This document shows positions 1 through 64,000 of a stretch of DNA of 64,000 bases, piece after piece (position 1 is the stretch's first letter; each line of letters starts with the position of its first letter). Source of the DNA: a virus (Duplodnaviria > Caudoviricetes). Below the pieces are notes generated by a model, which was not told where the DNA came from, did no database searches, and saw only the letters and a list, made by a program, of their open reading frames with translations. The stretch is taken from IMG/VR virus record IMGVR_UViG_3300033463_000005, positions 160,001 to 224,000 of that record; one strand, given 5' to 3'. The position numbers and the translations under genes were made by a program.

Positions 1-757
1 TCAGAATCGTATCATCCTTTTCGGTTGAATCAATCGTATCATGTTGCATCGTGATATGTGTGTTGTTGTCAGTCCATTGATAGTATGGATTCATATCACC
101 TGTAGTATGCTGTTTGGTATCAATCGTATCCACATATGCTTCCATTTTATCAATGATCAATGTATAAATACCCGCATAATCAACTTGTGGGATATTTGTT
201 GCCATGACATTCTTAAATGATGTCACGAAGAAATCATTGACATCCGTGTAGTGGAATAGATGTTCTTTCACAATGGATGTGATGGACGATTCATACACGA
301 CACCACCAGAAACATTCTCCAGATGGAAATACAGTTTGAATTTCACACCACTCTTCTGAATTGGAAGAACTTGGTCCAGTGTTTCATATTGACCAGAAAT
401 GGTATCTTGTAAGAATGCATTCCAAACTGTATTTGTGATAATATCACCGGACATATCAATTCTCGCATCCAGATTAATGCAAGATGGATCTTTTCGTTTG
501 GTAACTTGTGTATACATCTGCTCTGATACAGAAATCTTGGTACCATAATTTGTGGTTGTATTATCCAATACATATGGAACGGTATTTACAACCATGAATG
601 CATCTTCCTGCATTTGACCCGATGCAGGATATTTGGATGTATTTGGTTGATGCATTGCATTGCAACAATCACACTGATACATCGCACCACGTGATGTATA
701 TGGGTAATTCACGAGAATGGTAGGTTGGCAATTGCAACCACATTGTTTGTTATTCAT
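1..757 (-). CDS. hypothetical, probably virion protein (partial, runs off window start; not in ORF track)
   Basis: ATG at 757 after GAGGT RBS; open frame MNNKQCGCNCQPTILVNYPY... to the window edge; directly downstream of 778..2058. Confidence 0.8.
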   Translation of the reverse strand, partial: MNNKQCGCNCQPTILVNYPYTSRGAMYQCDCCNAMHQPNTSKYPASGQMQEDAFMVVNTVPYVLDNTTTNYGTKISVSEQMYTQVTKRKDPSCINLDARIDMSGDIITNTVWNAFLQDTISGQYETLDQVLPIQKSGVKFKLYFHLENVSGGVVYESSITSIVKEHLFHYTDVNDFFVTSFKNVMATNIPQVDYAGIYTLIIDKMEAYVDTIDTKQHTTGDMNPYYQWTDNNTHITMQHDTIDSTEKDDTIL

Positions 758-777
758 ATATCATACCTCACTTTCAA

Positions 778-2058
778 TTATTTGATTTTCAATGTTTGTT
801 TGATAATCCAGATGATAATTGGTGTCCACAAGAATACTTCTTTTGACATGGAATTATCAAACAATTGATCACCGGTATACAATGACAGATCACGAATGGA
901 TGTGATTTTCCCATGGATGTAATCATGAATCAATGACACATAATCATATCGTTTTAATTTATATGCACGAATGCATGTATCGCGACATTTGCAACATGTA
1001 CAATCGCATATATTACATTCGCGAATATCCGTTTCATTTTCCAAAATGGAATATACTTCTTGTGGGAAGAAATCCGCAAATCCGGGATTCTCACACCATG
1101 AATCACCATATACCATTAATTGTACATCATCCCCATATTGATAGAAGGATGAGTCTGGATAATTTGAAGATGATACCAATCGGTATTTAAATGGCATTAA
1201 ATACCGCAATGGTGCATCCCGTTCAATCCATTTGTATGGAGAACGTTCATACATGAACCACATCTCGGGTGTCCGAATCTTATTCTCATTCAATACAATA
1301 TTTCCATTTGCATTATCACGAATGATCAATCCGTTCTTTGCCATGAAAACATTTGCACAAATATCAAATAATGACATACCATTCAAATGAAGAATGAAAC
1401 AATTGTGTCGATGATCATAATAATTTGCAACGTAATTACAAATCATATCATCAACCATTCGAATCAAACGATGACGCAGTTCATAATCTTCTTTCCCAAT
1501 GACTGGTGTTAAATCCTCACCACCAACCGTTTGCAAATCCATAATGAAATTACCAATGACTTGGTGATTCAAAAAGGTGATATCATTTGGATTTGTGGAA
1601 TATAGACTGTATGAAATCCGATACGAACCATCGGTATTGAGTCCATCTTGTGTGACTTCCGTGACACGAATCAAATGTGTCATGCGTAAATGATTGATAA
1701 TGAAGAAATCATTTTCGCGTGGCATCACGGTTCCGGGTATGATGAATGCTTCGCCATTCAGATTATAATTGCGAACTGATGTTTGACCAGTCGATGTATT
1801 CTCCGGGGATAACGGCGACATTCCCATTATCATCATATTTTCTATACGACGATATCGCAACGGAGAATCGGTTCCGAGGATCTGATATACGGTATCAAAA
1901 CCAATTCCAGTTGTAGTAGTTGCATCATCGATATTGAAATATGTTACAAGTGTTCGATCCGTTCCTGTATATTTATTGATACGGGAATGAAGAAATTTGT
2001 CATATTGATACATCTGACCATCTACCAATGACTTTTCATCATAAATCAATTGTGCCAT
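778..2058 (-). CDS. putative virion structural protein (possibly neck/head-closure type)
   Basis: Long ORF; AAAGGTGGTG RBS before MAQLIY; PLRY...GEAFIIPGTVMPRENDFF pattern recalled from jumbo-phage structural proteins; AACA-N6-TA motif upstream. Confidence 0.5.
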   Translation of the reverse strand: MAQLIYDEKSLVDGQMYQYDKFLHSRINKYTGTDRTLVTYFNIDDATTTTGIGFDTVYQILGTDSPLRYRRIENMMIMGMSPLSPENTSTGQTSVRNYNLNGEAFIIPGTVMPRENDFFIINHLRMTHLIRVTEVTQDGLNTDGSYRISYSLYSTNPNDITFLNHQVIGNFIMDLQTVGGEDLTPVIGKEDYELRHRLIRMVDDMICNYVANYYDHRHNCFILHLNGMSLFDICANVFMAKNGLIIRDNANGNIVLNENKIRTPEMWFMYERSPYKWIERDAPLRYLMPFKYRLVSSSNYPDSSFYQYGDDVQLMVYGDSWCENPGFADFFPQEVYSILENETDIRECNICDCTCCKCRDTCIRAYKLKRYDYVSLIHDYIHGKITSIRDLSLYTGDQLFDNSMSKEVFLWTPIIIWIIKQTLKIK

Positions 2059-2107
2059 GTTATAATCACCACCTTTAATCAATTTATCGAAATCAATGAT
2101 TCGACAT

Positions 2108-2119
2108 TACGAAGCTGTT
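2108..2119 (-). promoter_or_regulatory. putative late promoter AACA-N6-TA
   Basis: Minus strand AACAGCTTCGTA, ~50 nt upstream of a structural gene; matches AR9 late consensus. Confidence 0.5.
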
Positions 2120-2166
2120 TCATACCATTATTATAGTTCTTTTTATAATATTTTTATCCCACATAC

Positions 2167-2176
2167 ATATATGATT
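2167..2176 (+). promoter_or_regulatory. putative early promoter RTATATNATT
   Basis: ATATATGATT upstream of 2250; motif recurs at ~10 transcription-unit starts. Confidence 0.6.
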
Positions 2177-2249
2177 TTTATGGTATGGATGAATTATAAT
2201 TCAATTCAAATAATTCAAAATCAAATCCATACGAAGAAAGGAAATCAGT

Positions 2250-2846
2250 ATGAAAATGACAAAGATCAAAGTAACCAAAAGAATGGAAAGCGACGTCACA
2301 GAGATGTTCGCAAACGGATGGCGGGTATCTGTATTCCGTCATGATGATTTCAGATATGATTTTCTGATCATATCTAAAGACAGAATTCGGTTTGAAATCA
2401 GACCGGACAAAGAGACCCACTGTATTATCGTCTCCAGATTCGTTGATGGAAAGAAGGTGGACTATAAGAAATTCTATGACACTGGACTCGGTGTCACCGG
2501 CACAGTCTGCATCCTGGAAGATACAATGGACAACACATACTGCTTCTTCCGGACAGAAGATCTGCAGCAGCTGATTGATACATACAGACTGAAGAAGGTT
2601 CTGTTTGCCAAGCAGGCTGGTGAGAAGTTCACGTACACGATGCTGTACAATCCGGAACTGCACAAGAACTCGTTCGCACCCATTCATACGGATGGAACGA
2701 TGACAAACAAGATGATCGAAGGAAAGGATTCGATCGAGATTGTGGATGCGACATATGTTTATGATGCATCACAGTCGATTCTGGTGATTCCGCAGGTATA
2801 TGATCCCGTTGTGATCAATTCGTTGATGAAGGAGATCATCGGCTAA
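2250..2846 (+). CDS. hypothetical protein
   Basis: 198-aa ORF with AAAGGA RBS. Confidence 0.8.
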   Translation: MKMTKIKVTKRMESDVTEMFANGWRVSVFRHDDFRYDFLIISKDRIRFEIRPDKETHCIIVSRFVDGKKVDYKKFYDTGLGVTGTVCILEDTMDNTYCFFRTEDLQQLIDTYRLKKVLFAKQAGEKFTYTMLYNPELHKNSFAPIHTDGTMTNKMIEGKDSIEIVDATYVYDASQSILVIPQVYDPVVINSLMKEIIG

Positions 2847-2869
2847 TATCATGAAAGGATGTGATCACC

Positions 2870-4027
2870 ATGAGCATCCAATACAACTATCCCGTTGAAC
2901 AGCTGGATGCACTGATCGAGCAATTGTCCAACGGCATCACACCAATGATGTCGGATGCTTTGAAAGCAGAAGTGCAATTGCGATATCAGGAACTCCAACA
3001 CGAAGGATACGACGATGAAGACGACGAAGATTATCGTTCTGCAGTTCAGAAGCACGAAGATGCAATGAAAGCAATTGAAGATAATCGTCGTCGTTCTCAT
3101 TCCAGAAACATCATGATTCTGGATTTGACCGATGCAGAAAAGCAAAAATTGTCCGATGATATGGATGTATGTTATATTCGATCCGACCCGAATTCAACAT
3201 ATAATCTATCGGATGAAGATATCTCCGAAGATGTGGAGCGTCGTCGAATCTATAAACAGTTACAATCCATCGGTAAAATCTATTATCATCAGGAAGATTA
3301 TCGAAATGCAATCAACATCATTCATGAAGCAATCGAATATTCGTTGAAACATGATTATCCGTGGATGACATATGAGGAAGCGTGTGAAGAGTTCCGGAAA
3401 GGAAGAATCAAATTCACATTCTCTCAACTTCCGTTATTGTATATCGATTATCACACACAAATCACAGACCCGACAATTCTTGCGGGTATTGTGAAAGGTG
3501 AGGTGAATCTGATTGATAAGGACGAGCAACCGGTGAAGAAAAAGAAGAAGAAAGACGAGGTTGGCATTTCGGTTCCATATTCTGTTATTGGTCCATACGA
3601 GCATGCAGAATATGTCAAACGTCATCAAGCCGGTTGGGATTCTCCGATTTCTCCGATTCTCAAATCTTGTTCGACGATTTACAACCGGTATGTTATGCCG
3701 TCTTCTCTCACATTCGGCAATCAGTCTCAACAAGATACATTGCCTGAAGTCGACTGGACAATGCCCGGAGCGGGAGAAGCATATTTCAATGCAAAGCACG
3801 GTATTCAGAAGAATGCAATCTCTGAGGTCGTGTCATTGTTGAATGATGCAAACGATGGCAAACTCCGTCAGACCATTGGTATGGGTATGAAATCATTCTT
3901 GGAAGGATGGAATCAACAACCACAAACATTCCGTTCTATTTCAACATCGTTGCAGCAGAACGATAAAGTCGCAGAAATCGAATCCAAGATTCTTGGTATC
4001 ATCCGACAATCCAATCCGGGATTATGA
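2870..4027 (+). CDS. hypothetical protein
   Basis: ~385-aa ORF, AAAGGATGTGA RBS, ends before a hairpin terminator. Confidence 0.85.
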   Translation: MSIQYNYPVEQLDALIEQLSNGITPMMSDALKAEVQLRYQELQHEGYDDEDDEDYRSAVQKHEDAMKAIEDNRRRSHSRNIMILDLTDAEKQKLSDDMDVCYIRSDPNSTYNLSDEDISEDVERRRIYKQLQSIGKIYYHQEDYRNAINIIHEAIEYSLKHDYPWMTYEEACEEFRKGRIKFTFSQLPLLYIDYHTQITDPTILAGIVKGEVNLIDKDEQPVKKKKKKDEVGISVPYSVIGPYEHAEYVKRHQAGWDSPISPILKSCSTIYNRYVMPSSLTFGNQSQQDTLPEVDWTMPGAGEAYFNAKHGIQKNAISEVVSLLNDANDGKLRQTIGMGMKSFLEGWNQQPQTFRSISTSLQQNDKVAEIESKILGIIRQSNPGL

Positions 4028-4036
4028 AGTAGGATA

Positions 4037-4061
4037 TATGGCGGGGCATTGCCCCGCCATA
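4037..4061. terminator. hairpin terminator between convergent genes
   Basis: TATGGCGGGGC-ATT-GCCCCGCCATA. Confidence 0.75.
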
Positions 4062-4167
4062 ATCCCATTTCGAAAGGAAGTAACACCATGTCCAACCCAA
4101 CCCCGACAGATGTATCCCGCGCATCTGCCGTATATCAATGAATAATCATTGATATTAATTTTTTGTT

Positions 4168-7100
4168 TCATCCAAGCCAAATGACTTCTGCATTCTGTGC
4201 ATCCCAAGGTGCTCCAGCAATCGATCCAGCTGGTTGATTAATGTAAATTCGCTCCAGACTATATGTTCCCGTAAATGCGTAATTGTGAATCGAACAATTC
4301 GGACTTGCATTAATATGTATTTCTTTGACTGCAGTTCCAGGTATAAATGCTGGATCAATTCTCTCAACGACAGAACTCCAGTGCACTTCATCCAGATTTG
4401 TACAACTTGCCAAAAATGCATTTGGCATATAATGTTCTCTTGTTGTATACAGGAAGAATTTCTTGAGATTTTGCATACCGCTCAGACTACCGGTCTCTGT
4501 CTCCAGATAATTTTCATTGTATCTGTATGCTGGTGTAATGACAAACTCATACAATGCATTTGGATCAGATTCGTTTCTGAACCATGTCTTCGCATTATCA
4601 TATACCAGTGGGCCATCTGCAAATTCTTGTACAATCGCTCTGGTGTTACAATCGCGAATATAAATTGCGGTTGTTGGTAGTGGTTCAGGATCATACTCAT
4701 GTTCTGGCAGTTGAATCGGATACGTATTTGGCATCGTTGATAGAACCCATTTTCCGGAATATTTAAATGATAATGCAACATGTGTGGTTGGAAGAATTGC
4801 TGGAATAATCTTCACAACATTTTCGGTATCGGTTATGGGTGCATCTGGAGTGTTTGAAATATATAATGTATATGTAAATTGGTTGGAACCGATCGCATAC
4901 ACATCATAATATTTGTCTTTGTACACATGACATTTCAACTGTTGGAACGATTGTGCACGTGTCAGATTCTGAACATCACGTGATGATTGCATCCCGCCAG
5001 TCATAATCTCACGTTTCCAAACATCATCCATCATATTCAAAATTGTCTCATGATTCATTTCGACAAATCCCAATGATGTGGATGTTTCATTTTGTAATGT
5101 AACACCATTAATCGTTGGGTGATTCGTTGTATCATCATATGACAAATTTTGTGGTGGAACGATGTAATCCAAAATGTCATGTTCGATATCCACATTATTC
5201 GTGATTCGAATTTGATCCGGAACATACTGATCTAATTTTGACACAGTGTTTTGATTGAATTTGAATTGAATTTTTTGATCAATAATGTTTGCATTTTGTA
5301 ATGATGCCAATTGATATGTGGGGTACGTCTTCCCATTGATATCAATGTAGCATGTTCCATTTTGTGTGATGACAGAATCCTCCAAATCATCCACCAATTC
5401 AATGACTTCCAGATTCCGTAATGAAGTCAGATTCCGCAACTGGAATGTTGTTGGCGATAATATCGTCAGATGGTTATCATCATTCACATACCGACCATTC
5501 ACCCAGAATTCATACCGATCACGTGACAGTGGTGTTGGAACATATCCTGTCAAATCGATGACTCCATTTTCTGGAATATGGGAAGCAACGTATCTGGATA
5601 CATGCAGATAGTTGGATCGAATGCTATTGATACTAGGGTTGTCAGATGGATCTACGATTAATCGTGTATGAATATCGTTCTTCCGAATATCTGCGATTGG
5701 ATAACGGACATCATTTGTTTGATCATAATAATACACAAATGGGTCCTCTATGAATTCATCTGAATTCAATTTGTAATGATTTGATAAACGGATGATCGCG
5801 TGTTCATCTAATGTGATTCCATTTGGAACAAGAATGCATGTATCTGGAATCAGTCGATATGTTGGTGAAATTAACTTCATCCAATTTGTGATATTCGAAA
5901 TTGTTACCCATTCACATGTACGTTTGATTGAGATCAAACCACCGGACATATGATGGGATTCATCCGGAATAACTGTACACAGATACGTTTGTGTTGCATC
6001 TGTTGTCAAATTGGAATCAATGATCTCAATATCATCATCCGTTGTTCTACCGCGGAATATGATATTGGATGCACCACCATCAAATGATTTTTCGGATGAA
6101 TTCTGAATACAGATCAATGTGATGCGTTTGTTTGGTTCAAATCCATTTATGTCAATTTTCGTCGATGTAACATAAGAAATTTGCATCTGTTGTTGTGGGA
6201 TGGAGGTGTCTTTCATTGGATTTGGAACATACACATCAAAGTCATCAATGGCATATTCTGAACCATCAGATTCAACTGTCATATTGCAAAAACGAGTCGT
6301 AGAACCTTCCGTATGCAATCCACTGCGTTGATACCGTTTTAACAAGACTCCTTCTTGATATGGAAAGTCTTCTGGAACCGGATCTAACTGTGACACCGCA
6401 TACGCTTCATCCGTGTCATAATGTTTCCGAATTCGAATATTCGCATACAGATTATCGGTGTAATGAGACGGATCGATTGTAACAACAGGACGGAATCGAA
6501 CTTGACATGTATCTTGATTGAGTTGGATGTCATCAAACACATCAGAATTATCGTATGCGAAGAAAATCAAAATCCGACGTGATGCAAATGCCGAATCCAC
6601 AAACGTAATCGTCAATGACGTCAACACATCATTTGTATCAAACTCGTGATAATGATCAAATAACAAACCATCTTCAATGGTTTCATCAACCGTATACAGA
6701 TTTGAATCGATCCAACTTTGTGTATCCATATCATACAACCGAATTTGAACCTGATCGGAATACATCAAATCTTGGATATGTGGACGATATACATGCGAAA
6801 TGTATGCACGCCCGTTGTTGATATATGTCAACGCAGCTTCATACGAGATAACATTATACCACGTTGTCGGTGTTTCCAATTGTTCCAAATACAATTTGAA
6901 TCGTTTTACATTGTCATCATAATATTTCATTTTCATTTGTGCATTTTCAATTTGAATTTTGATTTCATCTTTTTCCGCTTTTGTTGTCGCATGTTGTAAT
7001 GCAATTGATAATGCTTGAATCTGCATTGCTGTTGATGAGATCTTTGTCATTGTTTGTGTAATTTCATTTTGGAACACTTCACGTTCCTGATCCCACACAG

Positions 7101-10100
7101 AATGATCATCCGGTTCTGTTCGTAATACTGGATACAACTCCGGATCTGTCAATGTATTGAAATTATGACGGATCATATTGATTGTGATGGTTTCGTCTTG
7201 TTGTTGTACTCTTGCGGAACCAATGTAAATTGCGTGCATTTCTTTATTAAATATTTCAGTCAATGGTTCTGGAAGATTCGGTTCATTGTATTCATCCAAG
7301 AAATTTCGAACATTATCATCCGCGATTGTACATGTGATATTCTGCATCAGATATTTATGCATCACATTATAATCATTCGTGCCAAACCATTTTGCATGAT
7401 GTTCATCCACTTTTGCTTCGATCATGCCATGTGCACGAGAATGATCAATCGCAGTGATGATCAATGGGAATAAACTCATGCCGTCATCTGTATATGCATA
7501 TACGGTTTGACCAACATGGTATTTTCCACCAATGGATTCGATCACATTTTCGGATGGTGTAATATGAATCACTTCACATGCTTTGAAGAACATCGTCTTT
7601 GGTGGACGCAATTCTTGTGATATAATACCATATCGATTCAATTCATTGCATGGAATATAGATCGCATCATTCGGACCCTGAAGATCATCGGTATTTGGAT
7701 TTTGATATTCCGACATCTTTTCCAATGGTTTAAAATGATTACCCGCCAATAATTCATAATGCAATTCCGAATGTGGTTGATTCACAACTTCGTCATTTGT
7801 GTTTGTTGTAAATGTTTCATGTACATTCTGAACATTCAAACGAAGATTTTGTGAACCGATGTATTTGCGAATATCGTTCATGATATTGGACGATGATGAA
7901 ACTTTCTGGAATGACAACGTAATATCATTGAGTGTTTGCAATGTGGAACCTTCACCATCACAAATCACAAATGATACTGTAACATCAGAACCATCAAAGA
8001 ATGCAAATTCACATGTTGGAATTACGCGTGTAATCACATATTCCGAATTGACTTCCTCGTACATGATATGGAATAATATTGCGGAATCACCCGTTTTAGA
8101 AACATTCGGCAAATGCATATGATCATCAGAGTTTGCAATCGTCACATATCCATATACAGGTTTCTCTTGTAATGTAACAGAACCAAGTTCAACTTTATCG
8201 AGAATATAAATGTCGAACAAATAACTCTGCGCGATGCCATCACAATATGATGCGAGCGGAATTAAACTTGATGTGAAGACAGACCCATCAATGTCGTCCA
8301 ATGTTGATTGAATCAATGGTGCATTTGTTTGAATTTGATTGATGAAGATTTGCAAATGTGCTGCATATGTTTGGAATAATGTTTTGGTATATAAAACATT
8401 TGGATTATCAGAATACAAATTATGCAATTCATTCATTGTTGTCATATCCAATGTTTGTGCCCAATATTCCAATTGATGCAAACTCATATTGGTGTTGATT
8501 TCTTTTAATTGTAAATACAAACGACGAATCCGCGCGATTGCATACAGATCGAATCCGGTATAATCAAATACCTTTTGCATGATCATCAGAATTGTGGATA
8601 CCAGACCATACAGTTTGAATGATTTATTTGCCAAAGTATTTGTCCAAATATACATTTCAGACACTTGATCATATAATGTCTGTAATGTTTGATACAACGT
8701 GTCCTGTGTGATATCCTCAAACGTTGCAACAATTCCCGGTGTTTGTGACGATTGTGGATTAAAGTTGTCCCCACGTTCAGAAACAAATTCACGAATTGCA
8801 TTTGCATGTTTTTCCATACAATGCAATGTATTCTGAATTTCTGTCCGTTGATTCCAAATGGATGTGTAATTTGTAACAAGATTGTTGATGTGATTGTACA
8901 CATCACTCAAATACAACGAAACCATATTCGCAATCTTTGCATCATCATAATATTGATATTCATCCAGAATCATGGATTGAACGGGATCCGTATATTCCAC
9001 GTAATAATTCGGATCCACGCCGTCATTTGTGAACAGAATATGTTTCTGCGTTGGTTGATAACGATTCAATGTATTCCGATAAGATTGTGCATTCAACGGA
9101 AATACATTGTGATCTGTTCCAACAACGAATGGAAGACCTGCATACAATGTCACTTCGTTAGTATCCGGGAATGAACAGTGTGCTTTTTCAGGATCCGGAA
9201 TCCAATATGGACACGTCATGACAATACCATAGTTCACCAATTCTGTCTCCAAAGAAGAATCCATTTCATCAATTGACAGATCTGCATAGCGTGGATAAAA
9301 TTCCTTTTCCACAATCATATGAATCAGATATGCCAACAGTTGATCTTTATTATCATACATCATCTGCAATGTATAGAACATGAAGTTCAATGCAAACGGT
9401 GCACGAATGTCATCTTCATTCGCATCCAGATGATCGGATGATGCATTTGATGGTTCATAATTCATCATGGAAGGATATTCCAAGAATGTATCACCATTCA
9501 TCTTTTGCTGCAGAATCTTTGAAAGCACATTGATCTTCGCATTGTTGTAATCGTCCATATACATCATATTGGCAAACTTCTCCAACCGATTTTCAACATG
9601 CCAATATTTCACAAATCCAATATGACGATCAACTTCTTTTGTGAATTGATCAAAGTCAATCAATTGTTCAACGGAGAATGGTTCCGTTGTTTCTTCATGT
9701 GGATTCTTTGTGTCAGTATATAAGATGAAGAATTTATAAAGCTCATCGCCACGTAAATCATTTCTGATATAGAACGTATTTCCGATACCACTAAAGTGTT
9801 GGATAGTCGGTGTATCAAATAACCAACATGATTCCGCACGATCGTATTTCAATGTGATGAAACATTGTTCTGATATTGGCCGATTGAATCGATGTTCATT
9901 ATCCACGGCAAAGTAGTTTGTAAATGAATCTGCAATTACACGCAATGATGTAAACGGTTCCAATGCAAATGGTTGTGCAATTTCATCAATAAACAATTGG
10001 AAATTGTCATCAAACAATTCGTCGAACACATACTTTTGTACTTCGGAATATGTTGCTGTGACATTCCCTAACGTTTCAAACTTTTGAATCAATGTCTCAA

Positions 10101-11478
10101 ATCGTTTCAAATTGTCATGTGAAATCATGGATGTCACAATTGCACATTTCAAATAGGTTTCATATTGCGATCTCAATACTGAAGCGATAGACGATGAAAC
10201 CGATTTGATATTTGTTTCGATGTATTGTGATGTCGCAATAGATGGCCCAACATTGCAATCAACACCAAGTTTTGTGATTGTCGGTTTCAATGTTTCTAAT
10301 TGTGTGATCATGCCAAAACAATTCGTGAGAGTTCTGTATGACATGTCGGAAGGACGATCGACGCAGATTGGTGGTGTGCATACTTCATTCATCGCAATAG
10401 ATTCCGTATGCTGTAGGATAATTCTTCCACCGTCTTCATTTGCAACATGATTCCATTGATCATCATAAACAACTTGTTTTCCCATCATGTTGTAATAGTT
10501 GATTGCGGGGAAAACATTTGGAATCTCATGGATGTATTTTAATACATACACACGAACATTCAAATTCTTTGAGTTTAATTGTTGGATTTTGTTCAATGTG
10601 TGTGTTTGGATATTTTTAATATCCAAACCATATCGTGTTAAACAACCAAAGTTCGGAGCAACCAATACTGAATTCTGATATTGTTCGTCATACACTTCAA
10701 CCAAACAATTGCATCCAATCCATGATCGAACATCTTTCGTATTTTGGAACATTGTATACGGAATCGTCTGTTCATTTGTGATATAGATGGAAGGAACGAC
10801 ACCTTCGATTACTTTGGATGAATCCAATTTATAAATGATGAAATTTGGATCCGCGGTTTGATTCCATGGGATCTTGAAACGGAATCCTTTGTCATCAACA
10901 CCAACACTCCAATTTCCAACCATGAATCCATTTACAGTACATAGCAATGTGAATCCAAGAATCGAAGATATCTCATCCGATAAGAATTCATTTGCCGGAA
11001 CATAATATTTGGACTCTGTCTCATACATTTTGTGAAGCTTCTGACGAATGAATTCATCACGATCTCCAAAATGTAATTGATCATATGGCACATCAACAAT
11101 GAAATCTCCAAACCGATCTGTTGATACACTTTTCGAATCACCGTATTTCACGGATGCAATGACTGCATGTGTATTCACTAACATATCACTCATTGCATTC
11201 TGTAATGACATTTTATATGTTTCAATCAAAGATTCATTCAAATCTTCAAATGAATAATTGGAACGTTCCATCAAATCTGTTAACTGTTGGAATCCATAAT
11301 AATTACCGACAACACCGTACGGTTGTCTGTCGATCAATTGTGAATCCAACGCAATCAGATTCTGATAACGTTTGTTGATGGTTTCCCATTTTGTATCGTT
11401 GAATGATTTGATTCCATTTCTAGAACCCGTCAGATATTCATGATACTTATGAAACCATTGATTGTAATTCATAATCAT
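4168..11478 (-). CDS. very large virion (tail/baseplate-associated) protein with C-terminal BspA-type leucine-rich-repeat domain
   Basis: 2436 aa; C-terminus has AFLASCTNLDEV / AFIPGTAVKEI / AFTGTYSLERIYIN repeats and IAGAPWDA cap; YEFWVNGR motif; AAAGGAG RBS. Confidence 0.65.
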   Translation of the reverse strand: MIMNYNQWFHKYHEYLTGSRNGIKSFNDTKWETINKRYQNLIALDSQLIDRQPYGVVGNYYGFQQLTDLMERSNYSFEDLNESLIETYKMSLQNAMSDMLVNTHAVIASVKYGDSKSVSTDRFGDFIVDVPYDQLHFGDRDEFIRQKLHKMYETESKYYVPANEFLSDEISSILGFTLLCTVNGFMVGNWSVGVDDKGFRFKIPWNQTADPNFIIYKLDSSKVIEGVVPSIYITNEQTIPYTMFQNTKDVRSWIGCNCLVEVYDEQYQNSVLVAPNFGCLTRYGLDIKNIQTHTLNKIQQLNSKNLNVRVYVLKYIHEIPNVFPAINYYNMMGKQVVYDDQWNHVANEDGGRIILQHTESIAMNEVCTPPICVDRPSDMSYRTLTNCFGMITQLETLKPTITKLGVDCNVGPSIATSQYIETNIKSVSSSIASVLRSQYETYLKCAIVTSMISHDNLKRFETLIQKFETLGNVTATYSEVQKYVFDELFDDNFQLFIDEIAQPFALEPFTSLRVIADSFTNYFAVDNEHRFNRPISEQCFITLKYDRAESCWLFDTPTIQHFSGIGNTFYIRNDLRGDELYKFFILYTDTKNPHEETTEPFSVEQLIDFDQFTKEVDRHIGFVKYWHVENRLEKFANMMYMDDYNNAKINVLSKILQQKMNGDTFLEYPSMMNYEPSNASSDHLDANEDDIRAPFALNFMFYTLQMMYDNKDQLLAYLIHMIVEKEFYPRYADLSIDEMDSSLETELVNYGIVMTCPYWIPDPEKAHCSFPDTNEVTLYAGLPFVVGTDHNVFPLNAQSYRNTLNRYQPTQKHILFTNDGVDPNYYVEYTDPVQSMILDEYQYYDDAKIANMVSLYLSDVYNHINNLVTNYTSIWNQRTEIQNTLHCMEKHANAIREFVSERGDNFNPQSSQTPGIVATFEDITQDTLYQTLQTLYDQVSEMYIWTNTLANKSFKLYGLVSTILMIMQKVFDYTGFDLYAIARIRRLYLQLKEINTNMSLHQLEYWAQTLDMTTMNELHNLYSDNPNVLYTKTLFQTYAAHLQIFINQIQTNAPLIQSTLDDIDGSVFTSSLIPLASYCDGIAQSYLFDIYILDKVELGSVTLQEKPVYGYVTIANSDDHMHLPNVSKTGDSAILFHIMYEEVNSEYVITRVIPTCEFAFFDGSDVTVSFVICDGEGSTLQTLNDITLSFQKVSSSSNIMNDIRKYIGSQNLRLNVQNVHETFTTNTNDEVVNQPHSELHYELLAGNHFKPLEKMSEYQNPNTDDLQGPNDAIYIPCNELNRYGIISQELRPPKTMFFKACEVIHITPSENVIESIGGKYHVGQTVYAYTDDGMSLFPLIITAIDHSRAHGMIEAKVDEHHAKWFGTNDYNVMHKYLMQNITCTIADDNVRNFLDEYNEPNLPEPLTEIFNKEMHAIYIGSARVQQQDETITINMIRHNFNTLTDPELYPVLRTEPDDHSVWDQEREVFQNEITQTMTKISSTAMQIQALSIALQHATTKAEKDEIKIQIENAQMKMKYYDDNVKRFKLYLEQLETPTTWYNVISYEAALTYINNGRAYISHVYRPHIQDLMYSDQVQIRLYDMDTQSWIDSNLYTVDETIEDGLLFDHYHEFDTNDVLTSLTITFVDSAFASRRILIFFAYDNSDVFDDIQLNQDTCQVRFRPVVTIDPSHYTDNLYANIRIRKHYDTDEAYAVSQLDPVPEDFPYQEGVLLKRYQRSGLHTEGSTTRFCNMTVESDGSEYAIDDFDVYVPNPMKDTSIPQQQMQISYVTSTKIDINGFEPNKRITLICIQNSSEKSFDGGASNIIFRGRTTDDDIEIIDSNLTTDATQTYLCTVIPDESHHMSGGLISIKRTCEWVTISNITNWMKLISPTYRLIPDTCILVPNGITLDEHAIIRLSNHYKLNSDEFIEDPFVYYYDQTNDVRYPIADIRKNDIHTRLIVDPSDNPSINSIRSNYLHVSRYVASHIPENGVIDLTGYVPTPLSRDRYEFWVNGRYVNDDNHLTILSPTTFQLRNLTSLRNLEVIELVDDLEDSVITQNGTCYIDINGKTYPTYQLASLQNANIIDQKIQFKFNQNTVSKLDQYVPDQIRITNNVDIEHDILDYIVPPQNLSYDDTTNHPTINGVTLQNETSTSLGFVEMNHETILNMMDDVWKREIMTGGMQSSRDVQNLTRAQSFQQLKCHVYKDKYYDVYAIGSNQFTYTLYISNTPDAPITDTENVVKIIPAILPTTHVALSFKYSGKWVLSTMPNTYPIQLPEHEYDPEPLPTTAIYIRDCNTRAIVQEFADGPLVYDNAKTWFRNESDPNALYEFVITPAYRYNENYLETETGSLSGMQNLKKFFLYTTREHYMPNAFLASCTNLDEVHWSSVVERIDPAFIPGTAVKEIHINASPNCSIHNYAFTGTYSLERIYINQPAGSIAGAPWDAQNAEVIWLG

Positions 11479-11506
11479 TACGAGTTGATCTCCTTTCGTA
11501 ATAGGT

Positions 11507-11518
11507 TACAGAACCGTT
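11507..11518 (-). promoter_or_regulatory. putative late promoter AACG-N6-TA
   Basis: Minus strand AACGGTTCTGTA just upstream of the RBS of the 2436-aa gene. Confidence 0.45.
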
Positions 11519-11570
11519 TTGTTTGGGATTCTGGTCTCACGCTGTATCCTATTATTCTAACTTTTCATAT

Positions 11571-11580
11571 ATATATTATT
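11571..11580 (+). promoter_or_regulatory. putative early promoter RTATATNATT
   Basis: ATATATTATT upstream of a two-gene island. Confidence 0.6.
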
Positions 11581-11656
11581 AATATGAAGGGAGAAATAAA
11601 ATTGCTCTCTTTGCAAATTTTACAGGTCTCTATGAGACCAGAAAGTGAGGAATACC

Positions 11657-12103
11657 ATGAAAATGAATTCTATTTTCAAGCGGTTGCGTCGGCAATTCAC
11701 AAATAAGGAGGAATCTATTATGAAAACGAATATGACATATTTTGATTTTGAGGGAATGCCGACCCTCAAGATCGAAACAAACAACAATATCGGAACGGGG
11801 TATCTCCACCCGTTCAGAGCCTATTCATTCCAAGTCTCGGGCTCTGCTGACGGGCAGGGGGATTACGGGGCAACGTCTGTAATAGACTTGCCTGCCATTG
11901 CCAAGCATTTGACCGAAGCAAATTCTATGATTATTCTGCGCGAACTTGCGCAAACCGCAGTTTCCAATTTCCTCGGGGTGTCTCCCCGAGATGCCGCATT
12001 TGAATGCGGCTCCATTAATAACTTCAAAGAATTTGACCGATGGCTTGATGCAGTGTATGCCGGATTAATCCGGCAGGACTGTCGGTTTGGCCACTGGTGC
12101 TAA
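11657..12103 (+). CDS. hypothetical protein (alternative start 11720)
   Basis: Two in-frame ATGs, each with an RBS (GAGGA; AAGGAGG). Confidence 0.75.
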   Translation: MKMNSIFKRLRRQFTNKEESIMKTNMTYFDFEGMPTLKIETNNNIGTGYLHPFRAYSFQVSGSADGQGDYGATSVIDLPAIAKHLTEANSMIILRELAQTAVSNFLGVSPRDAAFECGSINNFKEFDRWLDAVYAGLIRQDCRFGHWC

Positions 12104-12122
12104 TTATAAAGGAGGAAATGTT

Positions 12123-12458
12123 ATGAAACTCAGAAAAACGAATATCGCGCTGTTCTCCAACGTTGTCGAGCGCACTTTCAGCGACACAAAGAAATACCGT
12201 GAGCTGAATATCTGCAGGTCCAACGGGTACTGGCGTTTCAGAGAAGTGGACGCCTACACAGGTACCTGCTTCAGTGAAATTATCCTTGGTATATCGTCAA
12301 AGTACTTATTGAATGAATTCCTCATCGTGAGGAGGAATTCAACCATCAAAACACTCAAGACCGCAAAAACGCTGGGGGAGGCCCTGGCGTTTATAACTGA
12401 TACCGTCTTCCAAAAGCGGTATTATGTCACGATCGAGGATCTTGCGACCCTCGGCTGA
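12123..12458 (+). CDS. hypothetical protein
   Basis: AAAGGAGG RBS before MKLRKTN. Confidence 0.8.
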   Translation: MKLRKTNIALFSNVVERTFSDTKKYRELNICRSNGYWRFREVDAYTGTCFSEIILGISSKYLLNEFLIVRRNSTIKTLKTAKTLGEALAFITDTVFQKRYYVTIEDLATLG

Positions 12459-12465
12459 ATAGCAA

Positions 12466-12532
12466 CCCACTACCGCTCTTCCGCAAAAAGAACCCAAGCC
12501 GATATGGCAAAGGGTTCCTAGTGGGAGAGCGG
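12466..12532 (+). ncRNA. candidate structured RNA element (unassigned)
   Basis: Three complementary pairs: CCCACTA/TAGTGGG, CCGCTCT/AGAGCGG, GAACCC/GGGTTC in a GC-rich intergenic patch. Confidence 0.4.
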
Positions 12533-12545
12533 AATACGAAACAAA

Positions 12546-12572
12546 ACAACCGGGGGATGATCCCCCGGTTGT
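12546..12572. terminator. bidirectional intrinsic terminator
   Basis: ACAACCGGGGGAT-G-ATCCCCCGGTTGT with T-tract after and A-rich tract before; between convergent genes. Confidence 0.85.
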
Positions 12573-12578
12573 ATTTTT

Positions 12579-15500
12579 TTACAAATTGCCTTCCCAAATT
12601 CTTTTTACTTTTTTCTTCAATTCAATTAATATCTTATTTGCCGATGCAGTCACGAGCATACTCGGAATCATACGACCCAAGATAGAACGTGGGGATACAA
12701 ACATACTGATTTCTTCACCAGGTTCGGATTCCGCATACGGCTCCAATCCTTCAGGAACAACTTCCGAAATGACTTGTTTGGATGCAGCGTACACAACACA
12801 TTTATCTCCAATTGACACTTCGTCAGAATGTTCGATATAGATTTCAATTAACACATCACAGTTGATGCCTTTGATGGATGATGCTCGTAATGGTTGCGTT
12901 GGAAGTGAATACAACGTTCCGAGTTTATACACGCCATCCGTCTTATCATATTTATCCAACGTTTTTCTTTTTTCAATGTTTTCTTTGAAATGATTGTCGA
13001 TGATATCAAACAAAGATGGAGACAGTTTGTCCATACTCTTGATTGTATACATGCGAATATCCACAACCCGTCCTGCATGCTTTGATTTGATCGTACGTTT
13101 TGCAGTATCCATGATGTTGGAATCTGTTTGGAATGCTTTCAAGAAATCGTCAACCGCTTTATCGCCGGTATCACCTAAACCAAACACAATCAACGGATCA
13201 CCGATTTCAACCTCATCTCCGACTTTCACAATGAAATCAACATCATCGGTCGCATTTAACTTTGATGCTTGACACATTGTGACTGCAGATGACAACCGCT
13301 TGGACATCTTATGTGTCATCAAACCAGCGTCTTCATATGTAGAATACAAACCGGCGAACGCAACTTTTGCCAATGGTCCAATGTTCAATCGAACCATACC
13401 GGATGAATCTTTCGAGAAGAACTTTTCGTGATATGCCAAGATATCATTCTTCTCAAATGTATCATCTTTCTCAAAATTGGACACGAGTTTATTATCCACA
13501 TAGAAACCGGAACCAGGATTGAATGAATACCGATCAGAAACAGGGATCGCTTGTTTCTTACCAGACTCATATTCAACGACCATGTATCCATTTGAAATAT
13601 CAATGACTTTACCATTCTCTTTTGCGGTCACAGCAAATTCCGATGACAAATAAGATGGTACAATTTCATCAATACCATTTGAAACCAGAACCGGTTCCGC
13701 GTCTGCGGTTGGAAGAATATGAGATGTTTGCGATGTTGCAATTGCATTACGAATAGAATCATCACGAGATACAGTTCCCGGTGTTAACAGTTCGGAGAAT
13801 GATGCTAATTGCAAATCGTTGTAATCCGTTGATATGTCTTCCGTTGATGTATATCCACGCAACGATTCCACCTTTGGATCAACAACAAGCTGACGTGTAA
13901 TACCAACCGTACCATTGTTTGGAGACGACAGTGCGAGTTTTCCAATCATGGATTCCTCATAAGAACGTTTCGGCAATGAGTATGCTTCTGGTTCATTAAC
14001 ACCATGGAATCCTTTCTTGGAGACATTCTCTCTATCATGCAATTCAACCATTGGATTCAATGCGGAAATACCATTCACCGTTTCAATCTTGATCAATGTC
14101 TGAATTAGATCATTTGGATTCCATGGCAATTTTGCATCCGCCATCTTACTACCAATCTGGTTGTTATACCGGGAAATCGCTTTTGCCAACAAGCCATGAA
14201 TAATTGCAGGAATGATTTCGGATGCTCGAACACGATACAACGAGGAACTCGTTTCACCTTTGAAGTGATTGTCTGCCAACATATTTGCAGCATAAATCAA
14301 CATATCACAAATATCGGTCGGCAAATGATAATGCTGACACACATCTTCTGTGATTGCATCGATAAAGAAGTGATAATTTGTTCGGAAAATAGATAACTCC
14401 GAGAATTGTTTGAAGAACATCTGATTGAAGATATCAATGAAAACAGAATTGGAATCAAACACGGTGGAATCCAGATCGGTTGTATTGTATTCTTTCGGAT
14501 TCAAACGGAAGAAGCCGTTGAACAACAACTGATTGTTCACCGTGTTTTGAATTGCCAATGTTTTATCTTTGAATGGGATTTTAATGAATCCGGGAGCATC
14601 TTCATTTTTTGTAATGTATTTATACTGCGCACCAGACCGTTTTAACAACGAAGACAAACCTTCCCATGCAGCGATGCCAACACCAACCGGCATTTTGATA
14701 TTACCGATCTTCATTTTGGCATACATGGAAATCTTTGTCGGTTTGGTTTTGTTGAACACTTTCCACATTTCTTCTGGTAAAATTTGTGATATGATTTCTG
14801 TCAAGCTTCTACCACGACGATCCAGACCAGTTTCTGTATTCAAAACAACCGGAACCTGATTGATGGAACCACAACAGAATTCATTTTCTTGAACAGTTAC
14901 AAAGCCATACTCACGCAAGCATTGTTCACGGTTAAACAGAATCTTGCATTTTTGAGAATCGTCGATGTAATGCAGCCAACGTTTTGCATACTCATCATAT
15001 TCGATTGTCGAAACGAATCGAGAGTTTGTTGCCGTGGATGAACCATACCGAACATACGGGTTTGTTCCATCCGGTTTATTTGCGGATGCGACAGCTTTCA
15101 ATAATAAGGAAACATCAACCAATGATTTTGTATCATAACGGATGATATCAATCTTGTTGTAATTGGTCGTCAACATCACACGCTTCTGATTAATCTTCAG
15201 AATCGGAATGGGGAAATCTTGTTTTCCAATATTATTCCATGTTCCATTATAATAGAATCTACCATTCATCAATTTTGGAACATAAATATTGATATGAGAT
15301 TTCGATCCAGTTTTTCGATTCACAAGTGATACTTTCCAGTTGTGCATCAACGATACTGGTGTTGAGATATCTTCCACATCAATATTTGTAACATCGAATC
15401 CCTCTGGAAGTTTTTTCAATGTCATGAATGTCGCAACGATATCCTGATCCAACATTTGTTCCTCATATGCTTCTTGCATATTTGCAAATGATGATCCTTG

Positions 15501-16775
15501 CATTGCACCACGGTTTGTTGTTGTAATCTTCAACGGACGAACCGGTGGTGGTTTCGGGATATCCGTGATGGTTTTCATTGCATTGATGTTTAAACTCTTT
15601 AAACGAATCTGTCCAATATTTTCACGCATCTTTGTTTCACGTGGTGATGTCAAAGTTTGCATAATACTCTTTTCATCCGAAACAGCACGTGAATCCGCAA
15701 TCTCTTTCGATGCTTGATTGATGATATCGTTTTCAACCGGAGTATCACCACCAGTTTCCAAATCACTCGCAATTCGTTTATAATCCGAAACTGCATTTTG
15801 ATTCGGATTAATGCGATGAATCAATGATGCATTGATCTGTAATGTCTTTGCAGAATACAATGTATCTTTTTCTGAACGCGCATCATCCACACCCAATTTC
15901 TTTTTCAACTGTTGCAATGAATTCTTTAATCCAGAACCACCACTCGATGCGGTTGTCGGTTGACCTTGGTCTTCTTCGGTTTTGTTCGCTTGTAAATCAT
16001 TCAACATTTCATCAACGCTTTCATCTGATGAAGTTGAATGAGTGACACCTTTGAACGATGTACCAATTTTGTCAACCATTGTTTGCAGCAGCGGTTGCTT
16101 TTCAGCATTCATCATCGGGAAATGCATCTTGTAATCTGTAGTAGATGAACGGAAGATCAATGTGATATCAGATTTGACATTCTGATTCGCATCGTTCAAG
16201 AATGATTGCACAACACCGTTTACAAGATCGGATTTGCAAGCATCCTTATTTTCCGAATCATAAATACGAAAACGATCTGTATTGATAATCAATACTTTCT
16301 TTTGTGCTGGAGAACATAAACCCATCATCGTGGACATCATTTGAACTGCATGCTGATGGATGTATTCAGTGGATAATGCACGATAACCAGAATTGAATTT
16401 CATCAACACATCGGAGAACGGAATGTAAGCATTCTCTTTCAATGTTTTCATACTCGTCGGAGGAATGATTTTCAATTGTGGAACTAGCTTTTGTTTCTGG
16501 ACATATTCCACTTTTCGTTTATATGATTCATTTGATAATTGATATTTGAAATCCATCGTTCCAATTTTACCATGAATAGAATATGGAATCACAATAGATT
16601 TGAAATTGATACGTGGAGGTGGAACCCGTTTGATCAATTCAATATCATATTCAAACGATCCAGACAAAAGAAAGACAGCAGCACCATCTTTTTGATCTGG
16701 TAACTGATATGGTGCTAACACTGGTTGCAGTGTTTTACCATTCACAAGATTGGTTGCTTCTTGAATGAATTGCAT
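12579..16775 (-). CDS. phage multisubunit RNA polymerase beta-like subunit (probable virion RNAP, phiKZ gp178-like)
   Basis: YED motif (TYEDAGL), GDKxxxxxxxK (GDKCVVYAASKQVIS), SPRSILGRM, IATSQTSH, GTVGITRQL; ends soon after the RM motif as in split phage beta subunits; begins MQFIQEA. Confidence 0.9.
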   Translation of the reverse strand: MQFIQEATNLVNGKTLQPVLAPYQLPDQKDGAAVFLLSGSFEYDIELIKRVPPPRINFKSIVIPYSIHGKIGTMDFKYQLSNESYKRKVEYVQKQKLVPQLKIIPPTSMKTLKENAYIPFSDVLMKFNSGYRALSTEYIHQHAVQMMSTMMGLCSPAQKKVLIINTDRFRIYDSENKDACKSDLVNGVVQSFLNDANQNVKSDITLIFRSSTTDYKMHFPMMNAEKQPLLQTMVDKIGTSFKGVTHSTSSDESVDEMLNDLQANKTEEDQGQPTTASSGGSGLKNSLQQLKKKLGVDDARSEKDTLYSAKTLQINASLIHRINPNQNAVSDYKRIASDLETGGDTPVENDIINQASKEIADSRAVSDEKSIMQTLTSPRETKMRENIGQIRLKSLNINAMKTITDIPKPPPVRPLKITTTNRGAMQGSSFANMQEAYEEQMLDQDIVATFMTLKKLPEGFDVTNIDVEDISTPVSLMHNWKVSLVNRKTGSKSHINIYVPKLMNGRFYYNGTWNNIGKQDFPIPILKINQKRVMLTTNYNKIDIIRYDTKSLVDVSLLLKAVASANKPDGTNPYVRYGSSTATNSRFVSTIEYDEYAKRWLHYIDDSQKCKILFNREQCLREYGFVTVQENEFCCGSINQVPVVLNTETGLDRRGRSLTEIISQILPEEMWKVFNKTKPTKISMYAKMKIGNIKMPVGVGIAAWEGLSSLLKRSGAQYKYITKNEDAPGFIKIPFKDKTLAIQNTVNNQLLFNGFFRLNPKEYNTTDLDSTVFDSNSVFIDIFNQMFFKQFSELSIFRTNYHFFIDAITEDVCQHYHLPTDICDMLIYAANMLADNHFKGETSSSLYRVRASEIIPAIIHGLLAKAISRYNNQIGSKMADAKLPWNPNDLIQTLIKIETVNGISALNPMVELHDRENVSKKGFHGVNEPEAYSLPKRSYEESMIGKLALSSPNNGTVGITRQLVVDPKVESLRGYTSTEDISTDYNDLQLASFSELLTPGTVSRDDSIRNAIATSQTSHILPTADAEPVLVSNGIDEIVPSYLSSEFAVTAKENGKVIDISNGYMVVEYESGKKQAIPVSDRYSFNPGSGFYVDNKLVSNFEKDDTFEKNDILAYHEKFFSKDSSGMVRLNIGPLAKVAFAGLYSTYEDAGLMTHKMSKRLSSAVTMCQASKLNATDDVDFIVKVGDEVEIGDPLIVFGLGDTGDKAVDDFLKAFQTDSNIMDTAKRTIKSKHAGRVVDIRMYTIKSMDKLSPSLFDIIDNHFKENIEKRKTLDKYDKTDGVYKLGTLYSLPTQPLRASSIKGINCDVLIEIYIEHSDEVSIGDKCVVYAASKQVISEVVPEGLEPYAESEPGEEISMFVSPRSILGRMIPSMLVTASANKILIELKKKVKRIWEGNL

Positions 16776-16822
16776 GATTATACACTTCCTTACAAACAAA
16801 ATTAAAAGGAGGGAGATCTTAT

Positions 16823-16981
16823 ATGTTTAAAGAAAAACGCACATACTATTACACATGTCCGTATTGCGGAGCCAATCTGGATCCAGGCGAGACATGCGAT
16901 TGTCAGAAGATTACCGAACAGTCCGATGACGAATCAAATGAAAAGGAGAATACTGATCATGAACAAACACGGGGAGAATGA
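16823..16981 (+). CDS. small zinc-ribbon protein, 52 aa (not in ORF track)
   Basis: AAGGAGGGAG RBS; MFKEKRTYYYTCPYCGANLDPGETCDCQK... with CxxC...CxC. Confidence 0.8.
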   Translation: MFKEKRTYYYTCPYCGANLDPGETCDCQKITEQSDDESNEKENTDHEQTRGE

Positions 16982-17228
16982 CATGTTGGGATTTATTACA
17001 ATGGAAGACATTACACATTGCAAAGAAGATCACAATTATGTTGTTTGGAATTATGGATTTCCGATTGAATATCGCATCAAAGAATTTAAACGAATTATGA
17101 AATACAAATTTAATCATTTCTTTTATAAAAAAGAAATGGATTACATTATTAAAGATGATTCCCCAATGCGAGCATCCGAATTTATTCGACGTGTTCGAAA
17201 TATTTTATTCCACGATTATTCTGTATAA
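16959..17228 (+). CDS. hypothetical protein
   Basis: AAGGAG RBS before MNKHGE; ends before a terminator. Confidence 0.7.
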   Translation: MNKHGENDMLGFITMEDITHCKEDHNYVVWNYGFPIEYRIKEFKRIMKYKFNHFFYKKEMDYIIKDDSPMRASEFIRRVRNILFHDYSV

Positions 17229-17232
17229 AAAA

Positions 17233-17258
17233 GAAAGCGGGGTGAAAACCCCGCTTTC
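17233..17258. terminator. hairpin terminator between convergent genes
   Basis: GAAAGCGGGGT-GAAA-ACCCCGCTTTC. Confidence 0.85.
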
Positions 17259-17262
17259 CATA

Positions 17263-17883
17263 TCATACACGTTCTTCAAAACTGGCAACCAACATGCCAC
17301 CTGACATATTGACCAAACGTTGAATGGTTGAAATCGATACAACCATTCCAGCTCGTTCAATCTCTGAACTCTTGTAATATTTTGAAACAAGCTGCGATAC
17401 ATTATTGACGATTGTTGATTTCAAGGTTGCGACCATTTTCTTTCTGACATCTGCCGGTGTGATCTGATAATACTGCAATACATCACCAAACATATGCAGA
17501 AAGTTTGCTTCCGTATCGAATCTCCATTCCATGATCGTTTGAAATTCAACATTCTGCATTGTGACAATACAGCACATGTTTGGCTGAACTCTTCTGACTG
17601 ATTGCAGTATCTCTGTCAGTTTTGTCTGTGAGATTGAATTCGTCTCTGAATTCAATAGTTTGCAAATGCGTTCATTCAACGCTTCTCCTCGGATGATATT
17701 CTCGTTTACTGCTTTACACAATGCTGTCATCAGAATATCATTGTTGACTTTGTGTGATGTATCAACGATAGGTTTGACTTCCACAACATCGTGTAGCTTT
17801 GACAATGCATCCGGATTTATCATTGTTTTTGCTTCCTCAAGGGTCATCATATATAATTCCTCCTTATATTTGATATCGGACAT
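17263..17883 (-). CDS. hypothetical protein (true start probably internal, MMTLEE)
   Basis: ORF with AAGGAGG upstream of an internal ATG; own promoter motif at ~17900. Confidence 0.75.
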   Translation of the reverse strand: MSDIKYKEELYMMTLEEAKTMINPDALSKLHDVVEVKPIVDTSHKVNNDILMTALCKAVNENIIRGEALNERICKLLNSETNSISQTKLTEILQSVRRVQPNMCCIVTMQNVEFQTIMEWRFDTEANFLHMFGDVLQYYQITPADVRKKMVATLKSTIVNNVSQLVSKYYKSSEIERAGMVVSISTIQRLVNMSGGMLVASFEERV

Positions 17884-17899
17884 TCCGTATATCCAAAGA

Positions 17900-17909
17900 A
17901 ATTATATAT
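17900..17909 (-). promoter_or_regulatory. putative early promoter RTATATNATT
   Basis: Minus strand ATATATAATT just after terminator U-tract. Confidence 0.6.
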
Positions 17910-17924
17910 GTATAAAAATAATAA

Positions 17925-17954
17925 AATACAGTGGGGCCGAAGCCCCACTGTATT
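17925..17954 (-). terminator. intrinsic terminator
   Basis: AATACAGTGGGGC-CGAA-GCCCCACTGTATT (UUCG loop on minus strand) followed by U-tract. Confidence 0.9.
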
Positions 17955-17962
17955 CGCTGTGA

Positions 17963-18799
17963 TTATTTAAAAATATCAAAGAAACTTTCTTGGATGGTTT
18001 TCTTGTTTGCATCCCAACCTCTGCGGATCGACATGGATGGATCCATCTTAAACAGATAATCCATTTCACACAAACAATACTCGATGATGGAAGCATTCAT
18101 TGCATCCTTGTGCGCAACGGTAATACCATAACCAGCACCTTCAGCAATGATTGCACCGGTCATCTTCAGAATTGTAGATTCATTTGTGGTGTCGTTCTCC
18201 TCAAGTGGAATCTCCTCTTCCTCGGATTCAGACTTCTTCTCAACAATTTTCTTGTCTAGATCATCAAATACCGGAGCAGCATTCGATTGTGTGATAACTT
18301 TCGCAACATCATCAACAACTTTCTTTGACACAATGTCTTTCAGCTGTTTCCGAAGTTCCTCATAGCTTTCAACATTCTTCAATTCATCCTTCATGTTTGC
18401 TTCCGCATCCACATCAGTCTCATTGTCATCGGTGATCTTTGATTGAACTGTCATTGCTTTATCATCGATTTCCTGAATGACATTGGAGAGAATTGGAGAA
18501 TTCAGTTTATCTCTGGATTTGCAGAGATAATCATAACAGGTACAACCATAATCATCATGAATATGTTTCATGATAGATTGATCGATCATACCATCGAGAT
18601 CTTTGGTTTCATCATGCATCATCGCACAGATGATGTCTTTGAGAACATACAATGACAGCTTCTCACGGAATTCACCGGCATCAAACGTTTGGGGTTCAGG
18701 TGTTCCCATATTCTGATGCAGTGTTGAGTTTACTGTATTCGGAATTTTATTATTGGTGCCATCAATGATAGCGTCCAAAATAGATTTCACATCCGGCAT
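17963..18799 (-). CDS. acidic putative head/internal virion protein
   Basis: 278 aa, acidic, IQES motif near the C-terminus, co-oriented with the 989-aa QE-motif protein. Confidence 0.5.
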   Translation of the reverse strand: MPDVKSILDAIIDGTNNKIPNTVNSTLHQNMGTPEPQTFDAGEFREKLSLYVLKDIICAMMHDETKDLDGMIDQSIMKHIHDDYGCTCYDYLCKSRDKLNSPILSNVIQEIDDKAMTVQSKITDDNETDVDAEANMKDELKNVESYEELRKQLKDIVSKKVVDDVAKVITQSNAAPVFDDLDKKIVEKKSESEEEEIPLEENDTTNESTILKMTGAIIAEGAGYGITVAHKDAMNASIIEYCLCEMDYLFKMDPSMSIRRGWDANKKTIQESFFDIFK

Positions 18800-18822
18800 T
18801 GTATATCAACTCCTTTCGTATA

Positions 18823-21792
18823 TTAATAGCAAGCCCAGTCAAACACAGCTTTGGAAAAATCACACTTTGAAAGTGCTTCTTTTGTAATAAAGATTTGACC
18901 TGTACCACAATCTCCCCACATAATCGGTTTTGTTGAGTCTAATTGCAGAAGCAGGAAGCAATTTTCTGATGTAAATTTCACATCATCATATGCTCTGAAA
19001 TCGGATTGTGTGAATCCCGGATATCCTCCGATCTTATCACCATATTGATCAAATATTCCTTTACGATCAATTTGTTCAGAAAAACCTTTCGGAATCATAT
19101 CGATGATCTTATCATAAGCTTTTGAATCATTCAATTTCTTTTCTGGATCCGAAACATTTTCATTCCATGTTTCTATAAAAATCTTTTCATAATCATCAAT
19201 TTCATTCCAGGACCACGGTGCATTACAATTTTCCGATTTCTTAAATGTGACAATGTATTGATCATTCTTTTCGCCAAAGCAATAAACTGAATCACGGTCA
19301 TCATATATGGTCATATCAATCTGATTCACGAGTTCTTTTGTCTTATCCAGTTTTTTCATATCATCGGAAGAATAATACAGAACTCTGTATCGATTATCAT
19401 TCTTATTCCAACGACCAGAATTCATATTGCGGTCTAACCAGAATTGCATAATTCCATTTGATGGTAATTCTGATAATCCCGGAACATCCGCGAAATTAAT
19501 CTGGATAACAAATCGTAACTGTTTTCCATTTTTATCTGTTGGAATTTCTGCAATAAATGGCGGAATACCACCAATGACACTTGATGTTGGTTTGACAGAA
19601 TCGGGGTTGGCTTTTGAAGACCACGATAACTCAACACATGGTTTCTTCGTCTTATTCTCGATTAGCTTCAGAATCTTCTTGAACTCATCTGCTGAAAGTG
19701 GAAATTCATTTGGTAACGATGGACCTGATGTTTCGGTTTGTTCCACCTTTTTTGATTTACCAAAAATCTTATCAAAGAAACCATTCTTTTTTATAAATGC
19801 CAATCTATCAAGACTAACATTTTTCTTTATTACATCAGGAGCATGTTTTCTTTTCAAAAACAATGCTGCTTCTTGAACAGGTTTCGGATTCTTCGACTCA
19901 ACGATTTTTGCGACCGCGGTTGCTTCTGAAACAAAAGCTTGAATCAAACGTTTCACAACAGAAACGGAATTATCATCAACATCAGAACGCATGAGCGCAA
20001 TTAAATCAACGAGGACATGATTCAGACGTCTTAATTGATTCCGTTCGGATTCATCAAAGACTTTCTTCATACCGGAAGCTTTATGAACAACACGATTTAA
20101 TTTCTTACCTTCCTTGCGGAATTGGGAGCATAATTCAGTGATATCCATATCATTGTTATTCAGGACACCCATTGTTTTTCTGAGGTGAATATCCAGCTCC
20201 TTACCGATATTACCTCTCGTCAGAAAAAAAGCTTCTTGCGCTAGCTCCTCTTCTGTACCTTCAGTGGATGTATCTCCGGAATTCATGAAATCTTTCAGCT
20301 GTTGAATTGTCATGCCCTTGAGCTTCTCTGTACCTTGAGCCAAAAGCTCATCAATTGTCATATTGTCGAAATCAAGGTTTGATGTATCTTCAACAGGTTC
20401 CGCACCGGTCGAGCCTTCATCACCGATATCAGCAGCCAACTCTTCATCGGTTGGAGCATCCGTTGTATCCGAAAGATCGACGTCATTTGTGTCAGTTGCA
20501 TCTGTTGTACCATTGTCATCCATCAGGTCATCGATGTTAACATCAGAGGAATCATCAGTATTGTCAGCCTTTGTATCAGCCGCAACCTTTTCTGCAATCT
20601 GATCAGAAACGTCATTGGTCTCAATCGCTTCCTTGTTGTCGTCCGTTGCAGGAGCATCAGTTGTCACATCTGCACCGGCATCAGGTGTTGCTTGTGCTTG
20701 ACCATCTGCTGGTGGTGTATCGATAGAAACATCTGCTGCATTGGAATCTGTTGCAGGAGCTTCATCCGGATTACCAAAATCAATCGCCTCTTGGAAGAAA
20801 CGACTCGGTCTTGCCGTTGGATGTTCTGCCTCATAAGCCATCTCTTGAATGGCTTCACGTTTTGTAGTCGCATGCAGTTTCTTGATATCAGCTTCGGAAG
20901 TCTTTGTGAAGTTCTTCTCCGTTGCATTGTGAGAACCTTTGATCGGAACAGTCCATGTGATATATGGATATGCCTCCGAACCTTCTTTACCATCAATCTC
21001 AAAACCAAAGGAAACGCAATATTTATCCATCGGCTCAACCGGGACAATAACCTCTGTTGGTGTAATCTTCTCCCAAATGTCATAAGGACGTTCTACACCC
21101 AGTTCAGCACCATGTTGATTAAATAAAATCTGACGAAGTTGTGTGCCAATATTATCAAAATACTTCTGAAGAACCTGAATACTCTCAAGCTGCTTCTTCA
21201 GAATCCGATGTTTCTTATCGACCTGCCAACCAATCGGAAGTTTGACATAATAGGAACCTTTGTCAGGATGCTTACCAAAGTCAAGCGTAATTCTAGAAGG
21301 AACAGAATTATCCGAAATGTTAATTTTACCAAATCCAAACAGACCTTCCTGAATGATTTGATCCGTGTACTTTTTGTATGCAACAGCAGCTTCTGCAGTA
21401 ACTCTCTCCTCAAAAGCAGCATCTGTTTCACGGGCAAACTGTGTCATACTATTGTATGTTTCGGTGTAAATCTGATCGTATGTCTTCATGCCAAAATGCT
21501 CAAGAGCAAGATCAGATTCCTGAACTGTTGCATCCATCGGGATATTCGTCACACGACCATCCAACAGGTTCATTTCAACAGAATCAATCTCGATGTCGTC
21601 TTCCAGAGGGATATCGATCTTCGTGTAAGGACGGCTGCTACCAGCAGATGTACCCTTCATAGACAGATCATCCAGCTCTTGGAATAGATGTGCATACTCG
21701 AGAATTGCTTCATTCATTTGAGTCTCCGATTGAGACTCATCAGTTTCAGTATGCATTCTTGCCTGAAGCTCTTTGCTGATGTAATCAAGCAT
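18823..21792 (-). CDS. putative internal head protein with multiple QE sites and C-terminal DUF1963/YwqG-like domain
   Basis: VQES, IQEG, IQEM, FQEA, AQEA, VQEA; long acidic linker; C-terminal FVIQINF...KIGGYPGFTQ...LLLQLDS...MWGDCG...DFSKAVFDWAC is the YwqG pattern. Confidence 0.75.
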   Translation of the reverse strand: MLDYISKELQARMHTETDESQSETQMNEAILEYAHLFQELDDLSMKGTSAGSSRPYTKIDIPLEDDIEIDSVEMNLLDGRVTNIPMDATVQESDLALEHFGMKTYDQIYTETYNSMTQFARETDAAFEERVTAEAAVAYKKYTDQIIQEGLFGFGKINISDNSVPSRITLDFGKHPDKGSYYVKLPIGWQVDKKHRILKKQLESIQVLQKYFDNIGTQLRQILFNQHGAELGVERPYDIWEKITPTEVIVPVEPMDKYCVSFGFEIDGKEGSEAYPYITWTVPIKGSHNATEKNFTKTSEADIKKLHATTKREAIQEMAYEAEHPTARPSRFFQEAIDFGNPDEAPATDSNAADVSIDTPPADGQAQATPDAGADVTTDAPATDDNKEAIETNDVSDQIAEKVAADTKADNTDDSSDVNIDDLMDDNGTTDATDTNDVDLSDTTDAPTDEELAADIGDEGSTGAEPVEDTSNLDFDNMTIDELLAQGTEKLKGMTIQQLKDFMNSGDTSTEGTEEELAQEAFFLTRGNIGKELDIHLRKTMGVLNNNDMDITELCSQFRKEGKKLNRVVHKASGMKKVFDESERNQLRRLNHVLVDLIALMRSDVDDNSVSVVKRLIQAFVSEATAVAKIVESKNPKPVQEAALFLKRKHAPDVIKKNVSLDRLAFIKKNGFFDKIFGKSKKVEQTETSGPSLPNEFPLSADEFKKILKLIENKTKKPCVELSWSSKANPDSVKPTSSVIGGIPPFIAEIPTDKNGKQLRFVIQINFADVPGLSELPSNGIMQFWLDRNMNSGRWNKNDNRYRVLYYSSDDMKKLDKTKELVNQIDMTIYDDRDSVYCFGEKNDQYIVTFKKSENCNAPWSWNEIDDYEKIFIETWNENVSDPEKKLNDSKAYDKIIDMIPKGFSEQIDRKGIFDQYGDKIGGYPGFTQSDFRAYDDVKFTSENCFLLLQLDSTKPIMWGDCGTGQIFITKEALSKCDFSKAVFDWACY

Positions 21793-21836
21793 CGTAAAAT
21801 CTCTCCTTTATAAAAAACTTTAATCTTTTTGGATAT

Positions 21837-21846
21837 GTATATCATT
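21837..21846 (+). promoter_or_regulatory. putative early promoter RTATATNATT for the DNA polymerase operon
   Basis: GTATATCATT followed by TCGAGA/TCTCGA hairpin. Confidence 0.5.
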
Positions 21847-21871
21847 TTCGAGAATGGCGAAACAATCTCGA

Positions 21872-22018
21872 TTATAACAATACACCAAATACTTCCAGGA
21901 AGATTTCTGAAACCATGTCTGGAGTTAACTCAGATATACCGACGTCTTCCAACTCCAAATCACCATTGATTTCAGTGCCATTGATTGTTGGTTTGTTTTC
22001 CAAATCACCATAATCCAT
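21872..22018 (-). CDS. 48-aa protein with a DYxxLxNKPTING motif (not in ORF track)
   Basis: GAGGTG RBS; MDYGDLENKPTINGTEINGDLELEDVGISELTPDMVSEIFLEVFGVLL. Confidence 0.75.
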   Translation of the reverse strand: MDYGDLENKPTINGTEINGDLELEDVGISELTPDMVSEIFLEVFGVLL

Positions 22019-22050
22019 AAAATCACCTCATATGAAAGGACTGATGGTTT

Positions 22051-23976
22051 ATGAACCCTTATCAAGAATATCTTGAACGTGTATGTACAATGTACACAAC
22101 AATGCACCCGGATGTAGATCCGGGTATAGTTCGTCAACATATTCAAGAATTAACAGATCGAAACTTCAAAGACATTCCATGTTGTTTACACAACAACATT
22201 TCAAATGAAAGAGTCAATACAACTATATGCAATACATTTGATTGGATTGAAAAACAAAGTCCGATCATCACAGGTAATGGAACCTTCTTCAAACAACATT
22301 CAGAATATCTTGCACCAATCGTTGTTATGCTGGAAACATTGAAAGCAGAACGAAAAGAAGTCAAGAAAAAGATGTATCAATACGACAAAAAATCGATTGA
22401 ATATCAGTTACTGAATACAGAACAAGGTTCCATCAAAGTCATCATGAACGCAGACTATGGCGGGTCTGGAACGACATTGTCTCCGTTCTATTCTTGTTAT
22501 ATACCACCTGCAACAACAGGTTCAGCAAGGGTGATGACCACTACCTTAATTTGTTGTCTGGAGATGCTTACAAACAACCAGAACAAATGGGCAAAGATTC
22601 AAAATATCAATGGATTATATGATTTCATATATACTGTATTGACAGATACCGAAGAACGCAAAATTATCAATGCAAAATATTCGATTGATGAAGTATGTGA
22701 TGCATTGTTAGAACACGTTGTCGATTATTCCATTGAAGATATTCTGTATCTGAAAGCATTCTTATCAACATTGACAGACGAACAACGAACAAAATTGCGT
22801 TTGGCTTTCCATGTGAAATATGTGTTGAGTGAATTCTTAAAGCATGATATTAAAATAGTATCCGATTACATGAAGGCGCATCAGATTGATTGGAATAATG
22901 TAACAAAGGAAACGTTGCAAGTATCTGGTTTTGGTCCAAGTATCCCGGAAGAGATTCAGACATATATGGACCATATTTCACAAACGGTTTTGGACAACTG
23001 TTGTTATCCATTTATATTGAATGACAATGAGATTCGTGCAGCAGAAATGGAACGACTGATTGTTTGTGTTACAGATACAGATTCATTGATGGTTCATTTT
23101 GCCGCATACATCGATGAATTTCAAACGAGAACAAGCAACTTCCGTGATAGTTGTATCATGGCTTCTGCAATTGGAATGCGTTTGTATGTTGAAAATATCA
23201 TACCAAGAATGGTAAAGTATCTGACAATTGGATGCAATATCAAAGATGAATATTACAGAAAGAAATTTGTATTTAAGAATGAATTTGGATTCTTGGCAAT
23301 GGCATTGATTGCAAAGAAGATGTATGCATCTTCCATGTTTGTTCAGGAAGGTTCTCCTCGTGAGATTCATGATATTGCCGTTTCCGGATTGTCATTTAAG
23401 AAACGCGATTCTGCAGAGTTCTTGGAAGACATCATGGTACATCTGTATGATAAATATATTCTGACTGCAGATCATGTCTCTGTAAAGGGAATCCTGGATG
23501 AATATTATGCATTGCGAGAAAAGCTTCGTTCTGAATTGGATACAAATCCGAAATATTATCAAGTACAAAGTTTGAAAGATATCTCCGCATATGATCCACA
23601 TAAAGTATTACCAGAACAAATGCGTGGTGCATTGATATGGAATCAGATGATGCCGGATGAAGAAATGTTACCAATGGATCGTGTTATTGTGATTCGGTTG
23701 TCATTCGATTTATTACAGAAACATGCACAAACAAATTTGCGAGTTGCGGAAATGTTACGACTGTTATTGGTAAACAATGAGAAGATGGAAACAACACCAT
23801 ACATATGTTTACCAGAACATTACAAGACCATTCCAGACTGGATTCGAATTGTAATCGACAAAGAGGGATGTATTGATAAACTTTTAACTCCATTTAAACA
23901 GCTATTGAGTTTGTTTGATGTCATGGTTGCAGAAACAAAAGCAGGAGCTGTTTCCAGTCGTATGATCTATTTATAA
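22051..23976 (+). CDS. family B DNA polymerase, split catalytic subunit (phiKZ-like)
   Basis: Motif B KVIMNADYG and motif C TDTDS; no exonuclease domain or DxxSLYP motif A seen. Confidence 0.85.
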   Translation: MNPYQEYLERVCTMYTTMHPDVDPGIVRQHIQELTDRNFKDIPCCLHNNISNERVNTTICNTFDWIEKQSPIITGNGTFFKQHSEYLAPIVVMLETLKAERKEVKKKMYQYDKKSIEYQLLNTEQGSIKVIMNADYGGSGTTLSPFYSCYIPPATTGSARVMTTTLICCLEMLTNNQNKWAKIQNINGLYDFIYTVLTDTEERKIINAKYSIDEVCDALLEHVVDYSIEDILYLKAFLSTLTDEQRTKLRLAFHVKYVLSEFLKHDIKIVSDYMKAHQIDWNNVTKETLQVSGFGPSIPEEIQTYMDHISQTVLDNCCYPFILNDNEIRAAEMERLIVCVTDTDSLMVHFAAYIDEFQTRTSNFRDSCIMASAIGMRLYVENIIPRMVKYLTIGCNIKDEYYRKKFVFKNEFGFLAMALIAKKMYASSMFVQEGSPREIHDIAVSGLSFKKRDSAEFLEDIMVHLYDKYILTADHVSVKGILDEYYALREKLRSELDTNPKYYQVQSLKDISAYDPHKVLPEQMRGALIWNQMMPDEEMLPMDRVIVIRLSFDLLQKHAQTNLRVAEMLRLLLVNNEKMETTPYICLPEHYKTIPDWIRIVIDKEGCIDKLLTPFKQLLSLFDVMVAETKAGAVSSRMIYL

Positions 23977-23994
23977 TAGAAAGGATGATGTAAT

Positions 23995-24549
23995 ATGTTG
24001 GATGAAGTCTATACCTGGATAGAAGAATATGCAGGTACATCATATGACTTCAATGAAGCGATTCAAGAGATTGACGGGAATGCGGCATTCCTGTCACCTT
24101 TTGAATGGAGAACTGCAATCGATTTGATTCTGGATCAGATGGATGATGCACTCGACATTGTGGATAAATACTGGAGATTATTACCAGATACATTACCGAA
24201 TCGCACGAATCTGAAACGGATGATTACGGAAACAACATTGCGTGAACTCGTGAAAAACGTTGACTCCGTTTGTAAACAACTCAACATCAATACCCCAACA
24301 ATGACAACTGTTGATGACTTAAGAGACATTGTCGTCGCATTATGTGAATTATTGGATATTTTAATTGAACATGATACAGATGATATTATTAAGAACAATT
24401 TGTACGACGAGCATGAAGAAAACAACGAGGATTCATTTGCATACAAATTGGATATCCAAAAGGAAGACATGACACAACTGTCTTTCAATGTATCATCCAT
24501 TCGTCAAGCATATTTCGAAGGGCTTGACGAAGATGAAGAATCGTATTAA
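23995..24549 (+). CDS. acidic hypothetical protein
   Basis: 184-aa ORF with AAAGGA RBS. Confidence 0.8.
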   Translation: MLDEVYTWIEEYAGTSYDFNEAIQEIDGNAAFLSPFEWRTAIDLILDQMDDALDIVDKYWRLLPDTLPNRTNLKRMITETTLRELVKNVDSVCKQLNINTPTMTTVDDLRDIVVALCELLDILIEHDTDDIIKNNLYDEHEENNEDSFAYKLDIQKEDMTQLSFNVSSIRQAYFEGLDEDEESY

Positions 24550-24550
24550 T

Positions 24551-24593
24551 CTCGGAAATATATAATTAGTTCCGAGTTAATAACATTTACTTA
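24551..24593 (+). promoter_or_regulatory. tandem early (ATATATAATT, inside an inverted repeat) and late (AACA-TTTACT-TA) promoter motifs
   Basis: CTCGGAA...TTCCGAG flanks the early motif; AACA-N6-TA at 24582-24593. Confidence 0.5.
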
Positions 24594-24622
24594 CACTATT
24601 ATTTATGAGGAGGAATACGATT

Positions 24623-25192
24623 ATGCCTTTCCAGCAATCAAGCAATTTCCAGAATAACAATGGAAACATGGGTGAGAAGAAGCGTACCAATTTCCCGGTC
24701 GGTAAAGTGTATGGTTCAGATGCAATTCTGAATCTCACTGTGTGGGTTTCTGACTCTGCGGTGTACACTATTTTCCAGATCAAACAGGCAATTGGTAAAG
24801 ATCCTTCCACGGGTGCAAATGCCTTTGAGCAGAAAGCACCGAATGAACTGCCACGTGTGTTCCTGAATCCGGAATATCTGTGTGCACTTATTGAAGCTGC
24901 AAAGAGCAATCTTCCGGAGATCACCATTGCTCCAAAAGCAGGTTCGAAGCTCCACATCACTGGACTCAACACGAATCAGATCAAGATTACAGTCGAGACC
25001 GATAAGCTTGGTTCTCGCACGATCACATTTGATTCCATTCCCGTTGGTTCAACGAATATTGCGGCATCCTGGACGAATCTGCAGAAGCTTCTTGCCGTTG
25101 CATATAAGAAAGCTCTGTATGCAAAACTGAATCCGGAAGAGTTTGCAACTGCGCTCGGTATGGAAAATAATGCAGAGGAGTTGCCGATCTAA
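24623..25192 (+). CDS. putative single-stranded DNA-binding protein
   Basis: In the replication cluster; beta-rich core; acidic-hydrophobic C-terminus EELPI resembles the SSB DDLPF tail. Confidence 0.35.
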   Translation: MPFQQSSNFQNNNGNMGEKKRTNFPVGKVYGSDAILNLTVWVSDSAVYTIFQIKQAIGKDPSTGANAFEQKAPNELPRVFLNPEYLCALIEAAKSNLPEITIAPKAGSKLHITGLNTNQIKITVETDKLGSRTITFDSIPVGSTNIAASWTNLQKLLAVAYKKALYAKLNPEEFATALGMENNAEELPI

Positions 25193-25800
25193 TGATAGAC
25201 TTTTCCGATATCGGAAGTCGAGCATTTGTGATCCAATATGAAGATTTGATTTCATTGATTGGATTGAATACGGTATCCTACATTCTATCAAAACAAAATC
25301 AGAACACATCGGATGATATGATTCTCGCATATTTAAATCGGGAAAATTACGACATGAGTCGGTTCGTAAAAGAGCAGACTCATGTCGATTTTTCTTTGGA
25401 AAATATGATGCAATCAAAGTTAGCATGTGTTCCCAATTTAGCATATGCATTCAAAATGATGAGTGCGGCGCATCAACATGGTATCAGAGATTTATACATC
25501 CATTCAAATCTATATTCACCAATCATTGAAAACTTCGTTAAGCAATTGGAAATTCCAACAAATTACGTGCACGGGGATATCATCCCCGTGTTACGTAATT
25601 TACCGAATTGCACATATACAACTTCCGATCCAAATAATATTCGAACATGTCTAAATGCAAACGTTCCGTTTGCATTGACAATTGTGGATGATTTCCAGTA
25701 TGTAGGTCCGATTGTAACGGACGAAAATCTGCTAAAAGAACTAGAAAAGAAAAATGTCTATGTTCAATACACTGGTGTCATCTCAGCCGGTGTATTATGA
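25192..25800 (+). CDS. hypothetical protein (possibly degenerate HAD-like fold)
   Basis: 202 aa, translationally coupled (TAATG overlap). Confidence 0.7.
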   Translation: MIDFSDIGSRAFVIQYEDLISLIGLNTVSYILSKQNQNTSDDMILAYLNRENYDMSRFVKEQTHVDFSLENMMQSKLACVPNLAYAFKMMSAAHQHGIRDLYIHSNLYSPIIENFVKQLEIPTNYVHGDIIPVLRNLPNCTYTTSDPNNIRTCLNANVPFALTIVDDFQYVGPIVTDENLLKELEKKNVYVQYTGVISAGVL

Positions 25801-25833
25801 CAATCTAAATTATTTCGAAGGGAATGGTTTGTC

Positions 25834-27462
25834 ATGGCTGAAGCAATCAATAAGACGATGTTGTATCTATATGATCCGGAAGCGGATTATACATATAACA
25901 CCGCCCACAACACCGAATACCCATACAATGGCTTCCCCACCGGTCTTCACGGCAGGAAGTATAAAAAGACTCGTTTCATCAATTGGGAACCAGTCCCGGA
26001 AGATATTATTATCCGACACGCGGGTTCTCAAATATTTGTAAACTTTTCCGCATTGTTTCCGAATGATGTCATTGACCCCGCGATTCAATTATTCCAGATG
26101 AGAACCCGTCGACTGGATTTACAAAATTTGATTTGTGAACAGATCAATTTCTTCACCGCATTATATGATGATGATAATGATCTGGTTACAAGTATGCTGA
26201 TTGCAAAATATCTGACAGATTCACAGACATATACAATTGTGACATTCGAAGAATATCAGAACAAATTATTTGAAATCCTATTCCCTGAAAATACAATTGC
26301 GAAGATAAAGAAAATGGTAGAAGAAAATGATGTAGGAGACGATGTTACCGGATTATTCCCAGAGGATATGCCGCGTGATATTTTCATTGTATCATTCATG
26401 ATTAAGGTCATGCATATCTTTATCGAACATTTCATCATTTCAACGGGTAATTCCCCAAAGGATTTGTATGAACTGTTTGCAATCGCATTTACAAATGTCA
26501 TGAATCATATCAACCCGAATATCTACGTATTGTTGTATGACTATGTGTACAACTCGGTTGTCCAGAGCTGCTCGTCGAATGCGAACATCTATGACATGCA
26601 GGCGATTGATGGTGTTACCATTCCGACAACGACACAGTTTGTGATGCGGAAATCATTACTGTGTGATGGTTTGATTAAACTGACATTTGCTTCTGCATGG
26701 GATAAGATTAACAAACGCCCGACATATTCATGTGTCGGTTTGATTAAAGCGATTATTACACAGGCTTCATTCGTCACAAGAAAAGTGCAGCTGAGATATT
26801 CTCTCGTGAATGTCGACGATGTGTCGCAGTTGTTGAGTGATCAGATCTCCAATAACTCAACAATTTCTATGATTCGTTCGTTCAACCCCGGAGAATATTC
26901 TTGCATGTATAAAGATCTCAAAATCATCATTGCACAAATTGCATTGGAAGTCGACTTATCTCCAGTCGATTTCTATCTGGAACATTTGACACAAATGAAT
27001 GAACTGTCCAAGATTCTGATTGAAGCCGTGTTATATAATAAATTTCATTCGTCCATATCCATCAACACACTGTCTATGAAACAGAAATACATTTTACTGT
27101 TGTATGTCAGAAACATGATCATGCAGATTTATAATCTTACCGAAGACGATACAAAATACAATACAATGATCAATATGTTGATGGCAAGAACTGTGACACA
27201 CGCAACAAAAACATTGACTGCAAAAGATTTGAATTCCATCAAGAAATATGTCAAACTAAATAATCTGAAAGAATTCCTGCTGTCCGACAAGAATGTCAAC
27301 ACATTTGTGGAATCCATCATGCATTCTGTATTGTCATCATATACGATCGTTAATCACAATGATGCAGAACTGTTGGATACTCCACTACAGTATGATGCAA
27401 ATGCAATGACATTGGAATTGTTGGACATGTGTGTATCGTTATTTGATTACATTGCAAAATGA
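25834..27462 (+). CDS. probable sigma-like specificity subunit of non-virion RNAP (phiKZ gp68/AR9 gp226-like)
   Basis: 542 aa, apparently all-helical, immediately upstream of the beta' subunit; assignment by size, context and weak recalled similarity. Confidence 0.5.
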   Translation: MAEAINKTMLYLYDPEADYTYNTAHNTEYPYNGFPTGLHGRKYKKTRFINWEPVPEDIIIRHAGSQIFVNFSALFPNDVIDPAIQLFQMRTRRLDLQNLICEQINFFTALYDDDNDLVTSMLIAKYLTDSQTYTIVTFEEYQNKLFEILFPENTIAKIKKMVEENDVGDDVTGLFPEDMPRDIFIVSFMIKVMHIFIEHFIISTGNSPKDLYELFAIAFTNVMNHINPNIYVLLYDYVYNSVVQSCSSNANIYDMQAIDGVTIPTTTQFVMRKSLLCDGLIKLTFASAWDKINKRPTYSCVGLIKAIITQASFVTRKVQLRYSLVNVDDVSQLLSDQISNNSTISMIRSFNPGEYSCMYKDLKIIIAQIALEVDLSPVDFYLEHLTQMNELSKILIEAVLYNKFHSSISINTLSMKQKYILLLYVRNMIMQIYNLTEDDTKYNTMINMLMARTVTHATKTLTAKDLNSIKKYVKLNNLKEFLLSDKNVNTFVESIMHSVLSSYTIVNHNDAELLDTPLQYDANAMTLELLDMCVSLFDYIAK

Positions 27463-27489
27463 ATTTGATGTTAGGAGGTATATCATTTC

Positions 27490-28872
27490 ATGAAAGCAGA
27501 AAGAATCAATTTAACAACAGAATTCTTGGCTGATATCGCAACGCATAATGGTTTTCTCATTGAAAAAGAAGACCATTATGCACCAACCAATATCGATGTA
27601 TTGGTCGATTCATCAAAATTTACAGATTGTGAATATCGTTGCGATTGTGGTGCATTCATCGGTCAAGATCTCATTGGACAAGTTTGTCCAAAATGTCATT
27701 CCGAAATTTCCCTCCATTCTTTGAATTTTGCATATACCGGCTGGATTGATTTGAAGGGGCATAAAGTCATCACACCGGTATATTACATTATGCTGAAACG
27801 CGTTCTGGGAACGAACATGCTGCGGTTCATTCTTGGTGATTACAAATCAAAATTGAGCATTCAGTATAATGAGAATGATAAGGGGATGGAAGAAGAGAAG
27901 AAAGCAAAACGTGCGGGAAGAGTTTCCCAAGACGACATCCGTTATATCATCAAAAAGATTCCAAAGACAAAACTGTGCTATCAGGGAATTGGTCACGATC
28001 AATTCTATGAACGATTTGAAGAGATCTTGACATCATGTGCACCGAAGAACAATGAAGAAGTTGAGATTCTGTTAAAGAATAAGGAGTCTGTATTCACTTC
28101 ATACATACCACTGTATTCAACCGCATTCCGTCCTGTATCAAAGACATCAGAAACAAAGTTCTATCCGAAAATCAACAAATGGTTTTCGATGATGGTTTCT
28201 GTGTCATGTCGTATGGAAAACATGGTATTGGATATTGAACGCATGCAAGCGTTGAATTATATCCAGAAATGTTGGTTGGATGCCGTTGAACATCTGATCA
28301 AAAATGAAATTTCCAAGAAGGAAGGTTTTGTCCGTTCTGAAATTGTTGGTGGTGGTTTCTCATTCTCCGGACGTGCTGTCATTACACTCGATATTTCATT
28401 GAATGTTGATGAAATCGATCTACCGTATTCCATGGTAGTAACAGCATATCAGTATCGTTTAACATATATGCTGGCAACGCGTTATAATATGACACTGGAA
28501 CAAGCGTATCTGTTTGTCAATACTTATGAAAAGAATGACATCATCATTTCATTGCTGGATGAAATCATTGCAGAAGGACAATGGGTGGTGTATCTTCGTG
28601 AACCGACAAACAACCTTGCGTCAATTGTTTTGGCAAAGATTCGTCGGTATAAAATCGGTGATGACACTATGTCTGTCCCGCTTGAAGTTCTTGGTGGTTT
28701 GAACGCGGATTTCGACGGTGATGCTTTGGACATCTGGTTCCTGATCGATAAACAACTCGTTCAGAAATTCGAAGCATTTCATTACTCATGTCTCACAGAT
28801 CGTGTGGATGAAAGTGTAAAACTAGACATCCTTTCATGGTCTGATGTTGCATTGGGTAGAATGACAGAGTGA
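27490..28872 (+). CDS. phage RNA polymerase beta'-like N-terminal subunit (probable non-virion RNAP)
   Basis: Zn site CDCG...CPKC, FSGRAVI, REPT, catalytic NADFDGD; 460 aa, so split. Confidence 0.93.
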   Translation: MKAERINLTTEFLADIATHNGFLIEKEDHYAPTNIDVLVDSSKFTDCEYRCDCGAFIGQDLIGQVCPKCHSEISLHSLNFAYTGWIDLKGHKVITPVYYIMLKRVLGTNMLRFILGDYKSKLSIQYNENDKGMEEEKKAKRAGRVSQDDIRYIIKKIPKTKLCYQGIGHDQFYERFEEILTSCAPKNNEEVEILLKNKESVFTSYIPLYSTAFRPVSKTSETKFYPKINKWFSMMVSVSCRMENMVLDIERMQALNYIQKCWLDAVEHLIKNEISKKEGFVRSEIVGGGFSFSGRAVITLDISLNVDEIDLPYSMVVTAYQYRLTYMLATRYNMTLEQAYLFVNTYEKNDIIISLLDEIIAEGQWVVYLREPTNNLASIVLAKIRRYKIGDDTMSVPLEVLGGLNADFDGDALDIWFLIDKQLVQKFEAFHYSCLTDRVDESVKLDILSWSDVALGRMTE

Positions 28873-28888
28873 ACGTGTCGATTACATG

Positions 28889-28914
28889 ATGGGGTGGGAA
28901 TATTCCCACCCCAT
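28889..28914 (+). terminator. intrinsic terminator (perfect 26-bp palindrome)
   Basis: ATGGGGTGGGAAT|ATTCCCACCCCAT then T-tract. Confidence 0.8.
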
Positions 28915-28988
28915 ATAATATTTTTTAGATGTTCATGATAGATATATCGTTCAATTGATATGTGACGGATATATCGACGAATATTCGG

Positions 28989-29000
28989 AACAAAATCATA
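28989..29000 (+). promoter_or_regulatory. putative late/middle promoter AACA-N6-TA
   Basis: AACAAAATCATA upstream of the recA-like RBS. Confidence 0.5.
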
Positions 29001-29025
29001 CTAACTTTCAAAGGAGTGTTTTCGT

Positions 29026-30378
29026 ATGCCTCAACCGAAGAAAAAACAAACACCACTGGAAGAAGATCTGTCAAAGTTAAACTTCATGACAATCATCGCG
29101 GATGGTGGTAACTCTCGGGTATTCTCAAAGAATACATTGGTTGATTATTCCTATCCGACCGGTATTCCAATTATTGATTACGCGTTAGGATATGAAGTCA
29201 ACGTATTTGATGGGGATAGGTTCATAAAGAAACGTGTCTGTTTGGGATTACAAGCAGGATCATTCAATGTTGTAACTGGTAGAACACAGTCTTACAAAAC
29301 AACAATCTGTATTCAGATGATTGCAAACATTGCAGTCAAGAATGGTGGAAATATCGTTCATTATGATGCAGAGCAGAGATTGGTTCTTCAACGTGCAAAG
29401 ACATTATCGAAACTTCCGTCGGATTGGTTCTCCGGAGACTACCCAAGATATTCATTGCGTTCTGGTGCAATTGGTTTTGATACATTACAAAATGACATTG
29501 CGGAAATATATGCAAACAAAATGAGAAATCGTCAATACTTGATAAAAGATACCGGTGAAGTGGATGATCAGAATCGTCCGATCAAGCTGATGCCACCAAC
29601 AGTTGTATTTCTGGATTCTTTGCAAGATGTCATTGAAAAAGAATATAATGCGGATGATAAGAAATGGGTTGAAGATTCCAAAGAATTACGCGGTAATATG
29701 TATGGAGCACAATCCGCAAAAACGATTCGTGGATTGTTGACTGATATTCTGCCAATGTTGAAAGAAGCAAATATCATATTGATTGCGATTGCACATAAAA
29801 CAGCAAACATGTCATTGAATCCATTTGCCGGTGTTAAGAAACAATTCCAGTATGGTGCAAATGATGAACGTATTTCCGGCGGTTCTGCTGTTGAATTTAA
29901 TGCTTCCGCTGTATTGAATCTGTCTGGTCAAGTATCAGAAGATTCTCGTTTCCATGAATCGAGTGATGGTTTCGAAGGAAATACTGTTTTGTTTGAACCG
30001 ACGAAATGTTCGACCAATGAATCTGGTAATGTAAAGACAGGTCTTGGATTCGACATCATTATCGATAAACGTCGTGAAGGTGTTGACAATATTCGAACAT
30101 TGATTGAATACTTGAGAAAAAAGGGAAGACTCAAAGGAAACAAAGCCGGATATCGCGTAATTGATGCAACCGGTGAACCAATCTCCGAAAAGTTCACATG
30201 GAAGAATTGTTATGAGGATTTCAAGAACGATGTGAAAACATATAAAGTATTTATGGTTACTGCAAAAGAAGAATTGGAGAAGTTGATTTCCCGCGCACCT
30301 GTTGATGTGATGGGTACAATTAAGCCATTTGACATTGATGATATTATCAATGATTTATCAAATGATAACGCTGCATAA
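29026..30378 (+). CDS. uvsX: RecA/UvsX-like recombinase
   Basis: PTGIPIIDYALG, Walker A GRTQSYKTT, YDAE, Walker B VVFLDSL, SGGSAVEF. Confidence 0.85.
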   Translation: MPQPKKKQTPLEEDLSKLNFMTIIADGGNSRVFSKNTLVDYSYPTGIPIIDYALGYEVNVFDGDRFIKKRVCLGLQAGSFNVVTGRTQSYKTTICIQMIANIAVKNGGNIVHYDAEQRLVLQRAKTLSKLPSDWFSGDYPRYSLRSGAIGFDTLQNDIAEIYANKMRNRQYLIKDTGEVDDQNRPIKLMPPTVVFLDSLQDVIEKEYNADDKKWVEDSKELRGNMYGAQSAKTIRGLLTDILPMLKEANIILIAIAHKTANMSLNPFAGVKKQFQYGANDERISGGSAVEFNASAVLNLSGQVSEDSRFHESSDGFEGNTVLFEPTKCSTNESGNVKTGLGFDIIIDKRREGVDNIRTLIEYLRKKGRLKGNKAGYRVIDATGEPISEKFTWKNCYEDFKNDVKTYKVFMVTAKEELEKLISRAPVDVMGTIKPFDIDDIINDLSNDNAA

Positions 30379-30388
30379 ACAAAAAAAG

Positions 30389-30415
30389 AATGAGCGGGGT
30401 TCAACCCCGCTCATT
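30389..30415. terminator. hairpin terminator between convergent genes
   Basis: AATGAGCGGGGT-TCA-ACCCCGCTCATT. Confidence 0.85.
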
Positions 30416-30772
30416 TCAACCCCATACAATCTGTTCTTCATAGAACATATCGAGCTGTATTTTTAATTTCACAAAGAAATCGCGAAGATCATCTTTTGTG
30501 AAATCACTTCTATTGCATGTATTCGTCCTACCGAGATGGTACAGTTTGTACCAGTTAATCTGGACACCAGATGGAAGATGAATGATATACACCTCCTCAT
30601 TATGATCAATGATGATTGCGAAATTCTCAATCAAACGATCACGAGAATTTGCAACGTCTGCAATTTTTAGCAGATAGCGTTCATAATCAGTACCGAATGC
30701 TTCTGCAAATGCTTCCGTGAAATCCTCACGGGAAAAGAAATACATGTGTAACTCTTTCATTTTTTCAGACAT
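30416..30772 (-). CDS. hypothetical protein
   Basis: AAAGGTGG RBS; INWYK..HLGRTN motif. Confidence 0.8.
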   Translation of the reverse strand: MSEKMKELHMYFFSREDFTEAFAEAFGTDYERYLLKIADVANSRDRLIENFAIIIDHNEEVYIIHLPSGVQINWYKLYHLGRTNTCNRSDFTKDDLRDFFVKLKIQLDMFYEEQIVWG

Positions 30773-30826
30773 ATTTGTTCCACCTTTCAATCATAATGTG
30801 AATATACATTCATATATTCACTATAA

Positions 30827-30876
30827 TAATATATATTTATAATAAAAAATAAAGAAGGGGACCCGAAGGTCCCCTT
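30827..30876 (-). promoter_or_regulatory. terminator (30855-30876) followed by early promoter motif ATATATTATT
   Basis: AAGGGGACC-CGAA-GGTCCCCTT, U-tract, then motif on minus strand. Confidence 0.75.
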
Positions 30877-30880
30877 ATTA

Positions 30881-31582
30881 TTATAATGACATGTAAGTAT
30901 CTCGGATAACATCCATGACATCCTCGAAAGTTTCCGAGATATCTTCCGGGATATTATCAGATCCTTCATAAAACACAGAATCAGTTGCTCTTTCGAGAAT
31001 CCATTCAGACATACCGGTTTCAGGGTTTTCGACAGCCGTTTCTTTCAGGATCTCGGAGTCGTTTCTCAGGTCTTGTTCTTCAGCAAACGTAAGGCCTCTG
31101 TATTCCTTAAACTTTTTCATGTACAATCTAAACCGATTTATTGGTTCATATGTAACGGAATCATCCGACGTTTTTGTCGGAATTGTCACCATGATTTGCA
31201 AACCAAGAGGCATCGTCTCTATATTTTTCCGAACATAGTCTTCTACAAATCGTTCATTACGCGCTGGGACTGAGCGATAGAGCTTATGAATTACGATTAC
31301 CACTCGACCGAATTTATCTTCAAACTGGTCTTCGCCCTCACCGAATGTGAATGTTTGTTCACCAAGATGAAGTTCCATAGAAGCAATGTCTCTTGCTTCG
31401 TTTCTATCATAGAACTCGTCATCTTCGTTATAAAACTCTGAATCCGAGTCCTCGAACTTCGAGCCGGCAGCATTCTCCATTCTATTGCACATCCTAGCAA
31501 ACCAGTATGCAGTTTCCTCAAGCATGTCTGCCTGAATTTTCAGTTTGCCCATTTCCTCTTTCAGGATATTCGTAAAGATCAT
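30881..31582 (-). CDS. acidic hypothetical protein
   Basis: 233 aa, AGGAGG RBS. Confidence 0.85.
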   Translation of the reverse strand: MIFTNILKEEMGKLKIQADMLEETAYWFARMCNRMENAAGSKFEDSDSEFYNEDDEFYDRNEARDIASMELHLGEQTFTFGEGEDQFEDKFGRVVIVIHKLYRSVPARNERFVEDYVRKNIETMPLGLQIMVTIPTKTSDDSVTYEPINRFRLYMKKFKEYRGLTFAEEQDLRNDSEILKETAVENPETGMSEWILERATDSVFYEGSDNIPEDISETFEDVMDVIRDTYMSL

Positions 31583-31609
31583 TTTAATTTCCTCCTAAAT
31601 AAATAATAT

Positions 31610-31635
31610 TAATGGGGTGCATATGTGCCCCATTA
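31610..31635 (-). terminator. GGGG-CATATG-CCCC family hairpin
   Basis: TAATGGGGTGCATATGTGCCCCATTA. Confidence 0.7.
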
Positions 31636-32217
31636 TTTACCAATTTGAATGTCATATGGTTTTCCAAACCCACGCTGTTTATAATTCACCTCATCCGTTA
31701 ATTGCAATTCTTTCCAGATGCTTTCTGGGATTTCAAATGTAATTAATTCTGATTTGGATGAATTATGTTGGATACCAGATACCTCATATGTGATGTAACG
31801 ACGTGATTCTCGTTCATCACCAACCCCATCATTTCGATTTGATTTTTTCAATTCATATTCTGCATAATATGGATTTTTATCAAATCCTCCTGCTGTGACT
31901 TTATGGGTATCCTTCCATTTGTTAATATCATACTCATACCAGGTGTCGTATATATCAACAGAACTGTTACCGTGTTTTTCTGTCCTTCGTTTCTTGGAAT
32001 GATGTGATATGTTATATGCATCAGATGGTGGGTAACTCCATCCTTCCTCATGGACAACGGTATATTCTTGTATTTGAATGACCGACGTCCAACTAATGGT
32101 TTTCACATCCAGAATATAATCACGTGGTTTTGTGATATAACGACAAATGAGTGTGAGAACTGCGATACCACATATTATGACAATGAGTTGTGCTTTATTA
32201 AATTTCTTTCTGGTCAT
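31633..32217 (-). CDS. membrane-anchored hypothetical protein
   Basis: N-terminal basic residues then a hydrophobic helix. Confidence 0.8.
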   Translation of the reverse strand: MTRKKFNKAQLIVIICGIAVLTLICRYITKPRDYILDVKTISWTSVIQIQEYTVVHEEGWSYPPSDAYNISHHSKKRRTEKHGNSSVDIYDTWYEYDINKWKDTHKVTAGGFDKNPYYAEYELKKSNRNDGVGDERESRRYITYEVSGIQHNSSKSELITFEIPESIWKELQLTDEVNYKQRGFGKPYDIQIGK

Positions 32218-32624
32218 GTCAATCTTTCCACCACAATTTCATTTGTCATATATTCGATTAATTTCACAACAAAATTACATGATTGGCCATTCGGCAAATA
32301 TGTTGTAAAGTATAATTCTTCTGATGATACATCATATATGATTGCTTCAATCGCCATATATTCATCTTTCATAACATCGCGATCATAATAATATGCCAGT
32401 TTTTCATTGAGTTGATTTTTATTGTAGAATTTGAGTCTATAACATGTTCCAATGCTGATCTTTGATTTATCAAATACATATTGTGTTTTGACAATCGATC
32501 TGTCATTATTTTTTGTCAATACACCATCTGGAACCATGGTGCTTGCAACTGGTTTTTCTGATAGATCACCATCAGACATGAATTGATCAAACTCGTCTTT
32601 TGTTAATTTTGCTAATCGAGACAT
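32214..32624 (-). CDS. hypothetical protein (tandem family member)
   Basis: AAGGAGG RBS; GxxYxL pattern. Confidence 0.8.
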   Translation of the reverse strand: MSRLAKLTKDEFDQFMSDGDLSEKPVASTMVPDGVLTKNNDRSIVKTQYVFDKSKISIGTCYRLKFYNKNQLNEKLAYYYDRDVMKDEYMAIEAIIYDVSSEELYFTTYLPNGQSCNFVVKLIEYMTNEIVVERLT

Positions 32625-32642
32625 ATAAATTCCTCCTTAATT

Positions 32643-33176
32643 TTATCGATTATCACCGGTTGCTGTAGAATCATCACCATGATCAAAGGCCAGCATACGT
32701 TTAATCCAACTATGAGTTTCCGATTTCTTTGGGTTTGTCTTTCCATTCTTATCTGATTCTTTCTTGTCAGTGTCTCTGAATAACATATCAGGGATTGCTG
32801 GTTTCATTTCAATAATTTCGACAGATGGCGTAACAACTGCAGCTTCACTATTGATGATGTCATCAATAATATCTGGCGTTATGTTAATCTTGAAATGTGT
32901 GAGCTTCTTGGTTTTGTATCCGATATATGATGAAACAAATATTGCTTTGGATTCATTTATTTCGGTACATATTGCATCAAAACCAGTTTTGTCAAATCTG
33001 GTTGTCAATGCTTCGATATCTTTGCTATACGCATCGACATCATCGTCATCTATTAGAAGTAATGTCACAATATTCATCATGCGAACATCATGAATCAGTA
33101 TTCTGTATGAGACTCCTGGCTTGAAAGCATCCTTTGCCAGAACTCTCTTTGTGTTGATGCATTTTGAGAAATCCAT
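32643..33176 (-). CDS. hypothetical protein (tandem family member)
   Basis: GAGG RBS; FKPGVSYRI. Confidence 0.8.
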   Translation of the reverse strand: MDFSKCINTKRVLAKDAFKPGVSYRILIHDVRMMNIVTLLLIDDDDVDAYSKDIEALTTRFDKTGFDAICTEINESKAIFVSSYIGYKTKKLTHFKINITPDIIDDIINSEAAVVTPSVEIIEMKPAIPDMLFRDTDKKESDKNGKTNPKKSETHSWIKRMLAFDHGDDSTATGDNR

Positions 33177-33211
33177 TTATTTTTCCTCCTTATTATTCAC
33201 CAAGATAATTT

Positions 33212-33796
33212 TTAAAATTTATCCGGATCATAAAATGCAACAGATTTGTTGCCGATTGTATAACTAGATGAGATTGCATTATCATATGAATCGAAGAATC
33301 TTTGTGGGGCTTTATCGAATCCGAGTTGTCTAGGAACATCAACAATCGGCTCAATCACAATCATTGGTGATTCTCCAGCAGCAATCGCGTTGACATTTGC
33401 ATTGAGATCTTCTGCCGTGATTGTGATGTATAGTCGATATACCCTGTTTTTATGGGGAACAAACATCAGAAATGTTCCGGATTCACGCTTCTCGTCAATT
33501 TGAATGAGTATCGCGAAACCAGAACATGTCATGAACTTAGAAGAATCCCCGTCCTTTATATTCTTCAGAAATTTACCGGATATCATGATAAAGTACGGAT
33601 TACCTTTGACAAACATATCTGACAATGCATAAGTTGTCGTAGCAACAACTGTGTCGAATACAGATGTTGGAATCTGCGGTTTTTCTTCAACTGGTTCTTC
33701 TTGTTTGTCCGGAATAATCATATCTTCCGTTGTTGGAATATGACTTGTGTCTGGACGCTCAATTTCCAGTTTCTGTTTAGAGAAAGGCCAAGCCAT
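33212..33796 (-). CDS. hypothetical protein (tandem family member)
   Basis: AAAGGAGG RBS; FVKGNPYFI. Confidence 0.8.
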   Translation of the reverse strand: MAWPFSKQKLEIERPDTSHIPTTEDMIIPDKQEEPVEEKPQIPTSVFDTVVATTTYALSDMFVKGNPYFIMISGKFLKNIKDGDSSKFMTCSGFAILIQIDEKRESGTFLMFVPHKNRVYRLYITITAEDLNANVNAIAAGESPMIVIEPIVDVPRQLGFDKAPQRFFDSYDNAISSSYTIGNKSVAFYDPDKF

Positions 33797-33832
33797 TTCA
33801 ATCCTCCTTTAATTCAGCCGATGATAAAATAT

Positions 33833-33853
33833 GTGGGGGCATAATGCCCCCAC
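33833..33853 (-). terminator. hairpin terminator
   Basis: GTGGGGGCA-TAA-TGCCCCCAC. Confidence 0.75.
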
Positions 33854-33857
33854 TAGT

Positions 33858-34250
33858 TTACTGAATTCTTTCATCCAATGCTTCAAACGTCGGTTTTACA
33901 AAATCGGTGAAGATGTCGTAAATCTTTACATGCTCATCAAGTTCATTGATCGGGATCTTGATTTGTCCGATCTTAGAATTGTGCTCGGTGACGAATGTGA
34001 TCCAAAAGTATGCGGTCTTCATATCATTTGATAATTCATCAAAGAATCCAATCACACCAATTACATCATCACCGGGAAGAGTAAACTGCTGTGCCGAATA
34101 CACTGTTCCACTGTCTCGAACAGACAACTGTGGCATGAGAGACGACTCATAGTCCAGCGCAATCAGATATGCACGACCCAAACCGAAAACTCTGGATGCA
34201 TAGACTTCGGTGACATTCACAAGTTCAGATCGTTCAATTGGTTTCAACAT
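33858..34250 (-). CDS. hypothetical protein (tandem family member)
   Basis: GAGGAGG RBS; FGLGRAYLI. Confidence 0.8.
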   Translation of the reverse strand: MLKPIERSELVNVTEVYASRVFGLGRAYLIALDYESSLMPQLSVRDSGTVYSAQQFTLPGDDVIGVIGFFDELSNDMKTAYFWITFVTEHNSKIGQIKIPINELDEHVKIYDIFTDFVKPTFEALDERIQ

Positions 34251-34535
34251 TTAATTTTCCTCCTCAAATTGAATGTGATGATCATCAATATACTTCTTGA
34301 GTGTATCGATGATCGTCTGCTCGAAGCTTTCATGGAAATCTTTGAATGTAACAACAATCTCATCGATTTCGAATCGGAATGTATATCGACGATACATCAC
34401 TCGTACGGTTGGTGCATCTTCGGATGCAACAATATATCCCTTGTGCCCATCAAGCATAAAGCTCCACATATCGTTTCTGTAATGTCGAACGATATGCATA
34501 CGATGTTCTGCTTTGTCAACAATAATTCCTTGCAT
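34251..34535 (-). CDS. hypothetical protein
   Basis: 94-aa ORF in operon. Confidence 0.75.
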   Translation of the reverse strand: MQGIIVDKAEHRMHIVRHYRNDMWSFMLDGHKGYIVASEDAPTVRVMYRRYTFRFEIDEIVVTFKDFHESFEQTIIDTLKKYIDDHHIQFEEEN

Positions 34536-34562
34536 GTCATTTTCATCCTTTCTGTTTTATCG

Positions 34563-35597
34563 TTACTTCAATCTTCCATCAGATGCTTCAGTGAGTTGTG
34601 GATACGCGATACCCATCAGCTCTTTCATTTGTGGATGTGCTTTACCAGTCTTCTCATGATACCGAAGATCAAGAATGTGCTGCCATTCATCTTCGGTTGC
34701 ACACATCCAGATGTCTGCCTTGATTGCATGCGGAAGAACATCGCGAGCAGCTTCTGGTTTTGCTCCGGCCGCGATGAGTTTTAGATAGCTTCTCTCAGCC
34801 ATCTCCATACTCATTTCCCAAAGGACACTTCGAGTATGGTCCATGATGTCATTGAAGTATGGTTTTATGAATGTGAGTTCTCCACCAAATTTCTCCTTGC
34901 CATAGTTGCAATATCGCGTACTTTCCATTGCAAACGAACATGGGCGGTGTCTTACCATCTCATGACTGACCCCTCGGTTCGTTGTGAACAGTATGATGTG
35001 TGGGAGCATATGTGATAAGCAGCAATCTTCAACACCGTCATTTTTCATAGATTTAATGAATTCTTCTCGTGACATAAATTTGAATGGATTTGTCACATCT
35101 TCCGCTTTGATGTCATAATCAGAATAATGATGGTTTTCATCAAATTCTGCACAGAATTCATCATACATTGCATGGAAGATTTCCGGATATAATTCAGATA
35201 ATCCCCATATGAAATCGAGTAATTCGGTTTTGCATTCTTCGACAAAATCATGTGTTGATTCATACTTTTGTGATGCATTAAATAAATACTTCAACCAATC
35301 GTAGAATGCTCGAAGTGATCCAACCACATAATTGTCAATATGTCGAAGATACGATCCTTCTGATGTATCAAAAATGAAATTGAGCAAATCCAGATCAGTG
35401 ATTTTGACATACACATGTCCGAATTCCAGCATGGCATGATGACCAGACTTGTACAGGTTGGCCACAAATTTAGTTGCTGAATCCTCGGTGATTCTGTCCT
35501 CGGACTTGTAGCAGGTTCTGCCAACCCGCTCGATAATTTGATACGGTGTCATGTTGCTCGTGTCAAGCAACACTGCATTTTGATCGATTACTTTCAT
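34563..35597 (-). CDS. thyX: flavin-dependent thymidylate synthase
   Basis: RHRx7S motif (RHRPCSFAMESTRY), GRTCYKS, SGHHAMLEF, PEAARDVLP, AHPQM. Confidence 0.95.
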   Translation of the reverse strand: MKVIDQNAVLLDTSNMTPYQIIERVGRTCYKSEDRITEDSATKFVANLYKSGHHAMLEFGHVYVKITDLDLLNFIFDTSEGSYLRHIDNYVVGSLRAFYDWLKYLFNASQKYESTHDFVEECKTELLDFIWGLSELYPEIFHAMYDEFCAEFDENHHYSDYDIKAEDVTNPFKFMSREEFIKSMKNDGVEDCCLSHMLPHIILFTTNRGVSHEMVRHRPCSFAMESTRYCNYGKEKFGGELTFIKPYFNDIMDHTRSVLWEMSMEMAERSYLKLIAAGAKPEAARDVLPHAIKADIWMCATEDEWQHILDLRYHEKTGKAHPQMKELMGIAYPQLTEASDGRLK

Positions 35598-36169
35598 TTT
35601 CTCATTTCCTCTTCATTGTGTTTTTCTGAATAAATCATTGCGACATGTGCCTCAATGATATCGCAAGGCCAATCTTGGGGTTCCATATCATTAACATATT
35701 CTTTCATCAACATCATGGTTATCATGTCAATGAGTGGTGTTGCATCTTCTCCAGAAATTGTTGCAACGCCATAATTTCTTCCCATTATAGAAATCTTCTG
35801 ATAGATTTCATACGCTGTCAAATCTTCCCAGTTTGGTACGTTGTGTTTATCGGAATAACAGCGCAAATGCCATTCCTTTGCAGGAAAGAAATCATCGTCT
35901 TGGATTCCAAATGTACCCCAATCATTCACCTCGAGAAAAACCTCGAATGTATTTGTATCAAGGGTTTTTCTTCGAACGATCATTGTGAATGGGATATCGT
36001 TATTCATGAAACCGAATGCTGACTGGAACATTGAAACATCACGTGTTTTAGCCAGTTCAGCAATAAACTCGGCTGTCATTTTGATCATTTCATCTGCTCG
36101 TGTATATGGCAGATTTATGAATTGAAAGTATTCAATTCGTTTGTCACTTGGCATAAATTTCCTCCTCAT
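35594..36169 (-). CDS. hypothetical protein
   Basis: ORF in operon. Confidence 0.8.
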   Translation of the reverse strand: MRRKFMPSDKRIEYFQFINLPYTRADEMIKMTAEFIAELAKTRDVSMFQSAFGFMNNDIPFTMIVRRKTLDTNTFEVFLEVNDWGTFGIQDDDFFPAKEWHLRCYSDKHNVPNWEDLTAYEIYQKISIMGRNYGVATISGEDATPLIDMITMMLMKEYVNDMEPQDWPCDIIEAHVAMIYSEKHNEEEMRK

Positions 36170-36528
36170 AAATGTGGTGAATGTACCTGCATCTTTGCTT
36201 TAGAGAAATCATTGCTTACTACATCGGAAATAGCACAAACAAGTCCTCGGTTAAGTTTCTCACCTTCATAGTGGAAGTTGTCGATGAAGTAGAGATACAA
36301 CTTACTGGGAATCGTTTCTCCGTTCTGAAGTATTGCCTCACAATCATAGATCCCCTCCTCACGAGGGAAGGGATCTATCCAACAGAGATCAAAGCCATTC
36401 TTATCCGCAAGAATTCCGTGAAGATATACGAATGGTGTGATATTGGTTGTGACAATAATCCCGATTTTGTCAGGATCATCAGCTTGAGACAACCCATAAA
36501 CTTTTATTATGTCAGCCATAATTATCAC
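36166..36528 (-). CDS. hypothetical protein
   Basis: ORF in operon. Confidence 0.75.
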   Translation of the reverse strand: MIIMADIIKVYGLSQADDPDKIGIIVTTNITPFVYLHGILADKNGFDLCWIDPFPREEGIYDCEAILQNGETIPSKLYLYFIDNFHYEGEKLNRGLVCAISDVVSNDFSKAKMQVHSPHL

Positions 36529-36531
36529 CTT

Positions 36532-38397
36532 TCATGACAATCCCTCCAATAAAACGATCTTGGAAACAACGTTCGCAAGGAATGACTTGTATGTACAATT
36601 GGTCTTTTTGATTGTGTCAAAATATACCTTTGATCCAGTTCCTGATTTCAATTCAATCAATGGGTATGACCATGTTCCGGAACCAGATGATTTATGATCA
36701 AGCATCCGTACACATACCTCTTGAGTTGCGTTATAAAATTTAATCTCGATTCCTGGAAGATTATCGTCAATTCTCTGTAGTCCGAATATAACTGTGAAGT
36801 AGTCAAAGTTTTCGAGTGTAACATACTCCATGAAATGTTTCTCGAATTCATATGCAGCAGTCTTGAACCGAGACTCTGCGAGAGTACACCACACGGAAGA
36901 ATATATCGACCTGTATACATCTTTATGCCAATCAATTTTAAGTTGGCTGAGAATCTGATCCGTCAGATAATCTTTTGTCGTGTACATCAGACTTCCGGAC
37001 TCAACGAATTTCTTGAGCTTCTTATCAACTAGAGAATCGATATGTGCTTCCATGTCAAGAATTGTTTTGACTTTGTTGTTCTTGTTGATGTTCTCATTAC
37101 TGATGACATTATCCGGGTCAATAGCATATGCTGTCATTCCGTCATCAGTAAAGAAGCATGGTCCACAGTGTTTCAATTCTGTATATTGCGTGCATTTTGC
37201 TGTCGTATATGCTCTGAGTTTATCCATATCGAGTCTATCTTTCAATACCTCAGCAAGACACGCAATAAGGTACTTGTTTAACACATCATCAATTCCATTT
37301 TGTTCATATTGCATGATATAAACACAAGTGGATTTATCAGCCAATCCAAGATCGTCGATTGTGATAATGTGTTCCTTTCCCAGAGATATCATAATAGTCT
37401 TCATGTATGGTGTATATGAAACCTCGAGCTTTAAAGATTTTGATGAAATGTTATTAGATTTTATAGCGTCAACCGAATATACCTGATGCGGTTTGTCACG
37501 TCTTATGTTGCCTACTTCTCTTATATTCCGGAGCCAGTCAACAACAACCTGGAATACTTCGTCACAACCAATCATCTTGTCTTCCTTGAGTCTATTAATA
37601 GCACCGATTGCTTCTTTGACAAAGTGATTACCACTATCAGTCGTTACAACATATTCGAGCTCTCTGGCGATGCGTTTGGCGATACTCACGCATTCTTTCA
37701 TTGTGATGATGTTGCCCGTGAGCTTCTCAAGGTGTTCACCATCAAGTTTGACTTCATGCCGGAATGGATAAATCCGGATTGGCGTGCAGCACGATTCGCC
37801 GAAATTAAACCGAACCCAGACATCGTTACTGTGAACGCATTCCTTGTAGAAGTGTCGGAGAACATCAACACCGAGAGCATTCCACATATATGGCGCTTTC
37901 TTAATCACAAATTGTGTGTAGTCATTTCTTGGAATCACGTCACGCTGAACAAATTCCCCGGCACGCGTATCCATCAACTCATTCGTGTATGCATTGATTA
38001 TGGCAACAACATGTTCGAATGCCTGTCTGTTTTCCAGTTCCGTAAGTTCAACAGCATAATCACAGAACTTTTGAATGTTGCTCTTTATCGTTGTGAATAT
38101 GAAGGAATTAATTTCATCACCATAGATACGGTAATTTCCGGCACCATCAATTGCAATATTTGCGTCCTTGTCGGAAACTGCCGAATGGAACACAAAATTG
38201 TATTCCGGACAATCATCCGCTGGAATGATAATCCTCAACCAATAATCTATATTATGATGATTATCGGGGTTAACAAAATTGATATCGCGGCGGACTAGAT
38301 CATCTTCTTTCATGATATATGGACTGTGTTCCCATTCTTCATCACGGAATATCTCCGTTAGAATCTTAAAGATTCTGCTTCGGTCCATCGGAATCAT
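36532..38397 (-). CDS. hypothetical protein, 621 aa
   Basis: Long ORF coupled to the upstream gene. Confidence 0.85.
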   Translation of the reverse strand: MIPMDRSRIFKILTEIFRDEEWEHSPYIMKEDDLVRRDINFVNPDNHHNIDYWLRIIIPADDCPEYNFVFHSAVSDKDANIAIDGAGNYRIYGDEINSFIFTTIKSNIQKFCDYAVELTELENRQAFEHVVAIINAYTNELMDTRAGEFVQRDVIPRNDYTQFVIKKAPYMWNALGVDVLRHFYKECVHSNDVWVRFNFGESCCTPIRIYPFRHEVKLDGEHLEKLTGNIITMKECVSIAKRIARELEYVVTTDSGNHFVKEAIGAINRLKEDKMIGCDEVFQVVVDWLRNIREVGNIRRDKPHQVYSVDAIKSNNISSKSLKLEVSYTPYMKTIMISLGKEHIITIDDLGLADKSTCVYIMQYEQNGIDDVLNKYLIACLAEVLKDRLDMDKLRAYTTAKCTQYTELKHCGPCFFTDDGMTAYAIDPDNVISNENINKNNKVKTILDMEAHIDSLVDKKLKKFVESGSLMYTTKDYLTDQILSQLKIDWHKDVYRSIYSSVWCTLAESRFKTAAYEFEKHFMEYVTLENFDYFTVIFGLQRIDDNLPGIEIKFYNATQEVCVRMLDHKSSGSGTWSYPLIELKSGTGSKVYFDTIKKTNCTYKSFLANVVSKIVLLEGLS

Positions 38398-39020
38398 AAG
38401 TATTCATCCTCACTTTCATCAATAACGTCGACAGCATCGGTCATATCATCGTCGTCTTCTTCTTTTTTCGGTATAATCGTCATATTAGCTTCTTCAACGT
38501 TAGAGACCGCATCGATGAAGAGTCTATGGAATTCTTCAGCAGATATTTCTTCACAGCATTCATCGAGGAACCGAATGAATCTCTCATATGATGATGTTGT
38601 ATCTTCGTAGAAAGTCGGAGATATGTATACAGGATATTCTTGATAACGAATATCTTGTTTTCCTGATAATAAATGACCAACAAACAATGACAGAACAGGG
38701 ATATGTGTCGTGAGAATAGTGTCGGTCTCATCAGTATAACCTAGTATCATGAAGGCCATACTGCCTCGCATGATGAAAGGACAATATTTATGAGGTTTCA
38801 TTCTATAATGTTTTCCACGCATATCATTGATACACTGTTTGTGAAAACTCTCCAGTGTCTTTATACATGAGAGCTTCTTCTCGTGAAGTGGATCAAATAT
38901 CTTTTCGGATACTTCTCGCATCTTTTCTTCCTCAACTCGTTCAATAGAGTCGATCTCTTCTTGCAAATGCTTAAGCGTTTCAATAGGTGTCATCATTATT
39001 CCTCCTTCGTATTCGTTCAT
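38394..39020 (-). CDS. hypothetical protein (possible paralog of 44304..44780)
   Basis: Coiled coil, GKHYR, EISAEEF. Confidence 0.8.
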   Translation of the reverse strand: MNEYEGGIMMTPIETLKHLQEEIDSIERVEEEKMREVSEKIFDPLHEKKLSCIKTLESFHKQCINDMRGKHYRMKPHKYCPFIMRGSMAFMILGYTDETDTILTTHIPVLSLFVGHLLSGKQDIRYQEYPVYISPTFYEDTTSSYERFIRFLDECCEEISAEEFHRLFIDAVSNVEEANMTIIPKKEEDDDDMTDAVDVIDESEDEYL

Positions 39021-39037
39021 TATTGTTACCTCCTTAT

Positions 39038-39472
39038 TTAATCATCCATCAGTAAACCGAGTGCATTAATCATAACCCATATGGTGCTGATAACCCCACA
39101 AACATATGTGGTCACATCCCAGAATTGAGCAAATATAATTGTGAGGATTATGAATATGATTGGTGCGCCCCAAACTTTTAGAAATTGCAACCATGAAAAA
39201 TGGAGTTTCGATGTCGAAGCCCCGAATACCACCCCACATGATTTACATGTATAACTTTCCCCTCTGGAGTGTCTTTTTATTACACCGAGAGTGTGTTTGA
39301 TAACATGTGATCCTGTGTAAATTGGGTCAAGTCCATTAAATTTAATATTTTCACTGGTGCAGTATGGACACAGATATACGAGCCGGTCCAAACACTCTTC
39401 TTCATTCGTCGTTGGCGGTTTGATTATTCGGATCTTCACCTTTGGTGGTTTCAATGGCACCATGTGTCTCAT
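39038..39472 (-). CDS. zinc-ribbon membrane protein
   Basis: CPYC...CKSCG plus two C-terminal hydrophobic helices. Confidence 0.75.
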   Translation of the reverse strand: MRHMVPLKPPKVKIRIIKPPTTNEEECLDRLVYLCPYCTSENIKFNGLDPIYTGSHVIKHTLGVIKRHSRGESYTCKSCGVVFGASTSKLHFSWLQFLKVWGAPIIFIILTIIFAQFWDVTTYVCGVISTIWVMINALGLLMDD

Positions 39473-39518
39473 GCTCGGTTACCTCCTTCTTGTATATAAC
39501 TCCAATTGATACATTTTG

Positions 39519-39761
39519 TCATGTATGATTCGAAAACATATCGGCTGGTGCCGTATAATCATACTTTGATACATCCGTTATATCACCAGCGTGTTGTGGT
39601 GTATATGCCGATCCAAGAATCAACTTCCCAATCGGAATATCCATAATCTCGTCGAGATTTAGGTCATTGTCTACATCAATATTTCTTGTCACTTTCATAT
39701 CAAACGGATTGTCAATTCGAGTGGCGTGAATATCAATGGTTATCTGAAAACCTTTCATCAT
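39519..39761 (-). CDS. hypothetical protein
   Basis: Coupled ORF with GAGGAGG RBS. Confidence 0.7.
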   Translation of the reverse strand: MMKGFQITIDIHATRIDNPFDMKVTRNIDVDNDLNLDEIMDIPIGKLILGSAYTPQHAGDITDVSKYDYTAPADMFSNHT

Positions 39762-40189
39762 TCTTCCTCCTCATCATCATAGTAATGGGCTCCAAAATTT
39801 TCCTCCGAATATTCTGGAAATTTCCATCCAAATTTGCCATACACATCACCATCTTCATCAGGATACCTAATGAAATCAGACATGGATTTCTCATACTCTA
39901 TCTCTTTGGGTCCGTCTGTCGAATATTGAATTATGGTATATTTGTATTTCTTGTTATATAATAAAGCCGGACAGTTTTCTTTGACCCATTCTTTAGGCGC
40001 GGTAATACACCAGTTTGCCGACATGTCGATGTTACCAGAGAGAACAACAAGTTTATTTTTCTTACACCACTTATCATTAGAAAATGCGCGATGGTTTACC
40101 CATGAAATGAATGGTTCATCCAGTGGATAATCTCTTCCAGAAAACCAGTTGTTCAATTCGAAGTATACTAATTCAATATCACTCATCAT
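39758..40189 (-). CDS. hypothetical protein
   Basis: Trp-rich 143-aa ORF with GAGGAG RBS. Confidence 0.8.
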   Translation of the reverse strand: MMSDIELVYFELNNWFSGRDYPLDEPFISWVNHRAFSNDKWCKKNKLVVLSGNIDMSANWCITAPKEWVKENCPALLYNKKYKYTIIQYSTDGPKEIEYEKSMSDFIRYPDEDGDVYGKFGWKFPEYSEENFGAHYYDDEEEE

Positions 40190-40391
40190 TACTCCTCATT
40201 ACTAATACAATACTCTCCAGAATTCTATCCAGTTTATTGACATCACATTTGATCTCGAGACACAGAATTCTCATTTTAGTGATATCCATATCAAACGTTC
40301 CGTCTGATTTGATGTGACTCTTGAGAGCTCGTGCACAACCATCAATAGAATCGATTAACTCATATATTTTTTCATTGCGCATTATTATCAC
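40179..40391 (-). CDS. hypothetical protein
   Basis: Small ORF in operon. Confidence 0.65.
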   Translation of the reverse strand: MIIMRNEKIYELIDSIDGCARALKSHIKSDGTFDMDITKMRILCLEIKCDVNKLDRILESIVLVMRSNDE

Positions 40392-40735
40392 TCCTTATTT
40401 TTGATCACGAGATTGAATCCAGTGAATCTCGAATAGATTCCATTATGAGTATCGAATATCCCAATCGGGGAAGCATAGAAATCTGTTGCATATTTCAGAT
40501 GTTCGTACAGCGGTGCTTCTTTAACACCGATGAACCAGCTGTCAGTGTCCAGGTAGAACATATCGATATGTGTTATTGGTTTACCATCTATTGACAACAT
40601 GCATTGTTTGGCATCAATCATTGTGTGCAGCATACGCAGAAAATCACCGAGTGTTCCTTTATACCCCATTTCTGCCGGGAGTACGGATACCTTGATAGCA
40701 ATCATGTTGTCCGAGAGAGTTACCTTACCAAACAT
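40388..40735 (-). CDS. hypothetical protein
   Basis: GGAGG RBS; first gene after a promoter motif. Confidence 0.8.
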   Translation of the reverse strand: MFGKVTLSDNMIAIKVSVLPAEMGYKGTLGDFLRMLHTMIDAKQCMLSIDGKPITHIDMFYLDTDSWFIGVKEAPLYEHLKYATDFYASPIGIFDTHNGIYSRFTGFNLVIKNKE

Positions 40736-40794
40736 AACATTTCCTCCAGTGTAAAATTATTACTATGACCTATCACACAGGTCATTGCACATTA

Positions 40795-40843
40795 ATAATA
40801 TACGTATAAAAAATAAAAAAGAATAGGGGAGCATAAGCTCCCC
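40795..40843 (-). promoter_or_regulatory. terminator (40826-40843) followed by early promoter motif GTATATTATT
   Basis: GGGGAGC-ATAA-GCTCCCC, U-tract, then motif. Confidence 0.7.
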
Positions 40844-40858
40844 CATATCTCACAATGT

Positions 40859-41290
40859 TTATTCGTCAGGGTGGACTTTTCCGTCCTCGTAATCATATGT
40901 GTCAGAGTGTTCCTCGTAGATATATGTTGCTTGACCTATATCATTATTGAAGAACTCTCTGAGGTCAAACCACTTGTCTCCCAGAATGTTGCCGATCTTT
41001 TTCACAGATGCACTTCCGCGAACGCCGGTACAATCAATCCGACAGTATTTTCCGACAAGATCTTCCCATCTGGACACACCAACCGTATCCATGATTTTCA
41101 TCATGGCGACGATCGCAGAACCGTTACCTTTCCACGTCTTTGCTCCGAGATGGCCGACACCATTCTGGTATCCGCCGATACCACAGTTGAATGAGTCGGT
41201 TTTAACATGCACGTAGAATGTGAGAACCCCGTGATCAGCCATGGAAATCGTCACATCTACAATCTGCGCATTTTTTATATCTTGATTCAT
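40859..41290 (-). CDS. hypothetical protein
   Basis: 143 aa, strong GGAGGAGG RBS. Confidence 0.85.
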   Translation of the reverse strand: MNQDIKNAQIVDVTISMADHGVLTFYVHVKTDSFNCGIGGYQNGVGHLGAKTWKGNGSAIVAMMKIMDTVGVSRWEDLVGKYCRIDCTGVRGSASVKKIGNILGDKWFDLREFFNNDIGQATYIYEEHSDTYDYEDGKVHPDE

Positions 41291-41523
41291 AGTGTTTCCT
41301 CCTCCTTACGAATACTCTTCAGAGTAATAACCTGGTTTTCCCCAAGTATAAGTGGATGCATTTTTATGAGCTGATCTATCTCATGTTCTCCGTTTGGTTC
41401 GTAACCATCCGCAATTAATTCGGCATTATGATTGTGAAATGCTTCAACTGCAACAGAGTAATCGGTTGTAACGCATATAATATTTCTATCATATGCATCA
41501 TCATATACAGTGGAAACATTCAT
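41287..41523 (-). CDS. hypothetical protein
   Basis: Small ORF in operon. Confidence 0.7.
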   Translation of the reverse strand: MNVSTVYDDAYDRNIICVTTDYSVAVEAFHNHNAELIADGYEPNGEHEIDQLIKMHPLILGENQVITLKSIRKEEETL

Positions 41524-41535
41524 CCTTATTCCTCC

Positions 41536-42465
41536 TCATAATGTTCCGGAATGCTCAACATGAATTTTCATCATGTTTGCCCAGTATTCTGCATATGAAC
41601 CCGGATTGCAGACGACCGTGAACATTCCACATCCTTCAAATGTGTCCTCATAGATCTTCTTGACAGAATCAGGAATCTTCACAATTGTCAAAGACTCGCA
41701 ATTAGAGAATGCTTTTCTGTCAATACGTTCGCAACCTTCCGTGATATACACGGCTTCTAGTTTCGTACAGTAAGCAAATGCTTCTTCCTCAATGCGTTTG
41801 ATATTATTTTGAATAGATAATGTTTTGATTGCAGTTCCACAAGCATATCGCTCTGGAATTGAAGTCACATCGTAATTGAATGGAATTGGAACGTTCTCAA
41901 GATTTTCGCATCCCGCGAATATTCTTTTTTCGATACCAGTGATATTTGAATTGTCGAGACCGCTTATTGTTTTCAATGCACTACATCCATAGAAAGCGCC
42001 TTCTTGGATTTTCAATGTCGGATTGTTGTTGAATGTTACGGTTGTAAGACTTTGCAGGTAATGCATAGCCCAGCACTCAATAAGATGAACCGTGTTCGGT
42101 ATCTCGATTGTTTCCACATTCGGAATGTATCCTGTTGGTCCACAAATAATACATGTATCATTTTTGATTATGATGTGTTTTGTTGTCTCAAGACAACGGA
42201 GGTCTGTTTTTGTAAATGGGCCAATTTCAACAGTCAATCTATCGTGTGAATATACCGTGGCTTCTGCGCGTTGACCAATAGCTTGCAATACATCATTGAT
42301 TTCTCTTTGAGTATCACGCTCTATAGAAATGACATCAACGGTGAAATGGCGACCCCAACCGTCGCTGTCGGTTTTCTTTGTATCAATATATATCTCCGGG
42401 TATCCGTTTGATTCATAAAATTCTCTGCCGTTTTTTGCAGCAGGAACTTCAAACACCTTGATCAT
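41536..42465 (-). CDS. BspA-type leucine-rich-repeat protein
   Basis: Repeated IxxxAFxxCxxLxxIxIP units; GSYAEYWA cap. Confidence 0.9.
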   Translation of the reverse strand: MIKVFEVPAAKNGREFYESNGYPEIYIDTKKTDSDGWGRHFTVDVISIERDTQREINDVLQAIGQRAEATVYSHDRLTVEIGPFTKTDLRCLETTKHIIIKNDTCIICGPTGYIPNVETIEIPNTVHLIECWAMHYLQSLTTVTFNNNPTLKIQEGAFYGCSALKTISGLDNSNITGIEKRIFAGCENLENVPIPFNYDVTSIPERYACGTAIKTLSIQNNIKRIEEEAFAYCTKLEAVYITEGCERIDRKAFSNCESLTIVKIPDSVKKIYEDTFEGCGMFTVVCNPGSYAEYWANMMKIHVEHSGTL

Positions 42466-42483
42466 AATTATTTCTCCTTCTTT

Positions 42484-42822
42484 CTATCCTTGATGAAATG
42501 TGACAGTTTCATCCACTGGTGTCACATCAATGTTGTCCGTACAAATTGTTGTTTTGCACGGATATTTACCATTGTTTGTCCGATAATTGTAGACCTTAAA
42601 CTCATACTTACGGTCGGAGAAATCAAATGTGCGAGACGGGAGCACATCTGCTCCCGTTCCATTCGTGTTTGTTTCCCATTTTGCTTCACAACAAAACTTG
42701 ATTTGATAATCACCATTTCCCGCTTTTTCAATGTTCTCAAGAATCGTTTTCAACTGACTCACTGTCATGTTCTTCAGCCTCCGTTGTACCAGTCGAATGC
42801 ACCGGCAATGATCATATGCCAC
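42484..42822 (-). CDS. hypothetical protein (true start likely MTVSQL at ~42768)
   Basis: GGAGG upstream of MTVSQLK. Confidence 0.7.
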   Translation of the reverse strand: MAYDHCRCIRLVQRRLKNMTVSQLKTILENIEKAGNGDYQIKFCCEAKWETNTNGTGADVLPSRTFDFSDRKYEFKVYNYRTNNGKYPCKTTICTDNIDVTPVDETVTFHQG

Positions 42823-43079
42823 AATCTGTCGGTAGTTCTAATCGCTCTATCTGTTCCTTCGCAATCCAGCAGAGTTATCTCATGCTTCTCACGAGGTCTC
42901 GGGTGAACGAAGATTCTGTATCCTTTGCTGAATAATTTACCATCACAGAAATACAATTGCGTTGTGTGTACATGTTCATGTCGTGTGATCTTCTTTTCAA
43001 CTTTTTCATATGAATGCACGATTGGATATGAGTTCGGTACCTCATACAGATACAGATGAAACTCTGGATGGTCGCACAT
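42774..43079 (-). CDS. hypothetical protein
   Basis: ORF in operon, GGAGG RBS. Confidence 0.75.
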   Translation of the reverse strand: MCDHPEFHLYLYEVPNSYPIVHSYEKVEKKITRHEHVHTTQLYFCDGKLFSKGYRIFVHPRPREKHEITLLDCEGTDRAIRTTDRLWHMIIAGAFDWYNGG

Positions 43080-43080
43080 T

Positions 43081-43557
43081 TTATTTTTCCTCCGTATTAA
43101 GAGATTGATTAAGAATTCGATGGAATTCTTCCGCTCGTTTCATATCTTTATCCCAATCTTCCTTGGACGGTGGGACATACGGCGGAAGGTTACTCATGAA
43201 TTCAGTAAATGCCTCTTTTGAGCGAAGCTGTGGTGGAAGTGGTTTGACCTTAGCAGTTTCTTCGAGAACCTTACCGACAGCTTCCTCAATCGCGCCATAC
43301 CACCCACCATCAACGAGGTCTTTCATCATCGCAGACATATTTTCATTTTTAGCATGACTGTCGAGTGCTGTCTCAAGCTTTTCGACAAACTCGTCTTTGC
43401 TTAAGTCTTTCCACTCTTTCAGAAGTTGGTATCTGGATTTCCCGTAATAACCAGATACGATACACCATTCCTTCACCCATTCTTTGTAATCAGAATGTCG
43501 ATTGAGTTTATGTTTATGAATCAGGCGAGTTATCCTTTTACGTTTCTTCCAGTTCAT
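43081..43557 (-). CDS. hypothetical protein, basic N-terminus MNWKKR
   Basis: Coupled ORF. Confidence 0.8.
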   Translation of the reverse strand: MNWKKRKRITRLIHKHKLNRHSDYKEWVKEWCIVSGYYGKSRYQLLKEWKDLSKDEFVEKLETALDSHAKNENMSAMMKDLVDGGWYGAIEEAVGKVLEETAKVKPLPPQLRSKEAFTEFMSNLPPYVPPSKEDWDKDMKRAEEFHRILNQSLNTEEK

Positions 43558-43865
43558 AGTGGTCTTCTTCCTTCCTGTAATTCAGATTCATACCAGTCTA
43601 ATGCGAATCTGGCATTGTTTGTGATATACTTTAAGAATTTCTGCTCTTTGTCTGTGAACTTTGGACACTCCCCTTGGAAGTAAGTACACAGACAGTGCTC
43701 AGTACGGCTACATTCAAAATCCCAACATACGCCGATAGCCTTAATCTTGACGAATTGGTTATAGTATCCCGGCGTAATCAGTTTCCGGTTTTTGTAGTAA
43801 TAACCGTATTTTGAATTGTATCTTCGTGTAATCTTACGAAGTCTGCACCGCTTCTTCCAGTTCAT
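43554..43865 (-). CDS. hypothetical Cys-rich protein, basic N-terminus MNWKKR
   Basis: Coupled ORF. Confidence 0.75.
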   Translation of the reverse strand: MNWKKRCRLRKITRRYNSKYGYYYKNRKLITPGYYNQFVKIKAIGVCWDFECSRTEHCLCTYFQGECPKFTDKEQKFLKYITNNARFALDWYESELQEGRRPL

Positions 43866-44307
43866 TCAAACATCCCTTTCGTACACAGAATTCTCTTAAC
43901 TCTGGGAGTAGAGTTGAATTGATATAATCTTCATGCAGGTCATACCAATCATTCCACATTAACTCAAAATACTTCGATTCTTCGAAACCAGTCATGGAGT
44001 CAGAAGCTCTGATTGCAAGTCGATACATCAGATATCTTTGCTTTAACGTCATTTCCTGCATATACTCCATCAGAGCTCTAACAAGATGACGTTCAGGACG
44101 ATCCTTGTTTTCCGGTTTATCACAATCCGCAAGCGTTGCATTGACACACGCAATATCCAGGTTTTCATCATCAACAACGACATGCGCCATACCACCACAT
44201 GAACACCCATCCAATGTATAAATCATCCATGTCAACACGATGCAAATTTGCATATTTGGGTGCCATTGTACACGTTCAATATTTGTAGAATTCATTTTCT
44301 CATTCAT
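43834..44307 (-). CDS. hypothetical protein (GGxxHVVVDDEN motif)
   Basis: 157-aa ORF. Confidence 0.8.
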   Translation of the reverse strand: MNEKMNSTNIERVQWHPNMQICIVLTWMIYTLDGCSCGGMAHVVVDDENLDIACVNATLADCDKPENKDRPERHLVRALMEYMQEMTLKQRYLMYRLAIRASDSMTGFEESKYFELMWNDWYDLHEDYINSTLLPELREFCVRKGCLNELEEAVQTS

Positions 44308-44780
44308 ATCATGGCCTCTTTCAGTTTCCGGTCTACTTCCTCATGAACCCGACGTTTTTGTTCCGCAAACCATTCATCCTCAGAAATTTCAATGATGTAT
44401 ATGGGAAGGGTTTTCCCATCGTCTCTGAAGTCCTGAGGTGAAATTCCAATATTTCCTCTTCTCGGCATTCCATCGGACTGCATGATTCTTGCAGGTACCA
44501 TCCATTCATCAAATGTGCACCCACCAATCATCATCCATTGTTCTTTCGGAACATCGATGACAGTGAACCACTCGTCGCAGTGAGTCGGGTTCACAATATT
44601 TCCCATCTTTCGGAAATACCGACCAATGAGCGGTTTGAATATTTCCTTTACGGGGTCCGTGATTTTTGTATTGATATCCGAGATCTTATTCCTCAATTCA
44701 TCAATCTCTTTCTCAAGGGCAAGTTTATCCTCAATAAGAGAACTCATGTCTTTAAATTCTTCATGTGTCATATTATTCAT
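44304..44780 (-). CDS. hypothetical protein (possible paralog of 38394..39020)
   Basis: Coiled coil, GRYFR, EISEDEW. Confidence 0.8.
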   Translation of the reverse strand: MNNMTHEEFKDMSSLIEDKLALEKEIDELRNKISDINTKITDPVKEIFKPLIGRYFRKMGNIVNPTHCDEWFTVIDVPKEQWMMIGGCTFDEWMVPARIMQSDGMPRRGNIGISPQDFRDDGKTLPIYIIEISEDEWFAEQKRRVHEEVDRKLKEAMI

Positions 44781-45105
44781 CCTTCCTCTCTTTGATATAA
44801 TAATCTTGATAAAATTTTCTTATTTCTTCATGAAATGTCCTTTCAACCAGATCAAAATCAATTAGGACCTTGTCAGCATCATCCCAATCATCAGAATCTG
44901 GATGTTTCGGTTTATAGTTGTCCAATGTAATAGGGAAATTCCATTGCGGTTCTCCACCGCTGGGTTCACTGATATGTATTACAGGACATCTACTATTACC
45001 GAATGATTGCATACGAATATCAAAATCATATCCATGATTAATAAACTTATGATATCCCAAAACTTGTACTTCCGCCAGAGATACTCGTTCTTCCATATCA
45101 ATCAC
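44773..45105 (-). CDS. hypothetical protein
   Basis: ORF in operon. Confidence 0.75.
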   Translation of the reverse strand: MIDMEERVSLAEVQVLGYHKFINHGYDFDIRMQSFGNSRCPVIHISEPSGGEPQWNFPITLDNYKPKHPDSDDWDDADKVLIDFDLVERTFHEEIRKFYQDYYIKERKDE

Positions 45106-45442
45106 ATCCCAATATCAATGTATTAAACTCCGCAGCGAAATACGATGTGTTGTAATGTTTTTCTTTGAATTGTTGATAAAATTTATCCAGACATTCAGTA
45201 GAGCAAATATCATACCACTGAATGGAATCGATTGAATCATTGCCCCATTCACGATGTCCGGTATTGACACGGATATACACGGAATGTTCTTTGATTTCCT
45301 TTTTGCATATATCACATGTGCAACCGGTTTCAAATATTTTTGTAAACTTATGTTTGATTATTTTACCGGTTGCTTTCTCTAATTTCTTGACTTCTTCCGG
45401 TGTATAATATGCACACACCAATCTCTGTTTCATTCTTGCCAT
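45098..45442 (-). CDS. zinc-finger protein
   Basis: CDICK...DICSTEC. Confidence 0.75.
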   Translation of the reverse strand: MARMKQRLVCAYYTPEEVKKLEKATGKIIKHKFTKIFETGCTCDICKKEIKEHSVYIRVNTGHREWGNDSIDSIQWYDICSTECLDKFYQQFKEKHYNTSYFAAEFNTLILGCD

Positions 45443-45458
45443 GTTACATCATCCTTTC

Positions 45459-45881
45459 TTAATCTGCAAAATTTCCGAACATTTCACGATTAAATGTGCC
45501 ACCGTCTTCGATAATAATCGTGCGCGGTCCAGTATGTGTTGATAATCTGACAATACCAACTGTAGTACCCGAAAAACGTTTACCAACAACTTCCGACCAT
45601 GAATACATCCGTTGTTGTTTTGTCGATGCATTCATTGCAAATGCATATTCACCGACAATATGTTCTGGTAATCTCCAACCAAATCCAGCAGGTTTGAAAT
45701 ATTGATTTGCTAAATGCTCATCAAATACTTCTTTCATGTTTGGTGGAATCTCAACATTTAGAACATCACCACGTTCACCCCGTCTCAATAAGATATCTCG
45801 GACAATATCAAGATCTTCTGTCAGGTTAATATCATATATTCCGATTTTCATCATGTTCCTCCTTATCAATGTCTTTGTCAA
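45459..45881 (-). CDS. hypothetical protein (true start likely MMKIG)
   Basis: AAGGAGG upstream of an internal ATG. Confidence 0.75.
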   Translation of the reverse strand: MTKTLIRRNMMKIGIYDINLTEDLDIVRDILLRRGERGDVLNVEIPPNMKEVFDEHLANQYFKPAGFGWRLPEHIVGEYAFAMNASTKQQRMYSWSEVVGKRFSGTTVGIVRLSTHTGPRTIIIEDGGTFNREMFGNFAD

Positions 45882-46362
45882 TGGTTATAATATCAGAATC
45901 TTGTAATAACATGAATCCTTTCATGTTCATTTCATCTTGGATGAATTTGAATAACCGCTGAAATATTTTAAAATCATATGAGTAAAATGGTTGCCCATAA
46001 AATTTATCTTTATAATTCTTCAATCGATTTGCATAGTATAATACACACCCGCGGTGCATAACAATGACTGGAAAATCGAAATCATCATAAAATGCAGTAA
46101 TTGTACGTTGACCATTTGGATTTGAATAATAATTAACACGGATATATACCTCGGGGCTATCATGTTTTTCCATGTTGATATAGTTTATTTGAAAAATGAA
46201 TCCGCCATGTGAACGAAATGTCCACGACGATGATATCAAACATTTCATTTCATCCATCATAATCGTGCGCTCCAAACATTCTTGGATCGTATATCTTGTA
46301 ATTGGCATAATAAACCTCCATATGAAAATATAAAAATAGAATGGGGCGCACATGCGCCCCAT
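45832..46362 (-). CDS. hypothetical protein (true start likely MPITR at ~46308)
   Basis: GGAGG upstream of MPITR. Confidence 0.75.
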   Translation of the reverse strand: MGRMCAPFYFYIFIWRFIMPITRYTIQECLERTIMMDEMKCLISSSWTFRSHGGFIFQINYINMEKHDSPEVYIRVNYYSNPNGQRTITAFYDDFDFPVIVMHRGCVLYYANRLKNYKDKFYGQPFYSYDFKIFQRLFKFIQDEMNMKGFMLLQDSDIITIDKDIDKEEHDENRNI

Positions 46363-46364
46363 TC
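46339..46364 (-). terminator. GGGG-CACATG-CCCC family hairpin terminator
   Basis: GAATGGGGCGCA-CA-TGCGCCCCATTC with U-tract on minus strand. Confidence 0.8.
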
Positions 46365-46365
46365 A

Positions 46366-46737
46366 TTATTCTTTATTCGAAGTTGGTTTTGCAGGTGTAT
46401 AAAAGATATTATATTGATTCCGAAGAATCCGAATACCCACTTCTACTTGGGTTTCTGATAGATATGCTTTTACCGTGAAATGAACATTTAATTCATTCAC
46501 GATAATTGGGGCGGATTTATTCACCCAATATGATTTGGCGACTAACTCACCAGGTTTGTATCGTTTGATATAATCAATCATATCTTGTGCATTGAATTCT
46601 GTCTCTGAACAAAATGTCAATGTTGACATGATACCACCACCCAATTCTGCACCAGATGATGTAACCATCGTGCATGGTAGTTGTTTAAACTCCCAATTGT
46701 TGATCTTCATTTTCATCGTCTCCTTTTTGCAATTCAT
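46366..46737 (-). CDS. hypothetical protein
   Basis: ORF in operon. Confidence 0.75.
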   Translation of the reverse strand: MNCKKETMKMKINNWEFKQLPCTMVTSSGAELGGGIMSTLTFCSETEFNAQDMIDYIKRYKPGELVAKSYWVNKSAPIIVNELNVHFTVKAYLSETQVEVGIRILRNQYNIFYTPAKPTSNKE

Positions 46738-47032
46738 AATTCATCCGTGATTCAAATTGAACCGGATTTATATGTGTTGTCTTTTGTGGATCCATAATTA
46801 CATCAGAAATTGTATCATTATCTGATAATTCTTTTAAATATTTGACAATACTATCATTTTCCATTCCCGGCATGCATTTATCAGATATCACGTCTCGTGC
46901 AATTTCATTGATTTTCCGCCTTGATGCATATGGACAATCATCATCGAAATCACACAAAGGTCCATCACTGGTGATACATTCTGGTGGACACAATCCACCG
47001 GGTGGATATGGACATGGGAATTTTATAGGCAT
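46685..47032 (-). CDS. hypothetical protein with Cys/Pro-rich N-terminus
   Basis: AGGAGG RBS. Confidence 0.7.
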   Translation of the reverse strand: MPIKFPCPYPPGGLCPPECITSDGPLCDFDDDCPYASRRKINEIARDVISDKCMPGMENDSIVKYLKELSDNDTISDVIMDPQKTTHINPVQFESRMNYELQKGDDENEDQQLGV

Positions 47033-47033
47033 A

Positions 47034-47456
47034 TTATTTCCTCCTACGTTTCACAAAGAATGTCACAACATTTGTCGGTTCAAGAACATCAATCATGCCC
47101 GTTGTTTTATTCACATAAAATTTTCGTCCAAATTCATATCGTGCTGCATGTGACCTACCAGCATGTTCATCCATACGTCCACGGACGTATACCGAGTGTA
47201 AAACAGCGCTTAATAGTTTTGATCCACATTTCATATCCATTGTGGAATATGATACATGATATGCATTTTCAAATACATAATACGGGATTCCTTCACGTAA
47301 TAACATATCCCGAATCATTTCAACTGGATATGGTGTTCCCGGGATAATACTATTTTCAGAGAAGAACACTTTCAGTTTTGTCTCATACTGTTCTCGCAAT
47401 TCTTTATTCTCGAGATAATGAGCTTCGTCATGTTTTGTTAAATCATGATTACGCAT
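47034..47456 (-). CDS. hypothetical protein
   Basis: AAAGGAGG RBS. Confidence 0.8.
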   Translation of the reverse strand: MRNHDLTKHDEAHYLENKELREQYETKLKVFFSENSIIPGTPYPVEMIRDMLLREGIPYYVFENAYHVSYSTMDMKCGSKLLSAVLHSVYVRGRMDEHAGRSHAARYEFGRKFYVNKTTGMIDVLEPTNVVTFFVKRRRK

Positions 47457-47468
47457 AATAAACCTCCT

Positions 47469-47672
47469 TTATTCATCTTTCATGGAAGCACCGCATTTAT
47501 CGCATGCAGTTGTTCGAACATCAGTAGGATAACCACAGATAGAACAATAGTATTTCTTAAACTTGAAACCCCTACTCTTTTGGATGAGAATATGCTGTAT
47601 TGTTATTGTGTCCATACTTATTCTTGCAGCATATTCTTCAAGTGTCAACCATTCACCTTGCTGCACTATCAT
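47469..47672 (-). CDS. small zinc-ribbon protein
   Basis: YYCSICG...CDKCGASM. Confidence 0.75.
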   Translation of the reverse strand: MIVQQGEWLTLEEYAARISMDTITIQHILIQKSRGFKFKKYYCSICGYPTDVRTTACDKCGASMKDE

Positions 47673-47688
47673 ATTATCTTATCCTCCT

Positions 47689-48216
47689 TTAAGATGGCAA
47701 CTGTGGTTTCTTGATTTTATTTCCAGCACCAAAATTCCAATCAAATGAAATTATCTTTTCAAATACTGTCATATCTCCCCCTACCATTAATTGTAATTTC
47801 ATTGCATATTGTTTGATGTTGATTTTATCAATATGATGCTTTACCAACGACAATACAGCATCATCAGATGAATCATCATCAAAGTTGATGAAATTAAATG
47901 CTAACATCTGATAGATTGTAAAATTCAATTCATCTTCTGTGAACATTTGTGCTGCTTCAATAAAGATGTAAATATTGAATTGTTTGTTTAATATTTCACA
48001 TGTCGCCCATAATCCATTTCGTGGTATAAACGGAAAGATACGACTCAAATCTTCTTGATGTGTGAAGTATACTTTGACTTTTGGCAACATTTCCAATGCA
48101 CAAATAATTTCTTTCCATGTATGTTTCATGAATTTGTCATATGGAATAAATGGTTCACCGGTATCATCTCGGATTGGATGATACTTGGAATGTTTTATAT
48201 ATTTTGGAATTATCAT
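47689..48216 (-). CDS. hypothetical protein
   Basis: 175-aa ORF. Confidence 0.75.
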   Translation of the reverse strand: MIIPKYIKHSKYHPIRDDTGEPFIPYDKFMKHTWKEIICALEMLPKVKVYFTHQEDLSRIFPFIPRNGLWATCEILNKQFNIYIFIEAAQMFTEDELNFTIYQMLAFNFINFDDDSSDDAVLSLVKHHIDKINIKQYAMKLQLMVGGDMTVFEKIISFDWNFGAGNKIKKPQLPS

Positions 48217-48644
48217 TCTTTCAAATCTCCCATCGAATCAATTATTATTTTATCATTTGGATCATCAATTAATCGAATTGCGTCTCTCCATATTTTGAAT
48301 GTTATTATAAACTCACTTTCATAAATTGGCTTGGCATATTCATCGGTTTGACATTGTAATGGTAATTCTGTTGCATTTGGATCAAAAATTGTTCCTTTTA
48401 TCTTCTCAAAAGATTCTGGTGAACCTGGTGTGACACCATAAAATGCTGTAGCACCACAGAATCTTTTACCTGTTTTATCCTTTTTAATCATAATTAAATC
48501 GGCATCTGGAAATTTTTCTTGTAAACATGACACGATTTTATGTTGCAATGTTTCATATCGATATCGTTTATATGTTTTAAAACCTCCACGTTTTTGGAGT
48601 TTCTTTTTCATTCGTTTATTCATAAATACATGCCGTCCTTTCAA
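48213..48644 (-). CDS. hypothetical protein, basic N-terminus (MNKRMKKK)
   Basis: First gene after a promoter motif. Confidence 0.75.
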   Translation of the reverse strand: MKGRHVFMNKRMKKKLQKRGGFKTYKRYRYETLQHKIVSCLQEKFPDADLIMIKKDKTGKRFCGATAFYGVTPGSPESFEKIKGTIFDPNATELPLQCQTDEYAKPIYESEFIITFKIWRDAIRLIDDPNDKIIIDSMGDLKE

Positions 48645-48689
48645 TAATTATTTGACAAGTTATGAATGATTCATTGACTTGTTCACGTT

Positions 48690-48742
48690 AATAATATATA
48701 TTTAAACAGCAAGAAAAAATATGGGGCACATATGTGCCCCAT
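48690..48742 (-). promoter_or_regulatory. palindromic terminator (48721-48742) followed by early promoter motif ATATATTATT
   Basis: ATGGGGCACAT|ATGTGCCCCAT, U-tract, then motif. Confidence 0.75.
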
Positions 48743-48762
48743 GATATTACTTTGTCATCCTA

Positions 48763-49464
48763 TTATTCATAGAATATTTTTGGAAGACCTTTTGTCTTAC
48801 GTATTTTATCAAACGATTTTTTATGTTCTCTGATGACATTCATCATATCATCTTCCGTATGAAGTGTGATTCTAGTTCCATCATACATGGATAATACATT
48901 TGGAAACCACTTCAACACGCGTGGTGAATTAAATGAGAATATGATCTGAACATCCGGTCTTCTTTTGATGACACGTTTTATTTTTCTCATGATCATGTCA
49001 ATGTTATCAATTGATAAACCGGAATCGATTTCATCCATCAGAATGACATGATCAATACCTTCTTCAATGTCATCCATGTCAAATCCTCGTAATAAATCAT
49101 ATGCTGAATATATGATAGCTTGTCCTTCTGACATTAATTTTGAATTGAATGATTTTGAGAACTGAAATGCTGAATTGAAATCACCCATGTATGAATCTTT
49201 TCCGGTTTTCACATTGTCTCTTGCATTCATATATGAAAAACATTTTGTTCGCCCTTCCACAGTAATTTTCAATGTTTTTTCTTTATCAAATCCATTTTTA
49301 CAATAACCATTTGTTTCAATTGCTGAAATGAATGTTGATTTTCCAATGCCATTTGGGCCAAACAATGGGATGACACGTTCTGTGAATTGTATCACATCCA
49401 CTTTATCGAAGAAGAGAATCTTTGATAATTTCGTTTCAGGTATTACCTGAATTTCCTTCAGCAT
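48763..49464 (-). CDS. stand-alone ABC-type ATPase
   Basis: Walker A GPNGIGKST, signature MSEGQ, Walker B ILMDEIDSGLS. Confidence 0.85.
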   Translation of the reverse strand: MLKEIQVIPETKLSKILFFDKVDVIQFTERVIPLFGPNGIGKSTFISAIETNGYCKNGFDKEKTLKITVEGRTKCFSYMNARDNVKTGKDSYMGDFNSAFQFSKSFNSKLMSEGQAIIYSAYDLLRGFDMDDIEEGIDHVILMDEIDSGLSIDNIDMIMRKIKRVIKRRPDVQIIFSFNSPRVLKWFPNVLSMYDGTRITLHTEDDMMNVIREHKKSFDKIRKTKGLPKIFYE

Positions 49465-49996
49465 TCATATTTCCTCCATTTTTGAAATACTCGTCCGGTT
49501 TCTTATTGGTTAACACCATCAAAGAACCGGCCAAATATGAAATTATCCAACCGAGTCTCATATTCAGTTCTCGATGATTTATATCATTCATATCCGGAAC
49601 ACCACTTGGTTTGAATTCATAATCTAATTCACCTGTTTCATCATCAAATTTTACGATGAAATCTACCTGGGGAAGATTTTCACCAAATACTTTATCACCC
49701 CATCGAAGATTTTCGAAACATACACGAATCACATTGTGGTCTTCTGGACGAATGACAGTAAAGTGGTATGATTCATTTGCCAGTTTCCCGGTGATTGGAT
49801 CCATATCACGTTTCTCATCCGGGAAACATGTGATTGTACAACCCAACGCAGGACCATTGTCTCCATCCACATGTAAGAAGACAGTATCAATCTGCTCTGG
49901 TTTTATACCACTCTGAACCATCAATCCGACACATGAACCAATTACTTGGTGGAATGACAATTCCGTCGCTTCATTTATACCGCCAAATCTGAACAT
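49436..49996 (-). CDS. hypothetical protein
   Basis: AGGAGG RBS. Confidence 0.8.
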   Translation of the reverse strand: MFRFGGINEATELSFHQVIGSCVGLMVQSGIKPEQIDTVFLHVDGDNGPALGCTITCFPDEKRDMDPITGKLANESYHFTVIRPEDHNVIRVCFENLRWGDKVFGENLPQVDFIVKFDDETGELDYEFKPSGVPDMNDINHRELNMRLGWIISYLAGSLMVLTNKKPDEYFKNGGNMNAEGNSGNT

Positions 49997-50016
49997 TTTA
50001 AAATACCTCCTGTAAA

Positions 50017-50102
50017 ATAATTAATTTGGATATCTGTTTGTATCCAAATTAATTATATACATATAAAAAATAAAAATGTAAGGGGACTATGTCCCCTTAC
50101 AT
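50017..50102 (-). promoter_or_regulatory. terminator (50076-50102), early promoter motif GTATATAATT and 16-bp inverted repeat (50017-50056)
   Basis: ATGTAAGGGGAC-TAT-GTCCCCTTACAT; ATAATTAATTTGGATA-N8-TATCCAAATTAATTAT. Confidence 0.7.
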
Positions 50103-51173
50103 ATTATCAGTTTTCTTTTCTTTGTTAATTTGATTCTCGTAGTCAGATAATTGTGTGGTGGCATCAATCCCATATTTATCCTTGATATATGTGATCAACG
50201 CCGGTATCGGTTGTGATGCGGTTTCAGAAACATTTCCTTCCACAATTTCATCAACCGATAATTGCAAATCATCTTCATCAACGATTTCGTTCAATTGGAA
50301 TTTGATATTTGAATTCGTTGTCGAATTCATGATTCCACGATATGTCTCCATATCAGCTGTTGTTGATTGAATGATGAACCGGTGTGGAGTTTTGATTTCT
50401 TTGGCAATGTTTTCTCGCAATTGTTCCGGATTGGATATTTCAATCGTTTTGAATTCCATGGCAAATGGATTCCGATATGTTTCAACTTCATATTTATCAT
50501 TACACAAAAAGAACACGTTTGGTTCATCTTCACCATATCGCCATTGTAACCATGGACCTGCATAAAACACATTATTTCCGAAATCCGTATATCCGTGATA
50601 ATGCCCGAATACACAGATATCAGAAATCTCACCCAATAATTCTGCAGAATGAATGATCTCGTATTTCGCCGATTTGCATGGATTCTTTGTTGTTGATGCA
50701 ATTGGACCATGTCCAACAATCAAATCATAATGTTTATCTTTGAAGAATTTATCATATGAGATATCATCACCATATTCTTGCGGAAGAAATAGTACATGTT
50801 TTCCATTAAACAATACAACATCACAAGCATTCTCAATATAGAATACTTCCACGTTATCAATCTTTTGTAACATCGGGATGAAGATGTCGTATTGTTGTTG
50901 GTCATGCGTGTATGTCCCATGTACGAAATAAACAGGAACGTGTGTTCTGCCGTTTCTTCCACAGAAATTACATGCGAGATTTAATATGAAGAATGATGCA
51001 AATTTCATTTCATCGATTGTTAATTTATGATCAAACAGATCACCGGCAACGAAAATTGCATGACATTCTTCTTTGTGCTTTTTAATAATCCCCAGGAATT
51101 CGTTCAATGATTTGAGAAAATCCTCTTTCGGTAGTTTTACGCCAAGATGTGTATCTGCAATGAATGCGTACAT
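50097..51173 (-). CDS. sbcD: SbcD/Mre11-like metallophosphoesterase nuclease
   Basis: ADTHLG, GDLFD, GTYTHD, GHYH, YAGP...YGE. Confidence 0.8.
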   Translation of the reverse strand: MYAFIADTHLGVKLPKEDFLKSLNEFLGIIKKHKEECHAIFVAGDLFDHKLTIDEMKFASFFILNLACNFCGRNGRTHVPVYFVHGTYTHDQQQYDIFIPMLQKIDNVEVFYIENACDVVLFNGKHVLFLPQEYGDDISYDKFFKDKHYDLIVGHGPIASTTKNPCKSAKYEIIHSAELLGEISDICVFGHYHGYTDFGNNVFYAGPWLQWRYGEDEPNVFFLCNDKYEVETYRNPFAMEFKTIEISNPEQLRENIAKEIKTPHRFIIQSTTADMETYRGIMNSTTNSNIKFQLNEIVDEDDLQLSVDEIVEGNVSETASQPIPALITYIKDKYGIDATTQLSDYENQINKEKKTDNM

Positions 51174-51527
51174 TTATTCACCTTCCGTCTGTGATTGGAT
51201 ATTGTATACTGGTTCTTGTGTGAAACGCATCTTAATTCCATACCGTTTGCATACATCAAATTCTGTTAAACATCCAGGGGATTCATTCCATCCTGGTAGG
51301 AAGAAACATACATCCGCATCTGCCAATAGCATAATGGAATGTCCTAACATCTTAACACGATTCCCAACAATGTCATCCGGTTTTGTGAAACTATCGATGA
51401 ATTCCACTTCCGCGTCCTGTGGTAATTGCATACGAATCATTTGCATATTAAATTCTCTTGTTTTGATAATCTCTTCATCAGATAAACCTGCCATCGGTTG
51501 TGATATGAAAATTTTCATAACAATCAA
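51174..51527 (-). CDS. DUF4406 / nucleoside deoxyribosyltransferase-like protein
   Basis: KIFISQPMAG...LLADAD...GWNESPGCLTE. Confidence 0.75.
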   Translation of the reverse strand: MIVMKIFISQPMAGLSDEEIIKTREFNMQMIRMQLPQDAEVEFIDSFTKPDDIVGNRVKMLGHSIMLLADADVCFFLPGWNESPGCLTEFDVCKRYGIKMRFTQEPVYNIQSQTEGE

Positions 51528-51568
51528 CTCCTCTCAAATAAAAAATATATTTATTCGAAAATTATAAA

Positions 51569-51592
51569 AATGGTGGGCCGAAGCCCACCATT
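51569..51592 (-). terminator. intrinsic terminator
   Basis: AATGGTGGGC-CGAA-GCCCACCATT with U-tract. Confidence 0.85.
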
Positions 51593-51594
51593 CA

Positions 51595-52293
51595 TCATGA
51601 CGGCTTTCCATCAACACGCGGATCATTTTTCCAAGGTTTATCAATGAAAACTGCAATGCGTTTATATTTCGGAAATTGATCTATTAACCAATTCAATTCC
51701 AATGGTTTCTCTCTTCCTCCAAAATATGCAACATCGATTTGATTATGGAAATGCGATATTTCTGATGCATAATATTTATGGCTTCCATGTATATGACCAT
51801 GGATGTTCAACTTGTTCTGATTATCTTGCGGACGATGTGAAAACAGTATATCATTCCATATAAACTTTGGAGTTACATATCTGAAACCGTTATCCAAATA
51901 CCATTGATCATCAAACAAATCATTGTTACCACGTGTCATAATTTTGATTCCTGGTATTTGTTGTAAGATGGATGATATCTCCTGTTTCTTCTCGATTTCT
52001 CCATCACAGATATCTCCAAGAAAAATTAACAAATCATCATGATTGATAATCGACTGACAATTTTTGATAATGGTTTTAGTCTTGGGATTTTGGTAATTCG
52101 CTTTCGTATCTTTATCAAATTTAATCAGATGCCAATCACTCATGAGATATACCTTATGTCCCGTATTCAAAGTTTTGTCAATTAAATTTGCAATTGATGT
52201 GGATTTCTTTGGGTCCGCATCCAGTATCTGTTGATTGATCTTATCTTCTTTCTTTCGGGAATATTCCTGTATGATTTGAATGAAATGATTCAT
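51595..52293 (-). CDS. calcineurin-like metallophosphoesterase
   Basis: SDWH, LGD, RGNND, FSHRP, HGHIH; GAGGTG RBS before MNHFIQIIQE. Confidence 0.85.
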   Translation of the reverse strand: MNHFIQIIQEYSRKKEDKINQQILDADPKKSTSIANLIDKTLNTGHKVYLMSDWHLIKFDKDTKANYQNPKTKTIIKNCQSIINHDDLLIFLGDICDGEIEKKQEISSILQQIPGIKIMTRGNNDLFDDQWYLDNGFRYVTPKFIWNDILFSHRPQDNQNKLNIHGHIHGSHKYYASEISHFHNQIDVAYFGGREKPLELNWLIDQFPKYKRIAVFIDKPWKNDPRVDGKPS

Positions 52294-52342
52294 TGTCAAC
52301 ACCTCACATATGGATTTTATGTTTACCATTTTTGTGAAAAAA

Positions 52343-52367
52343 GAAGGGAGTCGGTTTGACTCCCTTC
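52343..52367 (-). terminator. intrinsic terminator
   Basis: GAAGGGAGTC-GGTTT-GACTCCCTTC with U-tract. Confidence 0.85.
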
Positions 52368-52371
52368 ATCA

Positions 52372-54246
52372 TCAAAATGGTTGGACCAAAAAGTCATATG
52401 CTCCTTTGATATCATAAATCGGAATATTCTTTGCTTTTGCTTTTTCTGTTTTTGCAGACGTATAACTCAAATCCGGTACAATGACAGCAACACAATCATT
52501 CGACCATCCTCCAACTTCATATCCAGACTCAATCAAAGCTTCAGTCAGATCTGCATCACGTGTTCCTGTCATGCAAATCTTTCCACCTTTTCCATATTGA
52601 TAATCAACACGCTTTAACCGTTTCGGTACCCACTCCATCATTGATTGAATTTCTTCTTTATTGCGCATATATCCATCAATGATTCGTTGCAGTTTCATAG
52701 TTCCAACATTTGGAATATATCCAATCGTCATAATGTATTCCGGAAAACTACCATCCACCATCGAATGAATGATTTCATCATCTCCAACAACAGACAGGAT
52801 TTGTTTCCATGTCTTCTCATCCGTGTCGTTGAAAGATAATGCCCCGAGGAATCGTGGAAGTGTTGCTTCTTCCAAAGCTTTCGAGATTGAGTTGATGATG
52901 TTCAGAAATGATTGATAACCAATACCTTCGACTTCTTGTGGAATGATATCATCATATGTATGCAGATCATATAGATCTTCAATCTTTGATAAAAATCCAC
53001 CATCGTACAATTTTGTGATAACACCTTTACCGACACCAACCATCTTCATCTTTTCTGCATGACGAATGATTGCACCGAGCTTCAATCCTTTGCAATTCGG
53101 ATTGGAACAACGTACAAGTCGATATGACAAATAATCCAGCTTTGCACCACAGATCGGACAATTCTGTGGAACCGGAATCGGATAATCACCATCATGATAC
53201 GATTCCAAGAAATATGGCACGATGTTGTACATGATGCGAACCGTGTCATCATGGCGTAATTGCATATCCACAACACGTTGTAATGTGGATAATGTCACAT
53301 GATCAACCGTAACCGTATCAAACTTTACTGGTTCCAGAATTGCAACAGGAGTGATTCTCCCTTGTTTTCCGAATTGATACTCAATTGATTTCAGCTTCGT
53401 CTCTTGCACATTATACAGAATCTTGATTGCGATTTCATATTCGGGACGTGTGAATACGACTGGTCCATCAAAGTGAATCATCGATGGAACCACACCATCA
53501 ATTGAATATGTCTTTTCGTTGATTTTAACTGTGGCGCCATCATCTAATCTCGCTTTGATAAATGATTCAATCCCTGTGTAATCATCACATCGACAAAATA
53601 GACACGTTGAAGATTCTGTCAATGGAGATGGGATGTATTGTCTTCCATCGATATACCCACGCAACGGAATCAATGACACATATCGAATCAAATCCATATT
53701 ACGGGATGTAATTGCAGCAGCAACAACATCACGTGGACGTTTGTATATTTTACTTAAATCACTTTGGAAGAATGATTCGTGTGAAACAATTGCTTCGAAT
53801 TTAATTGCCGTTGTTCCATCCCATACAAATGAACGAATCTCTTCCAATCGATTTTCGAATAACTCAGTCACATCGACTGAAGTCCCATCATCATAATCCC
53901 CTCTTGTGAAGAATCGATTGGTTCGTAAATCACATGCAACCGAACATCCGTCGAATTTTGGCTGTAAACAAATATCACCATTCCATGATTTTGATTCAAT
54001 GTGGTCTTTATATGTTTTCTGTCCCGGTCGCATCGGAATTGTACATCCATATACTTTCGGTAGTGTTCCGACGATATCATTGACTGCATCGGATTGCGTT
54101 TGTCTATTGAATGGACGTGCTGATTCTCCACCATGTTCTTTCAGATAATCTTCCAATAGTCTATCATATTCTTCGTCTGAAATGAGTGGATTGCCTTTTG
54201 AATACGCTTCAATGTATTTGTCCAATTCTTGTTTTGTGATTGACAT
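52372..54246 (-). CDS. ligA: NAD-dependent DNA ligase
   Basis: ISDEEYD, KFDG, TRGD, IDGVV, GRITPVA, Zn finger CPICG...C..PNC, C-terminal BRCT. Confidence 0.95.
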   Translation of the reverse strand: MSITKQELDKYIEAYSKGNPLISDEEYDRLLEDYLKEHGGESARPFNRQTQSDAVNDIVGTLPKVYGCTIPMRPGQKTYKDHIESKSWNGDICLQPKFDGCSVACDLRTNRFFTRGDYDDGTSVDVTELFENRLEEIRSFVWDGTTAIKFEAIVSHESFFQSDLSKIYKRPRDVVAAAITSRNMDLIRYVSLIPLRGYIDGRQYIPSPLTESSTCLFCRCDDYTGIESFIKARLDDGATVKINEKTYSIDGVVPSMIHFDGPVVFTRPEYEIAIKILYNVQETKLKSIEYQFGKQGRITPVAILEPVKFDTVTVDHVTLSTLQRVVDMQLRHDDTVRIMYNIVPYFLESYHDGDYPIPVPQNCPICGAKLDYLSYRLVRCSNPNCKGLKLGAIIRHAEKMKMVGVGKGVITKLYDGGFLSKIEDLYDLHTYDDIIPQEVEGIGYQSFLNIINSISKALEEATLPRFLGALSFNDTDEKTWKQILSVVGDDEIIHSMVDGSFPEYIMTIGYIPNVGTMKLQRIIDGYMRNKEEIQSMMEWVPKRLKRVDYQYGKGGKICMTGTRDADLTEALIESGYEVGGWSNDCVAVIVPDLSYTSAKTEKAKAKNIPIYDIKGAYDFLVQPF

Positions 54247-54271
54247 ATTAACCTCCTATACGAAATAGAAT

Positions 54272-54295
54272 GATGGGGCGCATATGCGCCCCATC
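54272..54295 (-). terminator. GGGG-CATATG-CCCC family palindrome
   Basis: GATGGGGCGCAT|ATGCGCCCCATC, perfect 24-bp palindrome. Confidence 0.75.
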
Positions 54296-54302
54296 TCATC
54301 AT

Positions 54303-54566
54303 TTATAATCCAAATGCTTTTGGACCGATTACTTGTGAAGGTGGTGGATTTGTAAGACCCGGTGTACAATGAGCAACCCATGGGGACATTGCATCAACTG
54401 CAGGAGTGTTTGGATTCTCATCGAAATTTACCGGAAATGGTTGACCAGTTCCTGTTGGAAAGTGACCCTTCTCCATGTCTTTCAGAATCGTTGTGAAATC
54501 GGTTGTTCCCGCATAATTATGCGCAGGCGTCATAATGGTTGATTGTCCGGATGAATAAATATCCAT
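54303..54566 (-). CDS. small proline-rich hypothetical protein
   Basis: AAAGGAGG RBS; early motif ATATATGATT at ~54589-54598. Confidence 0.75.
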   Translation of the reverse strand: MDIYSSGQSTIMTPAHNYAGTTDFTTILKDMEKGHFPTGTGQPFPVNFDENPNTPAVDAMSPWVAHCTPGLTNPPPSQVIGPKAFGL

Positions 54567-54615
54567 AAACTCAACCTCCTTTCACAGTAATCATATATCT
54601 ATATAAATAAAATTA

Positions 54616-57600
54616 TTACATCACAGATGTTGCATTGGCATTATTTACGCTTGCGGTTTTTCTTGCATCAGATTGTTTCATTTCTTCCCATGCAGTTCTG
54701 TTAATTTTAACCAGCTCATTCATGTCGGAAGCCAATGCATTAACAAACGCTTTTGCACCTTTGACACAAACTTTCATACCATCGAGTGCGTCCTTATATG
54801 CACGCATATTCGTTTGATCTTCTTTCACACTCTTCATACTATCTAGAATTGAAATCATGTTATTCAGAAGATGTTCCCACATTTTGTGCCAATCTTCTAA
54901 TTTATTATAAATATTATCAGAACGATATTCTCCAGTCATTGGGTCAAATCCGCCAACTCTTCCACGATTATTAGTAACATTATTTGTACCGAAGCAGATT
55001 TTGTCCAACCAGTCGGATGTTGCTTGGTCGATAACATATTTGATTCGTTCCAGATTTGTATGTTCAACGATTGAAATACCTTTTGCGATATTATCAAATT
55101 TCATCGGACCCAATGCTTCAATTTTAGCCTGATCCAATCTTTTCTGACCATTACCGTTTTTAACTTGATTGCCGCAAAGATATGCCAAATGTTGAATGAT
55201 CGTTGTGTATTTAAGAAGACTCTCATCGTCTATGAGAGGCTGCCCAGCTCTGGCTTTTGGATTAAATAGATAGAAATGAACACCGTCTTTGAACAAAGCA
55301 CTCCACGTATGTCCATTCACATCATGAATCGTTTTATATTTATTCTTTTTGGATTTGATTTTGAAAATCAAATTCTTAAACTTTCTGATGATTTGTCCCA
55401 ACAGTCTCAGCAAACCATTGAGAGCATTTCTTAAAATACCGATAACACCCTTTGGAGATTGCGTCCAGTCTCCACGAGACATATCAGAAGCACCGGGAGC
55501 GTTGATTGTTTCGGTGTAGAATCCTTCCATAAATGCACTGATATCACCGGATATTTTCTTTTTGTCAACTGATTTAGTTTCGAGAATTGTCATCATTTCA
55601 TCGAAATTCTGCGAGAAGAATTCCATTGCCATTTCAGCAGTATGGACATCCTCGGTCAATTCTTCGATGTCAATATCTTCAACATCGTCATCATCAGAAA
55701 CAGAACCACGAATATGGAATTTATCAACCGCAGTATGCATTGCCGTTGTTTCATCCATACCCATCTCAAGAAGTTCTTCGTATTCCTTTTTGACATCAGG
55801 ATCTTTTGGTTCATACTTTTCACCGGTCATTTCACATTTCGCAAACAACAATTGTTCCATGTGGAAACGTTCCTCGTTTGCAATATCTGCGTACAAACGA
55901 CGAAGAACATCCACATTGGTTTCTTTTGCACCATCCATGTATTCATTCATGGCATCAGCTTCAGAAGCCATCAATTTCATCAGAATTCCAATTTCTTTCG
56001 GATCATATTCATTTTGTTCATCTGATACATCGGAACCAAATTTACCGAGATCGATGTCATCTGTATTTACAGTTTCATCGGCATCGGTTTCGATTGTTGT
56101 TTTTTCTTCTTTGGTTTCCTCTTTCAACTCATCGTCATCCAGATCGATATCTCCGACGGTGATTTTTTCAACACTTTCTTCTGCTTCTTGAACAAAGCGG
56201 GACGGGATCATGACATGCGCCTCCTTCACAGGTTTAAATGGTTTTGCGGTTCCATCATACATCATTTTTGTATGAGTGTATATCCAGTTCATGAATTCTT
56301 TGATGGGTGTACCATAATCAATCTTTTCGTCTGTATAATCCCAAACGCCAAAGTTGATTGGTTTGTTCTCCACATCAGCAGAACATTCTGCGACGTAATC
56401 AAAGATTTCATTTAATGTGTTGAATGTACGGCGACGCATATGTCCCCATTCATCCGTAACACGCTTGAATGCTCCTTCGAGATAAATGAATTTTCCTTCA
56501 TATGGAACGACACAAATCGTATGTGTATTAATCGGTTTATTATTCGTCGTTGTAAACGACATGAAGTATTTTTTGTATGTTACACCATATGCTTGGAGAT
56601 ATCCAGCCTCATATTCCACAAAGTCAAAGCAGTTACCTCCACCGGCTTCATCAACTTCTTGACCAGAATGGAATACCCAATATTTATTGTAATCCGCGTC
56701 AGATACGTTTCCAGTCATCAAACGACCATCACGAATCAAACCATATTTGAGTCGTTTCAAATCGTTGGATAACCATTGGCAAACTTTGTCTGTTGAGTAA
56801 TCAAACTTTGTCGATTTGCTTAATACCGATGGTGGAACAATCCATCTCCATTTGAATGTGAAGTATCTGCGATGATGCTTTTCGTTCTTTGCATTCTTAA
56901 CCGTGGATTTCATTTTCATTGCGGAGATTTGATCAACACGAATGGTTCCATATAGTTTCATACGAACCGGTTCAGTGATCCAAACTTCACGCGTGACATT
57001 TGTGTCCCATACTTTCTTTTCTTGGATCAACTGTTTTGTTGTTTTATGTTTGTAATCCTTGAATGGTTTTTCAGGGACGTACACATACATTTTGTCGAAA
57101 CGCTCTGGTGTATCACGTTCCATGTTTACCATGATACCATTCAATGCACCCTCAATGGATGAAGAAAAACAAACACGTGGAGACGTATTGTCTTCAAAAT
57201 AATTGTCATTCGGATCATATGGATCCAAATATTCCGGAACACGTGGTTGGAATATCTGCCCATCGAAATGTGATTTTTGTGATACATGGAAAACCAGATT
57301 ATCAGAGAATGGGTTTACACCATTCTTGATATCCTGGAATGCTCCTTCTTGGATGGTGTCAATAAAACCCTCGGTGAATAACTCACGATATGGTCCGTGT
57401 CTAAAAGCATTCTTTAATTTTTCAGGAACATAGTGGTTTGCCCAATCTTTTAGAACAGACTTGACAAGAATTCCAACCGATCGAATATCATTGAGTGCTT
57501 TCTTGTCTTCGGGTGTTTCAATTTTATATGGTAGATTTTTGACTTTCAAAAGTGGATTTGTTTCATATACATTTTTTGCAGTATCACGAATGTCTGTTAA

Positions 57601-59439
57601 AATGTTTATCAATTCCTCATGCGGAAATGTAAAGGATCCTTCATGAATTTTCTTTCTGTCTTCTGGTAATTTATCAAAATCATTAATAACCCAAATGATA
57701 CCACGAATTTGAATAATAGTTTCATCAAGAAGATCCCGCCATACTTCTGGCGCCGACACCGACATATCCCAATTATCATCGTTGCCGACATCAAATTCTT
57801 CAATGGATTTTATATTCCATGAACTTTCCGGAATGGATGCCCAATAATAATATAATTTTGACATTGCGAACAATATTTTGCTCGTCAATTTTGTTGTAAA
57901 TGTTCCATCTTCCTCGTCAATTTCCCAATAGTCGTGATTGTCTGTAGAAGATTCTTGAAAGTTTTCTACATCAGGTCTGATGATATATCGAACCGTTACA
58001 GGTTGCACATCCTTGATCGGGACTTCATTGAGATCAACGAGAAGAGCTTCTTTTGATTGATCCATCCATTCGTATTTTGCAACATGATCTTTTAATTTAG
58101 AAATATCAATTGCATATATGAAACCATTACCAGTCAATTCAAATGGTTCAAATGATTTACCATCATAATCGTGAACACGAACATGGACAACCTTAAGAGG
58201 TTCATCAAGACCATCCGTCTGGTTCCATTCATCATAATCCGAATTAAATGATCGGATTCCCATTCGATAGAGTTGTCTCACCCAAGGTCTATCGGCGGAA
58301 AAAATACTTGCAATGCCTTTGTAAGGTGTGATAAACAATTGTTTATCAATATCAATTTTGTCATTTAATTTCTTTGCACACCCAAAGTACACAATATCAG
58401 GTTTATAATTTTGAATAGGGATCGGTTTGTCTGAAGCATAATTATCTTTTGCTGATTCTTGAACGGGATCATCGGACGCAATCATTCCATGATCTTTCGC
58501 ATATTGTTCATCTTCATCACAAAGCATTCCATGTTCTCTCATATATGGGATGTCTTTCGATTCATCCCACGGAACCAGCATTGTCATGGAATTCATTTTC
58601 GTTAACAATGCTTTATTCAAAGGACGATCATCCAAACGACAGATGTATGATTCAGAGTAATCAATATTACCAAAATAATCATTGAATATTTTCAATGATG
58701 ACATTGGTTCAAAGATTCCTTGTTGTGGGTCCAGAATGCTTGGGATGTTAAAACTGATCAACATGAATTCATGCCCACCGGTTCCACCATTCCATTTCAC
58801 ATGAACATAGAATCGAGCATTTGGCTGTGTCATGATCCAATCGTTCAGTTCTTGGAAATTCGGGAATTCTTTTCGATCCGGATTCATGACAATACTTTCA
58901 CCATATACATCGAATGCAGGATCACGTGGAGAATAGATTGGTCGTGGTAACACATTGATTCCACGGAAGTTTGCTTCTGCACACCATGTACACAGTTCAC
59001 AATTCTGATTTCCCGTTGGCGGTTTCTGATCTGCAACATATTTTGCATGAATCCGATTAGCAATACTTTTCGCCAATGCCAAAGGATCCGTTTGATTTGA
59101 TACACCTTTTACACGTTTCATCAATTCGTCTTCTTCATAATATGGAGCCAATGTATGTGGAGGAGCATTTCCAATACTGGTTCCATCTGACATTGGGGGA
59201 ACTTGTTCTTGTGCAAACAGTTTTACTTTCTTCCATCCAGATGTATCAAGATTATATTCACGGGCACGACGCAGTATTTTACGTGCCAAGGGCTTTCTAT
59301 CAGCGCCCTTTGCATATCCAACTTTCTTTGCAGCATCTTCAATATGAGCAGCATCATTCAGTGGGAATTTACGTTTATCTGGAATTCCGAATTGGGAATC
59401 TTTTAAACTGTTTCGCTTTTCAGTTGACATTTTAGCCAC
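54616..59439 (-). CDS. multidomain putative head-packaged effector polyprotein
   Basis: AAAGGAG RBS before GTG 59439/ATG 59430; QE-delimited domains: DUF6582-like, papain-fold, two ART-like, transglutaminase-like, ferritin-like, helical C-terminal. Confidence 0.7.
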   Translation of the reverse strand: MAKMSTEKRNSLKDSQFGIPDKRKFPLNDAAHIEDAAKKVGYAKGADRKPLARKILRRAREYNLDTSGWKKVKLFAQEQVPPMSDGTSIGNAPPHTLAPYYEEDELMKRVKGVSNQTDPLALAKSIANRIHAKYVADQKPPTGNQNCELCTWCAEANFRGINVLPRPIYSPRDPAFDVYGESIVMNPDRKEFPNFQELNDWIMTQPNARFYVHVKWNGGTGGHEFMLISFNIPSILDPQQGIFEPMSSLKIFNDYFGNIDYSESYICRLDDRPLNKALLTKMNSMTMLVPWDESKDIPYMREHGMLCDEDEQYAKDHGMIASDDPVQESAKDNYASDKPIPIQNYKPDIVYFGCAKKLNDKIDIDKQLFITPYKGIASIFSADRPWVRQLYRMGIRSFNSDYDEWNQTDGLDEPLKVVHVRVHDYDGKSFEPFELTGNGFIYAIDISKLKDHVAKYEWMDQSKEALLVDLNEVPIKDVQPVTVRYIIRPDVENFQESSTDNHDYWEIDEEDGTFTTKLTSKILFAMSKLYYYWASIPESSWNIKSIEEFDVGNDDNWDMSVSAPEVWRDLLDETIIQIRGIIWVINDFDKLPEDRKKIHEGSFTFPHEELINILTDIRDTAKNVYETNPLLKVKNLPYKIETPEDKKALNDIRSVGILVKSVLKDWANHYVPEKLKNAFRHGPYRELFTEGFIDTIQEGAFQDIKNGVNPFSDNLVFHVSQKSHFDGQIFQPRVPEYLDPYDPNDNYFEDNTSPRVCFSSSIEGALNGIMVNMERDTPERFDKMYVYVPEKPFKDYKHKTTKQLIQEKKVWDTNVTREVWITEPVRMKLYGTIRVDQISAMKMKSTVKNAKNEKHHRRYFTFKWRWIVPPSVLSKSTKFDYSTDKVCQWLSNDLKRLKYGLIRDGRLMTGNVSDADYNKYWVFHSGQEVDEAGGGNCFDFVEYEAGYLQAYGVTYKKYFMSFTTTNNKPINTHTICVVPYEGKFIYLEGAFKRVTDEWGHMRRRTFNTLNEIFDYVAECSADVENKPINFGVWDYTDEKIDYGTPIKEFMNWIYTHTKMMYDGTAKPFKPVKEAHVMIPSRFVQEAEESVEKITVGDIDLDDDELKEETKEEKTTIETDADETVNTDDIDLGKFGSDVSDEQNEYDPKEIGILMKLMASEADAMNEYMDGAKETNVDVLRRLYADIANEERFHMEQLLFAKCEMTGEKYEPKDPDVKKEYEELLEMGMDETTAMHTAVDKFHIRGSVSDDDDVEDIDIEELTEDVHTAEMAMEFFSQNFDEMMTILETKSVDKKKISGDISAFMEGFYTETINAPGASDMSRGDWTQSPKGVIGILRNALNGLLRLLGQIIRKFKNLIFKIKSKKNKYKTIHDVNGHTWSALFKDGVHFYLFNPKARAGQPLIDDESLLKYTTIIQHLAYLCGNQVKNGNGQKRLDQAKIEALGPMKFDNIAKGISIVEHTNLERIKYVIDQATSDWLDKICFGTNNVTNNRGRVGGFDPMTGEYRSDNIYNKLEDWHKMWEHLLNNMISILDSMKSVKEDQTNMRAYKDALDGMKVCVKGAKAFVNALASDMNELVKINRTAWEEMKQSDARKTASVNNANATSVM

Positions 59440-59466
59440 GCATAGCAGCTCCTTTCTAAACAAAGT

Positions 59467-59504
59467 TACCGAGACGTTTCGATTGTCAAATAAACAACCG
59501 CATA
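59467..59504. promoter_or_regulatory. back-to-back putative late promoters
   Basis: Minus AACGTCTCGGTA (59467-59478) and plus AACAACCGCATA (59493-59504). Confidence 0.5.
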
Positions 59505-59557
59505 AATATGTGATATATTTTATATATCTATCCAATCTGAACGGAGTGTGAACCTAT

Positions 59558-60532
59558 ATGAATGAATTAATTCAATCGATTAAAACAGTGGATCGGTGTC
59601 TTGAATCATCAGACTTTGAAGTCATTCAGAGTCTTTTGAATTGTTATTCAAAAGCAATGTCTGTATTGGAATATTGCGATGATACTACAGATGTTTCATC
59701 ATTTGAGATTTTCCAAGAGTCTTTTAAAGATGATTTGAAGAAACCTATTTTCGGCGATAAGAGTGAAAGTGTTGCAAAACGAATCCTTATGGTTTTGCCG
59801 CGTATTATCGCAAAACTTATCACGTTGCTAACAAATATGATTTCGCGTTTTAAAAAATCAGAAAAGCGGGCAGAGAAAACCGCTGAAGATATCAAACAAA
59901 CAGTCGAAGATATTCCGGAAGAATCTAAAGAAAAAACTATTATGCTTAATTTATACTATACACCAAATGTGACTGGTTTGGATTATGTCCATGAGATTCA
60001 TAAAGCATATGATGGTATCCAGGGTGTTGTTTTTGGTGCAATATTTACCCAAAAAGATGGAAACACAACTATTTCTAAATATTTGGAAATATTGCGAAAT
60101 GAACGAGATCTCGAAAGGATTGCACAGCGTCTACAAGGAATTGATACACTCACTCGTCTTGAAAAACGCTCACAAACTCTTACTGCCGATGACATAGCCA
60201 GATATGTCGAATCAATGTTGGATGAATCGGACGAAGAGTCTATAGATGTTATAATAGAATATATGACCAAGGATTTAAAAGAAATCAAATCCATGATTGA
60301 ACGAGAAGTGTCCAATGTAGATAACCAAAACATGAACCCAAAATATGCAGCGCGTGATAGAACTTCTAGTAGACGGAAATGGAGATTCCATTCACCAGAA
60401 GAAATTCAGCGGGTTATTGATTTCATCTCACAAATTGTCAGTCAATTATCCGAGTTTCAAGCAAAATATTGGAAAATGAAAACTGACGATCTCAATGAAC
60501 TGCAACGTGGCGCTGATGCATTAATAAAATAA
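59558..60532 (+). CDS. putative internal head protein (QE-site family)
   Basis: Acidic N-terminal propeptide-like region, FQES, then a basic amphipathic helix. Confidence 0.6.
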   Translation: MNELIQSIKTVDRCLESSDFEVIQSLLNCYSKAMSVLEYCDDTTDVSSFEIFQESFKDDLKKPIFGDKSESVAKRILMVLPRIIAKLITLLTNMISRFKKSEKRAEKTAEDIKQTVEDIPEESKEKTIMLNLYYTPNVTGLDYVHEIHKAYDGIQGVVFGAIFTQKDGNTTISKYLEILRNERDLERIAQRLQGIDTLTRLEKRSQTLTADDIARYVESMLDESDEESIDVIIEYMTKDLKEIKSMIEREVSNVDNQNMNPKYAARDRTSSRRKWRFHSPEEIQRVIDFISQIVSQLSEFQAKYWKMKTDDLNELQRGADALIK

Positions 60533-60542
60533 AAAAAAACGA

Positions 60543-60573
60543 TTAGATGAGGGGCATGAAGCCCCTCATCTAA
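60543..60573. terminator. hairpin terminator
   Basis: TTAGATGAGGGGC-ATGAA-GCCCCTCATCTAA. Confidence 0.85.
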
Positions 60574-60584
60574 AATATTAAATA

Positions 60585-60659
60585 TTTATGTAGCGATATA
60601 ACTTGATAAATCATTAATGATATCATCCATATCAGATGATTTGATTGCACCCATCACAT
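60585..60659 (-). pseudogene. diverged copy of the last 75 nt of the recA/uvsX gene
   Basis: 62/75 ungapped identity by hand alignment with 30305..30379. Confidence 0.85.
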
Positions 60660-60681
60660 TTCGTAAATTTGTTATAATAAA

Positions 60682-60709
60682 TTGCTGAGGGGCACTTGCC
60701 CCTCAGCAA
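60682..60709 (-). terminator. intrinsic terminator
   Basis: TTGCTGAGGGGCA-CT-TGCCCCTCAGCAA. Confidence 0.85.
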
Positions 60710-60734
60710 CTCATCATTTGTTCATATCAGTTGA

Positions 60735-60992
60735 TCAGTCAAAGAATCTACCGGGCTTCGGAGACAGGGGTGGTTCAGGCTGCTTGTAGCCGAGAGCAAG
60801 ATCAGAATCCTCGATGTCAATATCGAACTGACCACTCTTCAGAGAGTTGTTGCCGCCAGAAACGATGGATTCCGGATTGAACGATGTGAACTTCGCAGCA
60901 AAGAGATCGGCATAACGAGAAGATGCTGCATCATAGCTTTCCTGCACGACCGGATCAGTGCTCATTGGATCGAACTCGAAATCATTACGCAT
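60735..60992 (-). CDS. small putative virion protein with VQES motif
   Basis: AAAGGAG RBS; high-expression codon bias; DPVVQES. Confidence 0.6.
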   Translation of the reverse strand: MRNDFEFDPMSTDPVVQESYDAASSRYADLFAAKFTSFNPESIVSGGNNSLKSGQFDIDIEDSDLALGYKQPEPPLSPKPGRFFD

Positions 60993-61005
60993 GATGAATT
61001 CTCCT

Positions 61006-62394
61006 TTACATTGAATTTGTTTGATCCTTACCGTAAAGATCAGTCAACAATTGGTTGATATACAACTGGTTGATTGTGATGATCAAACGGTAAGTATTCG
61101 CGTAGTTTACGTTCTGGAATTTTAGTGTCCTAGTCGCCCAGTCCACATAATATCCATCACGTATCAATGAATGATTTTCTCTCATATCAACATGAACGAA
61201 TAACTCTGGATTCATTTTATGTTGAAGATGATAGTCAATCATTTTATTGATTGTTTGTCCAAAGATACTTCCGATATTGACTTCCGTTTCACCCCAGTCC
61301 AGCTTAATGATTGGACGTGAATGAATCTTCCATCCATATAGCAACGGAAAATCTTTTTCATTGAAAACATCAGAAAAGATTGGTATAGAAATTGCACCTG
61401 GGGTTGGTTCAATCATCCGATACGGGCCTGGGTTCGGAACTGACAAATCAAACATACCAATTGTATTGAATTCACATTCAATTGTGAATGTAATTGGACA
61501 GTCTGATTCCGCCTGACCAATCTTTGTGACATTTGTGTAGTTTAGCTCATGCATCCGACACAACAGTGACGTCATATAATATGAATAGAATGCATCTTTG
61601 TGTCGTCCCGATGAGAATCGATACGATACAGGATACATCGAATTCATATTCAAATAATCCACAAATTGTGACACATTTCCTTCTGCGTCTTTAACAGGAA
61701 TTCCCGCATAACGAGAAATCTCCATTAAGAACCCATCAGGAAGAGCCATTTCCAGTGCAGTGTCGATATCAAAGTATTGCCCATTTGTTGGAATTTTATT
61801 GATGAGATAGGAAGCCCATCGCAATTGTTCCATAGCGGAACGGAATGACAGTACGAAATCAAAATACATGATCACACGATTGATCTTCCCACGCCATTCG
61901 ATTCCCTTCCGTTTGTCAAAGAATAACTTTTCCATTTCGGAGCGATTCTGAAACCGATTTGATGTGGTTGACCAAAGTGTGGTCGCATAAGATCCCGCAG
62001 CAAGTCGATGATCCAGACCACTGAGAGAAATACGAGGATTCACAACACAGATTGGATATGGTTGTGTACGAATTTGTTTTGGAGTATGCCTTAGCTGACG
62101 ATGCGCAATTGTGGTAGATGGTAAAGCAGTTGCGAATGTATTGGAAGGAAACAGGTCCAGAACAAACTGCAATAGAATCGCAGTCACATTTCCAACAGTA
62201 TGCGCCATATCAGTACCAGACTGACATGCCAATGATAACTCATAACCATGTCGATGATATTCTGGTGATAGGGAATTATACTGATAAGAATATCCGGGAT
62301 GCTGTTCCTCCAAATTGGTTTTACCCTCATTGAAATTATTTGCATTATCCCGATTCGGATGCATATCATCGTAATGTGTCATTGTTGCTGACAC
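61006..62394 (-). CDS. putative virion structural protein
   Basis: 462 aa, in operon with a baseplate-like gene. Confidence 0.5.
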   Translation of the reverse strand: MSATMTHYDDMHPNRDNANNFNEGKTNLEEQHPGYSYQYNSLSPEYHRHGYELSLACQSGTDMAHTVGNVTAILLQFVLDLFPSNTFATALPSTTIAHRQLRHTPKQIRTQPYPICVVNPRISLSGLDHRLAAGSYATTLWSTTSNRFQNRSEMEKLFFDKRKGIEWRGKINRVIMYFDFVLSFRSAMEQLRWASYLINKIPTNGQYFDIDTALEMALPDGFLMEISRYAGIPVKDAEGNVSQFVDYLNMNSMYPVSYRFSSGRHKDAFYSYYMTSLLCRMHELNYTNVTKIGQAESDCPITFTIECEFNTIGMFDLSVPNPGPYRMIEPTPGAISIPIFSDVFNEKDFPLLYGWKIHSRPIIKLDWGETEVNIGSIFGQTINKMIDYHLQHKMNPELFVHVDMRENHSLIRDGYYVDWATRTLKFQNVNYANTYRLIITINQLYINQLLTDLYGKDQTNSM

Positions 62395-62813
62395 CTCGCG
62401 ATCAATACCGCCAAAACGGACGTGAATTTTTCGATATTATAATATCGAATAAACGGGAAGTCGAATTGTGTAATCGACGGACACCGATTCAGAATCATCA
62501 ATGGTCGCCACATGTTTGTGAGACCATAACGATCATATGCACATAGCTTCGGATTTCGTGTGTATTTCGGATCAAACTTTTCGACTGTATACATATCTGG
62601 ATAGGATTCCAGTATACGATAGAATTTCAAAGGAAGATACGAAATCACGACATCCCACGTATGTTCATTCAATGTATCATCAACCAACAATTGTTCTTCC
62701 CGAGATAATCTCACGGAGGTGGAAATATTTTCCAATGTGAAGAGATCGGATCTGATGTATGCAAGCAATGAGGGCAGCAATGTTTTTTCATCAGAGGTCA
62801 TTGGATCTCTCAT
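62379..62813 (-). CDS. baseplate wedge-like (T4 gp53/LysM-type) protein
   Basis: NPKLCAYDRYGLTNMWRPLMILN matches the RPxxxSYxxYGxxxxWxxxLxxN pattern. Confidence 0.6.
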   Translation of the reverse strand: MRDPMTSDEKTLLPSLLAYIRSDLFTLENISTSVRLSREEQLLVDDTLNEHTWDVVISYLPLKFYRILESYPDMYTVEKFDPKYTRNPKLCAYDRYGLTNMWRPLMILNRCPSITQFDFPFIRYYNIEKFTSVLAVLIARCQQQ

Positions 62814-62828
62814 CTCCTCTCATGAAAT

Positions 62829-63113
62829 TTATTGTACACGGACATACATTTGAAAGATGTCATTATCATCACAGACCAGCGTCGCTTTGTAATCACCATT
62901 TGGATTTTGAATCATTCGAGATTCATTTAGAATTCGAATCGGAAGTTTGAATAACTCCGTTAACTCAATGGATCCAGATTGATAATTAACAGAAGAGAAC
63001 ACTGGGGATACAATCTCAATGATATCACCATCTTTGATTGTATCCCGTGTACGTATGATACATGTTGATGTATGAGGGATGGAAATCGTCATATCACGAT
63101 TTTGTAGTAACAT
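62829..63113 (-). CDS. hypothetical protein
   Basis: 94-aa ORF in a structural operon. Confidence 0.7.
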   Translation of the reverse strand: MLLQNRDMTISIPHTSTCIIRTRDTIKDGDIIEIVSPVFSSVNYQSGSIELTELFKLPIRILNESRMIQNPNGDYKATLVCDDNDIFQMYVRVQ

Positions 63114-63141
63114 GGTTCATCTCATCCCTTTCTTTCATACA

Positions 63142-64000
63142 TTACTCGGCTGCACCTTCACCATCATCGGCAATGCCTTCGGACTGACCGGTTGCAATCT
63201 TGCCGAGTGCAGAGACAGCATCAGAGAATGCCTTGACAACTGCATCAGCGGTGTTTGAGACATCGCTTGCCCAGGTCTTGACATTGTCGTTGATCTTCTG
63301 GAACTTCGCGGAGATCTTCTTCTGAGTACCAGCCTTAGACTGACCATGACGGACCTCTTCAGCAGTACAGAGAGACTTGATGAAGTTCTCGGCACCAGCC
63401 TTCTTGGTCTTGGAAGCAGCCTTAACGATACCAGCAGAAACCTGCTGTGCAACGTAGGTGTAGGTGATGAGCTCAGCAATATCCTCAGCGTCAGCGTTCT
63501 TGGTTGTGGAGATGCCCTTAACAGCCGGGAAGGAAGAACCCTTCAGAAGCTGCTTGTAGAGCGCATTCACATCCGGAACACCACCCTGATCGAAGCCAGT
63601 CTTCGGATCATTTGCAGCATACTTATCAGATGCGAAGAAGCCCTTCAGCATCTTGACAAAGCTCTGATCGAAAGACAGAACTTCCTGGACAGTTGGATCC
63701 TCAATGCAATCACCAATGCCCATGCCGAAGACAGAAGCGAGACGAGCCATGCAGTTACCATAGCTGAAGATCAGCTTCTCAGCTTCAGATGCAGTCGGGA
63801 AGATACCCTTTGCAAAAGTGATAGCATTCTTGGACTTACGGTTGGTTGCGAAATCACGAACCAGCGCCTGTGCAAGTGGTTTTGCAAATGCGATCATGAA
63901 GTTACCAGTGTTCGCAGCAGAAGCGGAAATACCATACTTCTTGCCGAGACCAATAATAGCCTTCATGTCACGATCAGCAGCAGTTTTCACCTTCTTGGCA
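63142..64000 (-). CDS. abundant putative virion protein (partial, starts beyond window end)
   Basis: Open frame to the edge, Ala/Lys-rich, strong codon bias, DPTVQEV motif. Confidence 0.6.
   Translation of the reverse strand, partial: AKKVKTAADRDMKAIIGLGKKYGISASAANTGNFMIAFAKPLAQALVRDFATNRKSKNAITFAKGIFPTASEAEKLIFSYGNCMARLASVFGMGIGDCIEDPTVQEVLSFDQSFVKMLKGFFASDKYAANDPKTGFDQGGVPDVNALYKQLLKGSSFPAVKGISTTKNADAEDIAELITYTYVAQQVSAGIVKAASKTKKAGAENFIKSLCTAEEVRHGQSKAGTQKKISAKFQKINDNVKTWASDVSNTADAVVKAFSDAVSALGKIATGQSEGIADDGEGAAE

Follow-up and report, generated by a model that had tools for sequence, protein, structure and literature searches.

The window (the whole 64,000-nucleotide stretch of DNA that was analyzed) comes from the 258-kb genome of an uncultured phage and contains a long minus-strand gene at 54616..59439. 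Its stop codon occupies 54616-54618 and its open frame extends from 54616 to 59535. Translation from a GTG at 59439, which AGGAG precedes by 9 nt, gives 1607 amino acids and is identical to a database protein, P0002, that starts at this codon; translation from the first ATG, at 59430, gives 1604. Residue numbers here are counted from the ATG, and P0002 numbering is three higher. A conserved 87-amino-acid ORF (54303..54566, minus strand), for which searches returned similar sequences and no family, always lies between the polyprotein gene and an NAD-dependent DNA ligase in relatives. The gene sits among DNA-metabolism genes (ligase, phosphoesterase, SbcD) rather than in the head cluster, which counts against the packaging role proposed below.

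The gene product is a precursor in which autonomous modules are carried on short disordered linkers, each terminating in a hydrophobic-Gln-Glu sequence followed by Gly, Ala, or Ser. From the N-terminus, the modules are a DUF6582-like domain, a papain-fold deamidase-like domain, an ADP-ribosyltransferase (ART)-fold-like domain, a helical bundle, an ART-fold domain with a transglutaminase-like cysteine-protease domain packed onto it, and a carrier. The motifs by which the original prediction had recognized these segments (NQNC with GGHEF; FHVS, PRVCFSSS, and TREVW; GGGNC with NTHTI; EERFH) occur in the order that it gave.

All five of the junctions named in that prediction are present on the minus strand: FAQE/Q (E75, Glu codon ending at 59206), PVQE/S (E325, 58456), NFQE/S (E493, 57952), TIQE/G (E695, 57346), and FVQE/A (E1082, 56185), where the slash follows the Glu. 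Eight Gln-Glu pairs were observed in the polyprotein, compared to 3.4 expected from composition, and the pattern [VILFMAY]QE[SAG] occurs four times against 0.2 expected – a count reached in 0 of 5000 shuffles. Across the phage proteome the same pattern is found 54 times (11.7 ± 3.4 expected, a 4.6-fold excess), with a density that peaks in the head-gene cluster.

These five sites are true module boundaries. BLAST breakpoints with ~116 mosaic relatives cluster at residues 75, 325, 493, 695, and 1082, and QE or xE is retained in aligned relatives at each (66/71, 35/55, 22/22, 41/43, and 50/54, respectively). The named sites also fall in predicted disordered linkers, not within domains: residues 493 and 695 lie in model stretches with pLDDT <50, and residue 1082 lies in model blocks averaging pLDDT 52-59. 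By contrast, the three remaining Gln-Glu pairs (NFQE/L at residue 193, LIQE/K at 803, and SGQE/V at 924) fall within folded domains – the latter two in model helices with pLDDT >90 – and are not conserved (retained in 2/82, 1/91, and 22/96 relatives).

Module 1 (residues 1-75; 59206..59439, minus strand, as for all modules) is a small basic helical domain ending in FAQE/Q. It belongs to a recurrent 78-amino-acid family of 43 proteins (F4) and is usually the first bead in the chain. Its proposed kinship to DUF6582 holds weakly, with a Pfam E of 0.14 for the query and 26.5 bits for the homologue P0061. The papain-fold assignment of module 2 (residues 76-325; 58456..59205), which ends in PVQE/S, is supported: PF15644 matches 32/32 aligned relatives (best E 1.4e-8) and is above cut-off in P0020 and P0061. 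This glutamine-deamidase-like (Tox-PL1) domain retains invariant NQNC (C144), GGHEF (H220), and D/Q residues.

Module 3 (residues 326-493; 57952..58455) is a compact alpha/beta domain ending in NFQE/S and represents a recurrent family of 34 proteins of 162-187 amino acids. Its model has pLDDT >85 across residues 7-164, and its best fold matches are Tpt1/KptA-type ART-fold proteins; a search for a sequence-level family found none. Module 5a (residues 696-878; 56797..57345), a probable ART-fold domain, belongs to a family of 1351 representatives and is matched by PHROGs 10766 and 5043. Its domain-specific VIA matches are exclusively ARTs (Arr 9iaf, Z 5.6; TreX, 5.4; pertussis S1, 5.2; PltA, 5.0; Scabin, 4.8; CARDS, 4.7), and its H (FHVS), R and S-x-S (PRVCFSSS), and E (TREVW) residues are nearly invariant. 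The two ART-like assignments in the original prediction receive only moderate support at the fold level; the VIA Z scores behind them (module 3, 7.8 for 9ld3 and 7.2 for 7yw2; module 5a, 4.7-5.6) are within the range that the tool flags as a possible common arrangement.

Module 4 (residues 494-695; 57346..57951), a rare module with six known family members, ends in TIQE/G. Its model contains helices at residues 190-360 and flanking linkers at 165-187 and 362-370 with pLDDT <50; fold searches returned only generic helical-bundle matches (Z ~9), in agreement with its earlier description as a helical segment. Module 5b (residues 879-1082; 56185..56796), which ends in FVQE/A, carries the GGGNC, NTHTI, and YLE motifs, of which the C, H, and E are invariant. 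That it adopts a transglutaminase-like cysteine-protease fold is supported by VIA (CPR-C4 7pjo, Z 11.3; vasohibin, 9.9; LapG, 8.7) and by Foldseek (probability 0.98-1.0 to vasohibin and LapG); relatives show weak PF04473 and PF01841 matches. Alignments show little or no variation at the catalytic-looking positions of modules 2, 5a, and 5b and of the ferritin-like domain described below.

Judged from sequence, the C-terminal 520 residues form a conserved carrier (module 6) that defines the family and is the sole universally conserved part of the polyprotein. An acidic linker follows the last junction (residues 1083-1121; 56068..56184; charge -18 over 58 residues). Residues 1122-1240 (55711..56067) were predicted to be ferritin-like, an assignment that profile comparison with the PDB sharpens to a half-ferritin of the encapsulated-ferritin (EncFtn) type (9viw, E 3.7e-6; EncFtn 5n5e, 1.6e-4; 2e0z, 2e-3; EncB, 0.03). 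The putative di-iron ligands E1157, Y1164, E1187, and H1190 are invariant in 38 sequences, and their spacing (7, 30, and 33 residues) is identical to that of EncFtn E32/Y39/E62/H65. The predicted domain resembles the encapsulin cargoes Rhodospirillum rubrum EncFtn and Myxococcus xanthus EncB in being a two-helix half-ferritin (profile E 1.6e-4 to 0.03), in its Glu, Tyr, and Glu-x-x-His ligands, and in its proposed location inside an HK97-fold shell. It differs in forming part of a phage protein, within a carrier of 520 residues, and neither an encapsulin gene nor a C-terminal localization peptide was identified. The remaining carrier (residues 1241-1604; 54619..55710) consists of an acidic stretch and a basic, probably helical C-terminal domain, for which searches assigned no fold or family. 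Most relatives have a further Gln-Glu junction within the carrier; the aligned site here is FYTE/T (E1307; 55510-55518), a point at which relatives split into families of about 230-270 (F3) and about 305 (F2) amino acids.

Upstream of the carrier, relatives gain, lose, and rearrange cargo modules precisely at the Gln-Glu sites, as expected from the original prediction. Dozens of unrelated upstream modules are joined to module 5 by [VIF]QE/GAFQD, and 23% of all-against-all breakpoints fall within 5 residues of a Gln-Glu pair, compared to 4% under random placement. Cutting the relatives in silico after each hydrophobic-Gln-Glu yielded module families of tight length (78, about 63, about 100, about 168, and about 354-392 amino acids) that are found in 105 different ordered pairs. 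The cutting rule itself dictates P2 and P1. At P3, 74% of junctions have V, I, or F, and at P1' 67% have G, A, or S; some junctions are 5-residue double sites. Relatives of 899, 2174, and 582 amino acids occupy the same locus with differing contents, in the order gene, ~85-amino-acid ORF, and ligase.

The expectation that a single targeting domain serves the whole chain found no support. Conservation is concentrated in the C-terminal carrier rather than in module 1; relatives with a single module have short leaders of their own, and in one relative the locus is divided into three genes. Carrier-only relatives (510-700 amino acids) have 8-19-residue N-terminal leaders that end in the motif. One such leader is the same as the last junction of the polyprotein, and that junction (PSRFVQE/AEES) matches how carrier-only relatives begin, such as P0369 (MPSRFFQE/ESEE; 514 amino acids). 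Stand-alone module 5 proteins have an ~36-residue leader ending in [FI]QE/GA, of which more distant proteins retain only x-x-Glu/Gly.

These leaders bear on the idea that the polyprotein works uncleaved, as a single multidomain chain with Gln-Glu linkers serving as flexible joints or preferred recombination seams. Some polyvalent proteins are indeed packaged unprocessed, such as the N4 virion RNA polymerase (PMC5512222), and all eight Gln-Glu pairs are encoded by CAAGAA, albeit the preferred codon pair. However, a shared stretch of six bases is too short to direct recombination, short leaders terminating in the motif fit removal rather than joining, and the motif is invariant at a capsid protein site and flanks a protease core (see below). 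We therefore regard an uncleaved chain as quite improbable.

A candidate for the cleaving enzyme is encoded elsewhere in the genome (114613-115584 in genome coordinates). Its product matches Peptidase_S80 (the phiKZ-type head protease family) above the Pfam cut-off and the PHROG head maturation protease, and resembles phiR1-37 g079. The motif occurs on both sides of its core, as CFVQE/A before it and as TVHQE/G 71 residues from the C-terminus, and the capsid protein contains SF[LMI][VIY]QE/SYN, invariant in 120 relatives, at ~residue 120. The divergent neighbor of the polyprotein gene (59558..60532, plus strand, 324 amino acids) carries IFQE/S at residues 50-54, where a weak match to PF12699 (phiKZ_IP; E 2e-4, 21.1 bits, cut-off 27) begins. 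Characterized S80 enzymes favor A, S, or G at P3, whereas V, I, or F predominates at the present junctions; the cleavage specificity is extrapolated. Glu is the residue after which S80 proteases cleave, and these enzymes also shorten their own C-terminus (PMC5694885, PMC10052503). Together, the S80-family protease and the motif at the conserved N-terminal site of the capsid protein favor the proposal that the phage's own head-maturation protease probably cuts the junction motif.

Published models of polyvalent proteins invoke built-in processing by a zincin-like peptidase, and two papain/transglutaminase-fold domains with intact Cys-His-acid residues (modules 2 and 5b) could in principle cut the junctions themselves. 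This seems very unlikely, given that the motif persists in relatives that lack both module 2 and module 5b (such as the P0096-P0117 class and carrier-only forms) and extends to the capsid protein, the protease, and further proteins of the head cluster. Head proteases of the S80 and T4 types are, moreover, known to cut after Glu where P3 is hydrophobic or small.

We consider it probable, if well short of certain, that the gene encodes a swappable protein set that is loaded into the capsid and freed by the head protease. The precursor would be incorporated into the prohead core, and the ferritin-like domain would probably oligomerize the carrier within the head. The S80 protease would cleave after each junction Glu, as predicted for the capsid protein and for itself, releasing about six folded proteins that would exit with the DNA at infection and may modify host proteins or defenses. 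Alternatively, the upstream modules could form a giant multi-part propeptide, cut at its junctions by the head protease, so that only the carrier – the one universally conserved part – stays in the mature head; the other pieces would not be injected but would be expelled or would work during assembly or within the producing cell. In SPN3US, removal of an N-terminal propeptide, at most 254 residues long, is the outcome of 13/14 mapped cleavages; these propeptides are processed at multiple positions and for the most part do not stay in the head (PMC10052503). We nevertheless judge a propeptide unlikely: the upstream pieces fold into domains 168-387 residues long and keep catalytic-type residues unchanged, unlike disposable propeptides, and there is established precedent for polyvalent proteins and for ARTs packaged in the head (PMC9503650, PMC5512222).

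The favored scheme – capsid loading followed by release of the modules – has partial precedents. Like the ejection and inner-body proteins of phiKZ, 201phi2-1, and SPN3US (prohead protease gp175/gp245), the system combines an S80-family protease that has candidate self-cleavage sites with substrates that have several predicted cuts after the Glu of a three-residue motif, a capsid protein site near residue 120, and a neighboring gene that weakly matches phiKZ internal head proteins. Those phages differ in having A, S, or G and then any residue where this one has V, I, or F at P3 and Gln at P2, and their sites lie in N-terminal propeptides rather than between folded enzyme-like domains that are shuffled among relatives. 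The short N-terminal leaders of single-module relatives, which end in a Glu site, recall T4 Alt and IPI-III, whose capsid-targeting sequence is removed by gp21; these relatives include an ART-fold protein that, like Alt, is presumably packaged in the head. The T4 proteins are not chained as many modules per gene, and their protease belongs to a different family. Temperate phages reportedly encode MuF-fused polymorphic toxins (Jamet et al., 2017; mentioned in PMC9503650), with an N-terminal MuF and one C-terminal toxin. They share the joining of a conserved head-associated carrier to variable toxin-like domains, but the carrier here is C-terminal, and many modules lie upstream with protease motifs between them. 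The conserved C-terminal carrier, the cargo reshuffled upstream of it, and the three-gene split in one relative are new here.

In joining several unrelated effector-type domains in one long polypeptide, in its extreme mosaic architectures, and in its predicted delivery with DNA, the family resembles the polyvalent proteins known from phages and conjugative elements (Iyer, Burroughs, Anand, de Souza, and Aravind, 2017; PMC5512222). It is distinguished from them by the conserved C-terminal ferritin-like carrier and by joints that bear the head protease's motif in place of reliance on a built-in peptidase; a Pfam search found neither a zincin-like MPTase nor any other domain that is a signature of polyvalent proteins. 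The effector-type domains of the family include ART and peptidase folds, with GNAT domains in relatives; SNF2 helicase, NUDIX, HD, and GNAT domains occur as fusion partners of module 5a relatives.

The minus-strand ORF at 54616-59439 was predicted from its sequence to encode an effector polyprotein cut by a head protease, and the five motifs named in that original prediction are present where it placed them: FAQE↓Q (E75), PVQE↓S (E325), NFQE↓S (E493), TIQE↓G (E695) and FVQE↓A (E1082), with residues numbered from the ATG at 59430 and arrows marking a predicted cut after Glu. The database copy, P0002, starts three codons ahead of this ATG, at a GTG that follows an AGGAG by 9 nt and is probably the genuine start. 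The polyprotein contains eight Gln-Glu pairs, compared with 3.4 expected; the five named motifs account for five, and three further pairs lie at positions 193, 803 and 924. Motifs of the form hydrophobic-Gln-Glu-small occur four times, compared with 0.2 times in shuffled sequences (0/5000 shuffles reached four). All eight pairs are encoded CAAGAA, which is mildly unusual (~0.04) given a usage of 76% CAA and 87% GAA. We considered the junction as a DNA-level recombination signal and dropped the idea, as the sole shared DNA is CAAGAA, the preferred codon pair.

With a word-indexed search we retrieved 116 relatives, 880-2435 residues long, several of them on 240-295 kb contigs. The hosts of this clade are probably Bacteroidales; one relative is binned as Paludibacteraceae. 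BLAST comparison with the query showed that module order varies among these relatives and that aligned segments begin and end at aa 75, 117, 308-329, 485-498, 690-694, 875-891 and 1060-1082 of the query. Before aa 694, sequences of many unrelated kinds (dozens, among them GNAT ends, zinc ribbons and other modules) all join one downstream block at [VIF]QE↓GAFQD. In an all-against-all comparison, 23% of breakpoints fell ≤5 residues from a Gln-Glu pair, compared with 4% under random placement. Cutting every relative after hydrophobic-Gln-Glu – a procedure that fixes P2 and P1 by construction – yielded recurrent module families of narrow length (78; 55-65; 98-104; 162-187; ~354-392; ~230-270; and ~305 residues), which form 105 different ordered pairs among the 116 relatives. 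Double sites with 5-residue spacers occur occasionally. The positions left free by this procedure also show a pattern: 74% of junctions have V, I or F at P3, and 67% have G, A or S at P1'. The gain, loss and reordering of modules at Gln-Glu sites that the polyprotein model anticipates are thus evident in both the breakpoints and the ordered pairs.

Among relatives whose alignment spans a given site, Gln-Glu or x-Glu is kept at E75 in 66/71, at E325 in 35/55, at E493 in 22/22, at E695 in 41/43 and at E1082 in 50/54. The corresponding values for the other pairs are 2/82 (193), 1/91 (803) and 22/96 (924). In AlphaFold models built from alignments of relatives, sites 493 and 695 fall in stretches with pLDDT <50 and site 1082 falls in the final blocks of its model, which average pLDDT 52-59, while pairs 803 and 924 lie within helices with pLDDT >90. 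Placement inside a folded domain, which would speak against a processing site, is therefore confined to the three unnamed, non-conserved pairs. We conclude that the five named sites are module joints.

Characterized S80 head proteases, including phiKZ gp175 and SPN3US gp245, recognize a three-residue motif and cut after its Glu; a substrate is cut at several sites, and the proteases also shorten themselves at the C-terminus (PMC5694885, PMC10052503). The phage studied here has a 258 kb genome on a single contig (258,509 bp), of which the window covers bases 160001-224000, and encodes a head maturation protease at genome 114613-115584 that matches phrog_3014 (E 1.9e-11) and Peptidase_S80 (PF20034; 28.7 bits vs a cut-off of 23.4) and has Yersinia phage phiR1-37 g079 as its best cultured match by tblastn. 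Within this protease, CFVQE↓A precedes the catalytic core, and TVHQE↓G lies 71 residues short of the C-terminus. The capsid protein (major head protein, phrog_20655; genome 104683-106971), which had no match among cultured phages, contains SF[LMI][VIY]QE↓SYN at about residue 120, and this is invariant in 120 relatives. Proteome-wide, the motif is over-represented 4.6-fold (54 vs 11.7 ± 3.4) and reaches its highest density in the head cluster at genome 100-120 kb and in a small number of long ORFs outside it. The polyprotein sites share a small/hydrophobic-X-Glu form with those of the capsid protein and with the candidate trimming sites of the protease, though P3 is A, S or G for characterized S80 enzymes and bulkier at the polyprotein joints.

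Two of the polyprotein modules have a cysteine-protease fold, and self-processing by these modules would be another route to cutting. This route is argued against because the junctions remain in relatives that lack both modules. By inference, the polyprotein would be synthesized late, enter the prohead, be cut there and be injected. Cleaved N-terminal parts of SPN3US proteins mostly exit the head (PMC10052503) and, by analogy, modules 1-5 could mostly leave the head after cutting; however, these modules are folded, resemble enzymes and show selection at their catalytic positions.

Module 1 (aa 1-75) is a small basic domain with a weak likeness to DUF6582 (the query gives E 0.14, and the relative P0061 scores 26.5 bits, with a cut-off of 27.3), a family for which we found no mention in the literature. 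Module 2 (aa 76-325) resembles papain fold toxin 1/glutamine deamidase (PF15644, Gln_amidase). The query alone scores 17.9 bits, under the gathering cut-off of 24.1, but the relatives P0020 (28.0) and P0061 (32.5) pass it. PF15644 was matched by 32/32 aligned relatives (best E 1.4e-8), and C69, H145 and D159/Q161 (numbering of alignment A2) are invariant, in agreement with the papain fold originally proposed for this segment. Module 3 (aa 326-493) was modeled with high confidence as an alpha/beta fold and had no match to a sequence family. Its only domain-specific structure matches are of the Tpt1/KptA type (9ld3, Z 7.8, 84 aligned residues, rmsd 2.7; 7yw2, Z 7.2) and lie near background level; they suggest, but do not establish, membership of the Tpt1/KptA branch of the ART superfamily. 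Module 4 (aa 494-695) is a generic helical bundle. Foldseek searches of modules 3 and 4 gave no significant match in the PDB, and profile searches of modules 2, 3, 5a and 5b against PDB sequences were also without a match.

Module 5 was modeled as one folded unit (pTM 0.85) with two parts. The first, module 5a (aa 696-878), matched no ART Pfam family, though all six of its domain-specific structure matches are ARTs (Arr, TreX, pertussis S1, PltA, Scabin and CARDS; Z 4.7-5.6), making an ART fold probable for the model. At the sequence level, the alignment of this module shows little or no variation at H20, R35, R57, S61/S63 and E120, which are candidate positions for the H-Y-E or R-S-E catalytic constellation of ARTs. 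Packaging of ARTs in the head has precedent (PMC9503650), with T4 Alt as the classic example. An exhaustive profile search placed module 5a in a large unnamed family with 1351 representatives at E ≤0.001. Among its distant members, some stand alone (~150-200 aa) and others carry fused GNAT, SNF2 helicase, NUDIX, HD, metallophosphatase or SUKH domains. When the whole polyprotein was searched against cultured phages with tblastn, the only match was in Klebsiella jumbo phages, to a module 5a relative that stands alone. In Klebsiella phage FBKp24 (MW394391.1, 147627-148154) this relative lies near a nicotinamide phosphoribosyltransferase gene, a neighborhood that would fit an NAD-using enzyme.

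The second part, module 5b (aa 879-1082), has a transglutaminase-like cysteine-protease fold. It matches CPR-C4 (Z 11.3, 152 aligned residues, rmsd 3.0), vasohibin (Z 9.9) and LapG (Z 8.7), the last two also with Foldseek probabilities of 0.98-1.0, and a putative triad of C54, H90 and E105 (alignment A4) is invariant. The transglutaminase-like fold assigned to this segment before any search was made is thereby upheld. Stand-alone module 5 proteins begin with a ~36-residue leader ending in [FI]QE↓GA, of which more distant ones keep only x-x-Glu↓Gly. Other modules found in whole-gene relatives include GNAT, DUF6985, SUKH and additional transglutaminase-like domains. Searches of the ESM Atlas returned only unnamed viral or bacterial clusters, and BFVD returned uncharacterized jumbo-phage proteins. 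We rejected the possibilities that the two ART-like modules, or the two cysteine-protease-fold modules, are mutual duplicates, having found no similarity within either pair with hhalign. No paralogue of any polyprotein module was found elsewhere in the same genome.

The C-terminal module 6 (aa 1083-1604), here called the carrier, is the most widely conserved part of the polyprotein. Its first domain (1122-1240) has a mean identity of 79% over 38 relatives, and a profile of this domain matched PDB entries for a bacterioferritin-like protein (9viw, 3.7e-6), Pyrococcus encapsulated ferritin (5n5e, 1.6e-4), an encapsulin with fused EncFtn (2e0z, 2e-3) and Myxococcus EncB (0.03). E1157, Y1164, E1187 and H1190 are invariant in the 38 sequences and align with the EncFtn ligands Glu32, Tyr39, Glu62 and His65 with identical spacing. 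The ferritin-like bundle recognized at the outset can thus be specified as an EncFtn-type half-ferritin with invariant Glu, Tyr and Glu-x-x-His predicted di-iron ligands, which differs from EncFtn in being internal to a larger protein. The EncFtn di-iron site sits between two chains and metal drives formation of a decamer (PMC5012862); by analogy, the ferritin-like domain probably oligomerizes the carrier. Fold searches gave no assignment for the remaining 360 carrier residues, which comprise an acidic stretch followed by a basic, probably helical, C-terminal domain.

We also observed 199 shorter forms of 395-880 residues. Many are carrier-only and encoded on 230-277 kb contigs, and some are labeled rubrerythrin by JGI. 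Carrier-only proteins start with leaders of 8-19 residues that end in the motif; the start of one, P0369 (MPSRFFQE↓ESEE), matches the last junction of the polyprotein (PSRFVQE↓AEES). The genomic context of the carrier is likewise conserved. The polyprotein gene is followed, in order, by a conserved 87-aa ORF (54303-54566, minus strand), an NAD-dependent DNA ligase, a phosphoesterase and an SbcD-like nuclease. The 87-aa ORF, which had no match in a family search, is kept in sequence and position; in three relatives it invariably separates the NAD ligase from the polyprotein (or carrier) gene. Relatives of 2174, 899 and 582 residues occupy the same locus, with the order gene, small ~85-aa ORF and ligase. 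For the 582-residue relative, which is carrier only, the cargo is encoded in two separate upstream genes: on this 265,694-bp contig the locus is split, so that the small ORF and ligase are preceded by three adjacent genes encoding 1117 aa (including GNAT and DUF6985), 405 aa and 582 aa.

The carrier-only forms, the leaders of stand-alone module 5 proteins and this split locus indicate that the ancestral unit is a leader plus carrier. Modules are added upstream of the carrier together with a joint of their own, and the chain tolerates both fusion and fission. The same observations oppose the single targeting domain of the original prediction as an N-terminal element. More speculatively, the carrier could be a phage counterpart of encapsulin cargo, forming EncFtn-type metal-bridged rings in the HK97-fold prohead; these rings would be a hub for loading an exchangeable enzyme string, later released by head-protease cutting. 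We regard this as rather unlikely. If true, it would connect, as a living link, the loading of encapsulin cargo with that of phage internal proteins, and such capsids could carry a redox-active iron site. An EncFtn-type carrier bears on the relation of encapsulin cargo to phage scaffold and internal proteins. This relation was raised only as a hypothesis in a 2026 paper (PMC13669383), with cargo-like proteins in procapsids as a possibility, and our limited literature search found no description of the polyprotein family or of a phage head protein containing a domain of the encapsulated-ferritin type.

The closest known concept is that of polyvalent proteins, which are defined by two to fifteen effector-type domains and have mosaic architectures (PMC5512222). 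The polyprotein combines six or more modules, among which four enzyme-type folds are represented, its relatives are similarly mosaic, and the domains fused to distant module 5a members are the same company found in polyvalent proteins. However, a built-in zincin-like MPTase was proposed as the processor of polyvalent proteins (Iyer et al. 2017, PMC5512222), and neither the query nor six relatives had a Pfam match to such a domain, though distant versions could escape Pfam. The polyprotein is also unlike polyvalent proteins in having the head-protease motif at its joints and in belonging to a family defined by a ferritin-like carrier. If the head protease cuts these joints, one conserved locus would serve as a plug-in system of widespread 230-295-kb phages, in which any motif-bounded domain upstream of the carrier becomes a capsid-delivered protein. 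This would account for how quickly host-manipulating enzymes turn over and make the virion cargo of uncultured jumbo phages predictable from sequence alone. It would also offer a design rule, taken from nature, for putting foreign proteins into large capsids.

Several other ORFs in the genome drew our attention. A divergent neighbor of the polyprotein gene (59558-60532, plus strand; 324 aa) contains IFQE↓S at aa 50-54, where a weak, sub-threshold Pfam match to phiKZ_IP (phiKZ-like internal head proteins) begins. Outside the window, a 1272-aa ORF at genome 107637-111455 (minus strand) is flanked by the capsid and protease genes; it contains eight Gln-Glu pairs, several of them [VI]QE↓[AG], and has no Pfam or PHROG match. 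A 2436-aa ORF (window 4168-11478, minus strand) has only a weak C-terminal match to BspA-type leucine-rich repeats, with no PHROG match and no strict junction motif. A 989-aa ORF (window 18823-21792, minus strand) contains seven Gln-Glu pairs, five of them strict, and a C-terminal DUF1963/YwqG domain (E 3e-40); from its sequence it is probably a second protease-jointed chain. Finally, the multisubunit-type RNA polymerase beta subunit (window 12579-16799, minus strand) starts MQFIQE↓A. The motif thereby closes a leader of 6 residues, which would be expected if this subunit is packaged in the virion.
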